This document shows, in pieces, positions 1-33,887 of a stretch of 33,887 nucleotides of DNA; position 1 is the first letter of the stretch; each line of letters starts with the position of its first letter. Under the pieces are notes generated by a model. That model was given only the letters and a program-made list of their open reading frames with translations. It had not been told where the DNA came from and did not search any database. Origin of the DNA: an uncultured Solibacteraceae bacterium (GTDB lineage: Bacteria > Acidobacteriota > Holophagae > Holophagales > Holophagaceae); assembly GCA_964627685.1 (NCBI GenBank), contig CAZVKM010000002.1:1-33887 (forward strand), read 5' to 3'. The translations under genes were made by a program, and so were the position numbers.

Positions 1-567
1 GGCGGTGCGGACGATGAAGCCCTCGGCGTCGGCCGCATGCATGCGGATGAGGTTGCGGAGGCGCTCCCGCTCCTCGGGGGCCGTGATCTTGCGGCTGATG
101 CCGATGGGGTCGATCCCGGGCATGTAGACCAGGAAGCGGCCGGGGACGCTCAGGTGGCGGGAGAGCCGGGGGCCCGTGGTGCCGATGGGGTCCTTCACCA
201 CCTGGACGAGGACTTCATCCCCCTCATGGAGGGGGGGCAGGGGGGGCGGGGGGGCCGGAAGCTCTTCGGGTTCCTCGCCGGGCTCCGCCTCCTCCTCCGT
301 CAGCTCCGAGCCGAGCCCGGCGGCCGCGAGGCGCTGGTTCACGGGATCGTCCAGGTAGAGGAACCCGTCCTTCTGGGTCCCGATGGCGATGAAGGCGCTC
401 TGCATCCCGGGGAGCAGCTTCGCCACCCGCCCCTTGAACACGTTGCCGACCAGGCTCTTGCTCGTGGCCCGCTCGATGAACAGCTCGCAGAGCTGACCGT
501 TCTCGAGCAGGGCGATGCGGGTCTCCATTGGGGTCGCATTGACCACCAGGGACTTCCGGACGTCCAT
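1..567 (-). CDS. rng: Ribonuclease E/G family protein, N-terminal part (gene runs off the left edge)
   Basis: Absent from the ORF track because there is no in-window stop. My reverse-strand translation from the ATG at 567 reads MDVRKSLVVNATPMETRIALLENGQLCELFIERATSKSLVGNVFKGRVAKLLPGMQSAFIAIGTQKDGFLY... This is the S1-domain signature of RNase G/E (GN.[FY]KG[RK]V...LPGMQ.AF.DIG). The frame stays open to position 1 and GC3 is high. Confidence 0.85.
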   Translation of the reverse strand, partial: MDVRKSLVVNATPMETRIALLENGQLCELFIERATSKSLVGNVFKGRVAKLLPGMQSAFIAIGTQKDGFLYLDDPVNQRLAAAGLGSELTEEEAEPGEEPEELPAPPPPLPPLHEGDEVLVQVVKDPIGTTGPRLSRHLSVPGRFLVYMPGIDPIGISRKITAPEERERLRNLIRMHAADAEGFIVRTA

Positions 568-698
568 GGGTTGTACCTCTCTTCGAACCCGGCCAAGGGG
601 GGACTCGCCCGCCTTCCCATTCCCCCAGAGGCCATGCCAGGCCACGGGGACCTTCTTTATACCACAGGCCCCCCGACGGACCGGGCCGTTTCCGCCCA

Positions 699-726
699 CC
701 GAACCTCCGGACGGCCCCATGCGTTC
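699..726 (+). promoter_or_regulatory. Candidate ECF-type promoter (GAAC -35, 17 nt spacer, CGTT -10) upstream of the ECF sigma gene
   Basis: ccGAACc at 699-705 and gCGTTc at 721-726. This resembles the AAC / CGT pattern typical of autoregulated ECF promoters. It sits about 27 nt upstream of the ATG at 753. Confidence 0.3.
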
Positions 727-752
727 ATACTCCTGTGGGAACCCCAGCGACC

Positions 753-1307
753 ATGGAACCGGCCGAACATCTCCGCCTCGTGCGCCAGGGGGACCCCCTG
801 GCCTGGGAGGCCTTCGTCCGGGAACACCAGGGCCGGGTCTTCGGCCTGGCCTACCACTACACCACCCATGCGGAGGACGCCCGGGACCTGGCCCAGGAGG
901 TCTTCGTCCGCATCTACCAGAATCTGGGGCGGATCCCGGAGGATGGGGGCCTGGTGCCCTGGCTGGTGACGCTCACCCGCAACGCCTGCATCGACTTCCT
1001 CCGCCGGCGTCAGGCCAGGCCCCCGGCCTGGGACCTGCCCGTGGAGGAGGTCTTCGGACTCGCCTCGGGGGAGGCGGGTCCCGAGGAAGCCCACCTGGAG
1101 GTGGCCCGGCGCCGGGGACTGCATCAGGCCCTCCGGGAGCTCACGGACCTGAACCGGGAAATGATCCTCCTGAAGGAGATCCAGGGCCTGGCCCTGGAGG
1201 AGATCGCCCGCCTGCTGGGCGTGCCGCTGGGCACCGTGAAGTCGAGGTCCAACCGGGCCCGCCTGGAGCTGGCGGAGAAGCTCACCGCCCTGGGCTGGGG
1301 AGGCTGA
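753..1307 (+). CDS. ECF (sigma-70 family, group 4) RNA polymerase sigma factor
   Basis: Region 2 pattern: DLAQEVFVRIYQNL...PWLVTLTRNACIDFLRRR. Region 4 helix-turn-helix: LNREMILLKEIQGLALEEIARLLGVPLGTVKSRSNRARLEL. Start taken at the ATG at 753; the track starts at GTG 735, which is also possible. Confidence 0.9.
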   Translation: MEPAEHLRLVRQGDPLAWEAFVREHQGRVFGLAYHYTTHAEDARDLAQEVFVRIYQNLGRIPEDGGLVPWLVTLTRNACIDFLRRRQARPPAWDLPVEEVFGLASGEAGPEEAHLEVARRRGLHQALRELTDLNREMILLKEIQGLALEEIARLLGVPLGTVKSRSNRARLELAEKLTALGWGG

Positions 1308-1309
1308 CC

Positions 1310-1870
1310 ATGGATCCGAACCTGCACCTCGATCTGACCCGCGCCATCCTCGCCCGCACGAGCGGCGGCAGCTGCCTGGCCCTGCGGGAACAGGCCTGCG
1401 CTTACGTGGACGGGGAGCTCGATCCCCTCCGGAAGGAGCTCCTGGAGGCCCACCTCCCCCATTGCCCCGCCTGCGCGGGGCTGGTGGCCACCCTCCGGGC
1501 CGCGGAGCGGGACCTGCCGGCCCTGCGGGCGGCGGAGCCCGGTCCCTGGTTCACGCAGCGGATCCTCCGGGCCTGCCGGCCAGCACCTATGGCCAGCCTC
1601 TGGAGCCGCCTCCTCCACCGGCCGCGCTTCGCCCTGGAGGCGGCCTACGTGGGGGCGGCCCTGGCCTTCCTCCTCCTGATGTGGCCCCTCCCGGGGCGGC
1701 CCGGGGGCCTGGGTGCGGCCCCCGTGAAGGGGTGGGTCCAGGCCACGCGGCCCGGGGTCGGAGCCCTGGGGCAGGGCCTCCATGCGGTGGCGGAGGCCCT
1801 GTCGATGAAGGAGGGCCCCGGAGCGCCCGCCACCGAACCCGCCAAGGCCCCGGCGCGTTCTGATTCCTAG
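1310..1870 (+). CDS. Anti-sigma factor, zf-HC2 type, single-pass membrane protein
   Basis: Starts 2 nt after the sigma gene stop. Has the H-x3-C-x2-C motif (HLPHCPAC) and a central hydrophobic helix (ALEAAYVGAALAFLLLMWPL). The track ORF 515-1870 is this frame with a spurious N-terminal extension. Confidence 0.8.
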   Translation: MDPNLHLDLTRAILARTSGGSCLALREQACAYVDGELDPLRKELLEAHLPHCPACAGLVATLRAAERDLPALRAAEPGPWFTQRILRACRPAPMASLWSRLLHRPRFALEAAYVGAALAFLLLMWPLPGRPGGLGAAPVKGWVQATRPGVGALGQGLHAVAEALSMKEGPGAPATEPAKAPARSDS

Positions 1871-1911
1871 TGACGCCGCCTTCACCCCTTCCCATGATTC
1901 CCGGAGTTCCC

Positions 1912-2448
1912 ATGTCCCTTGAGCCCCAGACCGACGCCCGCCCGACCGAAGCGACCGGTCGCCCCGATCCGCGCCTCTGCTCCCCGAAGCTGGCCCTCGC
2001 CCTGTCCATCCTCCCCGGCTTGGGGCAGGTCTACCTGGGCTACCCCCGGCGGGGGCTGGCCCAGATCCTGATCGTGGGAACCCTGGTCTCCATCCTCTCC
2101 GCGGAACTGCACCTGCGCATGGAGCCCCTCCTCACCCTCCTGCTGATCTTCACCCTGCTGCACAACCTCGTGGATGCCTACCGCCGCGCTGTGCTCCTGC
2201 GCGATGCGCTGAATGGTCTGGAGACCGTGCCGCCCCCCCTGGGCTGGGGCACCTTCCCGGCCGCGGGTCGCCTGCTCGCGGGGCTGGTGCTGATGGTCGC
2301 CGGTACCATGGCCCTCCTGCACCTCCGCTTCGGAGTGTCCTTCGCCTGGGTGTGGGACTGGTGGCCCGTGGGCTTCATCCTCCTGGGCGCGCTGTTGCTC
2401 TCCCAGGCCCTGAGGGACCGCGCCGCGGAAGCCGCCGCCAAGCCCTGA
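1912..2448 (+). CDS. Integral membrane protein of unknown function (4 predicted TM helices)
   Basis: Hydrophobic segments LALALSILPGLGQVYLGY, ILIVGTLVSILSA, LLAGLVLMVAGTMALL and WWPVGFILLGALLL. GGAG lies 5 nt upstream of the ATG at 1912; the ATG at 1894 or GTG at 1870 are alternatives. Immediately follows the anti-sigma gene. Confidence 0.65.
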   Translation: MSLEPQTDARPTEATGRPDPRLCSPKLALALSILPGLGQVYLGYPRRGLAQILIVGTLVSILSAELHLRMEPLLTLLLIFTLLHNLVDAYRRAVLLRDALNGLETVPPPLGWGTFPAAGRLLAGLVLMVAGTMALLHLRFGVSFAWVWDWWPVGFILLGALLLSQALRDRAAEAAAKP

Positions 2449-2517
2449 CCCGACCCTCTACCGATTCCTCTCCTCCACGGGCGTGGCCGAAGGCCTGCCC
2501 CACGCAAGGACCTTCCG

Positions 2518-3804
2518 ATGCATCCCTTCCCTCCGGCCCTCGTCCTCCTCGGGGCCCTCAGCAGCAGCCTGCCCGCCCAGACCCCCGCCCCACCGGCTCC
2601 CGTCGAGCTCAAGGGATTCGCGGCTACCCTGGAGCGCCTGAGCCAGCGAGGCACCTTCAACGGCGTGGCCCTGGTCGCCCAAGGCGACCGGATCCTGATC
2701 CAGAAGGCCCAGGGCCTGGCGGATCTGGCCCACGGCGAGCCCAACGGGCCCGGCACGAAGTTCAACCTGGCTTCCGTGGGCAAGCTCTTCACGGCCGTGT
2801 CGATCCTGCAGCTGGTGCAGGCGGGCCAAATCTCCCTCGAGGCCCCCGTGGGCCGGTACCTGCCCGACTACCCCAACTCCGCCGTGCGGGACTCGGTTAC
2901 GGTCCGCCACCTGCTGAACCACGCCAGTGGGCTGGATGACTTCTTCACCGAGGCCTTCGAGGCCGCCAGCAAGGATCGCTTCCGGAACCCCAGCGATTTC
3001 CTCCCCCTGTTCGCCGGGAAGCCGCTCCTGTTCACCCCGGGAACCGATGATCGGTACAGCAACGCCGGGTTCCTGGTGCTGGGCCTGATCGTGGAGCGTG
3101 TGAGCGGTGCCTCCTACTTCGACTATGTGGCGAAGCACATCTTCGAGCCCGCGGGGATGACGGGGGCTGGCTTCGACGAGGCGGACCTCCCCTCCCCCCA
3201 CCTCGCCACGGGGTACTTCCCGGCCAAGGGGCGCCCCGGACGCTGGCAGAGCAACCTCTTCCAACATGTGGTGAAGGGGGGGCCCGCGGGTGGGGGCTAC
3301 GCCACGGCCGCCGACATGCTCCACTTCATTCGCGCCCTGGTCGGGGGGAAGCTGCTGGATGCCGCTCACACGCGCCTGGCCCTGACGCCCTCCGAGGACC
3401 GCCGCGGCGCGTCCTACGGGGTGGTCCGCGTGAAGGACCGCACCATCTACGGCCACTCGGGAGGCTTCGCGGGCATCGGGGCGAGCGTGAACCACGGCCT
3501 CGAGTCGGGCCTGACGGTGATCCTCTTCAGCAACCAGGATCGGGCGGACTGGGCCCTCCTGGAGGCGGCGGCCCAGCGCCTCCTGGTCGGGGAGCTGCCC
3601 CACCATGCGGCCCTGGACTTCACCCGGAAGGTGGCGGACCTCGCCCCGGCGGCGGGCGCCGAGGCCGCCTCGGCGCACCTCCGCGCCCATCCAGAGGGTC
3701 AGCTGATGGCGCCGTTCCTGAAGGACCTGGTGGACGAGGCGGTCTGGGAGGGGCGGGAGCCCTACGCCAGCGCCCTGAAGCGCCTCCTGCCCTCCGCCCC
3801 CTGA
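2518..3804 (+). CDS. Secreted serine hydrolase, beta-lactamase / penicillin-binding-protein family
   Basis: Signal peptide (MHPFPPALVLLGALSSSLPAQ). Has S-x-x-K (SVGKLF), Y-x-N (YSNAGF) and an H-x-G box (HSGGFAG). Confidence 0.85.
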   Translation: MHPFPPALVLLGALSSSLPAQTPAPPAPVELKGFAATLERLSQRGTFNGVALVAQGDRILIQKAQGLADLAHGEPNGPGTKFNLASVGKLFTAVSILQLVQAGQISLEAPVGRYLPDYPNSAVRDSVTVRHLLNHASGLDDFFTEAFEAASKDRFRNPSDFLPLFAGKPLLFTPGTDDRYSNAGFLVLGLIVERVSGASYFDYVAKHIFEPAGMTGAGFDEADLPSPHLATGYFPAKGRPGRWQSNLFQHVVKGGPAGGGYATAADMLHFIRALVGGKLLDAAHTRLALTPSEDRRGASYGVVRVKDRTIYGHSGGFAGIGASVNHGLESGLTVILFSNQDRADWALLEAAAQRLLVGELPHHAALDFTRKVADLAPAAGAEAASAHLRAHPEGQLMAPFLKDLVDEAVWEGREPYASALKRLLPSAP

Positions 3805-3875
3805 TCGGACCCCAGGTCCCTGTCGATTCCCCACCCCGGGTCAGGCCCGAGGCCTGCCCACCTTCCGGAGCTTCC

Positions 3876-4385
3876 ATGCCCACACCCGCCCTGCTCGCCC
3901 CCGCCCTCGTGGCGCTCCTCGCCAGCCCCGCCGCCGACCGCGGCCCCTCCACGCCCGACGAGCGGGCCCGGGTGCTGCGCCTCGCCGAGGACCTCGCCAA
4001 GGATCCCCTCAAGGCCCAGGCCGCGGAGGGGCGCTGGTTCGCCAAGTGGCTGGACGAGGTGCCCGATTTCATGTTCGGGCCCGAAGCGCCCGCCCGCTGG
4101 ATGGAGGGCGCTGTGAAGGCGGATTTCCGCCGCACGGCCATCTTCAGCTACATGGTGGGCGGCGTCTCCCACATGATCCAGCATGGGATCCCCGATCCCA
4201 CCAAGGCCCCGGACAAGGGCCTGGCCGTCCACACCGCCGCCCTTGAGCGGGTGGTGCGGGCCTACGCTGCCGTGCGTGAGGGCAGGCCCGAGCTGCGCAC
4301 GGAGCCGATGGACGAAGCCCTGGCCCGCCTGAATGCAGGCACCTTCCCCGCCTTCGTGCAGGGGCTGTTCGGGAAGGCGAAGTGA
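3876..4385 (+). CDS. Secreted hypothetical protein
   Basis: N-terminal signal-like segment MPTPALLAPALVALLASPAA. GGAG lies 5 nt upstream. Composition is protein-like. The stop overlaps the next gene's GTG (GTGA). I recognise no family motif. Confidence 0.6.
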   Translation: MPTPALLAPALVALLASPAADRGPSTPDERARVLRLAEDLAKDPLKAQAAEGRWFAKWLDEVPDFMFGPEAPARWMEGAVKADFRRTAIFSYMVGGVSHMIQHGIPDPTKAPDKGLAVHTAALERVVRAYAAVREGRPELRTEPMDEALARLNAGTFPAFVQGLFGKAK

Positions 4386-5719
4386 GGTTCCTGGTCGGGG
4401 CGCTCGCCGCACTCACCCTGGCGGCGCAGGAGGCGCCCGCCCGCCTCCTGGCGGAGATCCAGGCCCACGCGGCACTGCGGCCGAACCTGGAGGCCCTCTG
4501 CGACGACGTCGGGCCGCGCCTCACGGGCTCGCCTGGGCTCGAGCGGGCCCAGGCCTGGGCCATGGCCACCCTGCGCCGCGGCGGTGCGGAGCAGGTGCAC
4601 CTGGAGTCCTACGACCTGGGCCGTCCCTGGCGCCGGGGCGTGGCCCGGGCCCGGCTCCTCAACGCCCACGGGGGCGCCCTGTCCATCGCCCAGTGGGGGT
4701 GGACGGAGGGGACGAAGGGGGTGGTGCGGGGCGACGTGGTCCTCCTGGAAACCCCCACGCTCCGGGACTTCGAAGCGATGGCTCCGCGGCTCCGTGGCAA
4801 GGTGGTGCTCGTGAAGACCCGGCCCCGGGCCACGCCCGAGGAGCGCAAGGACCTGAAGGCCTACTGGGCGCGCCTCACGAAGGCCTGGCGAAGCGTGCCC
4901 TTCGCCCTCGTGCTGGTCCCCTCTGAGAAGGCCGCGGGCCTCTCCGACATGGCCGGGGGCCCCGACTTCCTCTACACCTCGCGCACCGCCTTCATCTCCG
5001 CGGAGCATGCGGCCCAGCTCCGGAGGCTCATCGCCCGGGGGATCGTGCCCCGGGTGGAGGCTGAGCTGGGCGGCGGCTTCGGCCCGAAGCCCGTGAAGGC
5101 GGGCAACGTGGTGGCGGAGCTGCCCGGGTCGGAACATCCGGAGGAGGTGGTGATCCTCGGGGCCCACCTGGATGCCTGGGATCTGGGCAATGGCGCCACG
5201 GACAACGGCGCGGGCGTGGTGGCCCTGATGGAGGTGCTGCGAGCCGTGAAGGCGGCCGGGCTGCGGCCGAAGCGGACCCTGCGCCTCGTGCTCTTCTCTG
5301 GCGAGGAGCAGGGCTGCCTGGGTAGCAAGGCCTACCTGGCCGCGCACCGGTCGGAGCTGGAGCGCACCCAGGCGGTGCTCGTGATGGATGCCGGCAGTGG
5401 TCGCATCACCGCCATGGCCGATGGCCAGGTGGATGCCTGGGCGGAGCGGCTGCAGGCGATCCTCGGGGACCTCCCCGTGGACTACGCCCGGCCCGGCGGC
5501 AGCGACCAGGAGACCTTCCGGAAGGCGGGGATCCCCGCCTTCAGCCCCCAGCAGGAGCCGCTGGACTACTGGACCCACACCCAGCACACCCCGCTGGACA
5601 CCGTGGACCACGTGGTGGAGGCGGACCTCCTCCAGGCCACGCAGGTCATGGCCCTCGCCGCCTGGGGCCTCCTCAACGGCCCGCGGCTCCCGCACGTGGC
5701 GCCGGATCCGGGGTTCTAA
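4382..5719 (+). CDS. M28 family metallopeptidase (aminopeptidase-like) with PA-type insert
   Basis: Signal peptide present. Metal-site blocks AHLDAWDLGNGATDNGAG and FSGEEQGCLGS are present. The C-terminal block reads GGSDQETFRKAGIP where I expect SDH. Confidence 0.8.
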   Translation: MRFLVGALAALTLAAQEAPARLLAEIQAHAALRPNLEALCDDVGPRLTGSPGLERAQAWAMATLRRGGAEQVHLESYDLGRPWRRGVARARLLNAHGGALSIAQWGWTEGTKGVVRGDVVLLETPTLRDFEAMAPRLRGKVVLVKTRPRATPEERKDLKAYWARLTKAWRSVPFALVLVPSEKAAGLSDMAGGPDFLYTSRTAFISAEHAAQLRRLIARGIVPRVEAELGGGFGPKPVKAGNVVAELPGSEHPEEVVILGAHLDAWDLGNGATDNGAGVVALMEVLRAVKAAGLRPKRTLRLVLFSGEEQGCLGSKAYLAAHRSELERTQAVLVMDAGSGRITAMADGQVDAWAERLQAILGDLPVDYARPGGSDQETFRKAGIPAFSPQQEPLDYWTHTQHTPLDTVDHVVEADLLQATQVMALAAWGLLNGPRLPHVAPDPGF

Positions 5720-5727
5720 AAGAAGAA

Positions 5728-5744
5728 CGCAAATGGCGCGAATG
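5728..5744. repeat. Two tandem 9-mers of the CGCGAAT repeat family (CGCAAATG GCGCGAATG)
   Basis: Read directly. Inverse complement of the copies at 5976-5992. Confidence 0.7.
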
Positions 5745-5792
5745 GATCCTGGCGTGAAAGCCCTCCGGCCTGCGTCCGCTTAGGTGGACGCA

Positions 5793-5849
5793 CTTCCGGG
5801 GGCGGGGGGGGGATGGCCCCTGAAGCCATCGTTCGCCCGCCCCCGGAAG
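5793..5849. other. Perfect 14-bp stem (CTTCCGGGGGCGGG / CCCGCCCCCGGAAG) enclosing a 6-bp hairpin and a G9 tract
   Basis: 5793-5806 pairs with 5836-5849. The inner hairpin is GATGGC 5812-5817 with GCCATC 5825-5830. Flanked by hairpin 5772-5791 and closed by CCCTCC 5761-5766 with GGAGGG 5850-5855. Confidence 0.6.
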
Positions 5850-5940
5850 GGAGGGCTGGGCCAGGTGGAATGGCGGGGCTCCTGGTTTGGAGTGCCGGCG
5901 TGGATTTGGCCCCATCAGATCATGCCGGTCCACGATGCAC

Positions 5941-5982
5941 GCGAATGAAGGTCGAAGCACCTCTGCCTCGACCTTCATTCGC
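5941..5982. terminator. 15-bp perfect hairpin between convergent genes (candidate terminator for panD and/or the M28 gene)
   Basis: GCGAATGAAGGTCGA (5941-5955), 12-nt loop, TCGACCTTCATTCGC (5968-5982). The stem base is itself the GCGAATG repeat motif. No U-tract. Confidence 0.5.
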
Positions 5983-6027
5983 GCCATTCGCGTGGCCCGA
6001 AGGGCCCCTTCGCGCTATTCGCGTTCC
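5976..6027. repeat. CGCGAAT-family repeat array, inverted orientation, interrupted by a GGCCC-GAA-GGGCC hairpin
   Basis: CATTCGCGCCATTCGCG (5976-5992) is identical to 33484-33500. CGCGCTATTCGCGTTCC (6011-6027) is the exact reverse complement of 33361-33377. Confidence 0.8.
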
Positions 6028-6033
6028 AATCGT

Positions 6034-6432
6034 TTAAACCGCGAAGGCGTCTTCCAGGTGCGGGGTGCGCTCCTGGGCCTCCTTGGAGGTGATGCGATTG
6101 CGCTCATCCACGAACACGACCTTGGGCACGCGGGTGGCGTTCTCCTCCTCGGTCATCCAGCCGTAGTTGGCGATGATCACCAGGTCGCCCTTGGTGACCA
6201 GGTGGGCGGCGGCGCCGTTGATCCCCACCTCGCCGCTGCCGGGGACGCCCGGGATCACGTAGGTGCTGATGCGGGAGCCGTTGGTGACGTCGTAGATGTC
6301 CACCTTCTCCCCCTCCAGGAAGCCGGCGGCCTCGATGAGCAGGGGGTCGATGGTGATGGAGCCCACGTAGTCCAGGTCCGCGCGGGTCACAGTGGCGCGG
6401 TGGATCTTCCCAAGCAGGAAATGTCGAAGCAT
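6034..6432 (-). CDS. panD: Aspartate 1-decarboxylase proenzyme
   Basis: [60 protein letters not shown]... includes the Gly-Ser self-processing site (VGSITID). GGAGGA lies upstream of the ATG at 6432. The 53-aa N-terminal extension in the track was rejected. Confidence 0.92.
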
Positions 6433-6644
6433 CGGTCCTCCGGTCCAGGCCACCCTTCGAGGGGGTCCCGGCCAACAGATAAGGATGGGGCCGTCCGGAG
6501 GGTTTTTCCAGTGTCGGAATCTTCCCAGTCGGCTCCTCTGAGGCGCCTTTGGGTGCAAAGAATTCACGCTTTTTAACAACAATTCGCACACGTCATTCGA
6601 GGCTGGGGGCTAGCCTGCAGGCCAACCCTCCCGAAAGGACCGAC

Positions 6645-8513
6645 ATGTTGCCGACGCTGGCCTCCTGGCTGAAGCCGACCCTGCGCCTCGCCCTCCTCCC
6701 CCTGTTGCTGACCGCCACCAAGGTCGACCTGTGGGCCGAGGGCCCCAACGATCCGGCCCCCCACATCAACGCCCGGGGGACGGTGAACGGGAAGAAGGTG
6801 CTCTTCGACAACACGCACGGCTCCACGGCCGGTGCGGCGGATTGGGTCATCGACGGCGGGTTCTCCGACTTCGCCAACGCCCTGGCGGATCGCGGCTACT
6901 ACGTGCAGGAGCTCCGGAAGACGGGTCCGCTCACCCTCAGCGACCTCTCGGGCTGGGATGTGCTCGTGCTGGCCGAGTGCAACATCCCCTTCAAGACGAG
7001 CGAACAGGCCGTGCTCCTGCAGTACGTGCAGAACGGCGGCTCCATCTTCTTCATCGCGGACCACTACAATGCCGACCGGAACAAGAACCGATGGGATGGC
7101 TCCGAGGTGTTCAACGGGTACCGCCGCGGCGCCTTCGGCAACCCCACCAAGGGCATGAGCGCCGCGGAGACCGCCAGCTACCCCATGCAGAACGTCACCA
7201 GCACCGACTGGCTTGGAACGAACTTCGGCGTGCGCTTCCGGTACAACGCCCTGGGCGACATCACCGCCAACGACATCGTGGCGCCGGCCCAGGCCTTCAA
7301 CATCACCAGCGGGGTGGCCACCGTCGCCATGCACGCCGGCTCCACGCTCGCGATCCTCGACCCCACCAAGGCCAAGGGCCTCGTCTACCTCCCCGCCACC
7401 ACCACCAAGTGGGCCAGCGCGGTGGACCAGGGCGTGTACAACGGCGGGGGCCGGGCGGAGGGCCCCTTCGTCGCCATCGCCAAGATCGGCTACGGCAAGG
7501 CCGCCTTCATCGGCGACTCCTCCCCGGTGGAAGACGCCACCCCCAAGTACCTCAAGGAGGAGACGGGGGGGACGAAGACCACCCATGCCGGCTGGCAGGA
7601 GCAGAACGATGCCGTGCTCATGCCCAACCTCATCGACTGGCTGGCCAGCCACGAGTCGTACACCGCCCTGAACCAGGTGGCGGGCCTGCAGCTCGACACG
7701 CCCACGGCCCTGCTGGCCATGGAGGATCCCGCCAGCTCCACGGAGCCCCTGGCCGAGCCCTGGGCCACCCCCGCCGCGGGCTACAAGTGGTACGACCCCA
7801 GCACCTTCAAGACGGGCTCCTACGCCTACGGCATCCCGGTGGCGAGCTACACGATCACCGCCAGCGCCGGCGCCAACGGCACCATCAGCCCCACGGGCAC
7901 GGTGAGCGTCGTCAGCGGCGGGAGCCAGACCTTCACCTTCACCCCCTCCGCGGGCTACGCGGTGGCCGGGGTCACCGTGGATGGCGTGGGCCAGGGCGTG
8001 CTCAGCACCTACACCTTCAGCAACGTCACCGCCAACCACACGATCGCCGTGTCCTTCGTGGCCACCGGCACGAGCTTCACCGAGGGCTTCGAAACCGGCA
8101 CCAAGACCGCCTACGCCACGGGCAACGTGACCTTCGCCTCGGGCACCTGGACCCTGAATGACGCGCTCCTGGGCAACACCAGCTCGGATCCGAAGGTGGG
8201 CATCCAAAGCGTGCGTATGCGCAACAGCGGCAAGCTCACCATGGCCTATACCTGGGCCACGGGCGCCAAGACCGTCACCGTCAAGCACGCGGTTTACGGC
8301 AGCGACGCCGCCACCACCTGGACCCTCTGGTACTCCACCAACAACGGCGGCACCTGGACCCAGACCGGCGGCACCATCACCACGTCCTCCTCCACCCTGC
8401 AGACGGCCACCTTCACCCTGAACGTCACCGGCGGCCTCCGCTTCGAAATCCGCAAGACGGACGGCAGCACGCGCCGGGTGAACTTCGACGACTTCAAGGT
8501 GGTCGGGTACTAA
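6645..8513 (+). CDS. Secreted multidomain protein: N-terminal alpha/beta domain, InlB-B-repeat-like beta domain, C-terminal beta-sandwich-like domain
   Basis: Signal peptide MLPTLASWLKPTLRLALLPLLLTA. The N-terminal region (VLFDNTHGS...WDVLVLAECN...NGGSIFFIADHY) resembles glutamine-amidotransferase-like/DUF4350-type folds. YTITASAGANGTISPTGTVSVVSGGSQTFTFTPSAGYAVAGVTVDG is a typical InlB B-repeat-like module. The T/S/G/N-rich C-terminus ends FDDFKVVGY. The CDS is solid; the function is uncertain. Confidence 0.8.
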   Translation: MLPTLASWLKPTLRLALLPLLLTATKVDLWAEGPNDPAPHINARGTVNGKKVLFDNTHGSTAGAADWVIDGGFSDFANALADRGYYVQELRKTGPLTLSDLSGWDVLVLAECNIPFKTSEQAVLLQYVQNGGSIFFIADHYNADRNKNRWDGSEVFNGYRRGAFGNPTKGMSAAETASYPMQNVTSTDWLGTNFGVRFRYNALGDITANDIVAPAQAFNITSGVATVAMHAGSTLAILDPTKAKGLVYLPATTTKWASAVDQGVYNGGGRAEGPFVAIAKIGYGKAAFIGDSSPVEDATPKYLKEETGGTKTTHAGWQEQNDAVLMPNLIDWLASHESYTALNQVAGLQLDTPTALLAMEDPASSTEPLAEPWATPAAGYKWYDPSTFKTGSYAYGIPVASYTITASAGANGTISPTGTVSVVSGGSQTFTFTPSAGYAVAGVTVDGVGQGVLSTYTFSNVTANHTIAVSFVATGTSFTEGFETGTKTAYATGNVTFASGTWTLNDALLGNTSSDPKVGIQSVRMRNSGKLTMAYTWATGAKTVTVKHAVYGSDAATTWTLWYSTNNGGTWTQTGGTITTSSSTLQTATFTLNVTGGLRFEIRKTDGSTRRVNFDDFKVVGY

Positions 8514-8532
8514 GCCCCACCCACCCACGAAA

Positions 8533-8553
8533 TGGGCCCGGCTTCGCCGGGCC
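8533..8553. terminator. Bidirectional GC hairpin terminator between convergent genes
   Basis: GGGCCCGGC ttc GCCGGGCCC (9-bp stem), located between the stop at 8513 (+) and the stop at 8577 (-). Confidence 0.6.
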
Positions 8554-8576
8554 CTTCGCTTGGAGTTCCCTCCCGA

Positions 8577-9083
8577 TCAGTCGAAGAGCACCACGTGGAG
8601 GTCCAGTCCCGGGAGCCGGGGCAGGGGAACGGGCGGGGGCGCGAGGGGCAGGCGGATGGCGGTCTCCAGGTCCAGGCGGGCCCGGGGATCCGTGAGGCGC
8701 CTCAGGATCCAGCGACCCCCCACGCAGACATAGATGCGGGAAGGGTCATTGGGCACGAGGGCCACGTAGCGCCGCTCGCCGGGCCGCCAGTATCCCTGCA
8801 TCCAGGGCGGGCAGGCGTGGCGGTGCCGGGGGCGGTCGTGTTCCCAGTCCCGGTGGTCGTCGCGGTCCTCATCGCGCTCATGGAAGTGGTGACGCTCCTC
8901 CTGGCGCCGCTCCTTCCAGTAGCGTTTCTCCTCCTTCTCGCGCTCCTTCCAGTAGTGGCGGTCCTCCTTCTCGCGCGCCTTCTCCCGGCGGCGCTCCCAC
9001 TTGTCGTCGTGGTCGAGCAGGGCCGGCGGAGCAGGGGGCGTGGTCGGGCTCAGGGATGCGAAGCACAGCATGAGGCTCAGCAC
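8577..9083 (-). CDS. Small secreted protein with a charged His/Arg/Glu-rich repeat region and a conserved C-terminal domain (paralogue of 9092-9451)
   Basis: The GTG at 9083 has AGGAG 5 nt upstream; the ATG at 9071 is an alternative. Signal-like MLSLMLCFASLS. Repeats REKEDRHYWKEREKEEKRYWKERRQEERHHFHERDEDRDDHRDWEHDRPRHRH. The C-terminus IRLPLAPPPVPLPRLPGLDLHVVLFD is shared with the upstream gene. Confidence 0.7.
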   Translation of the reverse strand: MLSLMLCFASLSPTTPPAPPALLDHDDKWERRREKAREKEDRHYWKEREKEEKRYWKERRQEERHHFHERDEDRDDHRDWEHDRPRHRHACPPWMQGYWRPGERRYVALVPNDPSRIYVCVGGRWILRRLTDPRARLDLETAIRLPLAPPPVPLPRLPGLDLHVVLFD

Positions 9084-9091
9084 GGGGGCTC

Positions 9092-9451
9092 CTAGTTGAA
9101 GAGGACGACGTGGAGGTCCACGCCGATCCGCGGAAGGGGGACCGGCGGCGGTGCGGTGGGCAGCCTGAGGCAATCCCCCACCTCGGCCTGGAGGGAGAGG
9201 TTGAACCCCTTGCGCAGCTCCCACTGGCCATCCACGAGGAAGTAGGCCCGGTCCCGGTACCGGGGATCGATGGCGATGTAGGGGCGCTCGGGCAGGCGGC
9301 CGAACTTCTTGGCCAGGCCGGGCGGCAGGCCCCCCTTCTTGGCCAGGCCGGGGGGCACGAAGCCCTCCTTGTCATGGCCGTGGCCCCGGCCATGCCCCTT
9401 GCCCTGAGGCACTGCGAGGAGGGAGAGGGAGAGCAGCAGGGGCATGGACAT
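9092..9451 (-). CDS. Small secreted protein with Gly/His-rich stretch and PPGLAKK repeats (paralogue of 8577-9083)
   Basis: GGAGGA RBS upstream of the ATG at 9451. Signal peptide MSMPLLLSLSLLAVPQG, then GKGHGRGHGHDKEG, then PPGLAKKGGLPPGLAKKFG. The C-terminus is LRLPTAPPPVPLPRIGVDLHVVLFN. Confidence 0.75.
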   Translation of the reverse strand: MSMPLLLSLSLLAVPQGKGHGRGHGHDKEGFVPPGLAKKGGLPPGLAKKFGRLPERPYIAIDPRYRDRAYFLVDGQWELRKGFNLSLQAEVGDCLRLPTAPPPVPLPRIGVDLHVVLFN

Positions 9452-9509
9452 GGGATCCTCCAGGGCGTGGTGACCCCCAGGATACGCCTCCCAGTCCGGG
9501 GCGCCCGCC

Positions 9510-10409
9510 TCAGGCCTGCTGGGGGCTCAGGGTGACGTTCAGGACGGCCTCGTCGTGATCCGGCGTGAGGATCACGTTGTCGATGAGCCGGGTCCCCCCC
9601 ACGAAGGCCGCCACGCAGAGGGCCACGGTGCGGTCCACCTCCCCCGTGAAGGTGTCGAGGGTCTGCGCATCCACCAGCTCGAGGTACTGGAGCTCATCCA
9701 CCCCCTGTTCGCCTTCGAGGGCGGCCTGGGCCATCTGGAGGAGCTTGGCGCTGGTGCGCTCACCGCCCTTGAAGGCGGCCTCGGCGGCCAGGAGCCCCCG
9801 GCTGATGCAGAGGGCCCGGGCGCGGTCCACCTCGGAGAGGTAGCTGTTCCGGCTGCTCATGGCGAGCCCGTCCTCCTCCCGGATGGTGGGCACGACCACC
9901 ACGTCCACGGGGAGGTTCAGGTCCCGCACCATGCGGCGGACCACCAGCGTCTGCTGGAAGTCCTTCTGCCCGAAGAAGGCCAAGTCGGGCTCCACGATGT
10001 TGAAGAGCTTGGCCACCACCGTGGCGACGCCCCGGTAGTGCCCCGGGCGATACTGGCCGCAGAGGGGCTCCGCCAGGCGCCCGGGCTCCACGAAGGTCTG
10101 GAAGCCGCTGGGGTAGATCTCGGAGGGCTCGGGCAGGAAGAGCACCGTGGCACCCCACTCCAGGCAGAGGCCCTGGTCCGACTCCAGGTCGCGGGGGTAC
10201 TTGCTGAGGTCCTCAGTGGGGCCGAACTGCGTGGGGTTCACGAAGATGCTCACCACCGTGGCATCGCAGCGCGCGGCGGACTGCTTCACGAGGGCGCCGT
10301 GCCCTTCGTGGAGGTACCCCATGGTGGGGACGAAGCCGATGCGCTTGCCCTTCTCCCGCAGGGTCTTCAGAAGGACCCTCAGGTCGGCGATGCTCCGGAC
10401 GATGCGCAT
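9510..10409 (-). CDS. panC: Pantoate--beta-alanine ligase (pantothenate synthetase)
   Basis: GFVPTMGYLHEGHGALV (HIGH-type motif), VSIFVNPTQFGP, FFGQKDFQQ and AMSSRNSYL. Start taken at the ATG at 10409; the 26-aa upstream extension in the track was rejected. Confidence 0.92.
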   Translation of the reverse strand: MRIVRSIADLRVLLKTLREKGKRIGFVPTMGYLHEGHGALVKQSAARCDATVVSIFVNPTQFGPTEDLSKYPRDLESDQGLCLEWGATVLFLPEPSEIYPSGFQTFVEPGRLAEPLCGQYRPGHYRGVATVVAKLFNIVEPDLAFFGQKDFQQTLVVRRMVRDLNLPVDVVVVPTIREEDGLAMSSRNSYLSEVDRARALCISRGLLAAEAAFKGGERTSAKLLQMAQAALEGEQGVDELQYLELVDAQTLDTFTGEVDRTVALCVAAFVGGTRLIDNVILTPDHDEAVLNVTLSPQQA

Positions 10410-10456
10410 GGACAAAGAACGTACCTCTTCAAGGCAGGGGGGACGCGTGCGTCGCT

Positions 10457-11332
10457 TCAGGAACCCCCGGTGCGGCTGGGCCGCCACTGGGCCACCTGGG
10501 AACGAACGGCCTCTGCAAGCGTATAGGATTCGTCGGCATTGGGGAAGGAACCATCTCGGACGTCCTGGGACCAGCGCTGCAGTGCGGTGCGGAGGTGCTC
10601 CACCCCATCGGCATAGACCCTCACGAACTTAGGTTTGCGCCCCTCGTGGAGACTGAGCAGATCGTGCAGCACGAGGACCTGCCCCCGGCAGTGCGGCCCG
10701 GCGCCGATGCCGATGGTGGGGATGTGCAAGGTCTCGGTCACACGCTGGGCGAGATCCGCCGGGATGCCCTCGAGGACCAGGGCGAAGCAGCCGGCTTCCT
10801 GGAGGCGCTGGGCATCCTCGAGGATCTGCAGGGCGTGTTCCGCATCCCGACCCTGGACCTTGAAGCCGCCCATCATGTGCAGGCTCTGGGGTGTGAGTCC
10901 CAGGTGCCCCATCACGGGGATCTCCGCGTCCACCAGGGCGTGGACCATGTCCAGGCGCTTCGTGCCGCCCTCGAGCTTCACGGCGGCGGCCCCGGCCCGG
11001 ATGAAGGCGCCGGCATTGCGGAGGGTGTCCTCCTTGCCCAGGTGGAAGCTGAGGTAGGGCATGTCGGCCACGAGGAGGGCCCGCGGCTTGGCACGGGCCA
11101 CGGCCTCCACGTGGTGGAGCATCATGGCCATGGTCACGGGCAGGGTGTTCTCGAAACCGAGGAGCACGTTCCCCACGCTGTCGCCCACCAGGAGGATGTC
11201 CACCACGGGATCCGCGAGTCGCGCCGTGAGCGCGTCGTAGGCCGTGGTCATCACGAGGCGGCGTCCCTCGGCGCTCCAGGCGAGGATCTGGGGGAGGGTG
11301 ACCCGGTCCGGACCGGGGGCGTGGTGGCTCAT
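10457..11332 (-). CDS. panB: 3-methyl-2-oxobutanoate hydroxymethyltransferase (ketopantoate hydroxymethyltransferase)
   Basis: MTTAYDALTARLAD..ILLVGDSVGNVLLG, ADMPYLSF, VKLEGG, VMGHLGLTPQS and IPTIGIGAGPHCRGQVLV are all characteristic PanB blocks. Confidence 0.92.
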   Translation of the reverse strand: MSHHAPGPDRVTLPQILAWSAEGRRLVMTTAYDALTARLADPVVDILLVGDSVGNVLLGFENTLPVTMAMMLHHVEAVARAKPRALLVADMPYLSFHLGKEDTLRNAGAFIRAGAAAVKLEGGTKRLDMVHALVDAEIPVMGHLGLTPQSLHMMGGFKVQGRDAEHALQILEDAQRLQEAGCFALVLEGIPADLAQRVTETLHIPTIGIGAGPHCRGQVLVLHDLLSLHEGRKPKFVRVYADGVEHLRTALQRWSQDVRDGSFPNADESYTLAEAVRSQVAQWRPSRTGGS

Positions 11333-11369
11333 GGGGGTCTCCGCTGCGTGAGTCGAAGCCCTGGAACGC

Positions 11370-14300
11370 CTATCGTTCCGGGAAGTTCACCGCGGGCAGG
11401 TTGGCCTGGGTGGGGGTCCAGTCTGCCAGGGGATCGCCCCGGTCGGGCAGCACGAAGCGCAGCCCGCTGGCCGTGACGGTCTCCTGGAAGCGGTGGAGGT
11501 CGGGGCGGCCGAGGAAGGCCTGGGACTGGGATTCCGACACCCGCGACCACACCTGCTGGAAGGCGGGGAAGGCGTCCTGGAGCCGGGACTGGGCGCCGAG
11601 GCGCTCGCCGCGTCGCAGGAGGATCCGGGCACTTTCCGTGGCGGCCTCCATGAGGTCCGAGGGGAACTGGAGGCTGCGGGCCAGGGCCAGGGCCTCGCCC
11701 CAGGCCCCCAGGGCCTCCTGGTCCACGGGGTCCGAGGCGGGGGCGCAGGCCAGCAGGAGGCCGTGGGCCTTCCGCCACTCCAGGTCGAGCCACCGGCTTC
11801 CGGCCCCGTCCACGGGGCCCTTCAGGGTCTCGAGCAGGCTCCAGGTGGTTTCGGAGGCGGGTCGGCCGGCCTCCAGGCCGTCCCGGGCATCGGCCTGGAC
11901 GAGGCGCAACTGGGCCAGCCGATGGCGCCACACGAGCCCGGCCGCATCGAAGATCTGCGCCGCTTGCCGGAACAGCCGCGCGGCATCCCGCCAGGACCCG
12001 CCGAAGCCGGCCACCTCGGCCTGGAGGAAGGCCTGGTCCCCCTGCTCCAGGGGGGAGAGGAGGGCCCGCTGACCCCCGAGCGCCTTGAGCTGGTGGTGCT
12101 CGGCGCCCACGCGATCGCCAAGGGCCGCCACCGTGCGGGCCCGCCACATGCGCGCGAGGGTGGCGGCGGCCTCCTCGCCGGCGCGTTGGAAGCGCTCCAC
12201 CGCCCGGTCCAGGTGGGACTGGGCCGGGGCCAGGTGATGCTGCAGGCTCTTCACCATCCCGAGGTGGAGGTGGGCCTGGGCCTGGAGCAGCGGATCACCG
12301 TGCAGGCGGGCGGCCTGGAGGGATTCCTGGAGCAGGCGGAGGGCCTGCTCGGTCTCCCCCTGCGCCACCCGCAGGGTGGACAGCACCAGCTCCACCTGCA
12401 CGAGGGCCCGCACCTGCTGCCCGCTCTCCGCCATCCGGAGCGCGCCCTCCAGGAGGCTGGAGGCCCGCTGGAGCTGGCTCTGGTTGCCGAGGGCCCGCCC
12501 CAGCTCGAGGGTGAGATCCACCTGGTCGGCGGTGAGCGCCTTGGCCCCCTGCCCCTGGAGCAGGGCCAGGCCCTCCTCCAGCGCCTTGATGCCCTTGGGC
12601 AGGTGCCCCTGCATGAGGTAGAGGCGGGCCAGCGCGAGGCGGATGCGCGGGTGCTCGGCATGCTGCGGGGCGCCCCGCAGCACGTCCGCCGCGGCCATCA
12701 CCGCGTCCCGGGCCTCGGGCAGGTGCCGCCGCCTCAGCTCCAGCTGGGCCCGCTTCCGCAGGAGGCGGGCCTGGAAGGGCGGGGGTGGGGAAGGCAGCTC
12801 CGCGAGGGCCTGATCGGCCCGCGTGAGCGCCTCCAGGGCTTGGCCGAGGGGGGAGGCCGGCGTGGCCTCCCCACCGAAGAGCCCCCCGCCGCTGTGGTGG
12901 GCCCAGGCATCGGCGAGGTGTTCCAGGAGGCGGGCCCTGTCCATGGCCGAAGGGTGCAGCTGGAGGGCCTGATCCACGACCCGCTTGACCTCCGTGGGGC
13001 TGCCGACCCCCTCGCGCTCGAGGGTCTGCAGCACGCCGGCCAAGGCGCTCTGCTCGTCCGCCGCGAGGCTCTGGAGGGCCACGCTGATGGGGCCCCGATC
13101 CCCGGAGCCCTTGAGGGCCCCCACGAGGGCCCGGGCGAGCCGCTTGAGCTCCGGTTGGGGGGTGTGGGCGAGCACCAGCTCGCGCCAGCGGGGATCCGGG
13201 ATCTGGGCCTCGATGCCCTGGGTGAGCACGAGCTTCGAGCTCAGCGCGGCCTGGAGGATGTCCTCCATGGGGTCGCCGGCCAGGCCCAGGGCCCGGCCGA
13301 GCACATACACCCGGCGGGCCGGGCCCGCCCGGGCCCGCAGGCGCACCCGGGCCTGGGTGGGGGGGGAGAGGCGGTTGAGGCGGCCCACGAAGACGGGCTT
13401 CATCAGGTCCGTGCCCGCCTGCAGGTTTGGTCTTCGTCCCGGCGCCAGCACCCAGCGGCCATGGTCCTCCAGGAGGTCCCCCGCCTGCTGGGCCAGCTCG
13501 AGGAGGCCGAGCATCAGGCCGGGATTGCCGAGGGAGACGCGGAACAGCTCCTGGAGGAGGTCCTCCGGAAGCCCATGGCCCCCGAGCAGGTCCTCGAGCA
13601 CCCGGCGCATGTCCTCATCCTCGAGGCGGTTCAGCACCACCAGGGCCGCGTGGGGCTCCTGCTTGATCTGGGCCACCATGGGCTTGAGGCCGGAACCCTG
13701 GGCCCCGGAGGGCAGGGACAGGAGCCAGGGGAGGGTGGAGCGGTGGACGAGCTCCCGCACCAGCGCCACCACCTCGGGGCGGCTCCGGTCCAACCCGGAG
13801 AGGTGGATGAGCCGGGGGTGGTGGGAGGCTGCGAAATCAAGGGCTTCGAGGGCGCCCTGGAGCTCCTCGGGGTCCAGGTCCTCCGTGGTGGCCTTGCGCC
13901 CTCCGGTGAGGAAGGCAAAGGCCGGCAGCCGCCGGGCGATCATCCGGGCCACGGCGGGCTGGCGGGCGTAGAGGTCGGCCTCGAGGCCGTGGAGCGCCTC
14001 CTCCAGCACCCGGCCCAGCAGGTGGGCCGGCCCCTCCTCATGCCCGAGGGGCAGGCGGTGGACCCACAGCCCCTCGCTCTCCGCGACCGCGCAGGCCCAG
14101 GCGGCGAGCTGCTCACGGCCGAGGCCCTCCTCCGCCATGAGGAGGATCACCCGCTCCATGGGGGCGGGGGCCGTGAGGCCGAGCATGAGGGACTTCAGGT
14201 AGGTCAGCTCCTGGCTGCGTCCACGGATGGCGCGGCCCATGGGGTCGGAGAGCGCACGGGGCGATTCCCAGGGCAGGCCCTCGGTCTCCCCGGGGCCGGG

Positions 14301-14792
14301 ATCCCCCACGGAGAGCAGCGCCTTCAAGGGGGCCAGGGAACCGGGATCCTCGCCCAGCGCCCGGGGGAGGGTGATGATCCCCCGCCTCAGGCCGATCACT
14401 TCCGGGTGGAGGAAGCGCGCCTGGTTGTCGGTGGCCAGCAGGCCTTCGAGGTGGCGCTGGAACGCCTGACGCTGGACCGCGTTCCAGCGCTCCCAGCTGC
14501 GGGCCAGGGGCGTGCCCGAGAGGGCCTGGATGCTCCAGGCATGGTCCTCGTCGAACCCGAAGTGGGCCTCTTCCGGATCGAGGGGAGTCGCATCCTGGAA
14601 GCGGCCCAGGAAGACCTCCTTGAGGTGGTCCAGGCTCCGATCCTCCAGGCGCGGGGTCCACAGCTGGAGGAGGAAGCGGACCCCATCGGATTCCCGCCGC
14701 ATGAGGTGGAAGGTGCTGCCCCCTTCCCGGGCCTCCCCCAGGTCCTGAAGCCAGGTCAGCCGATGGGCGCCGAATGTGCGGATCAGGTCCAT
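11370..14792 (-). CDS. Large (1140 aa) cytoplasmic scaffold/regulatory protein: AAA_16/STAND-like central region with degenerate Walker A, long TPR-like C-terminal region
   Basis: High GC3 and a varied, Leu/Ala/Glu-rich helical-repeat composition. The segment RGRSQELTYLKSLMLGL....VILLMAEEGLGREQLAAW aligns with the GR..EL..L....vvl..GEaGIGKSrL pattern of AAA_16 proteins, but the P-loop Lys-Ser is replaced (GLGRE). No GxxxxGK[ST] occurs anywhere in the protein. The antisense 1124-aa ORF is Gly/Pro-rich junk. Confidence 0.8.
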   Translation of the reverse strand: MDLIRTFGAHRLTWLQDLGEAREGGSTFHLMRRESDGVRFLLQLWTPRLEDRSLDHLKEVFLGRFQDATPLDPEEAHFGFDEDHAWSIQALSGTPLARSWERWNAVQRQAFQRHLEGLLATDNQARFLHPEVIGLRRGIITLPRALGEDPGSLAPLKALLSVGDPGPGETEGLPWESPRALSDPMGRAIRGRSQELTYLKSLMLGLTAPAPMERVILLMAEEGLGREQLAAWACAVAESEGLWVHRLPLGHEEGPAHLLGRVLEEALHGLEADLYARQPAVARMIARRLPAFAFLTGGRKATTEDLDPEELQGALEALDFAASHHPRLIHLSGLDRSRPEVVALVRELVHRSTLPWLLSLPSGAQGSGLKPMVAQIKQEPHAALVVLNRLEDEDMRRVLEDLLGGHGLPEDLLQELFRVSLGNPGLMLGLLELAQQAGDLLEDHGRWVLAPGRRPNLQAGTDLMKPVFVGRLNRLSPPTQARVRLRARAGPARRVYVLGRALGLAGDPMEDILQAALSSKLVLTQGIEAQIPDPRWRELVLAHTPQPELKRLARALVGALKGSGDRGPISVALQSLAADEQSALAGVLQTLEREGVGSPTEVKRVVDQALQLHPSAMDRARLLEHLADAWAHHSGGGLFGGEATPASPLGQALEALTRADQALAELPSPPPPFQARLLRKRAQLELRRRHLPEARDAVMAAADVLRGAPQHAEHPRIRLALARLYLMQGHLPKGIKALEEGLALLQGQGAKALTADQVDLTLELGRALGNQSQLQRASSLLEGALRMAESGQQVRALVQVELVLSTLRVAQGETEQALRLLQESLQAARLHGDPLLQAQAHLHLGMVKSLQHHLAPAQSHLDRAVERFQRAGEEAAATLARMWRARTVAALGDRVGAEHHQLKALGGQRALLSPLEQGDQAFLQAEVAGFGGSWRDAARLFRQAAQIFDAAGLVWRHRLAQLRLVQADARDGLEAGRPASETTWSLLETLKGPVDGAGSRWLDLEWRKAHGLLLACAPASDPVDQEALGAWGEALALARSLQFPSDLMEAATESARILLRRGERLGAQSRLQDAFPAFQQVWSRVSESQSQAFLGRPDLHRFQETVTASGLRFVLPDRGDPLADWTPTQANLPAVNFPER

Positions 14793-14946
14793 GGCCAGAA
14801 CCGGACAGGGGGGGCGTTGGGGGACATGGGGGGCAGTCTACCGCGGAGGGGTTGGAAGGGTGTTTGAAATTGCCGAGGAACCCTTTCGCGGATTGAGCAA
14901 AATCGCAGCCGGCCAAGGTTTGCCGTCGAGATTTCAGTTTGACCCC

Positions 14947-14965
14947 TGTGAGGACGATCGTCACA
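14947..14965. promoter_or_regulatory. Imperfect palindrome TGTGA-N9-TCACA containing the perfect 10-bp palindrome GACGATCGTC, in the divergent ccoN promoter region
   Basis: Read directly in the AT-richer 250-bp spacer between divergent genes (14793-15055). GACGAT recurs at 14982-14987. The spacing does not fit canonical CRP (N6) or FNR (TTGAT-N4-ATCAA) sites. Confidence 0.2.
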
Positions 14966-15055
14966 ATCTTTCAGTTGATCGAGACGATGTGATCCGCTTC
15001 ACGCGACGGCCCGCCTGTCGCGTCACGGCCCGCTTCCCCGGTCTTGGAGATGCTC

Positions 15056-16459
15056 ATGGACGCTCAAACCAGCATGGCCAACGTCGATTCGAACCCCTGG
15101 GCCTGGTTCGACAAGGAGCACAGTGCCTCGACCCGCTTCATGGTGAGCGGCGCGATCTGGGCCCTGGTCGGCACCTTCTTCGGCCTCTTCGCCGCCACCG
15201 AGTACTGGGCTCCCGACCTCGTCCGCATCCTGCCGCAGCTCCAGTTCGGCCGCATCCGCCCCACCCACATCAACGCCGTGGCCTTCGGCTTCATCTCCAT
15301 GAGCACTGTGGGTGCGATCTTCTACGTGATCCCCGAGCTCTGCCGCACCAAGCTCTACAGCGAGCGCCTCGCGAACGTCCTGATGATCGCCTGGAACGCC
15401 GTGCTCATCGCCGGGGTGTTCTGCCTCACCAACGGCATCACCGAGGGCCGCGAGTACGCCGAGCTGCCTTGGTTCCTCGACATCCCGATGTTCATCGCCC
15501 TGATGACCTACATCGTGATCGTGTGGGGCACGGTGCTGAACCGCCAGGAGAAGCAGCTCTACGTGACCACCTGGTACGTGGCCGGCACCACCCTCTGGTT
15601 CCCCGTGGTCTACCTCATCGGCAACCGCGTGTTCTTCCAGATGGACGGCATCGCCGACTCCATCGCCCAGTGGTTCTACGGCCACAACATCCTGGGCCTC
15701 TGGTTCACCACCAACGGCATCGGCCTGACCTACTACTTCCTGCCCAAGATCACCAAGAACCCCCTCTACAGCCACCTGCTGAGCATCGTGGGCTTCTCCA
15801 CCATCGCGATGTTCTACACCCCCACCGGCACGCACCATCTCCTGCAGATGCCCGTGCCCGAATGGCTCAAGGCCGTGGCCGTGATCAGCTCCGTGATGCT
15901 GCTCGTCCCCGTGATGAGCGTGCTCGTGAACTTCTTCCTGACCATGAAGGGCAAGTGGGGCATGATCGCCACCAACCTGCCCCTGCGGTTCTTCCTGACC
16001 GCGATGTGGTTCTACCTCCTGACCTGCTTCACGGGCCCCTTCCAGGCCACCCGCTGGATCAACTGGTACCTCCACTACACCCACTGGGTGGTGGGCCACG
16101 CCCACTTCGCCCTGCTGGGCACCTTCGGCTTCGTGGCCTGGGGCGCCCTCTACTACTGCGTGCCCCGTGTGACCGGCAAGCAGTGGTACAGCCGCCGACT
16201 GGCCAACGCCCACTACTGGCTGAGCCTCTCGGGCACGGTGATCATGATGATCGCCCTGACCGTGGCCGGCCTCGCCCAGGCCGCCGCCTGGGAGGAGGGC
16301 ACCGTGGTCTACCGCACCGTGATCCAGGTGGCCCCCTTCATGGGCCTGCGCGTCTTCAGCGGTCTCCTGATCGTCGTGGGCCAGGTGCTGCTGGTCTACA
16401 ACATCCTGATGACCGTGTTCGGCTCTGATGCGGCCGACACGATGGAACCCCAGGACTGA
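15056..16459 (+). CDS. ccoN: cbb3-type cytochrome c oxidase subunit I
   Basis: 12-TM haem-copper oxidase pattern: FGRIRPTHINAVAFGF, WFYGHNILGLWFT, YTPTGTHHLLQ and HYTHWVVGHAHFALLGTFGF. GGAG lies 6 nt upstream of the ATG at 15056; the ATG at 15050 or TTG at 15044 are possible. Confidence 0.92.
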   Translation: MDAQTSMANVDSNPWAWFDKEHSASTRFMVSGAIWALVGTFFGLFAATEYWAPDLVRILPQLQFGRIRPTHINAVAFGFISMSTVGAIFYVIPELCRTKLYSERLANVLMIAWNAVLIAGVFCLTNGITEGREYAELPWFLDIPMFIALMTYIVIVWGTVLNRQEKQLYVTTWYVAGTTLWFPVVYLIGNRVFFQMDGIADSIAQWFYGHNILGLWFTTNGIGLTYYFLPKITKNPLYSHLLSIVGFSTIAMFYTPTGTHHLLQMPVPEWLKAVAVISSVMLLVPVMSVLVNFFLTMKGKWGMIATNLPLRFFLTAMWFYLLTCFTGPFQATRWINWYLHYTHWVVGHAHFALLGTFGFVAWGALYYCVPRVTGKQWYSRRLANAHYWLSLSGTVIMMIALTVAGLAQAAAWEEGTVVYRTVIQVAPFMGLRVFSGLLIVVGQVLLVYNILMTVFGSDAADTMEPQD

Positions 16460-16479
16460 GCCGAGCCGAGGAATTGACG

Positions 16480-17796
16480 ATGACCACCCAACGCGCCAAC
16501 TACCTCTACCCCTCCATCGGGATGGGCCTGATCCTCAGCGCCATCATCTTCGTGGTGGTGCTCGTGCCCCGCTGGACCTTCAAGCCGGCCCAGCCCAAGG
16601 ACCTCCGCAACTACACCGCCCAGGAGCAGCGCGGCCGCACGGTGTACCGCCGTGAGGGCTGCTGGTACTGCCACTCCATGGCGAGCCGCCCCCAGGACTG
16701 GGACCACGGCGTGAAGAGCAAGGCCAGCGACTACTTCTACGACCACGATGGCCACCTGCTCGGCTCCGAGCGGAGCGGCCCCGATCTGGCCAACATCGGC
16801 GGCAAGTTCCCCGACGAGTACCACGATCAGCACCACCGGGATCCCCGCAGCCTCAAGCCCGGCAGCATCATGCCCCGCTACGACTACCTCTCCAAGCAGG
16901 ACATGACCGACGTGGTGGCCTTCCTCCAGGGGAACGGCCCCAACGGCACCCGGGCCCTTGACGTCCACTCGGGCGAGATGAAGTGGGCCTTCTTCACCAA
17001 GACCTGGAACCCCGACCTGCCGACCATCCGCACCGTCCCCCGCAGCGAGGTCCAGCCCGGCGAGAAGATCGTGGGCGAGATCAACAAGGATTTCGTGACG
17101 GTGGAAGGGAAGCCCAACGGCTGGGAGTGGGTGGCCAACTGGAAGCACGGCGTGCGTGAGCGCGAGGAGATCGCCTTTAAGAACTACGAGGCGCACCCCG
17201 AGACCCCCTACAAGTACACCGCCGAGATCGAGGAGTTCATGTACGGGACCTCCCACGAGGCCCAGAACGCCAAGACCCCCCTCAACGCCCTGGCCACCAA
17301 GGCCTTCGCCAACGAGGAGGAGCTGCACCACGCCCGCACCGAGAACCCCGACGTGGCCCCCTGGACGGAAGTCTCCTTCAAGGAGCCCGAAGTCCTCCCG
17401 ACGGACGTGGTCGGCCTCAAGGCCCTCGAAGCCCGCCGCGTGGTCGCGAACCAGGGTCGCGGCATCTACAACCAGAAGTGCTCCGCCTGCCACGGCCTCG
17501 ATGGCAACGGCCACGGCTGGGCCAGCGCCAGCATGACCAAGCGGGCCGCCAACTTCTGGGAGGATAAGTTCCAGAACTACAAGACCGACACCTGGTACTG
17601 GCGCATCAGCCGCGGCGTCCCCGCCACGCAGATGCCCCGCTGGGAGCTGACCCTGGCCCCCGACCAGCGCCTCTACCTCGCGGCCTTCCTGAAGTACATC
17701 TCTCAGAACAAGGGCCTGGGCAAGCTGGCCGGCTCCGATGCCCCGAACGCCGGTGCGCCGCCCAGCGCCGCCGCCCCTCAGCCTTCCGCGAAGTGA
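16480..17796 (+). CDS. ccoO: CcoO (FixO) monohaem subunit fused through a ~190-aa linker to a C-terminal monohaem cytochrome c domain
   Basis: N-terminal TM helix plus GRTVYRREGCWYCHSM...SERSGPDLANIGGKF...HHRDPRSLKPGSIMPRY is the FixO signature. The C-terminal IYNQKCSACHGLDGNGHG...YWRISRGVPATQMPRW is a class I cytochrome c domain (CcoP-like). Two CxxCH motifs in total. Confidence 0.88.
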   Translation: MTTQRANYLYPSIGMGLILSAIIFVVVLVPRWTFKPAQPKDLRNYTAQEQRGRTVYRREGCWYCHSMASRPQDWDHGVKSKASDYFYDHDGHLLGSERSGPDLANIGGKFPDEYHDQHHRDPRSLKPGSIMPRYDYLSKQDMTDVVAFLQGNGPNGTRALDVHSGEMKWAFFTKTWNPDLPTIRTVPRSEVQPGEKIVGEINKDFVTVEGKPNGWEWVANWKHGVREREEIAFKNYEAHPETPYKYTAEIEEFMYGTSHEAQNAKTPLNALATKAFANEEELHHARTENPDVAPWTEVSFKEPEVLPTDVVGLKALEARRVVANQGRGIYNQKCSACHGLDGNGHGWASASMTKRAANFWEDKFQNYKTDTWYWRISRGVPATQMPRWELTLAPDQRLYLAAFLKYISQNKGLGKLAGSDAPNAGAPPSAAAPQPSAK

Positions 17797-17803
17797 GGAT
17801 CCC

Positions 17804-17959
17804 ATGAGCCAGGACCCCATGCACCACGATGAAGAGCCGATGGAGGAGGTCTCCGGGACCCGCATCGGCCACGGCAAGGCGCCCTTCGCCCTCGTCCTCC
17901 TGTACCTGATCATCCTCGTCTGGGCCGTCCTCTCCTGGATCCGCCCCAGCGGCACCTAG
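17804..17959 (+). CDS. Small single-TM protein (51 aa), possible accessory oxidase subunit
   Basis: MSQDPMHHDEEPMEEVSGTRIGHGKAPFALVLLYLIILVWAVLSWIRPSGT. Starts 7 nt after ccoO and ends 17 nt before the next gene. One hydrophobic helix. No recognisable FixQ motif. Confidence 0.5.
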   Translation: MSQDPMHHDEEPMEEVSGTRIGHGKAPFALVLLYLIILVWAVLSWIRPSGT

Positions 17960-17976
17960 TCGGAAGCGAGGCCTCG

Positions 17977-18978
17977 ATGAAGAAGATCCATTCGAACCTC
18001 TCCCTCGCCGTGCTGGCCCTCGGCCTCCTCGGCCTGGGCTGCGCCAGTGAAGGTCTGGGGGGCAAGGCCCCCGCCGGCGAGCTGATCCAGGCCGTGAACG
18101 CCGTCCCCGGCGGCCTCGAAGGCGTGGAACCCGACGCCCCCTATCCCCTCGGCCTCCCCTCGGCCGTAAAGGGCCGTCCGCTCTATCAGGCGAACTGCGC
18201 CTCCTGCCATGGCACCTGGTACACCGCCCAGGAGCGCCTCGATCTGGCGGCGGGCAAGCCCGAGGTGATCGAGCGCCTCAAGGCCGAGCACCGCGAACCC
18301 GGCAACGCCCTGGAGAAGGCCAAGGTTGGTCCCGACTTCGCCGGCCGTGACTGGCGCTTCCAGCGCACCCCCGCCGAGCTGTTCAACCTCGTCGCCTACG
18401 GCAGCGATCGCGTCGTGGCCAAGGGCAACACCTTCGTCCCGGCCATGGCCAAGGACGGCAAGGCCCTCGGCAAGCTCCACCCGGGCCCCGACGGGAAGCC
18501 CGGCATCGGCTGGATCGACCACCTCAAGGACAACCGTGGCAACGTGATGGTGGCGGCCAACGATCCCATGCCCGTGTGGCACAGCATCTACTACGTGTGG
18601 TCCCGTTCCATCGCTGGCGTGGCGCCGGATCAGTACAAGAAGGCCTGGGATGTCTACGGCCAGAACTGCAACGTGTGCCACGGCGTGATGGGCAAGGGCG
18701 ACGGTCCCCTGTCTCGCACGATCACCCCCGCGCCCTTCAACTTCCACAACCGCAAGGCCATGGCGGAACAGACGGATGAGTTCCTCTACTGGCGCATCTC
18801 GGAGGGGGGCCAGTTCAAGTCCATCCCCGAGAGCATCCAGAACACCATGAGCCGTTCCGCCCTGGGACTGTACGTCCACCAGTGGTCCGCCATGCCCGCC
18901 TGGAAGGGCGTGCTCACGCCCGAGAAGCGCTGGCTGGCCGTCGACGGTGTGCGCATGAAGTCCTACGAGCAGGACTAG
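17977..18978 (+). CDS. Dihaem c-type cytochrome lipoprotein
   Basis: Lipobox LGLLGLGC. Two CxxCH motifs (CASCHG, CNVCHG). The second domain ends with a Met-ligand block (WSAMPAW). Confidence 0.85.
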   Translation: MKKIHSNLSLAVLALGLLGLGCASEGLGGKAPAGELIQAVNAVPGGLEGVEPDAPYPLGLPSAVKGRPLYQANCASCHGTWYTAQERLDLAAGKPEVIERLKAEHREPGNALEKAKVGPDFAGRDWRFQRTPAELFNLVAYGSDRVVAKGNTFVPAMAKDGKALGKLHPGPDGKPGIGWIDHLKDNRGNVMVAANDPMPVWHSIYYVWSRSIAGVAPDQYKKAWDVYGQNCNVCHGVMGKGDGPLSRTITPAPFNFHNRKAMAEQTDEFLYWRISEGGQFKSIPESIQNTMSRSALGLYVHQWSAMPAWKGVLTPEKRWLAVDGVRMKSYEQD

Positions 18979-18989
18979 GGGAGACGACG

Positions 18990-19646
18990 ATGCAAGAGAA
19001 CACCCGCCGGACCCTCCTCAAGACCCTCACGGCCCTGCCCATCATCGGCGGCGCCATCGAGCTGCAGCACGTGATCCTTCGCTACTTCAAGCCCACCATG
19101 GCGGGCGGCCTGAAGAGCATGGTGGCCGAGCCCGACAGCGCCGGCAGCTCCGAGCAGGAGATCGCCGATCTCGACGAACTGAAGAACCCCTGGGACTTCA
19201 AGGAGTTCATCTACGTCCGCAAGTCGGTGGAGTACAGCAGCCGCAAGTGGCAGGGCGCCAAGATCCCGGCCTTCATCGTGCGCCTGCCCGAGGAGTACAT
19301 CACCGACAAGAAGGACCCCAAGGGCGCCTACGTCGTGGTGCAGCGCATCTGCCCGCACCTCGGGTGCACCTTCAACTTCATCAGCAACTCGGAAGAGCTC
19401 GCCGGCGGCTACAACTACAAGGCCCCGGCGCCCTTCCACCCCTTTTTCGCGTGCCCGTGCCACCTTTCCGTGTACGATCCGACGCGTCCCCAGCCCATCG
19501 CGGGGACCGTGGCGGGCAAGCCCTTCGACAAGCTGCCGGGCAAGGTGGTCTCCGGACCCGCGCCCCGTCCTCCCCGCACCATGTCCTTCGACATCCGTGG
19601 CACGAAGATCGTGATCACGGATACCGAAGGCGGCGGTGTGGGTTAG
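18990..19646 (+). CDS. Rieske [2Fe-2S] iron-sulfur subunit with Tat signal
   Basis: Twin-arginine motif TRRTLLK followed by a hydrophobic helix. Rieske boxes CPHLGC and CPCHLS. GGGGAGA RBS upstream of the ATG at 18990; the track's 36-aa N-terminal extension was rejected. Confidence 0.88.
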   Translation: MQENTRRTLLKTLTALPIIGGAIELQHVILRYFKPTMAGGLKSMVAEPDSAGSSEQEIADLDELKNPWDFKEFIYVRKSVEYSSRKWQGAKIPAFIVRLPEEYITDKKDPKGAYVVVQRICPHLGCTFNFISNSEELAGGYNYKAPAPFHPFFACPCHLSVYDPTRPQPIAGTVAGKPFDKLPGKVVSGPAPRPPRTMSFDIRGTKIVITDTEGGGVG

Positions 19647-19662
19647 AGGCAGGAGGAGACCG

Positions 19663-21273
19663 ATGCTGACCAAGATCTGGAACGTCCTGCAGGGCCTTCT
19701 TCCGCGCCGTGGCGTGGCCGGCCACGTCTACCACGGCGTCCTCAACGCCCCCGTGAACTTCATCGAGTGGTTCAAGGAGCGCTGGGACAAGATGGACCTC
19801 TTCGACGAGACCCACGTCGAGAAGGCCAAGACCAACCCCTTCTATGCCATCGGCGGCATGTGGTACTGGGTGTGGATGCTCGTGATCGCCAGCGGCGTGC
19901 TGCTGATGATCTACTACGTGCCCGACACCAGCCAGGCCTTCGTGTCCATCGAGCGCATGCAGGCCAACTGGAAGTGGGGTGAGATCCCCATCGGCGCCAT
20001 CATCCGCGGCATGCACAAGTACGGTGCGGACGCCTTCATCATCCTCGCCACCATCCGCGTGTACCGCATCTGGTTCAGCGGCGGGTACAAGGGCGGCCAT
20101 GAGCTCAGCTTCATCGTGGCCCTCCTGCTCCTCATCATCGGCATGTACTCCGGCCTCACCGGCTACCTGCTGATCTGGAACCAGCGCGCCCTGTGGGCGA
20201 CCAAGGTGATGGCGACCTTCCCCACCTACCTGGACAAGAACCCCAGCTGGATACCCGGCGGCGACTTCATCAACTGGACGAACCAGGGCAAGACCACCGC
20301 GCAGATCCTGCTCGGCGGCACCTCCATCGGTCCGGCCACGGTGACGCGGTTCTACGCCTTCCACTTCATGCTGTCGTTCCTCGTGATGATCTTCTTCGAG
20401 CTCCGCGTCTACCATCGCGGCTTCAAGCGGATGAACATCAGCCGCTGGTCGAAGTTCATCCTCTTCATGATCCTCGCGGGCATGGCCATCCTCATCCCGG
20501 CCGCCCAGGGCAGCCCGGCCAACCCCGAGGTCACCCCGAACCCCATCCTCAGCGACTGGTACTTCCTCGCGATGTACCACATGCTCAAGCTCCAGGATCC
20601 CTACCTGGCCACGATCCTCACCGTGGGCGTGCCCGCCCTGGTGCTGCTGGCCCTTTTCCTGGATCGCCGGCCGGAGACGGCCTGGAACGAGCGCCAGATC
20701 GCCAACTGGATCGGCATCGGCGGCCTCATCTACTTCATCGTCTTCAGCTTCCTGATCATCAACAGCATCGCGGACCTCCACCGGGACGCCCCCCTCTGGT
20801 ACTACTCCATGGGCCTCTTCCTGCTCATCGGGTACTTCAAGGACTGGGGCTACGTGATGAAGCGGGACGGGAAGCAGTGGTGGGAGACCTTCCACCTCTT
20901 CTTCGTCGCCTTCCTGGTCGTCTCCATGAGCGCCAACACGCTCTTCCACTACTTCGGCGACATCCGCGAGTGGAACGTGCTGGCCAAGGCCGAGCTGCCC
21001 AAGGTCCTCGCCGCGCACCCCGGGTTCACCCAGGATCAGGCCCTCGACTTCCTCGAGAAGACCAAGCCGGGCCTGAACCTCTGGATGACCCCGGAAGCGA
21101 CCGTGGCCAAGGGCATGCCCAAGGGCCTGGAGCTCTGGAAGATCCACGTCCTCGGGTGGCTCTTCATCCCCCTCGCGGGCACCGTCATCGGCCTGAAGCG
21201 CTGGGCTGACAAGCGGGACGCCCTCCTCGCCGCCGCGGCCGCCAAGGCCAAGGCCAAGACCGCGGGAGCCTAG
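19663..21273 (+). CDS. Cytochrome b (fused b6 + subunit IV type, extended C-terminus); Arg replaces His at the second haem-ligand position of helix B and at +14 in helix D
   Basis: AGGAGGAG RBS. RGMHKYGADAFIILATIRVYRIWFSGGYKGGHELSF aligns residue-for-residue with the b6 helix B block R.IHRW.A......ILHVFRVY..GGFKKPRELTW, but position +14 is Arg. Helix D reads TRFYAFHFMLSFLVMIFFELRVYH (His0, Arg+14, His+17). The Qo-loop PEWY equivalent is SDWYF. About 10 TM helices. Confidence 0.85.
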   Translation: MLTKIWNVLQGLLPRRGVAGHVYHGVLNAPVNFIEWFKERWDKMDLFDETHVEKAKTNPFYAIGGMWYWVWMLVIASGVLLMIYYVPDTSQAFVSIERMQANWKWGEIPIGAIIRGMHKYGADAFIILATIRVYRIWFSGGYKGGHELSFIVALLLLIIGMYSGLTGYLLIWNQRALWATKVMATFPTYLDKNPSWIPGGDFINWTNQGKTTAQILLGGTSIGPATVTRFYAFHFMLSFLVMIFFELRVYHRGFKRMNISRWSKFILFMILAGMAILIPAAQGSPANPEVTPNPILSDWYFLAMYHMLKLQDPYLATILTVGVPALVLLALFLDRRPETAWNERQIANWIGIGGLIYFIVFSFLIINSIADLHRDAPLWYYSMGLFLLIGYFKDWGYVMKRDGKQWWETFHLFFVAFLVVSMSANTLFHYFGDIREWNVLAKAELPKVLAAHPGFTQDQALDFLEKTKPGLNLWMTPEATVAKGMPKGLELWKIHVLGWLFIPLAGTVIGLKRWADKRDALLAAAAAKAKAKTAGA

Positions 21274-21276
21274 GCC

Positions 21277-21567
21277 ATGTATCACCAGGGGCGCATCAAG
21301 GCCAGCAAGTGGGTGGGGATCCTCCTCGCCGTCGTGCTGCTGAGCCAGTCCATCGCCCACTGGAAGGCCTTCTTCGCCAACGCCGGATTCATGAGCTACG
21401 TCGTGCTGATCGCCACCCTCACCCTCTTCCTCCTCCTGATGGTGGGGCTGATGGTGGTGGTCTACGCCGAAGAGAAGGTCCGGGGCAACGTGCAGCATCC
21501 CCGCCCCTGGTTCGAGCGCCTGGCGGACCGCTTCTTCCTGATTCATTCCGATTCATCGAGGGGTTGA
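21277..21567 (+). CDS. Small membrane protein (96 aa, 2 TM)
   Basis: Starts 3 nt after cytochrome b. Hydrophobic helices WVGILLAVVLLSQSI and YVVLIATLTLFLLLMVGLMVVVY. No family recognised. Confidence 0.55.
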   Translation: MYHQGRIKASKWVGILLAVVLLSQSIAHWKAFFANAGFMSYVVLIATLTLFLLLMVGLMVVVYAEEKVRGNVQHPRPWFERLADRFFLIHSDSSRG

Positions 21568-21569
21568 CC

Positions 21570-21935
21570 GTGAAAAAACGGAACATCTTCGGCACCATCT
21601 TCCTGGTCTTCGGCCTTGGGATCTTCTTCGTGCTCGGGGCGAGCAGCATCAGCGCCGAACTCCACGACGTGCTCCATGAGGCGCCCATGGGCGGCAAGCT
21701 CCGTCAGGAGAAGGCTCCCAAGCCCGTGAGCAAGGCCATCGACGCGGTGCTCCCCGCCACCGTGGCGGAGCTTCCGCACATCAAGGCCGTGAACCCCCAG
21801 AGCCAGAGCACCAGCGACAATCCCTTCCAGCAGTTCAACGTCGTCCGCTGGATGGGCTGGGCCTTCGTGATCGCCGCCCTCGCCGAAGTGGGCGTGGCCT
21901 ACTGGACCCGCACCAAGGTCCAGGTGCAGGAGTAG
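21570..21935 (+). CDS. Small membrane protein (121 aa) with N- and C-terminal TM helices
   Basis: GTG at 21570, 2 nt after the previous stop, with a GAGGGG RBS. (M)KKRNIFGTIFLVFGLGIFFVLGASS ... WMGWAFVIAALAEVGVAYW. The track ORF 21309-21935 is the same frame with a spurious extension. Confidence 0.5.
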   Translation: MKKRNIFGTIFLVFGLGIFFVLGASSISAELHDVLHEAPMGGKLRQEKAPKPVSKAIDAVLPATVAELPHIKAVNPQSQSTSDNPFQQFNVVRWMGWAFVIAALAEVGVAYWTRTKVQVQE

Positions 21936-21943
21936 GAGGCACC

Positions 21944-23218
21944 ATGTACAAGAAATTCCTCCAGCTCACCAAGAACCTCACGGTCTCCCTCGAGAAGGGC
22001 GTGAACTTCCTGACCACCCAGGAGCACAACCCCCTGTACTTCCACGGGGCCCTGCCGCTCTACACCTTCTGGTTCCTGATCTTCTCCGGCATCCTGCTGT
22101 GGATGTACTACATCCCCACCCTGGAGCGGGCCTGGTCCAGCGTGAACTACATCACCAGCCTGCCCGTGTTCCTGAAGGACGCCTCCGGCCAGCTGGTCCT
22201 CGACAGGAATGGCGCGCCGGTCATCGACGCCGTCAACGTCGCCACGGGCATCCCCTACGGGGCCGTGGTCCGCGGCATCCACCGCTGGGGCGCCGCCGGC
22301 ATGATGATCACCACGCTGCTGCACATGTTCCGCGTGTACTTCACGGACCGCCACCGCGCCTGGCGCTGGCTGCCCTGGGTCTCCGGCGTGTTCCTGCTCC
22401 TCTTCCTGCTCTTCGTGGGCGTGACCGGCTACCTGCTAGTGTGGGACGCCCGGGCCTACCGCATGGTCGTGGAGACCCAGGAGTTCCTGCGGGCCGTGCC
22501 CCTCGCCGGGGCCTGGATGGCGGACTTCCTCGTGGGTGGCAGCGGCATCAGCGACTACACGATCACCCGCTTCTTCTTCTTCCACATCGGCGGGGCCGCC
22601 TTCCTCTTCGTGCTGATCTGGGTGCACTTCATCCGCCTGCATGAGCCCGTGGTCACCCCGAGCCGCGCCAGCAACTTCCTCACCCTCGGCTTCATCCTGG
22701 TGGCCGCCGGCGCCCTGCCCGCCATCAACATCACCGAGCAGCTCATCCAGCAGTTCCCCGGCCTGGCCTCGGACCGCGCCTACATCGCCTCCGACGCCCC
22801 CGCCCAGATCGGCGTGCTGGTGGGCACGATGCGCTACGACGCCTGGTACATGTTCCCCTACTACCTCATCAACAAGGCGGGCGTGAACGGCGCCTGGGCG
22901 ATCCTCTCCGTCTCGACCCTGCTGCTCATGGTGGCCCCCTTCTACCCCAAGGACCGCCGCGACAACCTGGCCTCCGTGGTGGAAGCCAAGTGCACGGGCT
23001 GCACCTTCTGCTCCCTGGACTGCCCCTTCGAGGCCATCACGATGCAGGAGCGGGCCCCCGGGTCCAAGTTCAAGCTCATCGCCGTGGTGCAGGAGGCCCG
23101 CTGCTCCGAGTGCGGCATCTGCGTCGGGGCCTGCCCCTTCCAGGCCATCGAGCTCCCGAACACGCATTCCAAGACCATCGAAGCTGAAGTGCTCGACCTT
23201 CTGAAGACGGGGGCCTAA
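21944..23218 (+). CDS. Cytochrome b (canonical four His ligands, 6 TM) fused to a C-terminal 2x[4Fe-4S] ferredoxin domain
   Basis: Helix B is RGIHRWGAAGMMITTLLHMFRVYF (His0/His+14). Helix D is RFFFFHIGGAAFLFVLIWVHF (His0/His+14). The ef-loop-like segment is RYDAWYMFPYY. The C-terminus has CTGCTFCSLDCP and CSECGICVGACP (two CxxCxxCxxxCP motifs, about 22991-23137). By helix count the ferredoxin domain is cytoplasmic. Confidence 0.85.
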   Translation: MYKKFLQLTKNLTVSLEKGVNFLTTQEHNPLYFHGALPLYTFWFLIFSGILLWMYYIPTLERAWSSVNYITSLPVFLKDASGQLVLDRNGAPVIDAVNVATGIPYGAVVRGIHRWGAAGMMITTLLHMFRVYFTDRHRAWRWLPWVSGVFLLLFLLFVGVTGYLLVWDARAYRMVVETQEFLRAVPLAGAWMADFLVGGSGISDYTITRFFFFHIGGAAFLFVLIWVHFIRLHEPVVTPSRASNFLTLGFILVAAGALPAINITEQLIQQFPGLASDRAYIASDAPAQIGVLVGTMRYDAWYMFPYYLINKAGVNGAWAILSVSTLLLMVAPFYPKDRRDNLASVVEAKCTGCTFCSLDCPFEAITMQERAPGSKFKLIAVVQEARCSECGICVGACPFQAIELPNTHSKTIEAEVLDLLKTGA

Positions 23219-23623
23219 ATGAGCGAATCCACTGAGAAGAAGCCCCGCGTCATCGTCGGATTCGTCTGCGAGCGGTCCATCCCCATCCAGGAGATGATCG
23301 ATCAGCAGAAGGCCCTCACCGACGATCCCGAGACGAAGATCGTGATCCTGCCCTGCTCGGGCATGGTGAAGCCCACCCAGATGGAGCTGGCCCTCTCCAA
23401 GGGCGCCGACGCCACCTTCGTGTGCGGCTGCGCCATCGGCGACTGCCATTACCGCACGGGCAACCTGATGATCCGCGAGCGGCTCGAAGGTGAGCGCAAT
23501 CCCAAGCTCCGCAAGACCACCGACAAGCGCCGGGTGGGCATGTTCTTCTACACCATGAAGGACCGCCGCCTGTTCCTCGAAGCCCTGGAGTCCTTCAAGG
23601 CCTCCGTGGCCGAGATCCAGTAA
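23219..23623 (+). CDS. MvhD / FlpD-like iron-sulfur protein (methyl-viologen-reducing hydrogenase delta-subunit family)
   Basis: The ATG directly abuts the preceding TAA. PRVIVGFVCERS...IVILPCSGMVKPTQMELALSKGADATFVCGCAIGDCHYRTGN matches the FlpD/MvhD pattern (C.g.v.......Al..GADGV.v.GC..GdCHy..GN). No signal peptide. Confidence 0.8.
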   Translation: MSESTEKKPRVIVGFVCERSIPIQEMIDQQKALTDDPETKIVILPCSGMVKPTQMELALSKGADATFVCGCAIGDCHYRTGNLMIRERLEGERNPKLRKTTDKRRVGMFFYTMKDRRLFLEALESFKASVAEIQ

Positions 23624-23633
23624 GGAGACGACG

Positions 23634-23768
23634 ATGGCCGCGCCCAGCAAGAACGCCGAGCCCAAGGTCAGCAGCTACATGGTCATGCTGCGGTACCTGG
23701 CCTTCTACCTCTTCTTCTTCGGAGTCCTCTACCTCGTGGGCCTCTTCGGCGAAGTGGCCGAGAGCTAG
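23634..23768 (+). CDS. Tiny single-TM protein (44 aa); below the ORF-track size cut-off
   Basis: My translation: MAAPSKNAEPKVSSYMVMLRYLAFYLFFFGVLYLVGLFGEVAES. AAGGAGA RBS 5 nt upstream. Starts 10 nt after the MvhD-like stop. Confidence 0.5.
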   Translation: MAAPSKNAEPKVSSYMVMLRYLAFYLFFFGVLYLVGLFGEVAES

Positions 23769-23784
23769 GCCAAAGGAGACCGTC

Positions 23785-23961
23785 ATGACCGAGACCCTGG
23801 ATCACCAGACGCCCGAGCAGAACGAGGACGCCCCCATCACCAACCGGGAGATCCTCAAGGAGAACTGGGTGCTCCGCAACGCCCTGATCTTCTTCATCCT
23901 CATGCTGGCGGTGCCCACCATCCTGGCTTGGAAGCTGGGCTGGTTCCTCATCGCGAACTAG
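23785..23961 (+). CDS. Tiny single-TM protein (58 aa); below the ORF-track size cut-off
   Basis: My translation: MTETLDHQTPEQNEDAPITNREILKENWVLRNALIFFILMLAVPTILAWKLGWFLIAN. AAAGGAGA RBS 5 nt upstream. Confidence 0.5.
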   Translation: MTETLDHQTPEQNEDAPITNREILKENWVLRNALIFFILMLAVPTILAWKLGWFLIAN

Positions 23962-23965
23962 GCCC

Positions 23966-23988
23966 CGGGAGCCCCCCGAGGGCTCCCG
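23966..23988 (+). terminator. 8-bp GC hairpin in the 56-nt gap before ccoS (possible attenuator or partial terminator)
   Basis: CGGGAGCC ccccgag GGCTCCCG. No U-tract. It may only be mRNA structure. Confidence 0.25.
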
Positions 23989-24017
23989 CCCCCCTTCTCC
24001 CTTCCCCTGGAGGTCCC

Positions 24018-24215
24018 ATGGATCCCATGCAGACCAAGCTCATGGTCATCACCTTCACGGTGGTGGGCCTGGCCTTCGCCGCCGGCTTCGTGATGGTGGC
24101 CGTGTGGGCCATCCGCGCGGGCCAGTTCAAGGATGTGGAGGGGGTGAAGTACCGGATGCTCGAGGACTTCAACGCCAAGGGCGCCCCGAAGGATGGCGGG
24201 GAGTTCAAGGGCTGA
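24018..24215 (+). CDS. ccoS: cbb3 oxidase maturation protein CcoS/FixS
   Basis: 65 aa with one TM helix followed by WAIRAGQFKDVEGVKYRMLED, matching the CcoS signature W....GQ[FY]DD.eg...R.L.D. GGAGG RBS. The track ORF 23928-24215 is the same frame extended. Confidence 0.8.
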   Translation: MDPMQTKLMVITFTVVGLAFAAGFVMVAVWAIRAGQFKDVEGVKYRMLEDFNAKGAPKDGGEFKG

Positions 24216-24237
24216 GGCCCACGCTCATCCGACCGCC

Positions 24238-24259
24238 GCGGCGCCCTTCGGGGCGCCGC
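24238..24259. terminator. Bidirectional terminator hairpin between ccoS (+) and maf (-)
   Basis: GCGGCGCCC ttcg GGGCGCCGC (9-bp stem, TTCG tetraloop). Confidence 0.65.
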
Positions 24260-24271
24260 ATGCGTTCTGGA

Positions 24272-24898
24272 TCACCTTCCCTTGGGCAGCCCCACCCAGT
24301 CGCTGAGGAGGTCCAGCTCGAACAGCCAGGTGGCCAGCCGCTCCACGGGAAGGCCCATCACCGTGGCGAAGCTCCCCTCCACCCGCTCGATGAAGAGGGC
24401 GCCGATGCCCTGGATGGCGTAGCTGCCCGCCTTGTCCATGGGCTCCCCGGTGGCGACGTACCATCGGGCCTGGGCCTCGGTGAAGGGGCGGAAGAAAACC
24501 TGGGCGGTGTCCACCAGGCTGTGGACCGTCCGGTTCCTGCGGAGGGCCATGCCGGTGTGCACCTGGTGGGCCCGACCCTGGAGGAGCATGAGCATGCGCA
24601 CGGCGTCCTCCACATCCACCGGCTTGTTGAGGGTGTGATGGTCCACGGCCACCGTGGTGTCGGCCGCCAGCACCCAGCGCCCGGGGTTGCGGTTGGAGAC
24701 GACCTCCGCCTTGGTGCGGGCCAGGCGCAGCACGAGGTTCTCGGGATCCTCATCCATGATGGGGGTCTCATCCACGTCGGGGGTCTGCACCTCGAAGGGG
24801 AGGTTCAGGGCCTCCATCCACTGGCGCCGCCGCGGGCTGCCGCTGGCCAGCACCAGGGGGCCGATGATGCGGGTGGTGTCGTGGATCGCTTCGGTCAT
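24272..24898 (-). CDS. maf: Maf-like nucleoside triphosphate pyrophosphatase
   Basis: LVLASGSPRRRQWMEALNLPFEV..PDVDE, KAGSYAIQG and GLPV are classic Maf blocks. The start overlaps the upstream stop (ATGA). Confidence 0.9.
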   Translation of the reverse strand: MTEAIHDTTRIIGPLVLASGSPRRRQWMEALNLPFEVQTPDVDETPIMDEDPENLVLRLARTKAEVVSNRNPGRWVLAADTTVAVDHHTLNKPVDVEDAVRMLMLLQGRAHQVHTGMALRRNRTVHSLVDTAQVFFRPFTEAQARWYVATGEPMDKAGSYAIQGIGALFIERVEGSFATVMGLPVERLATWLFELDLLSDWVGLPKGR

Positions 24899-25416
24899 CG
24901 CAGGCCCCGGGCCTTGAGGTCGCCCGCTCGGGCGCGCATGTGGACGGTCTCGTGATCCTGGGCTTCGGTGAACCCGAGCTTCTCGTAGAGCCGGCCCGCG
25001 TCCCGGGTCTCCAGCACGAACCGCTGGACTCCCACGGTGGCCGGATGCCGCAGCGCCCAGGTGACCAGGGTGGAGGCGACCCCCCGCTTCATCATGTCGC
25101 GGGCGGTGACCACGTCGTAGAGCTTGGCCTCATAGGCGCCATCGGACCAGAGGCGCAGGGTGCCCACGAGGCGGCCCCCACGGCTGCCTCCCCGGGCGGG
25201 ATCGGGAGCCAGGCGGGCGGTGAGCAGGATGCTGCAGGCGAGCAGGCGACGCCACTGCTCCAGGGTGCGGTCCGCCGTCCAGAACACCCCTTCGGCCTGG
25301 AAGAAGGTCTGCAGCTCCCGGGGGTCGACGGTCCAGGTCTCGTCGTCGAAGGCCACGGGGCCCTGGGCGGTGGCGAGGGGATCCGGGCGGAGGTCGGCGC
25401 TCATCGGGATCGCCAT
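24895..25416 (-). CDS. GNAT family N-acetyltransferase
   Basis: Acetyl-CoA-binding style block DVVTARDMMKRGVASTLVTWAL...RFVLETRDAGRLYEKLGF. Start at the ATG at 25416 (or 25404), overlapping the lnt stop. The track's 118-aa Pro/Gly/Arg-rich N-terminal extension was rejected. Confidence 0.7.
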   Translation of the reverse strand: MAIPMSADLRPDPLATAQGPVAFDDETWTVDPRELQTFFQAEGVFWTADRTLEQWRRLLACSILLTARLAPDPARGGSRGGRLVGTLRLWSDGAYEAKLYDVVTARDMMKRGVASTLVTWALRHPATVGVQRFVLETRDAGRLYEKLGFTEAQDHETVHMRARAGDLKARGLR

Positions 25417-26915
25417 GCTAGCACCGCCGCGGCCCCTGCGAGGAGGAGCGTGGCGACGGGGAGGAGGAAGGGGGATCGGGCCGGGGTCCGCACGGGGCGC
25501 CAGCGGAGGGAGAAGGCGTACTCCGCCCGGGAGAGGGGCTCCCCCCAGAGGCCTCCGGTCCCATCCTCGCGGTAGACGCCGCTCATGCCCGTGAGCGTGC
25601 TCCGGAGCAGCGGCACCCCCAGCTCCGCGGCCCGCAGGCGGATCTGGGCCCCATGGAGGCGGGTGGCCGGGCTGCGGTCGAACCAGCCGTCGTTCGTGTG
25701 GTTGGTGAGCAGGTCGGCGCCGCATCCCACCAGACCCTCCCGGGCCCGCTCGGGAAGCAGGGCCTCGCTGCACAGGAGCGGGTGCACCCGGAGGAAGCCC
25801 GTCGAGGTGGGCACGAGGAAGGCCTGCCCCGTGAGCTGACCGGGCTCCTGGCTCAGGATCCCCATCTGCCGATCGAGCCAGTGGCGCAGGGCCGGCGGCC
25901 CCGGGTTCCGCTCCCCGAAGGCCATGGGCACCACCTTCGCCTGGAGGAAGGAGGCCCGTCCAGGCGCCTCTCCGCGCACCAGGTTGTAGGGCCCCCCCTC
26001 CGTGCCGAAGAGCCAGGCCAGGCGACGCCGGGCGGCCGCTGCGGCGAGCTGCGGCTGCGGGCCGAGGTGATCCCGGCCGAGGATGGAGGACTCGGGCCAG
26101 AGCAGCAGCAGGGGGCGGCCCTGTGCGGGCAGCTGCAGGCGCGCCAAGGCGGCGTCCGTCTGCTCCCAGGCGCGGGCCTCCATGCCCGGGAAGCGCTCCC
26201 CGGAGGGGAAGTTGGGCTGGACCATGAGCACGTCCAGGTCCTGGACCGGGCCCCGGGGCAGGGTGTACCAGAGGCCCCCGAGCGCGACCAGGCCGAGGAA
26301 GGCGCCCACCGGGGCCAGGAGGCGCCGGGGGCGTGCCTCCACCAGGCCCGTGGCCGCCGCCATGCCCGCCATCCAGGCCAGGGCGCCGAGGAGGGGGGAG
26401 GGGAGGAAGGCCGCGGCCCGGGCCAGGAAGGGCAGGGCGCCGAAGGCGCTTCCCCAGCTCCAGTCATAGACGTGGAAGACCCAGCGCTCGAAGACCAGCC
26501 ACAGCACCCCCGTGAAGAGGATGCCGGCGCCCCCATGGCGCTTAGCCACCCGGGCGCCGAGCCACCCGGCGAGGGCGGGGCCCAGGGCCTCCCAGGCCCA
26601 CATGAGGGCCGCGGCGCCGAGGGCCGCGGGCTGCGGCAGGCCGCCCTTGGACTGCAGGGTGGCCGGCACCCAGGCGAAGCCCCAGGCCAGGCCCAGGAAG
26701 GGGCCCAGCCAGAGCCAGCCGAAGCCGCGGCCGCGCAGGGCCGCTTCGCAGAGGGCCAGGGGGAAGAGCAGCGCGCAGAGCACCTCCACCCAGCCGCCGC
26801 CGAGCCCCAGGCTCCGGAAGCCCCCCACGAAGAGCAGGCCGAGGATGAGCGCCTCGAAGGCCCAGCGGAGGCGGTCGGCGGTCCTGGGGGTCCCCTCCGG
26901 GGTGGGCGTGGTCAT
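25401..26915 (-). CDS. lnt: Apolipoprotein N-acyltransferase
   Basis: Multiple N-terminal TM helices, then a CN-hydrolase domain with catalytic-triad blocks LLLWPES, KVVPMAFGE and LLCSEAL, and a C-terminal TM helix. Confidence 0.88.
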   Translation of the reverse strand: MTTPTPEGTPRTADRLRWAFEALILGLLFVGGFRSLGLGGGWVEVLCALLFPLALCEAALRGRGFGWLWLGPFLGLAWGFAWVPATLQSKGGLPQPAALGAAALMWAWEALGPALAGWLGARVAKRHGGAGILFTGVLWLVFERWVFHVYDWSWGSAFGALPFLARAAAFLPSPLLGALAWMAGMAAATGLVEARPRRLLAPVGAFLGLVALGGLWYTLPRGPVQDLDVLMVQPNFPSGERFPGMEARAWEQTDAALARLQLPAQGRPLLLLWPESSILGRDHLGPQPQLAAAAARRRLAWLFGTEGGPYNLVRGEAPGRASFLQAKVVPMAFGERNPGPPALRHWLDRQMGILSQEPGQLTGQAFLVPTSTGFLRVHPLLCSEALLPERAREGLVGCGADLLTNHTNDGWFDRSPATRLHGAQIRLRAAELGVPLLRSTLTGMSGVYREDGTGGLWGEPLSRAEYAFSLRWRPVRTPARSPFLLPVATLLLAGAAAVLAWRSR

Positions 26916-27679
26916 CCCAGCCGCCGGGCCACTTCATGGCAGGCGATGCCGCCGGCCACGGCGGCGTTGAGGCTCTCCATGGCCCGGATCGGGATGGCGA
27001 GCCGGCGCACGGAAGCTGGGAGGGGCACGCCTTCCCAGCCGTGTCCCTCATTCCCCACCCAGAGGCGAACGGGGGAGCGGAGCTCCGCTTCCGGGAGGGG
27101 CACGGCGCCGGGACCCCCATCGAGGGCCCACACCTGCCCGCCGTCCGCATCGAGCCGCTCCCTACGGCGCAGGTGCAGGCGGAAGGCCGCGCCCATGGCC
27201 CCGCGAAGGGCCTTCGGGGCGAAGGGGTCCGCACAGCCGGGACCCAGCAGGGCGTCCGTGAAGCCGAAGGCGGCCGCGGAGCGCAACAGGGCGCCGAGGT
27301 TGCCAGGATCCTGCACGCCCCAGGCCCCCAGGGCCCGGGGGCCCACCGGGTGGGAGGCCTCGGGCCCCACCTCCACCTGCAGCACCAGGTCCGGGACCGA
27401 GGGCTGGTCCGTCAGCTCCCGCATGCGGACCTCCGGCAGCACCAGCGTGGGGAGGGGGCGGCGGCGCTCCTCGGGATGCGGGGGCGCCCCCTCGAGGCGG
27501 ATCCAGCCCACGGGGCGGAGGCGCTGGGCGGCCGGGAGATGACCCGCTTCACACCAATCTTCGATGAGCTTGGAACCCAGCAGCAGGGTGTGGGTGCGCC
27601 CCTCCCCGGTGCTCCGGAGCGAGGCCCTCAGGGCCTTGAAGGCGGGGTTCTCCCGGCTGCTGACGAAGTGTCCATCCAC
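26912..27679 (-). CDS. TrmH/SpoU family RNA 2'-O-methyltransferase
   Basis: SpoU motifs GVQDPGNLGALLRSAAAFG, LWVGNEGHGW and IPIRAMESLNAAVAGGIACHE. GTG start at 27679. 4-nt overlap with lnt. Confidence 0.85.
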   Translation of the reverse strand: MDGHFVSSRENPAFKALRASLRSTGEGRTHTLLLGSKLIEDWCEAGHLPAAQRLRPVGWIRLEGAPPHPEERRRPLPTLVLPEVRMRELTDQPSVPDLVLQVEVGPEASHPVGPRALGAWGVQDPGNLGALLRSAAAFGFTDALLGPGCADPFAPKALRGAMGAAFRLHLRRRERLDADGGQVWALDGGPGAVPLPEAELRSPVRLWVGNEGHGWEGVPLPASVRRLAIPIRAMESLNAAVAGGIACHEVARRLG

Positions 27680-27771
27680 CCGTCCAGTGTAGGCAAAAGG
27701 CGCGCTGGGACGGCCCCCTGATCCAAGGTAACCTTACGAACCGTCCACCCATGCACCACCCAGGAGCTTCC

Positions 27772-29835
27772 ATGGCTGACCAGGAGCAGTTCAAACCCTA
27801 TGTGCCCGACGAGGCCCAGGTGGCGGAGTTCACGCCCAAGGCCATCTTCTTCGGCGCCCTGTTCGGGATCATCTTCGGCGCCAGCACCGTGTACCTGGCC
27901 CTCCGCGCCGGCCTCACGGTCTCCGCGTCGATCCCCATCGCCGTGGTGGCCATCAGCCTCCTGAAGAAGTTCGGGGGCAGCACCATCCTCGAGAACAACA
28001 TCGTGCAGACCATCGGCAGCGCCGGCGAGTCCATCGCCGCGGGCGTGGTCTTCACCCTTCCGGGCTTCCTCTTCCTGAGCCCCGGCTCCAACGGCCCCGG
28101 CTTCTTCAACTATTGGACCATCTTCACCCTGGCCCTCATGGGCGGCGTGCTGGGCATCCTCATGATGATCCCCTTGCGCCGCGCCCTCATCGTGAAGGAG
28201 CACGGCGAGCTGCCCTACCCCGAAGGCGCCGCCTGCGCCCAGGTGCTCATCGCCGGTGAGAAGGGCGGCAACCTGGCCAAGACCGCCTACGCGGGCCTGG
28301 GCTTCGGCCTGCTCTACGCGGTGGGCCAGCTCATCGTGAAGGCCATCGCCGAGACCCCCACCTGGGTCTCCAACATGAAGTCCAAGGTCTTCCCCGCCGC
28401 CACGGTGAACGCCAACATCACCCCCGAGTACATGGGCGTGGGCTACATCCTGGGCATCAAGAACTCCGGCCTCCTGGTGGCCGGCGGCGTCATGGCCTGG
28501 CTGGGCCTGATCCCCCTCCTGGCCTCCCTGGTACCCGCCGACGCCATCGCCGCCCAGCTCGTGAAGCTCGGCTACCTGAAGGACGTGGCCGCCGCCGGCG
28601 CCTACGGCTGGAACCCCGCCACCCACGAGTTCGCCCAGCTGAACCGGGCCATCTACTTCGCCTACGTGCGACAGATCGGCGCGGGCATGGTGGCCGCGGG
28701 CGGCTTCATCACCCTCATCAAGACCATCCCCACCATCGTCTCCGCCTTCAAGGGGGCCCTGGGCTCCATGAAGGATGGCGCCGCGGGCGTGGCCGTGAAG
28801 CGCACCGAGAACGACCTGCCCCTCTCCGTGGTGGTCATCGGCTCCGTGGCCCTCGTCATCATCGTGGCCCTGCTGCCCTTCATCCCCGGCGCCGGCTTCG
28901 GCAAGGTGATGCTGGGCCTCCTCATGGTGGCCTTCGGCTTCTTCTTCGTCACCGTGAGCAGCCGCATCGTGGGCATCATCGGCTCCTCCTCCAACCCCAT
29001 CAGCGGCATGACCATCGCCGCCATCATGGCCACCTGCCTCATCTTCGTGGGGCTGGGCTGGACCGGGGACCTCTTCCAGCCCATGGCCCTCTGCGTGGGC
29101 GGCATGGTGTGCATCGCCGCCGCCAACGCCGGCGCCACCAGCCAGGACCTCAAGACCGGCTACATCGTGGGTGCCACCCCCCGCAGCCAGCAGATCGGCC
29201 TCATGATCGGCGCCGTGGCCGCCGCCGTGGTCATCGGCCTCACCATCAAGGTGCTCGACAACGCCCACGTGGATGCCGTGACCGGCCAGATGGTCCACGC
29301 CATCGGCGGCGAGCGCTACCCCGCCCCCCAGGGCACCCTCATGGCCACCCTCATCAAGGGCCTGCTCGCCCACAACCTGGACTGGCAGTTCGTGCTCGTG
29401 GGCGTCTTCTTCGCCGTGACCATGGAGCTCTGCGGCGTGCGCGCCCTGGCCTTCGCCGTGGGCGCCTACCTGCCCCTCTCCACCACCCTGCCCATCTTCT
29501 GCGGCGGCGTGATCCGCTGGATGGCCGATCGCAAGAACGGCGTGAAGGGCTCCGACGGCCACGGCGGCGAGGAGGAGCTGGGCCCCGGCAACCTCTTCAG
29601 CACGGGCCTCGTGGCCGGCGGCGCCCTGGCGGGCGTGCTGGTGGCCATCCTCGTGGCCAGCTCCGACAAGTTCCCCGCCCTGGCCAGCTTCCTCAAGGCG
29701 GTGGACCTGGAGCACACCCTCACCCACGCCCTCGGCGAGAAGGGCTTCGCCCTCCTCGGCGTGGCCGCCTTCGTGCTCATGGGCGTGGTGCTCTTCCGCA
29801 CCGCCACCAAGAACGGCGGCAAGGTCGAGGGCTAG
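27772..29835 (+). CDS. OPT-family oligopeptide transporter
   Basis: AGGAG RBS. EFTPKAIFFGALFGIIFGASTVYLALRAGLTVSASIPIAV... followed by more than 14 hydrophobic helices. Blocks such as ELPYPEGAACAQVL, SQDLKTGY.VGATPR and YLPLSTTLPIF are characteristic of bacterial OPT proteins. Confidence 0.85.
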   Translation: MADQEQFKPYVPDEAQVAEFTPKAIFFGALFGIIFGASTVYLALRAGLTVSASIPIAVVAISLLKKFGGSTILENNIVQTIGSAGESIAAGVVFTLPGFLFLSPGSNGPGFFNYWTIFTLALMGGVLGILMMIPLRRALIVKEHGELPYPEGAACAQVLIAGEKGGNLAKTAYAGLGFGLLYAVGQLIVKAIAETPTWVSNMKSKVFPAATVNANITPEYMGVGYILGIKNSGLLVAGGVMAWLGLIPLLASLVPADAIAAQLVKLGYLKDVAAAGAYGWNPATHEFAQLNRAIYFAYVRQIGAGMVAAGGFITLIKTIPTIVSAFKGALGSMKDGAAGVAVKRTENDLPLSVVVIGSVALVIIVALLPFIPGAGFGKVMLGLLMVAFGFFFVTVSSRIVGIIGSSSNPISGMTIAAIMATCLIFVGLGWTGDLFQPMALCVGGMVCIAAANAGATSQDLKTGYIVGATPRSQQIGLMIGAVAAAVVIGLTIKVLDNAHVDAVTGQMVHAIGGERYPAPQGTLMATLIKGLLAHNLDWQFVLVGVFFAVTMELCGVRALAFAVGAYLPLSTTLPIFCGGVIRWMADRKNGVKGSDGHGGEEELGPGNLFSTGLVAGGALAGVLVAILVASSDKFPALASFLKAVDLEHTLTHALGEKGFALLGVAAFVLMGVVLFRTATKNGGKVEG

Positions 29836-29853
29836 TCCCAGCCTGAATCCCCA

Positions 29854-29875
29854 AGGGGCCCCGCGAGGGGCCCCT
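29854..29875 (+). terminator. Terminator hairpin after the OPT gene
   Basis: AGGGGCCCC gcga GGGGCCCCT (9-bp stem, GNRA tetraloop), 19 nt after the stop. Confidence 0.6.
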
Positions 29876-29894
29876 CGCCGTTTCCGGAGACCCC

Positions 29895-30434
29895 ATGGCG
29901 CTGCTCCCCCCGCTCCTCGTCCTCGCGGCGGCCCTCCTCCTCACCGGGGGCGTGGTCCACTTCGGTCGCCGCAAGCCCGGTTACGCCCACTTCCGGCACA
30001 CCCTCAGCGAGCTGGGGGAGACCGGGGCGCCGGACCAGGGACCCGTGGCCTGGGGCCTCTTCCTCCCCGTGGGGCTCCTGGTGCTGGGGGCGGGCCTCCT
30101 CGCCAGGGGCCCGGCCGCGCCCCTGGCCTTCTGCCTGGCCACGGGCTATCTGGGCGCGGCGGCCTTCCCCTGCGACCCGGGCTCCCCGGCTTCGGGCACC
30201 TGGCGCCAGGGTCTGCACAACCTCGCCGGAGGGGTGGAGTACGTGGGGGGCGGCCTCGTGCTCCTGCGCCTGGGGCAGGGGGGCTGGCCCCTGGGCACCT
30301 GGGCGGGGGGCGCGGTCTTGGGGGCCGCCGGGGCCCTCACCCTCCTCCCGACCTCCCCGGGCCGGGGCCTGATCCAGCGGGTCGCCGAACTGCTCCTCTT
30401 CGGGACCCTGGCCCTGCGGCTCCTCCCCGCCTAA
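29895..30434 (+). CDS. Membrane protein, possibly DUF998-like
   Basis: Five or six hydrophobic helices. The early segment HFRHTLSELGETG resembles the ..TIS.LG.. block I associate with DUF998. Weak call. Confidence 0.5.
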   Translation: MALLPPLLVLAAALLLTGGVVHFGRRKPGYAHFRHTLSELGETGAPDQGPVAWGLFLPVGLLVLGAGLLARGPAAPLAFCLATGYLGAAAFPCDPGSPASGTWRQGLHNLAGGVEYVGGGLVLLRLGQGGWPLGTWAGGAVLGAAGALTLLPTSPGRGLIQRVAELLLFGTLALRLLPA

Positions 30435-30471
30435 AGCGTTTGTTCCGAGGGGTTGGATCCTGAACGCGGCT

Positions 30472-30491
30472 GGCCTCCATTTCCGGAGGCC
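30472..30491 (+). terminator. Hairpin after the membrane-protein gene
   Basis: GGCCTCC atttcc GGAGGCC (7-bp stem), 38 nt after the stop at 30434. Confidence 0.4.
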
Positions 30492-30611
30492 GCTCGGAGC
30501 TTGAGTCCCGGGAATCCTTGTGTGACGGGGCTCAAAAACCGGAGGAAGGGTGGCGCCGATCAATGCCCTGATGCCCTAGGCTCCTGCAGGCTGGGGGATC
30601 CGGAGGTTCCC

Positions 30612-33359
30612 ATGTCCATGCTCACCCCTGCCGCCCCCCGTGACACCGTCCGCATCGAAGCCTGGCGCGGCGAGCACGAGCAGGCCATGGATCAGCTCGA
30701 CCTCCTCCAGAAGGCCCTCCTGGCCCGCGATTGGGCGAAAGTCGATGAAGGGGCCAAGTGGATGTACGAGGTCCAGAAGCCGCACCACGAGGCGGAGGAG
30801 AAGGACCTCCTGCCCCTCCTGGAGGAGCTGGGCGCCGAGAACCTGGTGGAGCGCATCCGTGAGGACCACCGCCGCGTGTGGGTGCTCACCCTGGACTTGC
30901 TCGCGTCCATCTCGGACGGCCACGTGGCCAATGCCGAGCATGCGATGCGCACGGCCCGGGAGCTGCTGGAGCTCATGACGGAGCACGTGGAGATGGAGGA
31001 GCGCCTCATGCTGCCCCTCCTGAGGGGCAAGAGCCTCTACACCCCCGAGGCCGTGACGGACGACGGCTACCTCATCCTCGAGAAGAAGCTCCTGGCCCCG
31101 GAGACCTGGTCCTTCATCGTGCAGGCCCCCATGGTGGCCCGCCGCCGCAAGCCCGGCCAGTTCCTCATGGTCTCGCCCTTCCCCCAGAGCGAGCGCATCC
31201 CCCTCACCCTGGCGGGCGGTGACCCCCGCGGTGGCTGGATCCGCTTCATCATGCAGGAGGTGGGTGCCACCACCCAGGCCATGGCCAAATTCCAGGCGGG
31301 GGACCGCCTCTTCGCCGTGGCCGGCCCCATGGGCGCCCCCACGGAGCTGGTGGAGGAAGGCACCGTGGTGCTCGTGGCCGGCGGCTACGGCAGCGCGGCC
31401 GTGCGGCCCGCTGCAGAGGAGCTGCACGCCGCCGGGCGCCGCGTGATCTCCATCCTGGGCGGCCGCAGCAAGGAGCGCGTGCTCCTGGCCCAGGAGCTGG
31501 GCGAGGCCTCCGATGAACTCATCATCACCACCGACGACGGCTCCCTGGGCCGCCAGGGCATCGTGACCCAGGCCCTCAAGGAGGTGCTGGAGCGGGAGAA
31601 GGTCGCCCAGGTGGTGGCCGTGGGCCCCCTGCCCATGATGCGGGCCATCTCCGACCTCACGAAGCCCTACGGCGTCTTCACCCTGGTGAGCCTCAACGCC
31701 CTCATGGTCGATGGCACCGGCATGTGCGGCGGCTGCCGCGTGGCGGTGGGCGGCGAGATGAAGTTCGCCTGCTTCGACGGGCCCGACTTCGATGGCCACA
31801 AGGTGGACTACGAGATGCTCAAGAACCGGCAGGACTGGTACCGGGGCATGGAGGCCGAGGCCAAGGAGCACGCCTGCCACATCGGCCGTTCCCCCGCGGA
31901 GTCCGGCTTCGTGATGCCCGATCTCAACGCCGCCGAGGCCGACCTGGACTGGAAGAACCTCGACCTGGCCACGCTGAAGCCCAGCCAGAAGATGAAGGTG
32001 CCCCGCCAGAACGTGGCCTGCCAGGACCCCGTGATCCGCGTGACCAACTTCAACGAGGTGACCCTCAGCCTCAGCCCCGAGCAGGCCCAGCTGGAGGCGG
32101 CCCGCTGCCTCCAGTGCAAGGTGCCCCACTGCATCGATGGCTGCCCCGTGAGCATCGACATCCCCCACTTCCTGCGCCACATCGTGGCGGGCAATCCCCA
32201 GGAGGCGGCCATGGTCATCAAGCAGAGCTCCTCCCTTGGCTCCGTGTGCGGCCGGGTGTGCCCCCAGGAGAAGCAGTGCGAGAGCAAGTGCGTGGTGGGC
32301 ATCAAGGGCGAGAGCGTGGCCATCGGCCGACTCGAGCGCTACGCCTCCGACAGCCTCCTGGGCACCGACACCCTGCCGCCCCAGCTGCCCCCCACGGGCA
32401 AGAAGGTGGCCGTCATCGGCGCGGGCCCCGCGGGCCTCACCGTGGCCGGCGAGCTGGCCTGCAAGGGCCATGAGGTCACCGTCTTCGAGGCCCTCCACAA
32501 GCCCGGCGGCGTGCTCCTCTACGGCATCCCCGAGTTCCGCCTCCCCACCGCCGTGGTGGATCAGGAGGTGGGCACCCTCAAGAAACTGGGCGTGAAGTTC
32601 ATCCTCAACACCCTCGTGGGCCGCGCCATCACGCTGGAGGAGCTGCGCGAGCAGTACGACAGCGTGTTCATGGGCACCGGCGCCGGCCTGCCCAAGATGA
32701 TGGGCGTGAAAGGCGAGGACCTGAAGGGCGTCTACACCGCCAACGAGTTCCTCACCCGCATCAACCTCATGCGTGCCGACCTCTTCCCCCACCACGGCAC
32801 CCCCATCACCGTGGGCAAGGACGTGATCATCGTGGGCTGCGGCAACACCGCCATGGATGCCGCGCGCTCCGCCCGCCGCATGGGCGCGGAGAACGTCACG
32901 GTGGTCTACCGCCGCACCCAGAAGGAGAGCACCGCCCGCCACGAGGAGCTGGAGCACGCCATGGAGGAGGGCGTGAAGTTCGCCTGGCTCCACACCCCCA
33001 CCGAGCTCCTGGGGGAGAACGGCTGGCTCAAGTTCGCCGAGTGCGCCGTGATGGAGCTCGGCGAGCCCGGTCCCGACGGCCGCCGCGGCGTGAAGATGAC
33101 CGACCAGCGCGTAAAGATCCCCTGCGACACCCTGGTGATCGCCCTGGGCTTCGACGTGAACCCCCTCCTGACCCGCAACGAAGAAGGCCTCAAGACCCTC
33201 AAGGGCGGGGTCGTGGTGGTCAACGAGGACACGGGCGAGACGAGCCTGCCGCGCCTCTTCGCCGGCGGCGACGTCATCACCGGCGGCGCCACCGTGATCC
33301 TCGCCATGGGTCAGGGCCGAAGGGCCGCGGCGGCGATGCACGCGCAGCTGAGCCACTGA
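30612..33359 (+). CDS. Triple fusion: hemerythrin-like domain + NfnA/SudB-like (PyrK-type FAD/[2Fe-2S]) + NfnB/SudA/GltD-like (2x[4Fe-4S], FAD, NADPH) oxidoreductase
   Basis: GGAGG RBS upstream of the ATG at 30612; the track's 53-aa upstream extension was rejected. The first ~150 aa carry HHE-type motifs (KPHHEAEEKDLLPLL, EDHRRVW, EHVEMEERLMLPLL). The next domain has FLMVSPF..ERIPLTLAG, VLVAGGYGSAAV and DGTGMCGGCRV....KFACFDGP. The last has CLQCKVPHCIDGCPV, CGRVCPQEKQCESKC, VAVIGAGPAGLTVAGELA, IIVGCGNTAMDAAR and FAGGDV. Confidence 0.88.
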   Translation: MSMLTPAAPRDTVRIEAWRGEHEQAMDQLDLLQKALLARDWAKVDEGAKWMYEVQKPHHEAEEKDLLPLLEELGAENLVERIREDHRRVWVLTLDLLASISDGHVANAEHAMRTARELLELMTEHVEMEERLMLPLLRGKSLYTPEAVTDDGYLILEKKLLAPETWSFIVQAPMVARRRKPGQFLMVSPFPQSERIPLTLAGGDPRGGWIRFIMQEVGATTQAMAKFQAGDRLFAVAGPMGAPTELVEEGTVVLVAGGYGSAAVRPAAEELHAAGRRVISILGGRSKERVLLAQELGEASDELIITTDDGSLGRQGIVTQALKEVLEREKVAQVVAVGPLPMMRAISDLTKPYGVFTLVSLNALMVDGTGMCGGCRVAVGGEMKFACFDGPDFDGHKVDYEMLKNRQDWYRGMEAEAKEHACHIGRSPAESGFVMPDLNAAEADLDWKNLDLATLKPSQKMKVPRQNVACQDPVIRVTNFNEVTLSLSPEQAQLEAARCLQCKVPHCIDGCPVSIDIPHFLRHIVAGNPQEAAMVIKQSSSLGSVCGRVCPQEKQCESKCVVGIKGESVAIGRLERYASDSLLGTDTLPPQLPPTGKKVAVIGAGPAGLTVAGELACKGHEVTVFEALHKPGGVLLYGIPEFRLPTAVVDQEVGTLKKLGVKFILNTLVGRAITLEELREQYDSVFMGTGAGLPKMMGVKGEDLKGVYTANEFLTRINLMRADLFPHHGTPITVGKDVIIVGCGNTAMDAARSARRMGAENVTVVYRRTQKESTARHEELEHAMEEGVKFAWLHTPTELLGENGWLKFAECAVMELGEPGPDGRRGVKMTDQRVKIPCDTLVIALGFDVNPLLTRNEEGLKTLKGGVVVVNEDTGETSLPRLFAGGDVITGGATVILAMGQGRRAAAAMHAQLSH

Positions 33360-33360
33360 G

Positions 33361-33402
33361 GGAACGCGAATAGCGCGAATAACAGCGCGAATGGCGCGAA
33401 TG
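33361..33402. repeat. Array of four direct CGCGAAT 9-mers (spacing 9, 12, 9 nt)
   Basis: ggaaCGCGAATagCGCGAATaacagCGCGAATggCGCGAATg, starting 2 nt after the stop at 33359. Its last 15 nt are the exact reverse complement of 33484-33498. Confidence 0.8.
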
Positions 33403-33410
33403 AAAAGGAC

Positions 33411-33435
33411 AAGGGCCCGTGGGATGCGGGCCCTT
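33411..33435 (+). terminator. Terminator hairpin after the hemerythrin-Nfn gene, embedded in the repeat element
   Basis: AAGGGCCCG tgggatg CGGGCCCTT (9-bp stem). Confidence 0.6.
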
Positions 33436-33483
33436 CCTGAATCACTCGAACGGTCCTCGGAAAGTCCTGAATTTGACCCACCC

Positions 33484-33500
33484 CATTCGCGCCATTCGCG
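33484..33500. repeat. Inverted CGCGAAT-family 17-mer CATTCGCGCCATTCGCG
   Basis: Identical to 5976-5992. Confidence 0.8.
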
Positions 33501-33512
33501 ATCTTCCTTTGA

Positions 33513-33887
<375 letters not shown>

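Follow-up and report, generated by a model that had tools for sequence, protein, structure and literature searches.

Related Respiratory and Fe-S Assemblies

In the bc1-cbb3 supercomplexes of Rhodobacter capsulatus (6xkw) and Pseudomonas aeruginosa (8smr), electrons pass from a Rieske/cytochrome b module through c haems to a cbb3 oxidase within one assembly (PMC7876108, PMC10556555). These supercomplexes are encoded in separate operons, contain CcoP and have no Fe-S or MvhD branch, and their cytochrome b forms a symmetric homodimer, each monomer having two haems and a Qi site. In the obligate bcc-aa3 supercomplex of actinobacteria (6hwh, 6adq), a dihaem cytochrome c bridges the Rieske protein and the oxidase, making a soluble carrier unneeded; the oxidase is A-family, QcrB is symmetric with two haems, and there is no cytoplasmic Fe-S branch. 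The Rieske/cytochrome b complexes of anammox bacteria (Kuste4569-74, Kustd1480-85) have a cytoplasmic NAD(P) oxidoreductase subunit and are proposed to bifurcate quinol electrons to a low-potential acceptor, making NAD(P)H, with nitrite as the proposed high-potential sink (PMC12954380). They combine a split b6/subunit IV carrying haem cn, multihaem c subunits, a FAD/NAD(P) subunit and a homodimeric b. MvhD proteins known from MvhAGD-HdrABC and related Hdr/Flx/Bam complexes (5odc, 7bkb, 8rvv) link a hydrogenase or dehydrogenase to the flavin of HdrA.

Two earlier descriptions come closer to the genes studied here. Kao & Hunte (2014, PMC4122944) gave the name 'PDWF-FeS clade' to cytochromes b in which a 4Fe-4S domain and MvhD belong to the same chain; no Rieske or second cytochrome b partner is described. 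Our guess is that relatives of this kind correspond to 'subfamily H' or 'clade G'' of Dibrova et al. 2017 (PMC5600118), and none of these proteins was given a function (PMC4122944, PMC5600118). Aerobic Melainabacteria were reported to have a 'complex III/IV fusion' operon whose oxidase is of the C family (PMC6349859, citing Soo et al. 2017; bioRxiv 10.1101/531145). The accessible portions of these accounts list only petB/petC-like genes beside the oxidase ('two cytochrome bc'), and within those portions neither a ferredoxin domain, MvhD, missing haem ligands in the first cytochrome b, nor a spread to Acidobacteriota and other phyla is mentioned.

The cluster described here lies in a Holophagaceae (Acidobacteriota) genome, within a 33,887-nt stretch of DNA analyzed as a whole (the window). 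Its CcoN is clearly of the same family as that of the bc1-cbb3 supercomplexes, but a single predicted operon encodes two unlike cytochromes b (b-1 and b-2), one of them predicted to hold a single haem, and a CcoO-cytochrome c fusion and a dihaem c replace CcoP and c1. As in bcc-aa3, the dihaem c would connect the Rieske protein straight to the oxidase. With the anammox complexes it shares a Rieske/cytochrome b core, a putative cytoplasmic Fe-S wire instead of a clear Qi function and a high-potential Rieske signature, whereas its b subunits are unlike, it has neither a haem cn Cys nor a flavin subunit, MvhD takes the place of the cytoplasmic protein and a cbb3 oxidase would be the sink. This MvhD has the fold family and four-Cys [2Fe-2S] site of the Hdr-linked proteins, and the Fer4-MvhD tandem mirrors the HdrA2 C-terminus; however, it would pair with a membrane cytochrome b, and a gene for HdrA was not found in the window. 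Like the PDWF-FeS proteins, b-2 is a cytochrome b with a Qo-like motif, a 4Fe-4S domain and an associated MvhD, but here MvhD is encoded by a gene of its own, the motif reads D-A-W-Y, and b-2 is always paired with Rieske and b-1.

Organization of the Gene Cluster

Thirteen genes on the forward strand occupy positions 15056-24215, with ccoN first and ccoS last. This order and all 13 annotations agree with the original prediction, and the domain calls are backed by Pfam profile searches. Successive intergenic gaps are 20, 7, 17, 11, 16, 3, 2, 8, 0, 10, 16 and 56 nt; the predicted 0-20 nt range and single 56-nt gap are thus correct, but the short gaps number eleven out of 12 and not twelve. As expected from the claim that most ORFs have their own Shine-Dalgarno sequence, a GGAG/AGGAG-type site lies within 15 nt of the start in 12 of the 13 genes, and no excess of terminator-like sites was found across the cluster. 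The gene for a TPR protein on one side (11370-14792) and maf on the other (24272-24898) are unrelated to the cluster and lie on the reverse strand, which marks the cluster as a discrete unit and, together with the gaps, confirms that it is a single tight cluster.

The 263-nt intergenic region 5' of ccoN holds a promoter-like site (TTGACC-17-CACAAT, 14939-14967, forward strand), which is weak evidence: it is the sole sigma-70-like match within 14500-24800, where shuffled sequence gives 0.9 on average. A putative CRP/FNR-family-like box (palindrome GTGA-N6-TCAC, 14989-15002), about 55 nt 5' of the ccoN start, recurs at equal offset in the three closest relatives (L002-L004) and is absent from more distant loci.

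Oxidase, Dihaem Cytochrome c and Rieske Genes

The first gene, ccoN (15056-16459), encodes the 467-aa catalytic subunit of a C-family (cbb3-type) haem-copper oxidase (Pfam COX1, 5e-85), and its nearest solved structures are CcoN chains of cbb3 enzymes (9g6b, 2.6e-81; 3mk7, 4e-77). The CcoO-cytochrome c fusion (16480-17796; 438 aa) has one N-terminal TM helix, two CxxCH motifs (residues 61 and 334) and a C-terminal class I cytochrome c domain, with matches to Pfam FixO (1.4e-30, residues 21-142) and Cytochrom_C (325-406) and to the NCBIfam 'bifunctional subunit II/cytochrome c' (1.6e-33). A 51-aa single-TM protein (17804-17959) occupies the usual ccoQ position; it matched no Pfam family, but tblastn placed it at the same site in Holophagaceae, Melainabacteria and some Deinococcales-labelled loci. 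Of the three genes closing the cluster, those for a 44-aa TM protein (23634-23768; kept in Holophagaceae, with weak matches in a few other loci) and a 58-aa TM protein (23785-23961; kept in Holophagaceae only) precede ccoS (FixS; 24018-24215), whose 65-aa product is a cbb3 maturation protein scoring above the Pfam cut-off (FixS, 4.7e-9) and is also encoded within the cluster in other phyla, at different positions. The anticipated absence of a separate canonical ccoP was borne out, TIGR00782 scoring 21-23 bits against a cut-off of 180, as was that of ccoGHI: no FixG, FixH or P-type ATPase was found among the coding-like ORFs of the window.

The dihaem cytochrome c (17977-18978) has CxxCH motifs at residues 74 and 231, Pfam Cytochrome_CBB3 and Cytochrom_C matches and weak QcrC/CcoP-like matches; its signal peptide ends in LGLGC, making it a possible lipoprotein, and it is likely the relay from the Rieske protein to the oxidase. 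The Rieske [2Fe-2S] protein (18990-19646; 218 aa) is predicted to be Tat-exported. Its Pfam score falls below threshold (18.9 versus 20.3 bits), yet the call is upheld by the ligand motif CPHLGC...CPCH (here continuing to CPCHLSVY) and the RR signal, both invariant in 53 orthologues. The potential-raising Ser (53/53) and Tyr (52/53) are also kept, a high-potential signature.

Two Complementary Cytochromes b and an MvhD-Like Protein

Cytochrome b-1 (19663-21273; 536 aa) is a long form comprising a b6 part, a subunit IV part and an extension (Pfam Cytochrome_B and Cytochrom_B_C). Its Qo motif, SDWYFL, is invariant in 56 orthologues, in which the only invariant histidines are H118 and H234, matching H86 and H187 of b6. 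In alignments to b6, the His100 position is occupied by Arg or Lys in 19 of 19 diverse orthologues, and the His202 position is not conserved. Cytochrome b-1 is thus predicted to ligate the outer (p-side) haem only, with the inner-haem ligands lost. A normal Q cycle would then be impossible for b-1, and the two cytochrome b paralogues would be complementary, not redundant. Downstream lie two small membrane protein genes. That for tmA (21277-21567; 96 aa, two TM) has positional homologues across phyla with the common motif Y-x-x-[ED]-[KR]-x-x-G ... [FY]-[ED]-[KR]-[LIM]-L, and that for tmB (21570-21935; 121 aa, two TM, GTG start assumed) occupies a position held by a second small ORF in most loci, with poorly conserved sequence.

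Cytochrome b-2 (21944-23218; 424 aa) combines helices A-F and four haem-ligand histidines with a fused 2x[4Fe-4S] ferredoxin domain (Pfam Cytochrome_B and Fer4 dicluster), which the six TM helices place on the cytoplasmic side. Across 85 sequences, H113, H127, H214 and H228, as well as eight Cys, do not vary. The profile of this family matches b6 (4e-46) and bc1 cytochrome b up to about residue 320, and an AlphaFold2 model (pLDDT 86, pTM 0.81) matches bc1 cytochrome b folds. An invariant Asp is retained in the relaxed PEWY-like motif. The adjoining gene (23219-23623), whose start abuts the b-2 stop codon, encodes a soluble 134-aa MvhD/FlpD-like [2Fe-2S] protein (Pfam FlpD, 1.6e-19) matching the MvhD chains 5odc_D and 8rvv_F, with C17, C46, C71 and C76 invariant in 82 orthologues; it lies 3' of b-2 in every locus where the contig permits.

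The original prediction had tentatively judged that an MvhD-containing cluster of this kind within a cbb3 operon was new. This stands for the whole complex only, the III/IV fusion operon and the cytochrome b-FeS-MvhD fusions being already known; no description of this complex, of the b-1 haem loss or of the b-1/b-2 pairing was found in the searchable literature or PDB entries. New here are the invariant Qo motif of b-1 together with outer-haem histidines only, the four His and eight Cys of b-2, and the four Cys of MvhD.

Conservation and Linkage Across Phyla

The order ccoN, ccoO-cytochrome c, dihaem c, Rieske, b-1, small subunits, b-2-2x[4Fe-4S] and MvhD is common to records labelled Holophagaceae, Melainabacteria, Deinococcales, Symbiobacterium and Armatimonadota. 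More than 100 independent loci, spread over several phyla, show it, which excludes a chance arrangement. The reported Melainabacteria operon is very probably the same gene cluster: in loci from Melainabacteria and Obscuribacterales (L023-L031, L039) the genes follow the identical order, b-2-Fer4 and MvhD included.

Among metagenome loci, b-2-Fer4 and MvhD lie 3' of b-1 in 43 of 44 informative cases, the b-2 haem domain accompanies b-1 in 44/44, Rieske in 32/32, and ccoN is upstream in 31/32, in line with the predicted ties to both the Rieske/b-1 genes and cbb3. This near-obligate linkage, and the co-conservation of the small subunit genes separating b-1 from b-2, argue against two separate enzymes that merely share an operon, an arrangement we consider improbable. 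In that arrangement, Rieske/b-1 would act as a simple quinol:cytochrome c reductase that runs no Q cycle and supplies cbb3, and b-2-Fer4/MvhD as an independent NarI-like dihaem anchor, passing quinol electrons to a cytoplasmic Fe-S partner or accepting electrons from one. Pairing a dihaem b anchor with cytoplasmic Fe-S subunits is a widespread design, as in NarGHI and HdrDE; the b-Fer4-MvhD module occurs and operates without Rieske and b-1 in many lineages, and the invariant Asp of b-2 could mark its own quinol site. However, a Qo-site cytochrome b with the outer haem alone has no outlet for the second electron, and inner-haem knock-outs of bc1 are crippled.

Other neighborhoods bear on whether b-2-Fer4/MvhD, together with the two tiny TM proteins and CcoS, might serve maturation as a sub-cluster outside the respiratory electron path, acting as a CcoG-like reductase that would supply Cu(I) or handle haem for the oxidase. 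CcoG is likewise a membrane protein carrying two [4Fe-4S] clusters, and the window has no ccoG, ccoH or ccoI. At one locus (L082) the FlpD gene is directly followed by genes for a copper-type P-type ATPase, YtkA and DsbD_2, and elsewhere triple fusions adjoin genes for SCO1, haem O synthase and CtaA. Against this stands a locus (L058) with Rieske, b-1, a small ORF, b-2 and MvhD and no oxidase or copper gene nearby, which places b-2/MvhD with the Rieske/b module and not with oxidase assembly. In addition, Pfam found no FixG-type domain in b-2, the module sits between structural genes and is translationally close-packed with them, and the b-1 haem loss would go unexplained. We regard a maturation role as very unlikely.

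The triple fusions, in which cytochrome b, Fer4 and FlpD form a single chain, indicate that the three parts are functionally linked. They are homologous to b-2 (E about 1e-35), lack a Rieske partner and also adjoin CuA-type haem-copper enzymes, hemerythrin and NnrS; one relative (P0087) carries a C-terminal cytochrome c.

A Possible Oxygen-Driven Quinol Bifurcation

In the reading we tentatively prefer (probability roughly 0.4), cbb3 would be hard-wired to an asymmetric complex III made of b-1 and b-2, and oxygen would drive quinol bifurcation. The 13 genes would encode one quinol-to-oxygen machine joining a cbb3-type oxidase (CcoN, CcoO-c and a small subunit, with CcoS for maturation) to an atypical Rieske/cytochrome b complex. 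Judging from complementary cofactor loss and gene linkage, a b-1/b-2 heterodimer may replace the usual homodimer. Quinol would be oxidized at the Qo site of b-1 with the Rieske protein alongside, and the high-potential electron would pass through Rieske, dihaem c, CcoO-c and CcoN to oxygen, a predicted path that fits the cofactor inventory (four c haems, intact Rieske, intact Qo motif). The low-potential electron would pass from b-1 to b-2 between their outer haems, reach the inner haem of b-2 across the membrane, and leave via the Fe-S wire to a cytoplasmic acceptor encoded outside the cluster. The net result would be charge moved across the membrane and a reductant of lower potential, at the NAD(P)H level or ferredoxin-like.

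The operon-like packing, Shine-Dalgarno sites, lack of terminator excess, cross-phylum order and near-constant linkage support this scheme, as do, at the level of residues, the invariant haem/Qo pattern of b-1 and the invariant ligands of b-2 and MvhD. The six-helix topology of b-2, the oxidase-free locus L058 and the single-chain fusions also count in its favor. By analogy with the anammox argument, a high-potential Rieske protein would also support it, given a low-potential quinone (PMC12954380). However, no acceptor module (flavin, NAD(P) site or HdrA) was found in the cluster or nearby, and electron transfer from haem b to [4Fe-4S] against the membrane potential would be demanding in energy. 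Moreover, the carriers look like heterotrophs with no obvious need for reverse electron flow, and b-2 may have a quinone site of its own, as the acidic residue in its PEWY-like loop hints.

The main rival, doubtful in our view, keeps the same architecture and reverses the Fe-S branch, so that low-potential cytoplasmic donors are oxidized directly with oxygen. Ferredoxin, or a flavoprotein docking on MvhD, would reduce the 2x[4Fe-4S] domain and then the inner haem of b-2; electrons would either help to reduce quinone at a single n-side site, compare ferredoxin-assisted cyclic flow in b6f, or go outward to the c haems and cbb3. This direction is downhill and favored by the membrane potential. 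By analogy, flow from the cytoplasm outward would be the thermodynamically simple direction in the Rieske-less relatives, where an oxidase beside the gene, or cytochrome c as in P0087, can only accept. A related cytochrome b fused to ferredoxin and a flavin oxidoreductase domain (PMC4122944) resembles NADPH-oxidase-type electron export, and Melainabacteria, a carrier lineage, include fermentative members (PMC6349859). On the other hand, the loss of the inner haem in b-1 alongside an invariant Qo motif and Rieske would be left unexplained, the high-potential Rieske signature suits bifurcation better, and a donor module was not found among nearby genes. The outer-haem electron of b-1 would also have to oppose the incoming flow or use a p-side exit. 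We know of no cytochrome b with such an exit.

Taken with bifurcation as the preferred direction and its reversal as the rival, the cluster suggests a respiratory complex that sends half its electrons to or from the cytoplasm.

Cytochromes b and associated redox proteins

Cytochrome b-1 (b-1, 19663-21273), a cytochrome b of the long form, and the Rieske protein preceding it have retained the quinol oxidation side of a Rieske/cytochrome b complex. The Qo motif of b-1, S-D-W-Y-F-L in the ef loop (PEWY-type), was invariant in 56 of 56 sequences. In the Rieske protein, the CPHLGC...CPCH ligands and the disulfide Cys were invariant in 53 orthologues and the RR (Tat) motif was present in 49 of them; its Pfam score was marginally below the cut-off (18.9 versus 20.3 bits). 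The second ligand box is followed by Ser (53/53) and Tyr (52/53), two residues known to raise the potential of the Rieske cluster.

Alignment of b-1 to cytochrome b6 showed conservation of the outer (p-side) haem ligands, equivalent to b6 His86 and His187. The position of b6 His100, a ligand of the inner (n-side) haem, was occupied by Arg, rarely Lys, in 19 of 19 diverse orthologues, and that of His202 was variable (R, Y, H or F). Only two His were invariant among the 56 b-1 sequences, both on the p-side, and b-1 is without ligands for the haem that forms the Qi (n-side) site. The four His binding two haems that are expected of a bc1/b6f cytochrome b are consequently not found in b-1, whereas they are present in b-2. 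The inner-haem region of b-1 instead contains Arg (helix B) and Glu (helix D), both invariant, a pair that we infer to close the inner-haem pocket. The Cys that binds haem cn was sought in b-1 and b-2 and found in neither.

Cytochrome b-2 (b-2-Fer4, 21944-23218) is fused to two [4Fe-4S] motifs, and its four His and eight Fer4 Cys were invariant in 85 sequences. Its Qo-like motif is relaxed to D-x-[aromatic]-[FY], of which the Asp is invariant. A family profile of b-2 matched b6 at 4e-46 and aligned with mitochondrial cytochrome b to approximately residue 320, through helices E and F; in a PDB sequence search the same profile recovered cytochrome b chains and Fe-S proteins as separate entries only. 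The AlphaFold2 model (pLDDT 86, pTM 0.81) consists of helices A-F followed by a ferredoxin domain, with bc1 cytochrome b chains as its best structural matches, and six helices that begin at a cytoplasmic N-terminus place the Fer4 domain in the cytoplasm, adjoining the inner haem side. Judged from these residue inventories, b-1 and b-2 are complementary and not redundant, which is the key new point of the analysis.

Helices A and B of b-2 are joined by a p-side loop that contains about 30 extra residues (residues 72-100, 22157-22243), modelled as short beta strands with lower confidence. This stretch occurs in the window and in the closest Holophagaceae, is shorter in other Holophagaceae and is absent from the other aligned phyla.

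The gene for the MvhD/FlpD-like [2Fe-2S] protein (MvhD, 23219-23623) abuts that of b-2. The protein matched FlpD with 70.5 bits against a cut-off of 22.3 (1.6e-19) as well as MvhD chains in the PDB, has neither signal peptide nor transmembrane helix, and its C17, C46, C71 and C76 were invariant in 82 sequences. It thus has the fold and four Cys of the MvhD/FlpD family in common, but not the association with HdrA/Mvh: the coding-like ORFs of the window included no HdrA or Mvh hydrogenase genes, and neither did three inspected metagenome loci (L082-L084). Between b-1 and b-2 lies a two-TM protein, tmA (21277-21567, + strand), which has no Pfam match and is conserved across phyla (positional homologues include L084 9469-9729 and L037 9249-9554, in two related loci), with a shared motif at the end of TM2, Y-x-x-[ED]-[KR]-x-x-G-x-[VLI] ... 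[FY]-[ED]-[KR]-[LIM]-L. The protein probably serves the module as a dedicated subunit.

Cluster organization and oxidase genes

The cluster comprises 13 successive + strand genes (15056-24215) in a window of 63-77% GC, and all 13 gene annotations of the original prediction were borne out by HMM searches against Pfam and NCBIfam. The tight spacing described there was also confirmed, with a total of twelve gaps rather than thirteen: 20, 7, 17, 11, 16, 3, 2, 8, 0, 10, 16 and 56 nt. A clear Shine-Dalgarno sequence precedes 12 of the 13 genes, and a scan for internal terminators gave five sites against 3.9 expected from shuffled sequence, which is no signal. Unrelated genes on the opposite strand flank the cluster, encoding a TPR protein (11370-14792) and maf (24272-24898). 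No tRNA genes or Rfam families were found in the window.

CcoN gave a Pfam COX1 match of 286 bits against a cut-off of 34.8 (5e-85), and its best PDB relatives were cbb3 CcoN chains (2.6e-81), with NOR and ba3 at 1e-9 to 1e-10. Its score of 298 bits against the TIGR00780 equivalog cut-off of 583 marks it as a divergent member of the C-family (cbb3-type) oxidases. CcoO matched FixO (106.9 bits, cut-off 29.6), contains CWYCH at residue 61 and is fused to a class I cytochrome c, and CcoS matched FixS (36.3 bits, cut-off 23.1, 4.7e-9). As originally noted, there is no canonical ccoP, the best TIGR00782 scores for a dihaem CcoP in the cluster being 21-23 bits against a cut-off of 180, and the window yielded no ccoG, ccoH or ccoI. 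The place of CcoP, which is not universal among C-family haem-copper oxidases, is taken by the c domain fused to CcoO and the separate dihaem c protein.

The 263-nt spacer upstream of ccoN contains one promoter-like site and a GTGA-N6-TCAC palindrome resembling a CRP/FNR-family box (14989-15002), some 55 nt before the start of ccoN. The palindrome occurs at the same offset in three of the closest relatives (L002-L004) and is missing from more distant loci, so that its conservation says little. Further upstream, two antiparallel ORFs of more than 1,100 aa each overlap (11370-14792, − strand; 11493-14867, + strand). GC3 statistics and the TPR domain matches favour the − strand gene, and its + strand counterpart is a shadow ORF of the kind typical of high-GC DNA.

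Downstream of the cluster, a 968-aa multidomain protein (30453-33359, + strand) has a hemerythrin domain at its N-terminus together with an NfnA/DHOD-B-like NAD-binding and 2Fe-2S part and a GltD/NfnB-like part (Fer4_20 and Pyr_redox_2). These domains suggest an Nfn-type oxidoreductase, possibly bifurcating, with a hemerythrin tag. The closest relatives (L001-L004) have its gene at a syntenic position, some 6 kb downstream of the cluster; a tie to the Fe-S branch of the cluster would be pure speculation.

Distribution and gene linkage

To define the distribution of the cluster, one genome per GTDB species was scanned for b-2, giving 541 loci, of which the best 80 were examined for gene order by tblastn with the 13 window proteins. 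Denominators below are loci with enough flanking DNA, and taxa are named as in the records, among which mis-binned MAGs are possible. MAGs with a Holophagaceae or Acidobacteria label supplied the nearest b-2 relatives (66-94% identity), and the genes flanking the cluster are syntenic within Holophagaceae. The conserved order is ccoN, ccoO-c, (small TM), dihaem c, Rieske, b-1, small ORFs, b-2-Fer4 and MvhD. Rieske and b-1 were found together in 17/17 Holophagaceae-, 9/9 Melainabacteria/Obscuribacterales- and 12/12 Deinococcales-labelled loci; the corresponding counts were 14/14, 7/7 and 9/9 for ccoN, and 22/22, 8/8 and 13/13 for MvhD. The same order was present in one Symbiobacterium and one Fimbriimonadaceae MAG, and three metagenome contigs with independently called genes (L082-L084) have the same layout of 12-13 genes with a b-2 only 33-36% identical.

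A reverse search started from the b-1 alignment (A2) recovered 441 metagenome loci, of which 80 were kept. Among these, b-2-Fer4 and MvhD followed b-1 in 43 of the 44 loci with at least 3.5 kb downstream, Rieske was present in 32/32, and ccoN was upstream in 31 of the 32 with enough upstream DNA. The juxtaposition of cytochrome b-Fer4, MvhD and Rieske genes thus recurs in several phyla-labelled groups, as the original prediction had proposed to check, and the cluster is a conserved unit in hundreds of environmental loci, examined in the best 80 of 541 and in 80 of 441. Residues 235-424 of b-2 gave 253 phmmer matches (E ≤ 1e-10) among 50%-identity cluster representatives, and the best 150 of these were mostly proteins of 360-720 aa aligned at approximately residues 230-390.

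The sole exception to the linkage among informative metagenome loci is L101, in which ccoN, Rieske and b-1 are present and b-2 apparently ends after the retained haem domain (9940-10626); the Fer4 part and MvhD were not found there by tblastn. The short b-2 may reflect natural truncation, or else a frameshift or assembly artefact. Another metagenome locus, L082, has the FlpD gene followed directly by genes for a copper-type P1B ATPase (HMA and E1-E2_ATPase), YtkA and a DsbD_2 protein (11918-15467), and FixS in front of COX1. In this distant version of the cluster, unlike in the window, oxidase maturation genes are thus appended.

Genomic contexts of the b-2/MvhD module

Relatives of the module were found in three contexts. 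The first is that of the window, cbb3 with Rieske, b-1, b-2 and MvhD. The second, in some Armatimonadota- and Bacillota-labelled MAGs, consists of Rieske, b-1, b-2 and MvhD with no ccoN match in up to 10 kb upstream; L058, the sole such locus with annotated neighbours, has no oxidase gene nearby. This context ties b-2 and MvhD to the Rieske/b module and not to oxidase assembly. It also bears on a CcoG-like maturation role for the b-2/MvhD module, which would fit the missing ccoGHI and the copper-handling genes adjoining the module in L082. CcoG (FixG), a cupric reductase, has a FixG-type Fe-S domain and a FixG_C domain on a five-TM protein; the Pfam matches of b-2 were to generic Fer4 families and Cytochrome_B only, with no FixG-type domain. 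Given that L058 has the module without any oxidase, we keep such a role as a minor, improbable rival.

The third context comprises single-chain cytochrome b-Fer4-FlpD fusions without Rieske or b-1, in Delta- and Gammaproteobacteria-, Nitrospirota- and Rokubacteria-labelled MAGs. Their neighbours are COX2-like, COX1, (haem O synthase) and SCO1 genes, joined in some cases by hemerythrin and NnrS. Fusions of 511-524 aa with two [4Fe-4S] motifs directly follow COX2-like, COX1, (UbiA) and SCO1 in L063 (6420-12157), L077 (5937-14151) and L081 (4416-12099), and L077 has hemerythrin and NnrS further along. Nearly 5,000 proteins with E ≤ 1e-20 were recovered in the homologue search. One relative, P0087 (713 aa), carries cytochrome b, Fer4, FlpD and a C-terminal class I cytochrome c on one chain, and so has a complete cofactor chain from cytoplasm to periplasm in a single protein. 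The fusions indicate that cytochrome b, Fer4 and MvhD act together. b-2 is homologous to them (P0080-P0089, L063, L077), and with MvhD encoded separately in the window we treat it as a putative sister subgroup rather than a member.

Two further candidates were discarded. The first, encoded 3' of the fusions in L063, L077 and L081, is a conserved protein of about 170-220 aa that has one TM helix and two conserved Cys. It was considered as a second, b-1-like cytochrome, but it has a soluble domain and no similarity to cytochrome b, and its clustering with the triple fusions was an artefact. Identification of the triple fusion with 'orf1' of nitrifier norSY-senC-orf1 (sNOR) was dropped as well; the fourth gene of Bacillus sNOR encodes a six-TM protein that is not a cytochrome b-FeS protein, the published norSY-senC-orf1 papers give no description of orf1, and the homologues listed carried MAG names only.

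The Rieske-less relatives suggest a possible, if doubtful, alternative in which electrons run in reverse: cytoplasmic reductant would enter through MvhD and Fer4 and be burnt on the oxidase or help to reduce quinone. This is the thermodynamically easy direction, and it would fit the relatives beside CuA-type oxidases, the fusion to cytochrome c, and a reported fusion of cytochrome b, ferredoxin and flavin reductase (PMC4122944). The loss of a haem from b-1 is, however, left unexplained by it.

Proposed electron transfer

The cofactor-binding inventory, the gene linkage and the logic of the topology are established by this analysis. The cluster is real and conserved, and more interesting than the original prediction could show; statements about its function are predictions from sequence. 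A b-1 with a working Qo site and the outer haem only would have no outlet for the second electron of quinol. The only outlet that is co-encoded and co-inherited with it is b-2; two independent enzymes in a shared operon appear unlikely. The outer haems of bc1 dimers are near enough for electron transfer between monomers, and on these grounds we propose a b-1/b-2 heterodimer.

The high-potential electron would then pass from the Rieske protein through dihaem c, CcoO-c and CcoN to O2, and the low-potential electron from the outer haem of b-1 through the outer and inner haems of b-2 and the two [4Fe-4S] clusters to the [2Fe-2S] cluster of MvhD. Outflow to a cytoplasmic acceptor would constitute O2-driven, quinone-based bifurcation. 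We favour outflow because the Qo site and the Rieske protein are strictly conserved, the Qi side of b-1 has been discarded and the Rieske Ser and Tyr have been kept. A high-potential Rieske protein combined with a low-potential quinone would make the low-potential branch very reducing; the same argument has been made for anammox Rieske/b complexes with an NAD(P) oxidoreductase (PMC12954380). We assign the full bifurcating chain, from Qo to MvhD and O2, a probability of about 0.4. More tentatively, the cluster could represent a kind of complex III not characterised before. In such an obligate heterodimer, a one-haem cytochrome b bearing the Qo site would be paired with a two-haem cytochrome b-ferredoxin, and a Qi site would be absent; the attached cbb3 oxidase would drive bifurcation, and half of the quinol electrons would reach a low-potential cytoplasmic carrier via MvhD. 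The complex would occur widely among Acidobacteriota, non-photosynthetic Cyanobacteriota and further phyla.

Relation to known systems and implications

Solved bc1-cbb3 supercomplexes (6xkw, 8smr) have a symmetric two-haem cytochrome b and no Fe-S branch, unlike the window. The NAD(P)-reducing Rieske/b complexes of anammox type have an FAD/NAD(P) Fe-S subunit and multihaem c, and the cluster is without both: no NAD or FAD domain was found in its 13 proteins, whose c proteins are mono- and dihaem only. Closer to the window, a 'complex III/IV fusion' with a C-family oxidase is described for aerobic Melainabacteria (PMC6349859; bioRxiv 10.1101/531145, citing Soo et al. 2017) and is very probably the cluster type studied here; the accessible parts of these reports make no mention of Fer4, MvhD or haem loss. 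Kao and Hunte gave the name 'PDWF-FeS clade' to cytochrome b proteins carrying a fused 4Fe-4S domain and MvhD, with no function assigned (PMC4122944). Dibrova et al. mentioned a clade G' from 'large conserved operons ... of an unknown function', as well as large cytochrome b proteins grouped as subfamily H (PMC5600118), which may correspond to b-1 and the fusions, respectively. The novelty originally claimed for the cluster therefore holds in part: its components and the juxtaposition of complexes III and IV were already published, and no description of this complex was found in the literature outside Soo et al. 2017 and the Dibrova 2017 supplement.

The cluster appears to break with the common plan of Rieske/cytochrome b complexes, one cytochrome b being without the inner haem and the other having a cytoplasmic Fe-S exit or entry. 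To our knowledge, all structurally characterised complexes are symmetric dimers in which low-potential electrons end on quinone at Qi. Transfer between the outer haems of two monomers has so far been an engineered curiosity of bc1, and would become an obligatory physiological step if bifurcation holds true. The complex would then be an O2-driven, possibly tractable counterpart of the debated anammox proposal that quinol yields low-potential reductant. Should a proton-pumping enzyme re-oxidise the reduced carrier, one may speculate that a heterotroph would gain an added coupling site in microaerobic respiration. If electrons flow in reverse, fermentative or microaerophilic bacteria would burn cytoplasmic reductant on a high-affinity oxidase. 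With either direction, the 'complex III/IV' genes of Melainabacteria and Holophagaceae need reinterpretation wherever the evolution or ecology of aerobic respiration is studied.

Follow-up and report, generated by a model that had tools for sequence, protein, structure and literature searches.

A clade of cytochromes b without the canonical ligands of the inner haem, and its strict gene pairing with a second, ferredoxin-fused cytochrome b

To our knowledge, the known Rieske/cytochrome b complexes are all homodimers of a single cytochrome b with all four haem-ligand His residues. Kao and Hunte held these four His to be invariable and discarded sequences without them, on the grounds that loss of a haem would break the Q cycle (PMC4122944). 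Loss of ligand residues has been reported for Pyrobaculum cytochrome b, a lineage loss that affects the second bH His only (PMC4122944), and for cyanobacterial subfamily K, in which Glu or Gln is found in helix 2 and the haem-accommodating Gly has been lost as well (PMC5600118). Subfamily K proteins are short and mostly have no subunit IV of their own in the genome (PMC5600118); the authors of the two studies suggested haem loss or an obscure haem content (PMC4122944, PMC5600118). No obligate second cytochrome b::ferredoxin partner has been reported for either group. The 'PDWF-FeS' clade (PMC4122944) has four His, an xDWF motif, 2x[4Fe-4S], and MvhD; it was described without a Rieske protein in the gene cluster and was not linked to a second, bH-less cytochrome b. 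In anammox bacteria, the complexes encoded by Kuste4569-4574 and Kustd1480-1485 are proposed to combine a high-potential Rieske protein and menaquinol with a cytoplasmic NAD(P) oxidoreductase (PMC12954380; proposal of Kartal et al.), and they have been modelled as homodimers of a b6-type cytochrome b (haems bP, bN, and cN) with subunit IV and a predicted extra haem at the interface (PMC12954380). The engineered cross-inactivated bc1 with fused B-B subunits (PMC7908018) pairs a working Qo half that has no usable bH/Qi with another half that provides the bH route; it is a laboratory construct of identical subunits that ends at the Qi quinone, its turnover needs bL-bL transfer, and the bL-bL bridge has been experimentally established in such enzymes (PMC7908018). 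In a literature search we found no published description of the ligand loss or the gene pairing reported below, and the text alone gave no basis for equating our clade with Dibrova's clade G' ('large conserved operons of unknown function').

The window (the whole stretch of DNA analysed, 33,887 nt) carries an operon for an oxidase, c-type cytochromes, a Rieske protein, and two cytochromes b, which we call b-1 and b-2; all features given below are on the + strand. The first operon gene (15044..16459) encodes a CcoN-like catalytic subunit of a C-family (cbb3-type) haem-copper oxidase (Pfam COX1, E = 5e-85) and is syntenic in every long related locus. It is followed by a CcoO (FixO)-like protein with a C-terminal cytochrome c domain (16474..17796; Pfam FixO plus Cytochrom_C/Cytochrome_CBB3), in which two CxxCH motifs are found, CWYCH at residue 63 and CSACH at residue 336. 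The best NCBIfam matches of the two oxidase genes are ccoN/cbb3 subunit I and ccoO, respectively, and all NCBIfam matches fall under the curated or equivalog cut-offs. A cbb3 oxidase is expected to combine CcoN with a CcoO-type monohaem subunit, and the upstream genes meet this expectation; O2 reductase activity is inferred. The P. aeruginosa bc1-cbb3 supercomplex is the structural counterpart of this cbb3 adjacency, and 8smr was among the Foldseek matches of b-1. The next gene (17977..18978) encodes a dihaem c-type cytochrome (two Pfam Cytochrome_CBB3 domains; CASCH at residue 74 and CNVCH at residue 231) with an N-terminus that looks lipoprotein-like by eye, and we infer that it presumably links the Rieske protein to the oxidase. 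The Rieske [2Fe-2S] protein (18990..19646), located next to b-1, is divergent (Pfam Rieske E = 0.0015, under the gathering score). It has a twin-arginine leader (RRTLLK) and the cluster motifs CPHLGC (19350-19367) and CPCH (19452-19463), the latter followed by LSVY, whose conservation was checked in 30 orthologues. The Ser and Tyr past CPCH are at what we take to be the positions of bovine S163 and Y165, and are of the high-potential type. Hydrogen-bonding Ser and Tyr at these positions raise the Rieske potential (PMC12954380).

Between b-1 and b-2 lie genes for two small membrane proteins, sm1 (21277..21567, 96 aa, assigned by synteny, with no significant family match) and sm2 (21582..21935, 117 aa, also by synteny, no family match). 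The sm1 gene is always found between b-1 and b-2 in Holophagaceae loci, and in other lineages two small genes likewise fill this slot. In locus L016 the b-1 frame, read from stop to stop and not as a called gene, runs on into the sm1 homologue. Downstream of b-2 (21944..23218) the gene for a FlpD/MvhD-type iron-sulfur protein (23219..23623) begins one base past the b-2 stop codon, and three small membrane ORFs follow (23634-23768, 23785-23961, and 24018-24215), the last of which is FixS/CcoS-like. At the orthologous locus L003 the same places are taken by called genes of 44, 59, and 65 aa, and the last of them carries Pfam FixS. No gene for a cytoplasmic electron acceptor is encoded in the window operon; a FAD/NAD(P)-binding subunit is absent from the window and was seen only in two distant relatives, L036 and L037.

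Cytochrome b-1 (19663..21273) is a full-length protein of 536 aa, with an 8-helix core and extra C-terminal helices; the gene called in a 93%-identical relative (P0001) encodes a protein of the same length. It matched Pfam Cytochrome_B (E = 2e-21) and Cytochrom_B_C (E = 6e-8). Among solved structures the best phmmer match was cytochrome b6 (1vf5_A, E = 1e-26), and both b6 and subunit IV were matched. The AlphaFold2 model (pLDDT 83.6, pTM 0.81) matched bc1 cytochrome b over ∼390 columns in Foldseek (probability 1.00). Thus b-1 has the cytochrome b fold, a four-helix haem bundle with a C-terminal subunit IV-like domain, for which b6f is closest by sequence and bc1 closest by fold. Like canonical Rieske/cytochrome b complexes, the b-1 operon offers a Qo-type motif, bL ligands, a Rieske protein, and c-type cytochromes. 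Unlike them, b-1 lacks both bH/bn His residues and the Cys of the CxGG motif for covalent haem cn (AIGG is found there), and its operon also encodes another cytochrome b, which is not identical to it and has an Fe-S domain.

The preliminary description had reported a gap-free helix B with a conserved His and an Arg fourteen residues on, and codons and alignments agree with it. The haem bL ligand His118 (CAC, 20014..20016) is followed at +14, the bH/bn His position, by Arg132 (CGC, 20056..20058), which is opposite His100 of b6 in the gap-free phmmer alignment to 1vf5_A. Its reading of helix D was borne out by the sequence as well: His234 (CAC, 20362..20364), the second bL ligand, is followed by Arg248 at +14 (CGC, 20404..20406; opposite b6 His202, the second bH/bn position) and by His251 at +17 (CAT, 20413..20415). 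b6 cytochromes have one residue more than bc1 between the two helix-D ligands, and the phmmer alignment placed this single extra residue of b6 just past the first His. In a MAFFT alignment with bovine cytochrome b, R132 and R248 share columns with His97 and His196, so the two independent alignments concur on the ligand columns. We concluded that b-1 has lost the canonical ligation of the inner haem bH/bn and kept the bL ligands; of the four-His axial set for bL and bH only the pair H118/H234 remains. A canonical Qi site in b-1 is unlikely, we infer, because the bH ligands are absent. The Qo-site motif SDWY (20551..20562, residues 297-300), noticed earlier as SDWYF, is kept in the place of PEWY. 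Among 119 full-length relatives D298, W299, and Y300 never vary, and conservation of S297 is at least 90%; PDWY, ADWY, and ADWF occur in distant clade members. The second-position Asp is shared with PDWY, one of the six major natural Qo patterns, and a first-position Ser is not among the common residues tabulated (PMC4122944).

No other His offers itself as a substitute ligand in b-1. The earlier description had stated that its reading would be refuted if His251 or a His in the B-C loop proved to be placed as a ligand, and neither qualifies; its argument from helical periodicity was wrong: +17 is three residues past +14 and lies on roughly the same helix face, one turn on. His251 is not a credible ligand because it is unconserved (K 73, R 14, H 10, Q 9, and T 6 in the 119 relatives), and the column of loop His146 is Gly in 89 of 119. 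H118 and H234 are the only invariant His in these relatives (119/119 each); no Cys is invariant. The sole invariant Met, M161 in helix C, was mapped, by eye only, onto a Met that is present in ordinary cytochrome b and has no known ligand role. R115 and G78 are invariant too.

The loss extends over the whole clade. At helix B +14 the 119 full-length relatives have Arg (97) or Lys (22) and never His, and at helix D +14 they have Tyr (95), Arg (23), or Trp (1). Arg or Lys is found at helix B +14 throughout the clade, encoded by CGC, CGG, CGT, AGG, or AAG among orthologues, and a His restored at this position, which the preliminary description had named as a possible refutation, was not found in any clade member. 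Helix D +14 varies more widely over the whole clade (R/Y/H/F/W/I), and one subclade of ∼40% identity retains His there (pattern HRHH); the helix-B Arg is therefore the defining change and helix D is variable. As controls we used ordinary cytochrome b collected by a metagenome scan with very general peptide patterns. His was present at B+14 and at D+13 to +15 in all 78 control N-domains. The helix-D His was counted over this range since b6-type controls have a 15-residue helix-D spacing, and hmmalign to the b-1 profile gave them an apparent HHHY or HHHF at +14. The ligand difference between b-1 relatives and controls is far beyond chance. Only 29 clusters at E <= 1e-30 among 1.84 billion representatives make up this small clade, and its edge is sharp, with scores that fall from 274 to 185 to ∼100 bits. 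In a rough NJ tree it was monophyletic among 122 representatives; it is apparently a distinct and monophyletic group. It is known from Holophagaceae and from non-photosynthetic cyanobacterial relatives (Melainabacteria, including Vampirovibrionales), and the operon type is present in one Vampirovibrio sp. MAG (P0040, by source name) and in Vampirovibrionales MAGs.

The second cytochrome b, b-2 (Pfam Cytochrome_B plus Fer4 families), had been described as keeping all four His, and it does so: H113, H127, H214, and H228 (codons at 22280-22282, 22322-22324, 22583-22585, and 22625-22627) are invariant in 25 diverse relatives, together with the eight Cys of two CxxCxxCxxxCP motifs (22991-23023 and 23102-23134) that form its C-terminal 2x[4Fe-4S] domain. 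Six helices, A-F, were predicted by eye from hydrophobic stretches, and we infer from their even number that the ferredoxin domain is probably on the cytoplasmic side. A Qo-like xDWF motif is kept in the family; its ef-loop Asp, D299 (22838-22840), shows at least 90% conservation, and the window protein reads YDAWY. In a profile-profile comparison b-1 and b-2 aligned over helices A-F (272 columns, E = 1e-47) with b-1 D298 opposite b-2 D299, and they are therefore paralogous full cytochrome b folds; we infer a pair of a kind that could keep the ancestral dimer interface. The b-1 profile gave b-2-type proteins ∼150-180 bits versus up to ∼244 bits for some ordinary PEWY cytochrome b, so the two are not recent duplicates. 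His34 of b-2 (NPxYxHGA) was considered as the ligand of an extra interface haem like the one predicted for anammox complexes; it was rejected as a general feature, since some family members carry Leu or Thr there and the matching residue of b-1 is Ile or Leu. The adjacent FlpD protein (Pfam FlpD, E = 1.6e-19) is collinear with the Fd-MvhD C-terminus of HdrA2; its Cys 46, 69, 71, and 76 are invariant in 24/24 orthologues and Cys17 is at least 90% conserved. Together, b-2 and FlpD are a split version of the 'PDWF-FeS' proteins, which were described without a Rieske gene in the cluster (PMC4122944), whereas the window and most related loci have one in the b-1 operon.

We examined the gene neighbourhoods for the pairing of b-1 with b-2. 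Genes for b-2::Fd and FlpD were present in 27/27 sufficiently long Holophagaceae and Vampirovibrionales loci, and also at L035, L036, L038, L039, L042, L043, L122, and L123; the b-1/b-2 pair was found in 0/77 control loci. A b-1-type gene without b-2::Fd was never seen in any sufficiently long locus. This strict pairing spans four operon types and at least eight lineages of <50% mutual identity; the operon types of the b-1/b-2/FlpD trio include one with a cbb3-type oxidase and Rieske protein (the window and Melainabacteria) and one with an NAD(P)H-type module. On gene content, b-2 appears to be an obligate partner of b-1, and physical contact between them is inferred.

We propose a two-cytochrome-b unit in which b-1, with a Qo site and haem bL only, passes an electron to b-2 and on to a cytoplasmic Fe-S arm, a reading to which we give slightly better than even chances. 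A b-1/b-2 heterodimer had been offered as a hypothesis in the preliminary description, and none of its refuting conditions that computation can address was fulfilled. Quinol would be oxidised at the b-1 Qo site, and one electron would pass through the Rieske cluster and the c-type haems to the cbb3-type oxidase and O2. The other would land on haem bL, the single haem that we infer for b-1. Since b-1 has no bH and no Qi site, this low-potential electron would cross to b-2, most plausibly from bL to bL at a pseudo-dimer interface; we know of no inter-subunit haem contact in bc complexes other than bL-bL. Within b-2 it may run from bL to bH, the [4Fe-4S]2 domain, FlpD, and a cytoplasmic partner, or in the reverse direction. 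The cofactor motifs were observed; which way the electrons flow, and which cytoplasmic partner takes or supplies them, are inferred. We suggest, as a possibility that falls short of an even chance, that the pair is a natural heterodimer in which O2-driven quinol oxidation yields reductant at the level of ferredoxin or NAD(P)H, with all low-potential electrons using the bL-bL bridge. Where a high-potential Rieske protein works with menaquinol, the bP haem is predicted to have a very low potential and to be able to reduce cytoplasmic acceptors (PMC12954380). The L122/L123 subclade has no Rieske motif within 9 kb, and this makes a bifurcation model that depends strictly on Rieske less convincing for the family as a whole.

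The logic proposed for b-1/b-2 is that of cross-inactivated bc1, in which turnover needs bL-bL transfer; unlike the construct, the b-1/b-2 asymmetry would be natural and ancient, carried by two diverged genes, and have an Fe-S end, with the contact between them inferred. Like the anammox complexes, the b-1/b-2 units have an Fe-S chain on the cytochrome b part (2x[4Fe-4S] of b-2 plus FlpD, the cytoplasmic side being inferred), and the L036 and L037 relatives carry an NAD(P)-binding module. The b-1/b-2 units differ from the anammox complexes in dividing the membrane part between b-1, with the Qo site and haem bL only, and the dihaem b-2 with its fused ferredoxin; in addition, the window operon lacks an NAD(P) module and is linked to an O2 reductase.

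The distribution of b-2-type proteins gives some support to a functional separation of the two cytochromes, which we consider unlikely and do not set aside. A b-1 homodimer with the Rieske protein would then be a Q-cycle-free quinol:cytochrome c oxidoreductase in which both electrons leave by the high-potential chain and bL is a transient store, and b-2::Fd-FlpD would be an independent membrane-to-cytoplasm conduit tied to the oxidase, comparable to its fused relatives. In distant relatives (P0347-P0356) FlpD is fused to a b-2-type protein, and these fused b::Fd::FlpD proteins adjoin genes for an A-family oxidase, CtaB, and SCO1 without b-1 or Rieske, so b-2 can function without b-1. The fused proteins are already known as the Rieske-less 'PDWF-FeS' clade (PMC4122944), and b-2 has its own Qo-like motif. 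Against separate function, no sufficiently long locus in the four operon types showed a b-1-type gene without b-2::Fd. Delivery of both electrons to the Rieske protein is a short circuit that bc complexes avoid by design (PMC7908018), and the bL electron in a b-1 homodimer would have no exit.

The full bL/bH pair of b-2 would also allow a Q cycle across the b-1/b-2 heterodimer, in which the electron ends on quinone at a Qi-like N-side site in b-2 and the ferredoxin domain and FlpD are an auxiliary input or a regulatory branch and not the main exit; we rate this as improbable, a little below functional separation. The oxidase-type operons without a cytoplasmic acceptor gene are in its favour, and ferredoxin input at the N side of b6f in cyclic flow is a long-standing proposal (PMC5600118). 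Vampirovibrio has been annotated with complexes I-IV (PMC4451040), and if b-1/b-2 is its complex III, which is unverified, an energy-conserving role would be needed. On the other hand, b-2 showed no conserved Qi residues of the bc1 type, and the CxGG position reads FHGA, without the Cys for haem cn. A Qi-type His in b-2 ('LHE', D+19) was tried and rejected, as it is T, K, or N in orthologues (by eye). In L036 and L037 the b-1/b-2 pair is joined to Fer4, Fer4_22, and NAD_binding_1/DHODB_Fe-S proteins; a cytoplasmic redox link for b-1/b-2 is supported by this gene content, and the full Fe-S/NAD(P)-binding chain suggests real flux through the arm.

Several invariant residues of b-1 leave room for a second cofactor in the bH pocket, held by unconventional ligation (such as His or Tyr facing a distal Arg, or no ligand from the protein at all) and with a new redox or catalytic role, although we find this doubtful and lower still in likelihood than a Q cycle. 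Arg135 is invariant and aligns with bovine R100, presumably the bH propionate binder. Gly64, invariant as well, is opposite bovine G34, the conserved Gly of helix A that gives space to the inner haem bn (PMC5600118). Unlike subfamily K, the b-1 clade retains this Gly; it also retains the Qo domain and, in most of the lineages sampled (not in the L122/L123 subclade), has a Rieske partner. The buried polar residues Glu246, Asp123, and Lys119 are also invariant in the 119 relatives. Invariance of Gly64 and Arg135 could reflect helix packing or a retained cofactor, and an unconventional cofactor in b-1 is not excluded. Members with HRHH and HRHY offer a possible single proximal ligand, a five-coordinate haem being conceivable in the HRHH subclade, and a cytochrome b bundle can sustain a haem b with His-Lys ligation (PMC4807273). 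But the bH positions are Arg/Arg or Lys/Arg in the window protein and in its relatives from Holophagaceae, and Lys at B+14 did not occur together with His at D+14 in any member examined. Arg is not known to us as an axial haem ligand. The D+14 residue varies unlike a ligand, and with AIGG there is no Cys for a covalent haem. A sequencing or assembly error, a strain-specific mutation, or a pseudogene, for which nothing was found in favour and to which we attach practically no credence, is refuted by conservation, since the same substitutions, with Arg/Lys at helix B +14 clade-wide in five different codons, recur in dozens of independent assemblies from two phyla, with an intact frame, ∼100 positions at least 97% conserved in the 119 relatives, and a confident AlphaFold2 model; judged from the sequences compared, the ligand loss is an ancient trait of the clade.

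The four haem His of cytochrome b have been treated as invariant, yet the strongly constrained b-1 clade without the inner-haem ligands keeps a Qo site, and the b-1/b-2 gene arrangement points to an undescribed routing of quinol-derived electrons. The physiological meaning of bL-bL transfer in the dimer has been called unclear in a recent review (PMC7908018); if the proposed mechanism holds, b-1/b-2 would be a natural example of dependence on such transfer. Rieske/cytochrome b bifurcation to cytoplasmic low-potential acceptors has so far been proposed only for anammox bacteria (PMC12954380), and under the same mechanism it would become testable outside them. The 'complex III/IV' of Melainabacteria has been interpreted as a normal complex III or b6f, and arguments on how aerobic respiration arose in the cyanobacterial lineage have drawn on this unit (PMC6349859, PMC4451040); its true nature would likewise become testable. 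Vampirovibrio chlorellavorus is growable in co-culture, and its lineage carries the b-1 operon type on the evidence of MAGs. If the heterodimer reading is true, Holophagaceae and the non-photosynthetic sister lineages of Cyanobacteria would have a quinone-based bifurcation that serves the production of reductant and not a Q cycle.

The b-1 gene (19663-21273, + strand) encodes a 536-aa protein with the Pfam domains Cytochrome_B and Cytochrom_B_C. The codons read on the + strand are CAC for His118 (20014-20016) and CGC for Arg132 (20056-20058) in helix B, and CAC for His234 (20362-20364), CGC for Arg248 (20404-20406) and CAT for His251 (20413-20415) in helix D; the SDWY motif was read directly from the DNA at 20551-20562. 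In a MAFFT alignment with bovine cytochrome b, R132 and R248 occupy the columns of the bH ligands. A phmmer search of all PDB chains gave cytochrome b6 as the nearest solved relative (1vf5_A, E = 1e-26): helix B aligns without gaps, the bn ligands His100 and His202 of b6 stand opposite R132 and R248, respectively, and subunit IV aligns with the C-terminal part of b-1. The AlphaFold2 model (pLDDT 83.6, pTM 0.81) matches bc1 cytochrome b across ∼390 columns. Because codons, both alignments and the fold match agree, the claim of the preliminary description that Arg stands at both bH positions (B+14 and D+14) is correct.

A word-indexed search returned 888 relatives of b-1, the nearest of them in Holophagaceae (Acidobacteriota) MAGs, by which the window is assigned to this family; Melainabacteria/Vampirovibrionales relatives are found at 45-50% identity. 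Across 119 full-length relatives, no His other than H118 and H234 is invariant; B+14 is Arg (97) or Lys (22) and D+14 is Tyr (95), Arg (23) or Trp (1). The idea of Arg at both positions in orthologues holds for helix B, with Arg or Lys throughout the clade, and not for D+14, which varies. His251 (+17) and the loop His146, named earlier as ligands that could refute the loss, both fail since the former position is His in only 10/119 relatives and the latter is Gly in 89/119. It is this conservation that settles the exclusion of His251; the helical-face argument offered previously is invalid, as +14 and +17 are roughly on the same side of the helix, +17 being a turn lower. Across assemblies, Arg132 is encoded by CGC, CGG, CGT or AGG (Lys at this position by AAG), and five different codons are in use for Arg248. 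Exhaustive HMMER searching of 1.84 billion cluster representatives outlined a clade that is small and has a sharp boundary, with 29 clusters at E ≤ 1e-30 and scores that drop from 274 to 185 and then to ∼100 bits. Among the best 150 representatives, the ligand columns (first and second positions of helices B and D) of clade members read H-[R/K]-H-{R,Y,H,F,W,I}. Beyond the clade almost every full-length sequence is HHHH, the exceptions being four that differ at D+14, one of them also at B+14. Some clade members (proteins P0121, P0122, P0125, P0130, and P0131) are HRHH, so the helix-B Arg is the universal signature and D+14 is free to vary. In a neighbor-joining tree of the N-terminal domain (122 representatives, no bootstrap), all 24 HR/HK sequences fall into one clade with three deep subclades. 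In a control metagenome scan, His was present at B+14 and at a position within D+13..15 in 78/78 ordinary cytochrome b N-domains. We concluded that loss of the bH ligands, judged from these sequences, is a conserved trait and not an accident.

The bL ligands, R115 and G78 are kept invariant in b-1, as is the Qo core D298-W299-Y300, and the neighboring Rieske protein retains CPHLGC...CPCH and a twin-arginine leader. In helix A, G64 and G78 are 14 residues apart, the spacing of bovine G34 and G48; R115 and G78 are presumably near haem bL. Both bH ligands are lost, and b-1, which reads AIGG, also lacks the Cys of CxGG that binds haem cn. G64 and R135 (aligned with bovine G34 and R100, the latter of which binds a bH propionate) are invariant although they belong to the old bH region, and K119, D123 and E246 are new invariant polar residues; these residues are the main reason why the absence of any cofactor at all is not proven. 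In R. capsulatus, replacement of one bH ligand (H212N) is a known haem bH knock-out, and His-Lys haem ligation works (PMC4807273). Lys at B+14 together with His at D+14 was not found among the members examined. It is probable that a conventional bH haem is missing from b-1. Two b-1-type proteins of the L036 subclade, P0144 and P0142, neither with a CxxCH motif, carry insertions of ∼100-270 residues, rich in charged residues, in the A-B loop, an outer (P-side) loop in cytochrome b.

The operon containing b-1 is encoded on the + strand and opens with a CcoN-like gene (15044-16459), a FixO-cytochrome c fusion (16474-17796), a dihaem cytochrome c (17977-18978) and the Rieske gene (18990-19646). 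Downstream of b-1 are two small membrane proteins (21277-21567 and 21582-21935), b-2 with its fused 2x[4Fe-4S] domain (21944-23218), FlpD/MvhD (23219-23623) and three predicted small membrane ORFs (23634-23768, 23785-23961, and 24018-24215), the last FixS-like. Called genes of 44, 59, and 65 aa in the orthologous locus L003 match these ORFs in position, and the last matches Pfam FixS (cbb3 maturation). In the FixO-cytochrome c fusion, ∼180 residues (roughly 145-320) between the two recognised domains have no family match. The Rieske protein is so divergent that its Pfam score is below the gathering threshold (18.9 vs 20.3); it reads CPCHLSVY at 19452-19475, with the Ser and Tyr typical of Rieske clusters of high potential, even though the quinone of this organism is probably menaquinone, as used by Holophagae. 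In the related locus L016 (about 7001-8900), the b-1 stop-to-stop frame runs on into the homologue of the first small protein, either a natural fusion or a MAG assembly error. Upstream of the operon, a divergent 1140-aa protein (11370-14792, - strand) has an L003 counterpart of 1141 aa with Pfam TPR_12 and a faint TPR_MalT match, and could be a regulator. The ∼70% G+C of the window accounts for its many long, overlapping antisense ORFs, which are artefacts.

The four His and eight Cys of b-2 are invariant in 25 diverse relatives, in keeping with the earlier statement that this protein has all four haem ligands. Six helices are predicted (by eye), from which we infer that the ferredoxin domain is cytoplasmic. 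Profile-profile alignment of b-1 and b-2 extends over helices A-F (272 columns, E = 1e-47), which makes b-2 a full cytochrome b without helices G and H and not a mere four-helix module; the b-2 family motif xDWF stands opposite SDWY of b-1, and we add the correction that b-2 is not obviously Qo-dead. The ferredoxin domain and FlpD are collinear with the Fd-MvhD C-terminus of HdrA2, and in distant relatives b, Fd and FlpD are in one polypeptide; the fused b::Fd::MvhD is the "PDWF-FeS" clade of Kao and Hunte (PMC4122944). In the conserved N-terminal motif NPxY[F/Y]HGA (residues 30-36, 22031-22051), His34 adjoins the position of the cytochrome b6 haem-cn Cys; it is kept in oxidase-linked b-2 proteins, but some members of the wider family have Leu or Thr there.

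In 27/27 sufficiently long Holophagaceae and Vampirovibrionales loci the genes stand in the same order, with b-2::Fd and FlpD among them, and loci without these two genes end at a contig edge. A cytochrome b::Fer4 or FlpD gene occurred in 0/77 control loci with ordinary cytochrome b. The pair also accompanies distant b-1-type genes (HRHH at L035 and L039) and is present at L042 and L043. Four operon contexts of b-1 were distinguished: (i) a cbb3-type oxidase, cytochrome(s) c and Rieske, in the window, Melainabacteria and others, most of these loci having a stand-alone cytochrome c gene; (ii) the same with oxidase but no Rieske motif within 9 kb (L122 and L123); (iii) no oxidase (L036 and partly L037), in the order Rieske, b-2::Fd, FlpD, Fer4, Fer4_22, NAD_binding_1/DHODB_Fe-S, then b-1; and (iv) b-2 directly downstream of b-1 on a short contig (L038, HRHW). 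Since the pair and FlpD recur across contexts, the conserved evolutionary unit is b-1 + b-2::Fd + FlpD. At L036 (946-8471) and L037 (1-2117) the distant b-1-type genes are HRHY, with the b-2 pair, and HRHF, and two small proteins follow b-1; we read the NAD_binding_1/DHODB_Fe-S protein as AsrAB/HydBG-like, and this operon connects NAD(P)(H)-type chemistry with the Fe-S arm. A third subclade (L122, 5329-12193, HRHW; L123, 1002-5223, HRHI) has the b-2 pair, the Qo motifs ADWY and ADWF and the order COX1, FixO/c, dihaem c, b-1, b-2::Fd, FlpD, with no small proteins between b-1 and b-2. Distant b-2 relatives at L040 (3416-10554) and L041 (158-5798), from a Rokubacteria MAG and another contig, are single polypeptides (cytochrome b::2x[4Fe-4S]::FlpD) directly 3' of A-family COX1, UbiA-type (haem O synthase-like) and SCO1 genes; no Rieske or b-1 gene was found at either locus. 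The association of the fused module with haem-copper oxidases is recurrent and unexplained.

We showed that b-1 has a predicted Qo-type pocket and the ligands of just one haem, and that b-2, its constant companion, has two haems and an Fe-S chain, inferred to be cytoplasmic. An electron left on haem bL of b-1 by quinol oxidation would have no bH/Qi exit in that protein. In known bc complexes, bL of the partner subunit is the only redox center of the other cytochrome b that haem bL can reach by tunnelling, and the bL-bL bridge was shown with cross-inactivated bc enzymes (PMC7908018); a b-1/b-2 pseudo-dimer would be their natural counterpart. Electrons may then pass from b-1 bL to b-2 bL, bH, the two [4Fe-4S] clusters, FlpD and a cytoplasmic partner. 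Context (iii) shows that the Fe-S arm can join an NAD(P)-binding flavoprotein-type module, a parallel to the Rieske/cytochrome b complexes of anammox bacteria, which have been proposed to reduce NAD(P)+ through bifurcation of quinol electrons; should menaquinone be the quinone here, the symmetry argument made in that work would predict a very low-potential bL (PMC12954380). The bL-only b-1 with hand-over to b-2, as proposed in the preliminary description, is supported as far as sequence evidence reaches; the whole chain, including exchange with the cytoplasm via Fe-S, is the reading we somewhat favor, with flow direction and FlpD partner unknown.

The two cytochromes b could instead work separately, as the Qo-like motif of b-2 and the fused relatives that adjoin A-family oxidase genes at loci lacking b-1 and Rieske would allow; we consider this unlikely, b-1 never having been seen without b-2 in any sufficiently long locus. 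That the pair preserves a Q cycle through a Qi-like site in b-2, the Fe-S arm being an auxiliary input, is not excluded, but no conserved Qi residues were found in b-2 and we hold it to be rather improbable. An unconventional cofactor in the old bH pocket of b-1 would fit the retention of G64 and R135 and the existence of HRHH members; it seems quite doubtful for a window protein that is Arg/Arg in a clade where D+14 varies freely. An artefact or pseudogene is refuted by the conservation and hardly deserves consideration.

The b-1 system, with its hand-over to b-2 as our preferred reading, belongs to the Rieske/cytochrome b complexes as a variant. The Melainabacteria gene cluster was noticed before as a "complex III/IV" combination, its genes being given as b6f subunits or as ordinary complex III in the annotation (PMC6349859; PMC4451040). 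Loss of one bH ligand is known in a Pyrobaculum cytochrome b (PMC4122944), and the helix-2 His is replaced by Glu/Gln in cyanobacterial subfamily K (PMC5600118). Kao and Hunte explicitly dropped sequences in which even one of the four His is missing (PMC4122944), a filter that would have hidden the b-1 clade. We found no report of a cytochrome b clade that is Rieske-associated and Qo-bearing but has no bH ligands, of its obligate partnership with FlpD and a dihaem cytochrome b::ferredoxin, or of its reading as a split, heteromeric bc-type complex, although prior mention is not fully excluded. The b-1 clade contradicts the assumed invariance of the four haem His, and b-1/b-2 offers a naturally occurring system in which to test bL-bL transfer between haems, as well as quinone-based bifurcation directed to the cytoplasm. 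The finding also bears on the respiratory chain of the cyanobacterial sister lineages.

Follow-up and report, generated by a model that had tools for sequence, protein, structure and literature searches.

Cytochrome b fused to a 2x[4Fe-4S] domain, with an adjacent MvhD-like gene, as a putative cytoplasmic electron port of an oxidase-linked Rieske/cytochrome b complex

Polypeptides combining a cytochrome b, a 4Fe-4S domain and an MvhD domain have been described as the "PDWF-FeS clade", to which no function was assigned (Kao and Hunte 2014, Genome Biol Evol 6:1894, PMC4122944), and one fusion of this type is included in a table of PMC8756737. The statement in the original prediction that MvhD-family proteins were not known as partners of cytochrome b is therefore out of date. 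In the sister clade of PDWF-FeS, a ferredoxin and flavin-reductase module is present instead (PMC4122944). The same operon, with conserved gene order, is known as the "Complex III/IV fusion" from aerobic Melainabacteria (Soo et al. 2014, 2017 as cited in PMC6349859; Matheus Carnevali et al. 2019). The accessible text of PMC6349859 reports petB/petC beside a C-type oxidase and contains no mention of a second cytochrome b, an Fe-S domain, MvhD or missing bH ligands. A literature search (complex III-IV operon, PDWF, cytochrome b + FlpD, Melainabacteria haem bH) retrieved no functional study.

The cytochrome b6f complex and the menaquinol-oxidising b6-type complexes resemble the locus analyzed in this study in that a Rieske protein and a c-type cytochrome are encoded in the operon. 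In b6f, as here, haem bn/bH is supplemented on its n-side by a further redox cofactor that faces the cytoplasm or stroma. Haem cn of b6f has been proposed as the site of electron entry from ferredoxin, and the n-side soluble donor is an open question (PMC7908018, section 4.3.1). The two cytochromes b of our operon (b-1 and b-2) lack the haem cn/ci cysteine (Cys35 of b6, CxGG), which is replaced by Phe33 in b-2 and by Ala in b-1; the n-side addition is instead a covalently fused 2x[4Fe-4S] domain together with MvhD. Moreover, in contrast to the b6f homodimer, two unlike cytochromes b are present, one of which has no ligands for haem bn/bH.

The analyzed window, a stretch of 33,887 nucleotides from an uncultured Solibacteraceae bacterium, contains an operon starting with the gene of a cbb3-type oxidase. 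A summary of its features, including their positions and the evidence for each assignment, is presented in Table 1.

Table 1. Features of the oxidase-linked operon, numbered from the first nucleotide of the window
Feature	Position	Strand	Evidence
CcoN, cbb3-type (C-family) haem-copper oxidase catalytic subunit	15044..16459	+	Pfam COX1 286 bits; first gene of the operon
CcoO fused to CcoP-like cytochrome c domain	16474..17796	+	Pfam FixO 107 bits, Cytochrom_C 63.6 bits
Dihaem cytochrome c, N-terminal signal/anchor	17977..18978	+	Pfam Cytochrome_CBB3 52.9 bits, two stretches; CASCH and CNVCH in translation
Rieske iron-sulfur protein	18990..19646	+	weak Pfam Rieske 18.9 bits; boxes CPHLGC, CPCHLSVY
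Cytochrome b-1, Qo-site subunit, outer-haem bL ligands only	19636..21273	+	Pfam Cytochrome_B 77 bits, Cytochrom_B_C 34.6 bits
Small membrane protein, 96 aa, ~2 TM helices	21277..21567	+	hydropathy; conserved position
Small membrane protein, 121 aa, GTG start, TM helix at each end	21570..21935	+	start read from sequence; hydropathy; conserved position
Cytochrome b-2 membrane domain, helices A-F, ligands for both haems	21944..22960	+	profiles, b6 alignment, AlphaFold model, Foldseek
C-terminal 2x[4Fe-4S] ferredoxin domain of b-2, predicted cytoplasmic	22961..23218	+	Pfam Fer4_7, Fer4; Cys motifs 22991-23137
FlpD/MvhD-family protein, 134 aa, predicted [2Fe-2S], soluble	23219..23623	+	Pfam FlpD PF02662 70.5 bits
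Conserved 44-aa single-helix micro-protein	23634..23768	+	GGAG before ATG; GC3 0.87; tblastn conservation
CcoS/FixS, cbb3 oxidase maturation protein	24018..24215	+	Pfam FixS 36.3 bits (cut-off 23.1)

The ccoN gene is syntenic with the remaining genes of the operon in loci of all lineages compared. The Rieske protein contains both cluster boxes and a Tat-like sequence, TRRTLLK; its start codon is uncertain, the ORF being open from position 18882. The two small membrane proteins gave no informative family match in Pfam or NCBIfam, and a gene encoding 86-144 aa occupies the position of the first of them in every lineage. The micro-protein gene, too short to appear in the ORF listing at default length, was matched by tblastn just 3′ of the MvhD gene in 82 loci, including Melainabacteria, and its product carries the C-terminal motif FG(E/L)(V/I)AE. 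The CcoS/FixS ORF scored 22.6 bits against the NCBIfam ccoS model, which is under the cut-off of that model. NCBIfam contains no dedicated family for b-2, the MvhD-like protein or the small proteins. A scan for promoters and terminators yielded counts only at chance level.

The ORF of b-2 with its ferredoxin domain (21944-23218; 424 aa) is preceded by the sequence GGAGG, 5 nt upstream of the ATG, and the third-position G+C content (0.88-0.92) is typical of real genes in the window. The only Pfam families matched by the membrane domain are the bc-type profiles Cytochrome_B (PF00033; 91.4 bits, cut-off 27.2, residues 100-234) and Cytochrom_B_N_2 (PF13631; 85.7 bits), and its closest solved relatives are cytochrome b6 chains (E 4e-24). 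Residues H113 and H214 align with His86 and His187 of b6 (outer haem), and H127 and H228 with His100 and His202 (inner haem). All four are present in each of the 81 b-2 orthologues and, together with the eight Cys residues of the Fer4 domain, are invariant in 54 relatives sharing 38-94% identity. The AlphaFold model of b-2 (pLDDT 84, pTM 0.79) contains TM segments at residues 36-53, 106-134, 142-164, 204-229, 241-257 and 304-333 and was aligned by Foldseek over approximately 322-335 columns with bc1 cytochrome b, spanning helices A-F. The model and the b6 alignment thus agree with the four His ligands and six TM helices originally predicted. There is no match to the C-terminal domain profile PF00032; helices E and F can be recognised in the model, where they coincide with those of bc1 cytochrome b on superposition. 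The Qo motif is the variant YDAWY; most relatives carry xDW[FY], with the Asp conserved in at least 90%. Residue H233 aligns with the Qi-site histidine of bc1. Family members do not conserve this histidine, and any n-side quinone site of b-2 is therefore best regarded as putative.

The C-terminal part of b-2 matches Pfam Fer4_7 (38.8 bits, cut-off 27; residues 349-401) as well as Fer4, and its two Cys motifs (C350/353/356/360 and C387/390/393/397) are located exactly where they had been placed from the nucleotide sequence, at 22991-23137. These results confirm that b-2 is a six-helix cytochrome b, with all four His ligands, fused to a predicted 2x[4Fe-4S] domain. This domain also shows a local match to the C-terminal ferredoxin domain of HdrA/HdrA2. 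The TAA codon of b-2 (23216-23218) is followed, with no spacer, by the ATG (23219) of the next ORF, the product of which matches positions 1-122 of the 123-position FlpD profile, well above the cut-off of 22.3 bits, and solved MvhD chains (E 5e-11 to 2e-7); both the abutting start and the family assignment had been predicted. According to its hydropathy, this protein contains no TM segment. Cysteines C17, C46, C71 and C76 are conserved in 99-100% of the 84 operon-linked orthologues, and C69 is not conserved among them. A true MvhD of a hydrogenase/Hdr complex was ruled out by low equivalog scores (48 bits versus a cut-off of 215 for NCBIfam VhuD; 53 bits versus 1100 for HdrA2) and by the gene content, since neither the window nor the related operons examined contain genes for HdrA, HdrBC, hydrogenase or formate dehydrogenase.

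The Fer4 domain and the MvhD-like protein are predicted to reside on the cytoplasmic side of the membrane, as in the original prediction. This topology (N-terminus in, six helices) is indicated by the homology register with b6/bc1 and by the distribution of positive residues, which are found at the N-terminus, in the BC loop and after helix F. The same two features rule out a periplasmic location of Fer4.

Cytochrome b-1, like b-2, has its closest sequence match in cytochrome b6. It retains the bL ligands (H127 and H243) and an invariant Qo motif, PILSDWYFL. Alignment (phmmer) with three b6 structures placed Arg141 opposite His100, and Arg257 opposite His202, and among the b-1 orthologues the helix-B bH position is occupied by R/K in 68 of 68 and the helix-D position by Y/R in 67 of 68. 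Both bH ligands have thus been lost, and b-1 departs from the canonical Q-cycle arrangement, in which every cytochrome b subunit holds both haems. His260 was considered as a shifted bH ligand and rejected, since this position is variable. The "HHHH" cases among apparent b-1 orthologues are b-2 proteins or triple fusions (see below) in loci devoid of b-1. As b-1 has no bH ligands, only b-2 can carry electrons across the membrane, and b-2 would constitute the obligatory inner half of the low-potential chain rather than an extra cytochrome b. It is therefore probable that b-1 and b-2 form a heterodimer, which is suggested by their complementarity and gene linkage. The wire from the b haems to the cytoplasm, as first proposed, holds with regard to its cofactor motifs and its predicted cytoplasmic side; the original view of b-2 as an additional cytochrome b does not.

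Partial analogies to this asymmetry are known: bL-to-bL transfer across the dimer is catalytically competent in engineered bc1 (accessible text of PMC4330944), and a Pyrobaculum cytochrome b lacks one bH ligand (PMC4122944). In contrast to these cases, the asymmetry found here occurs in nature, arises from two separate genes and goes together with an Fe-S extension borne by the subunit that retains bH. The loss of the bH ligands in b-1, and the apparent complementation of b-1 by b-2, are the main new result of this analysis.

The fusion, the adjacent MvhD gene and the cbb3/Rieske/cytochrome b operon were identified, with 35-94% identity and intact motifs, in approximately 130 independent loci; these represent several phyla and include loci of Holophagaceae, Melainabacteria and further lineages. 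The MvhD gene is located directly downstream of b-2 in all 78 loci with sufficient sequence. A bH-less b-1 is encoded in 68 of 68 b-2-seeded loci with room upstream, and b-2::Fer4 plus MvhD in 47 of the 48 b-1-seeded metagenome loci with room downstream. In 49 Melainabacteria/Vampirovibrionia loci, synteny extends over the genes of CcoN, CcoO/P, cytochrome c, Rieske protein, b-1, the two small proteins, b-2::Fer4 and MvhD, and the operon is found in most aerobic Melainabacteria sampled.

Three individual loci showed additional features. In L081, the gene immediately preceding ccoN encodes a 73-aa ferredoxin, and in L080 the operon is followed by a gene for a 2-oxoacid:ferredoxin oxidoreductase. 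Contig L119 ends inside b-2, where the sequence changes character.

The survey of this domain architecture, suggested at the outset, also revealed, besides the split form, thousands of distant relatives in which cytochrome b, Fer4 and MvhD constitute a single polypeptide. These triple fusions are colinear with b-2 plus MvhD (E 3e-38 to 1e-22), are retrieved by a profile of b-2 relatives at E <1e-69, and conserve the four His, the eight Cys and the four FlpD Cys residues. At least 5772 clusters (90% identity) match the triple-fusion profile at E <= 1e-20; their members currently bear no annotation other than "hydrogenase iron-sulfur subunit" or "cytochrome b N-terminal domain-containing protein". 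The Fer4 and MvhD pair of the triple fusions matches a contiguous stretch of HdrA2 (positions 571-775 of 777), and the module is a homologue of the HdrA2 part made up of the C-terminal ferredoxin domain and MvhD. The occurrence of both partners as one polypeptide in so many relatives supports a functional link between b-2 and MvhD. Judged by colinear alignment and profile, rather than by placement in a tree, b-2 and MvhD appear to represent a split variant of the PDWF-FeS clade, with which they share three modules in identical order, the replacement of PEWY by xDW[FY] and an uncharacterised function. They differ in having (i) MvhD as a separate gene, (ii) the motif YDAWY and (iii) an operon context of cbb3 oxidase, Rieske protein and a second cytochrome b, the bH-less b-1 that b-2 complements.

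The triple-fusion operons examined contain no Rieske gene. They encode a small subunit, a CuA-containing subunit II, COX1, haem O synthase and SCO1, the last two directly preceding the triple fusion, which is followed by a hemerythrin or by a TM segment plus a beta-rich periplasmic domain. The hemerythrin gene overlaps the end of the 700-aa forms, and some triple fusions carry a C-terminal periplasmic cytochrome c domain. The 174-182-aa proteins encoded after 510-aa forms gave no Pfam match. Two Cys and two His residues in the periplasmic domain of the 700-aa forms were considered as a possible metal centre, which was dropped because these residues are not conserved. The module is always located beside a haem-copper oxidase, which is C-type here and CuA-containing in the triple-fusion operons.

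Membrane cytochromes b with two haems, linked to Fe-S clusters in the cytoplasm, also occur in Qmo, HdrED, DsrMK and NarGHI, and in QmoABC an MvhD-like domain (QmoB) is part of one complex with a cytochrome b/Fe-S fusion (QmoC). The cytochromes b of these systems have the five-helix NarI/HdrE fold and are encoded together with cytoplasmic catalytic subunits. By contrast, b-2 is a bc1/b6-type protein with a Qo region, and the catalytic subunits are missing here. A module of the NarI/HdrE type was ruled out by the fold, as only bc-type profiles and structural matches to bc1/b6f cytochrome b were obtained. The MvhD of MvhAGD-HdrABC and HdrA2 resembles the protein described here in its FlpD family membership, the four Cys residues for [2Fe-2S] and its position beside a 2x[4Fe-4S] domain, but the neighbour in our case is a membrane haem protein and not a flavoprotein. 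In Hdr complexes, the MvhD cluster passes electrons from the donor enzyme (Mvh or Fdh) into HdrA (PMC6019823, PMC5861303).

On the basis of the cofactor motifs, their conservation, the gene linkage and the fusion forms, b-2::Fer4 and MvhD may be considered the port through which an unusual Rieske/cytochrome b complex exchanges electrons with the cytoplasm. This complex is encoded in one operon with the cbb3 oxidase, and the two are probably assembled together. In such a complex b-1 would provide the Qo site beside the Rieske protein and haem bL only, and b-2 both haems, giving the likely path bL(b-1) <-> bL(b-2) <-> bH(b-2) <-> 2x[4Fe-4S] <-> [2Fe-2S]. As for the direction of flow, we tentatively favour the entry of low-potential electrons from a soluble cytoplasmic source at haem bH over their exit. 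We infer that the donor (ferredoxin, or a ferredoxin- or NAD(P)H-linked enzyme) would reduce MvhD and then haem bH of b-2, where its electron would join that from the Qo site, so that quinone would be reduced at a single n-side site. The net result would be a donor-assisted Q cycle, i.e. a hard-wired counterpart of the debated n-side ferredoxin input to b6f. In a less likely branch of this scheme, the incoming electron would cross straight to the p-side and on to the oxidase.

Several observations agree with such inward flow: (i) MvhD of Hdr complexes passes electrons from a donor enzyme into HdrA, (ii) ferredoxin and flavin-reductase modules, of the kind present in the sister clade, usually feed electrons inward, (iii) ferredoxin-related genes neighbour some of the operons and (iv) the module is linked to an oxidase. 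None of the operons examined encodes a cytoplasmic catalytic subunit, which fits a diffusible partner. According to our estimate, the span from ferredoxin to cytochrome c is approximately 0.67 V, which would cover 2 H+/e-. On the other side, a low-potential chain funnelled through the haem that touches the Fe-S wire fits electron exit at least as well. Holophagae use menaquinone, and its combination with an S-Y Rieske protein would render the second quinol electron unusually reducing, which also favours exit.

Electron exit, a possible but less probable alternative, would proceed in a complex having no quinone-reduction site and hence no Q cycle: the first quinol electron would pass to the Rieske protein, cytochrome c and the cbb3 oxidase, and the second through the b haems, the Fe-S clusters and MvhD to a soluble cytoplasmic carrier, oxygen reduction by the oxidase paying for this step. 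Such a scheme is consistent with the loss of bH in b-1, which removes a competing exit and forces all low-potential electrons through the Fe-S-linked haem, and with the lack of a conserved Qi-type histidine in b-2. In 123 of 144 orthologues, box II of the Rieske protein reads CPCHLSVY and thus carries the S-Y signature, which has been associated with high potential (Kao and Hunte, PMC4122944). The operon pairs this box with an xDWY-type Qo motif, and motifs of this type were found only with low-potential Rieske proteins (Kao and Hunte, PMC4122944). Comparable proposals have been put forward for anammox Rieske/b complexes (accessible text of PMC12954380).

The energetics of exit are less favourable. 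By our estimate, menaquinol (-74 mV) and a Rieske protein of ~+280 mV would yield a second electron of ~-430 mV on the p-side, but only ~-280 to -350 mV would be left after crossing the membrane potential, which makes reduction of ferredoxin unlikely and that of NAD(P)+ borderline. Quinol-driven reduction of "ferredoxin-level acceptors", one of the two directions first envisaged, therefore looks energetically marginal. A cytoplasmic acceptor would have to take up half of all electrons stoichiometrically, and no gene for one lies nearby. An "extended Q cycle", in which they would be recycled through a proton-pumping ferredoxin-dependent complex I, was ruled out by the energy balance, since by our estimate it exceeds the available energy. 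Furthermore, the related triple fusions work in operons free of Rieske genes, and the hosts, apparently heterotrophs (for Melainabacteria, PMC6349859), would need to oxidise low-potential reductant rather than to make it.

Alternatively, b-2 might act as a plain transmembrane wire with no quinone chemistry, conducting electrons from MvhD via Fer4, bH and bL to a p-side cytochrome c or the oxidase, and providing a quinone-independent route from reductant to O2, e.g. for oxygen scavenging or redox balancing at low O2. We regard this as improbable. It agrees with the content of the triple-fusion operons, whose only other redox partners are the CuA-containing oxidase and assembly factors, with the periplasmic cytochrome c domain of some members and with the hemerythrin gene overlapping the end of the 700-aa forms. 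However, such a wire could be built from a four-helix bundle, and the whole family, Rieske-free members included, nevertheless retains helices E and F together with the xDW[FY] motif of the Qo region. In addition, the electron from bL of b-1 needs a sink and would collide with the outward flow through b-2 unless, for example, a quinone site were present, and the route would conserve little energy.

Still less probable, in our view quite unlikely, is a non-catalytic role in biogenesis, repair or regulation of the oxidase, such as electron supply for copper or haem (like the polyferredoxin CcoG) or redox sensing. The location of the triple-fusion gene after those of haem O synthase and SCO1, and of our module between the structural genes and ccoS, would agree with this role. 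Against it, the module is embedded among the structural genes with little or no intergenic spacing, and nothing else supplies the Rieske/b complex with a haem bH. Moreover, cbb3 oxidases need neither haem O/A nor SCO1-type CuA assembly, and one biogenesis role cannot cover both oxidase contexts. Finally, an assembly or frameshift artefact, or a decaying duplicate of cytochrome b, is refuted by the recurrence of the intact fusion across the independent loci and by the third-position G+C content and invariant ligands given above. Thus, of the three findings named at the outset as refuting the proposal (a periplasmic Fer4 domain, a missing FlpD/MvhD match, a fusion artefact), none was obtained.

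The prevailing picture of a Rieske/cytochrome b complex is that of a symmetric dimer in which the second electron from quinol is recycled at a quinone site within the membrane. The operon described in this study is widespread; here the task is divided between two cytochromes b, and the only inner haem is extended towards the cytoplasm by a predicted wire of three Fe-S clusters. If electrons indeed enter from the cytoplasm, it would represent a natural, hard-wired n-side ferredoxin input of the kind debated for decades for b6f and cyclic electron flow, and a ferredoxin:O2 chain with no need of complex I; the operon occurs in the non-photosynthetic sister group of cyanobacteria. If electrons leave instead, it would be a new kind of energy-coupled bifurcation, and this would be the first aerobic respiratory chain in which quinone-based electron bifurcation delivers a soluble low-potential product. 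The triple-fusion family, given its number of clusters, is among the larger uncharacterised families of respiratory proteins.

The genes of the operon in the window are listed in the table below. The average G+C content of the window is approximately 69%, and the proteins encoded in this region share 89-94% identity with those of metagenome-assembled genomes of Holophagaceae (Acidobacteriota).

Positions of the oxidase and cytochrome b genes in the window
Feature	Position	Strand
CcoN	15044-16459	+
CcoO/P fusion	16474-17796	+
Dihaem cytochrome c	17977-18978	+
Rieske protein	about 18990-19646	+
Cytochrome b-1	19636-21273	+
Two small membrane proteins	21277-21567 and 21570-21935	+
Cytochrome b-2::Fer4	21944-23218	+
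MvhD-like protein	23219-23623	+
44-aa single-helix protein	23634-23768	+
CcoS	24018-24215	+

The original prediction of a cytochrome b fused to a ferredoxin domain was borne out by the Pfam matches of b-2 to Cytochrome_B (91 bits) and Fer4_7 (39 bits). Alignment to solved cytochrome b6 placed the four canonical histidines of b-2 on the ligands of the outer haem bL (H113 and H214) and of the inner haem bH (H127 and H228), with a ligand numbering that agrees with PMC7908018, and showed Phe33 at the position of the b6 haem cn cysteine. The four histidines and eight cysteines of b-2 are invariant among 54 relatives. The AlphaFold model (pLDDT 84, pTM 0.79) contains the six expected TM helices, plus an N-terminal surface helix, and superposes on helices A-F of bc1 cytochrome b. 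Cytochromes b have their N-terminus on the cytoplasmic side (n-side) of the membrane. Because of this start, and of the basic stretches of b-2 at the N-terminus, in the BC loop (TDRHRAWR) and after helix F (PKDRRD), the Fer4 domain should lie in the cytoplasm, as had been proposed; the MvhD-like protein lacks hydrophobic segments and is probably cytoplasmic as well. The b-2 proteins of Holophagaceae carry specific insertions in the periplasmic (p-side) AB loop (residues about 72-100) and in the ef loop (262-285), which are missing in Melainabacteria and other relatives, and the Qo-like motif of this clade is YDAWY, compared with xDW[FY].

The ATG of the next ORF immediately follows the TAA of b-2 (23216-23218), and its assignment to the FlpD/MvhD family was supported by a match covering the whole FlpD profile (70.5 bits); C17, C46, C71 and C76 of this protein are conserved in 84 orthologues. 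Distant relatives (25-31% identity) contain cytochrome b, Fer4 and FlpD in a single chain of about 510 or about 700 aa, which aligns colinearly with b-2 and then MvhD. Since both partners occur in one chain, these triple fusions indicate that b-2 and MvhD work together. A triple-fusion profile matched at least 5772 clusters (E <= 1e-20), and the best 150 matches of a profile of b-2 relatives to 50%-identity representatives were mostly proteins of 480-770 aa, all with E < 1e-69. The Fer4 and FlpD parts of the triple fusion align without a break to positions 571-775 of the 777 in NCBIfam HdrA2, and the two proteins of the window to positions 572-639 and 644-771; the counterpart of the wire is therefore the C-terminal ferredoxin domain of HdrA2 with its MvhD extension. 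In Hdr complexes, the [2Fe-2S] cluster of MvhD relays electrons from the donor enzyme to HdrA (PMC6019823, PMC5861303).

A protein search revealed that the b-2::Fer4 fusion recurs at 35-94% identity in many metagenomes, and a scan in which each species was represented by one genome yielded 79 loci (30 from Holophagaceae or other Acidobacteria and 49 from Melainabacteria/Vampirovibrionia). Gene order across the whole operon is conserved in both groups (tblastn with the proteins of the window), as well as in three further metagenome lineages, and MvhD lies directly downstream of b-2 in all 78 loci with enough sequence. This recurrence and synteny rule out an assembly or frameshift artefact, to which we assign practically no chance, and b-2::Fer4 with MvhD is a conserved unit. 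The observations named beforehand as speaking against the original prediction (a periplasmic Fer4 domain, no FlpD match, a fusion artefact) were all looked for, and none was encountered.

The upstream cytochrome, b-1, has retained the outer-haem ligands (His127 and His243), whereas Arg141 and Arg257 align with His100 and His202 of b6, the inner-haem ligands (phmmer alignments, three b6 structures). Among the orthologues from b-2-seeded loci, the bH position of helix B is Arg or Lys in 68/68 and the second bH position is Tyr or Arg in 67/68; this loss is common to the Holophagaceae and Melainabacteria orthologues checked. Apparent exceptions turned out to be b-2 or triple fusions in loci devoid of b-1, and His260, located near the bH site of b-1, is not conserved. 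The quinol-oxidation (Qo) region of b-1 is invariant (PILSDWYFL; TGYLLIWNQRA.WATK). In the reverse scan, metagenome contigs seeded with b-1 motifs provided 80 loci, and b-2::Fer4 plus MvhD were present in 47 of the 48 having more than 3.4 kb downstream. Because of this reciprocal linkage and the ligand loss, the Qo-bearing b-1 without bH and the dihaem, Fe-S-bearing b-2 are predicted to be an obligate pair. The sole b-1-seeded locus without a full b-2 (L119, 7913-8848) has a b-2 frame that diverges past the DIDWLYM motif and foreign-looking downstream genes; the contig changes character inside b-2 and is probably chimeric or broken.

Several other genes of the operon deserve comment. The CcoO/P fusion is one 440-aa protein combining CcoO with a CcoP-like cytochrome c domain, versus the usual separate ccoO and ccoP. 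The two small membrane proteins, for which a family search gave no match, always lie between b-1 and b-2, where their counterparts in other lineages measure 60-144 aa; they probably belong to the complex as additional subunits. The 44-aa ORF, absent from the ORF list, begins 10 nt past the MvhD stop and is preceded by a GGAG of its own; it is kept after MvhD in 82 loci, Melainabacteria included, with the C-terminal motif FG(E/L)(V/I)AE, and its product may tether MvhD to the membrane or be a subunit of the oxidase. The Rieske protein scores below the Pfam threshold (18.9 versus 20.3). Its box II is CPCHLSVY, and the S-Y signature, found in 123/144 orthologues, marks a high-potential class according to Kao and Hunte, who found the xDWY Qo motif with low-potential Rieske proteins only (PMC4122944); by their rules, the pairing in this operon is unusual. 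Further downstream (30453-33359, + strand), and likewise in the close relatives L001 and L003, is a gene for a 968-aa fusion of (i) a hemerythrin domain, (ii) a NfnA-like module (NAD_binding_1, DHODB Fe-S) and (iii) a NfnB/GltD-like module (Fer4_20, Pyr_redox_2).

Six loci with triple fusions (L083-L088) share a constant order: a small ORF, CuA subunit II (178 aa, with the CuA motif CNEYCGIGHHTM), COX1 (566-578 aa), haem O synthase, SCO1 and cytochrome b::Fer4::FlpD, followed by hemerythrin or by a 166-182-aa protein with a TM segment and a beta-rich domain. Hemerythrin genes directly follow the 700-aa fusions of L085-L087, and the 174-aa protein of L083 is a separate-gene form of the C-terminal TM and beta-rich domain of such fusions. 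L083, L084 and L088 continue with a second gene, of about 455 aa, that weakly resembles COX1.

Neither the domain combination nor the operon is new to the literature. Although MvhD had been thought not to be known as a partner of cytochrome b, such fusions were listed by Kao and Hunte as the PDWF-FeS clade, with no function assigned, together with one cytochrome b fused to a ferredoxin and a flavin oxidoreductase (PMC4122944). PMC8756737 includes a triple fusion from Chloroflexi in an appendix table, and the operon of the window is the 'complex III/IV' operon of aerobic Melainabacteria, described in the accessible portion of PMC6349859 only as petB and petC beside a C-type oxidase. The survey of Kao and Hunte dropped sequences missing any of the four histidines (PMC4122944), and b-1 would therefore have been hidden from it. 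The literature searched contained neither a functional study of the cytochrome b/Fer4/MvhD family nor any mention that the haems are divided between two cytochromes b or of what this entails for the path of the electrons. The system is not a canonical Q-cycle complex, since b-1 lacks bH. The missing haem cn Cys sets it apart from b6 proper, the absence of Hdr and hydrogenase from MvhD proper, and the fold of b-2 from the NarI/HdrE modules. We classify b-2 plus MvhD as a split member of the PDWF-FeS clade in a new context.

With the motifs, conservation, linkage and fusions established, a path for the electrons may be proposed. Since b-1 would be unable to carry its bL electron across the membrane, and bL-bL transfer across the dimer is competent in bc1 (PMC4330944), a b-1/b-2 heterodimer is the simplest model. 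Its chain would comprise Qo and bL of b-1, bL and bH of b-2, 2x[4Fe-4S] and [2Fe-2S]. We tentatively favour the chain as an inlet, through which electrons enter from the cytoplasm, because the homologous wire of Hdr serves for input, a sister clade has a flavin reductase module of the NAD(P)H type, and ferredoxin-related genes adjoin the operon in some lineages (a ferredoxin gene in L081 and a 2-oxoacid:ferredoxin oxidoreductase in L080). The hosts appear to be heterotrophs, which also argues for entry. None of the operons examined encodes a cytoplasmic catalytic subunit, which suggests a diffusible donor.

Flow in the opposite direction, in which bifurcation drives the second quinol electron out through bH and the Fe-S wire to the cytoplasm, would fit the funnel through a single bH and the S-Y Rieske/xDWY pairing, as with menaquinone this electron would be very reducing. 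It nevertheless seems less likely: only about -280 to -350 mV would be left after the membrane crossing (estimated from textbook potentials), a stoichiometric acceptor is missing, and the Rieske-free triple fusions could not work in this way. We consider it improbable that b-2 simply conducts electrons from a cytoplasmic reductant to the oxidase; the make-up of the triple-fusion operons and the periplasmic cytochrome c in which some forms end are consistent with such a role, but the conserved Qo-like region is left unexplained. A role in biogenesis or regulation is very unlikely.

With electrons entering from the cytoplasm, as we favour, an n-side site would take one electron from Qo and one from the cytoplasm in a donor-assisted Q cycle, with a net transfer from donor to cytochrome c at 2 H+/e-. 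This cycle would be downhill (estimated from textbook potentials) and would use every conserved feature, which further favours entry; a similar input from a soluble donor on the n-side has been proposed, and debated, for b6f (PMC7908018). The b-1/b-2 complex would function as a Rieske/b complex extended on the n-side by a chain of cofactors.
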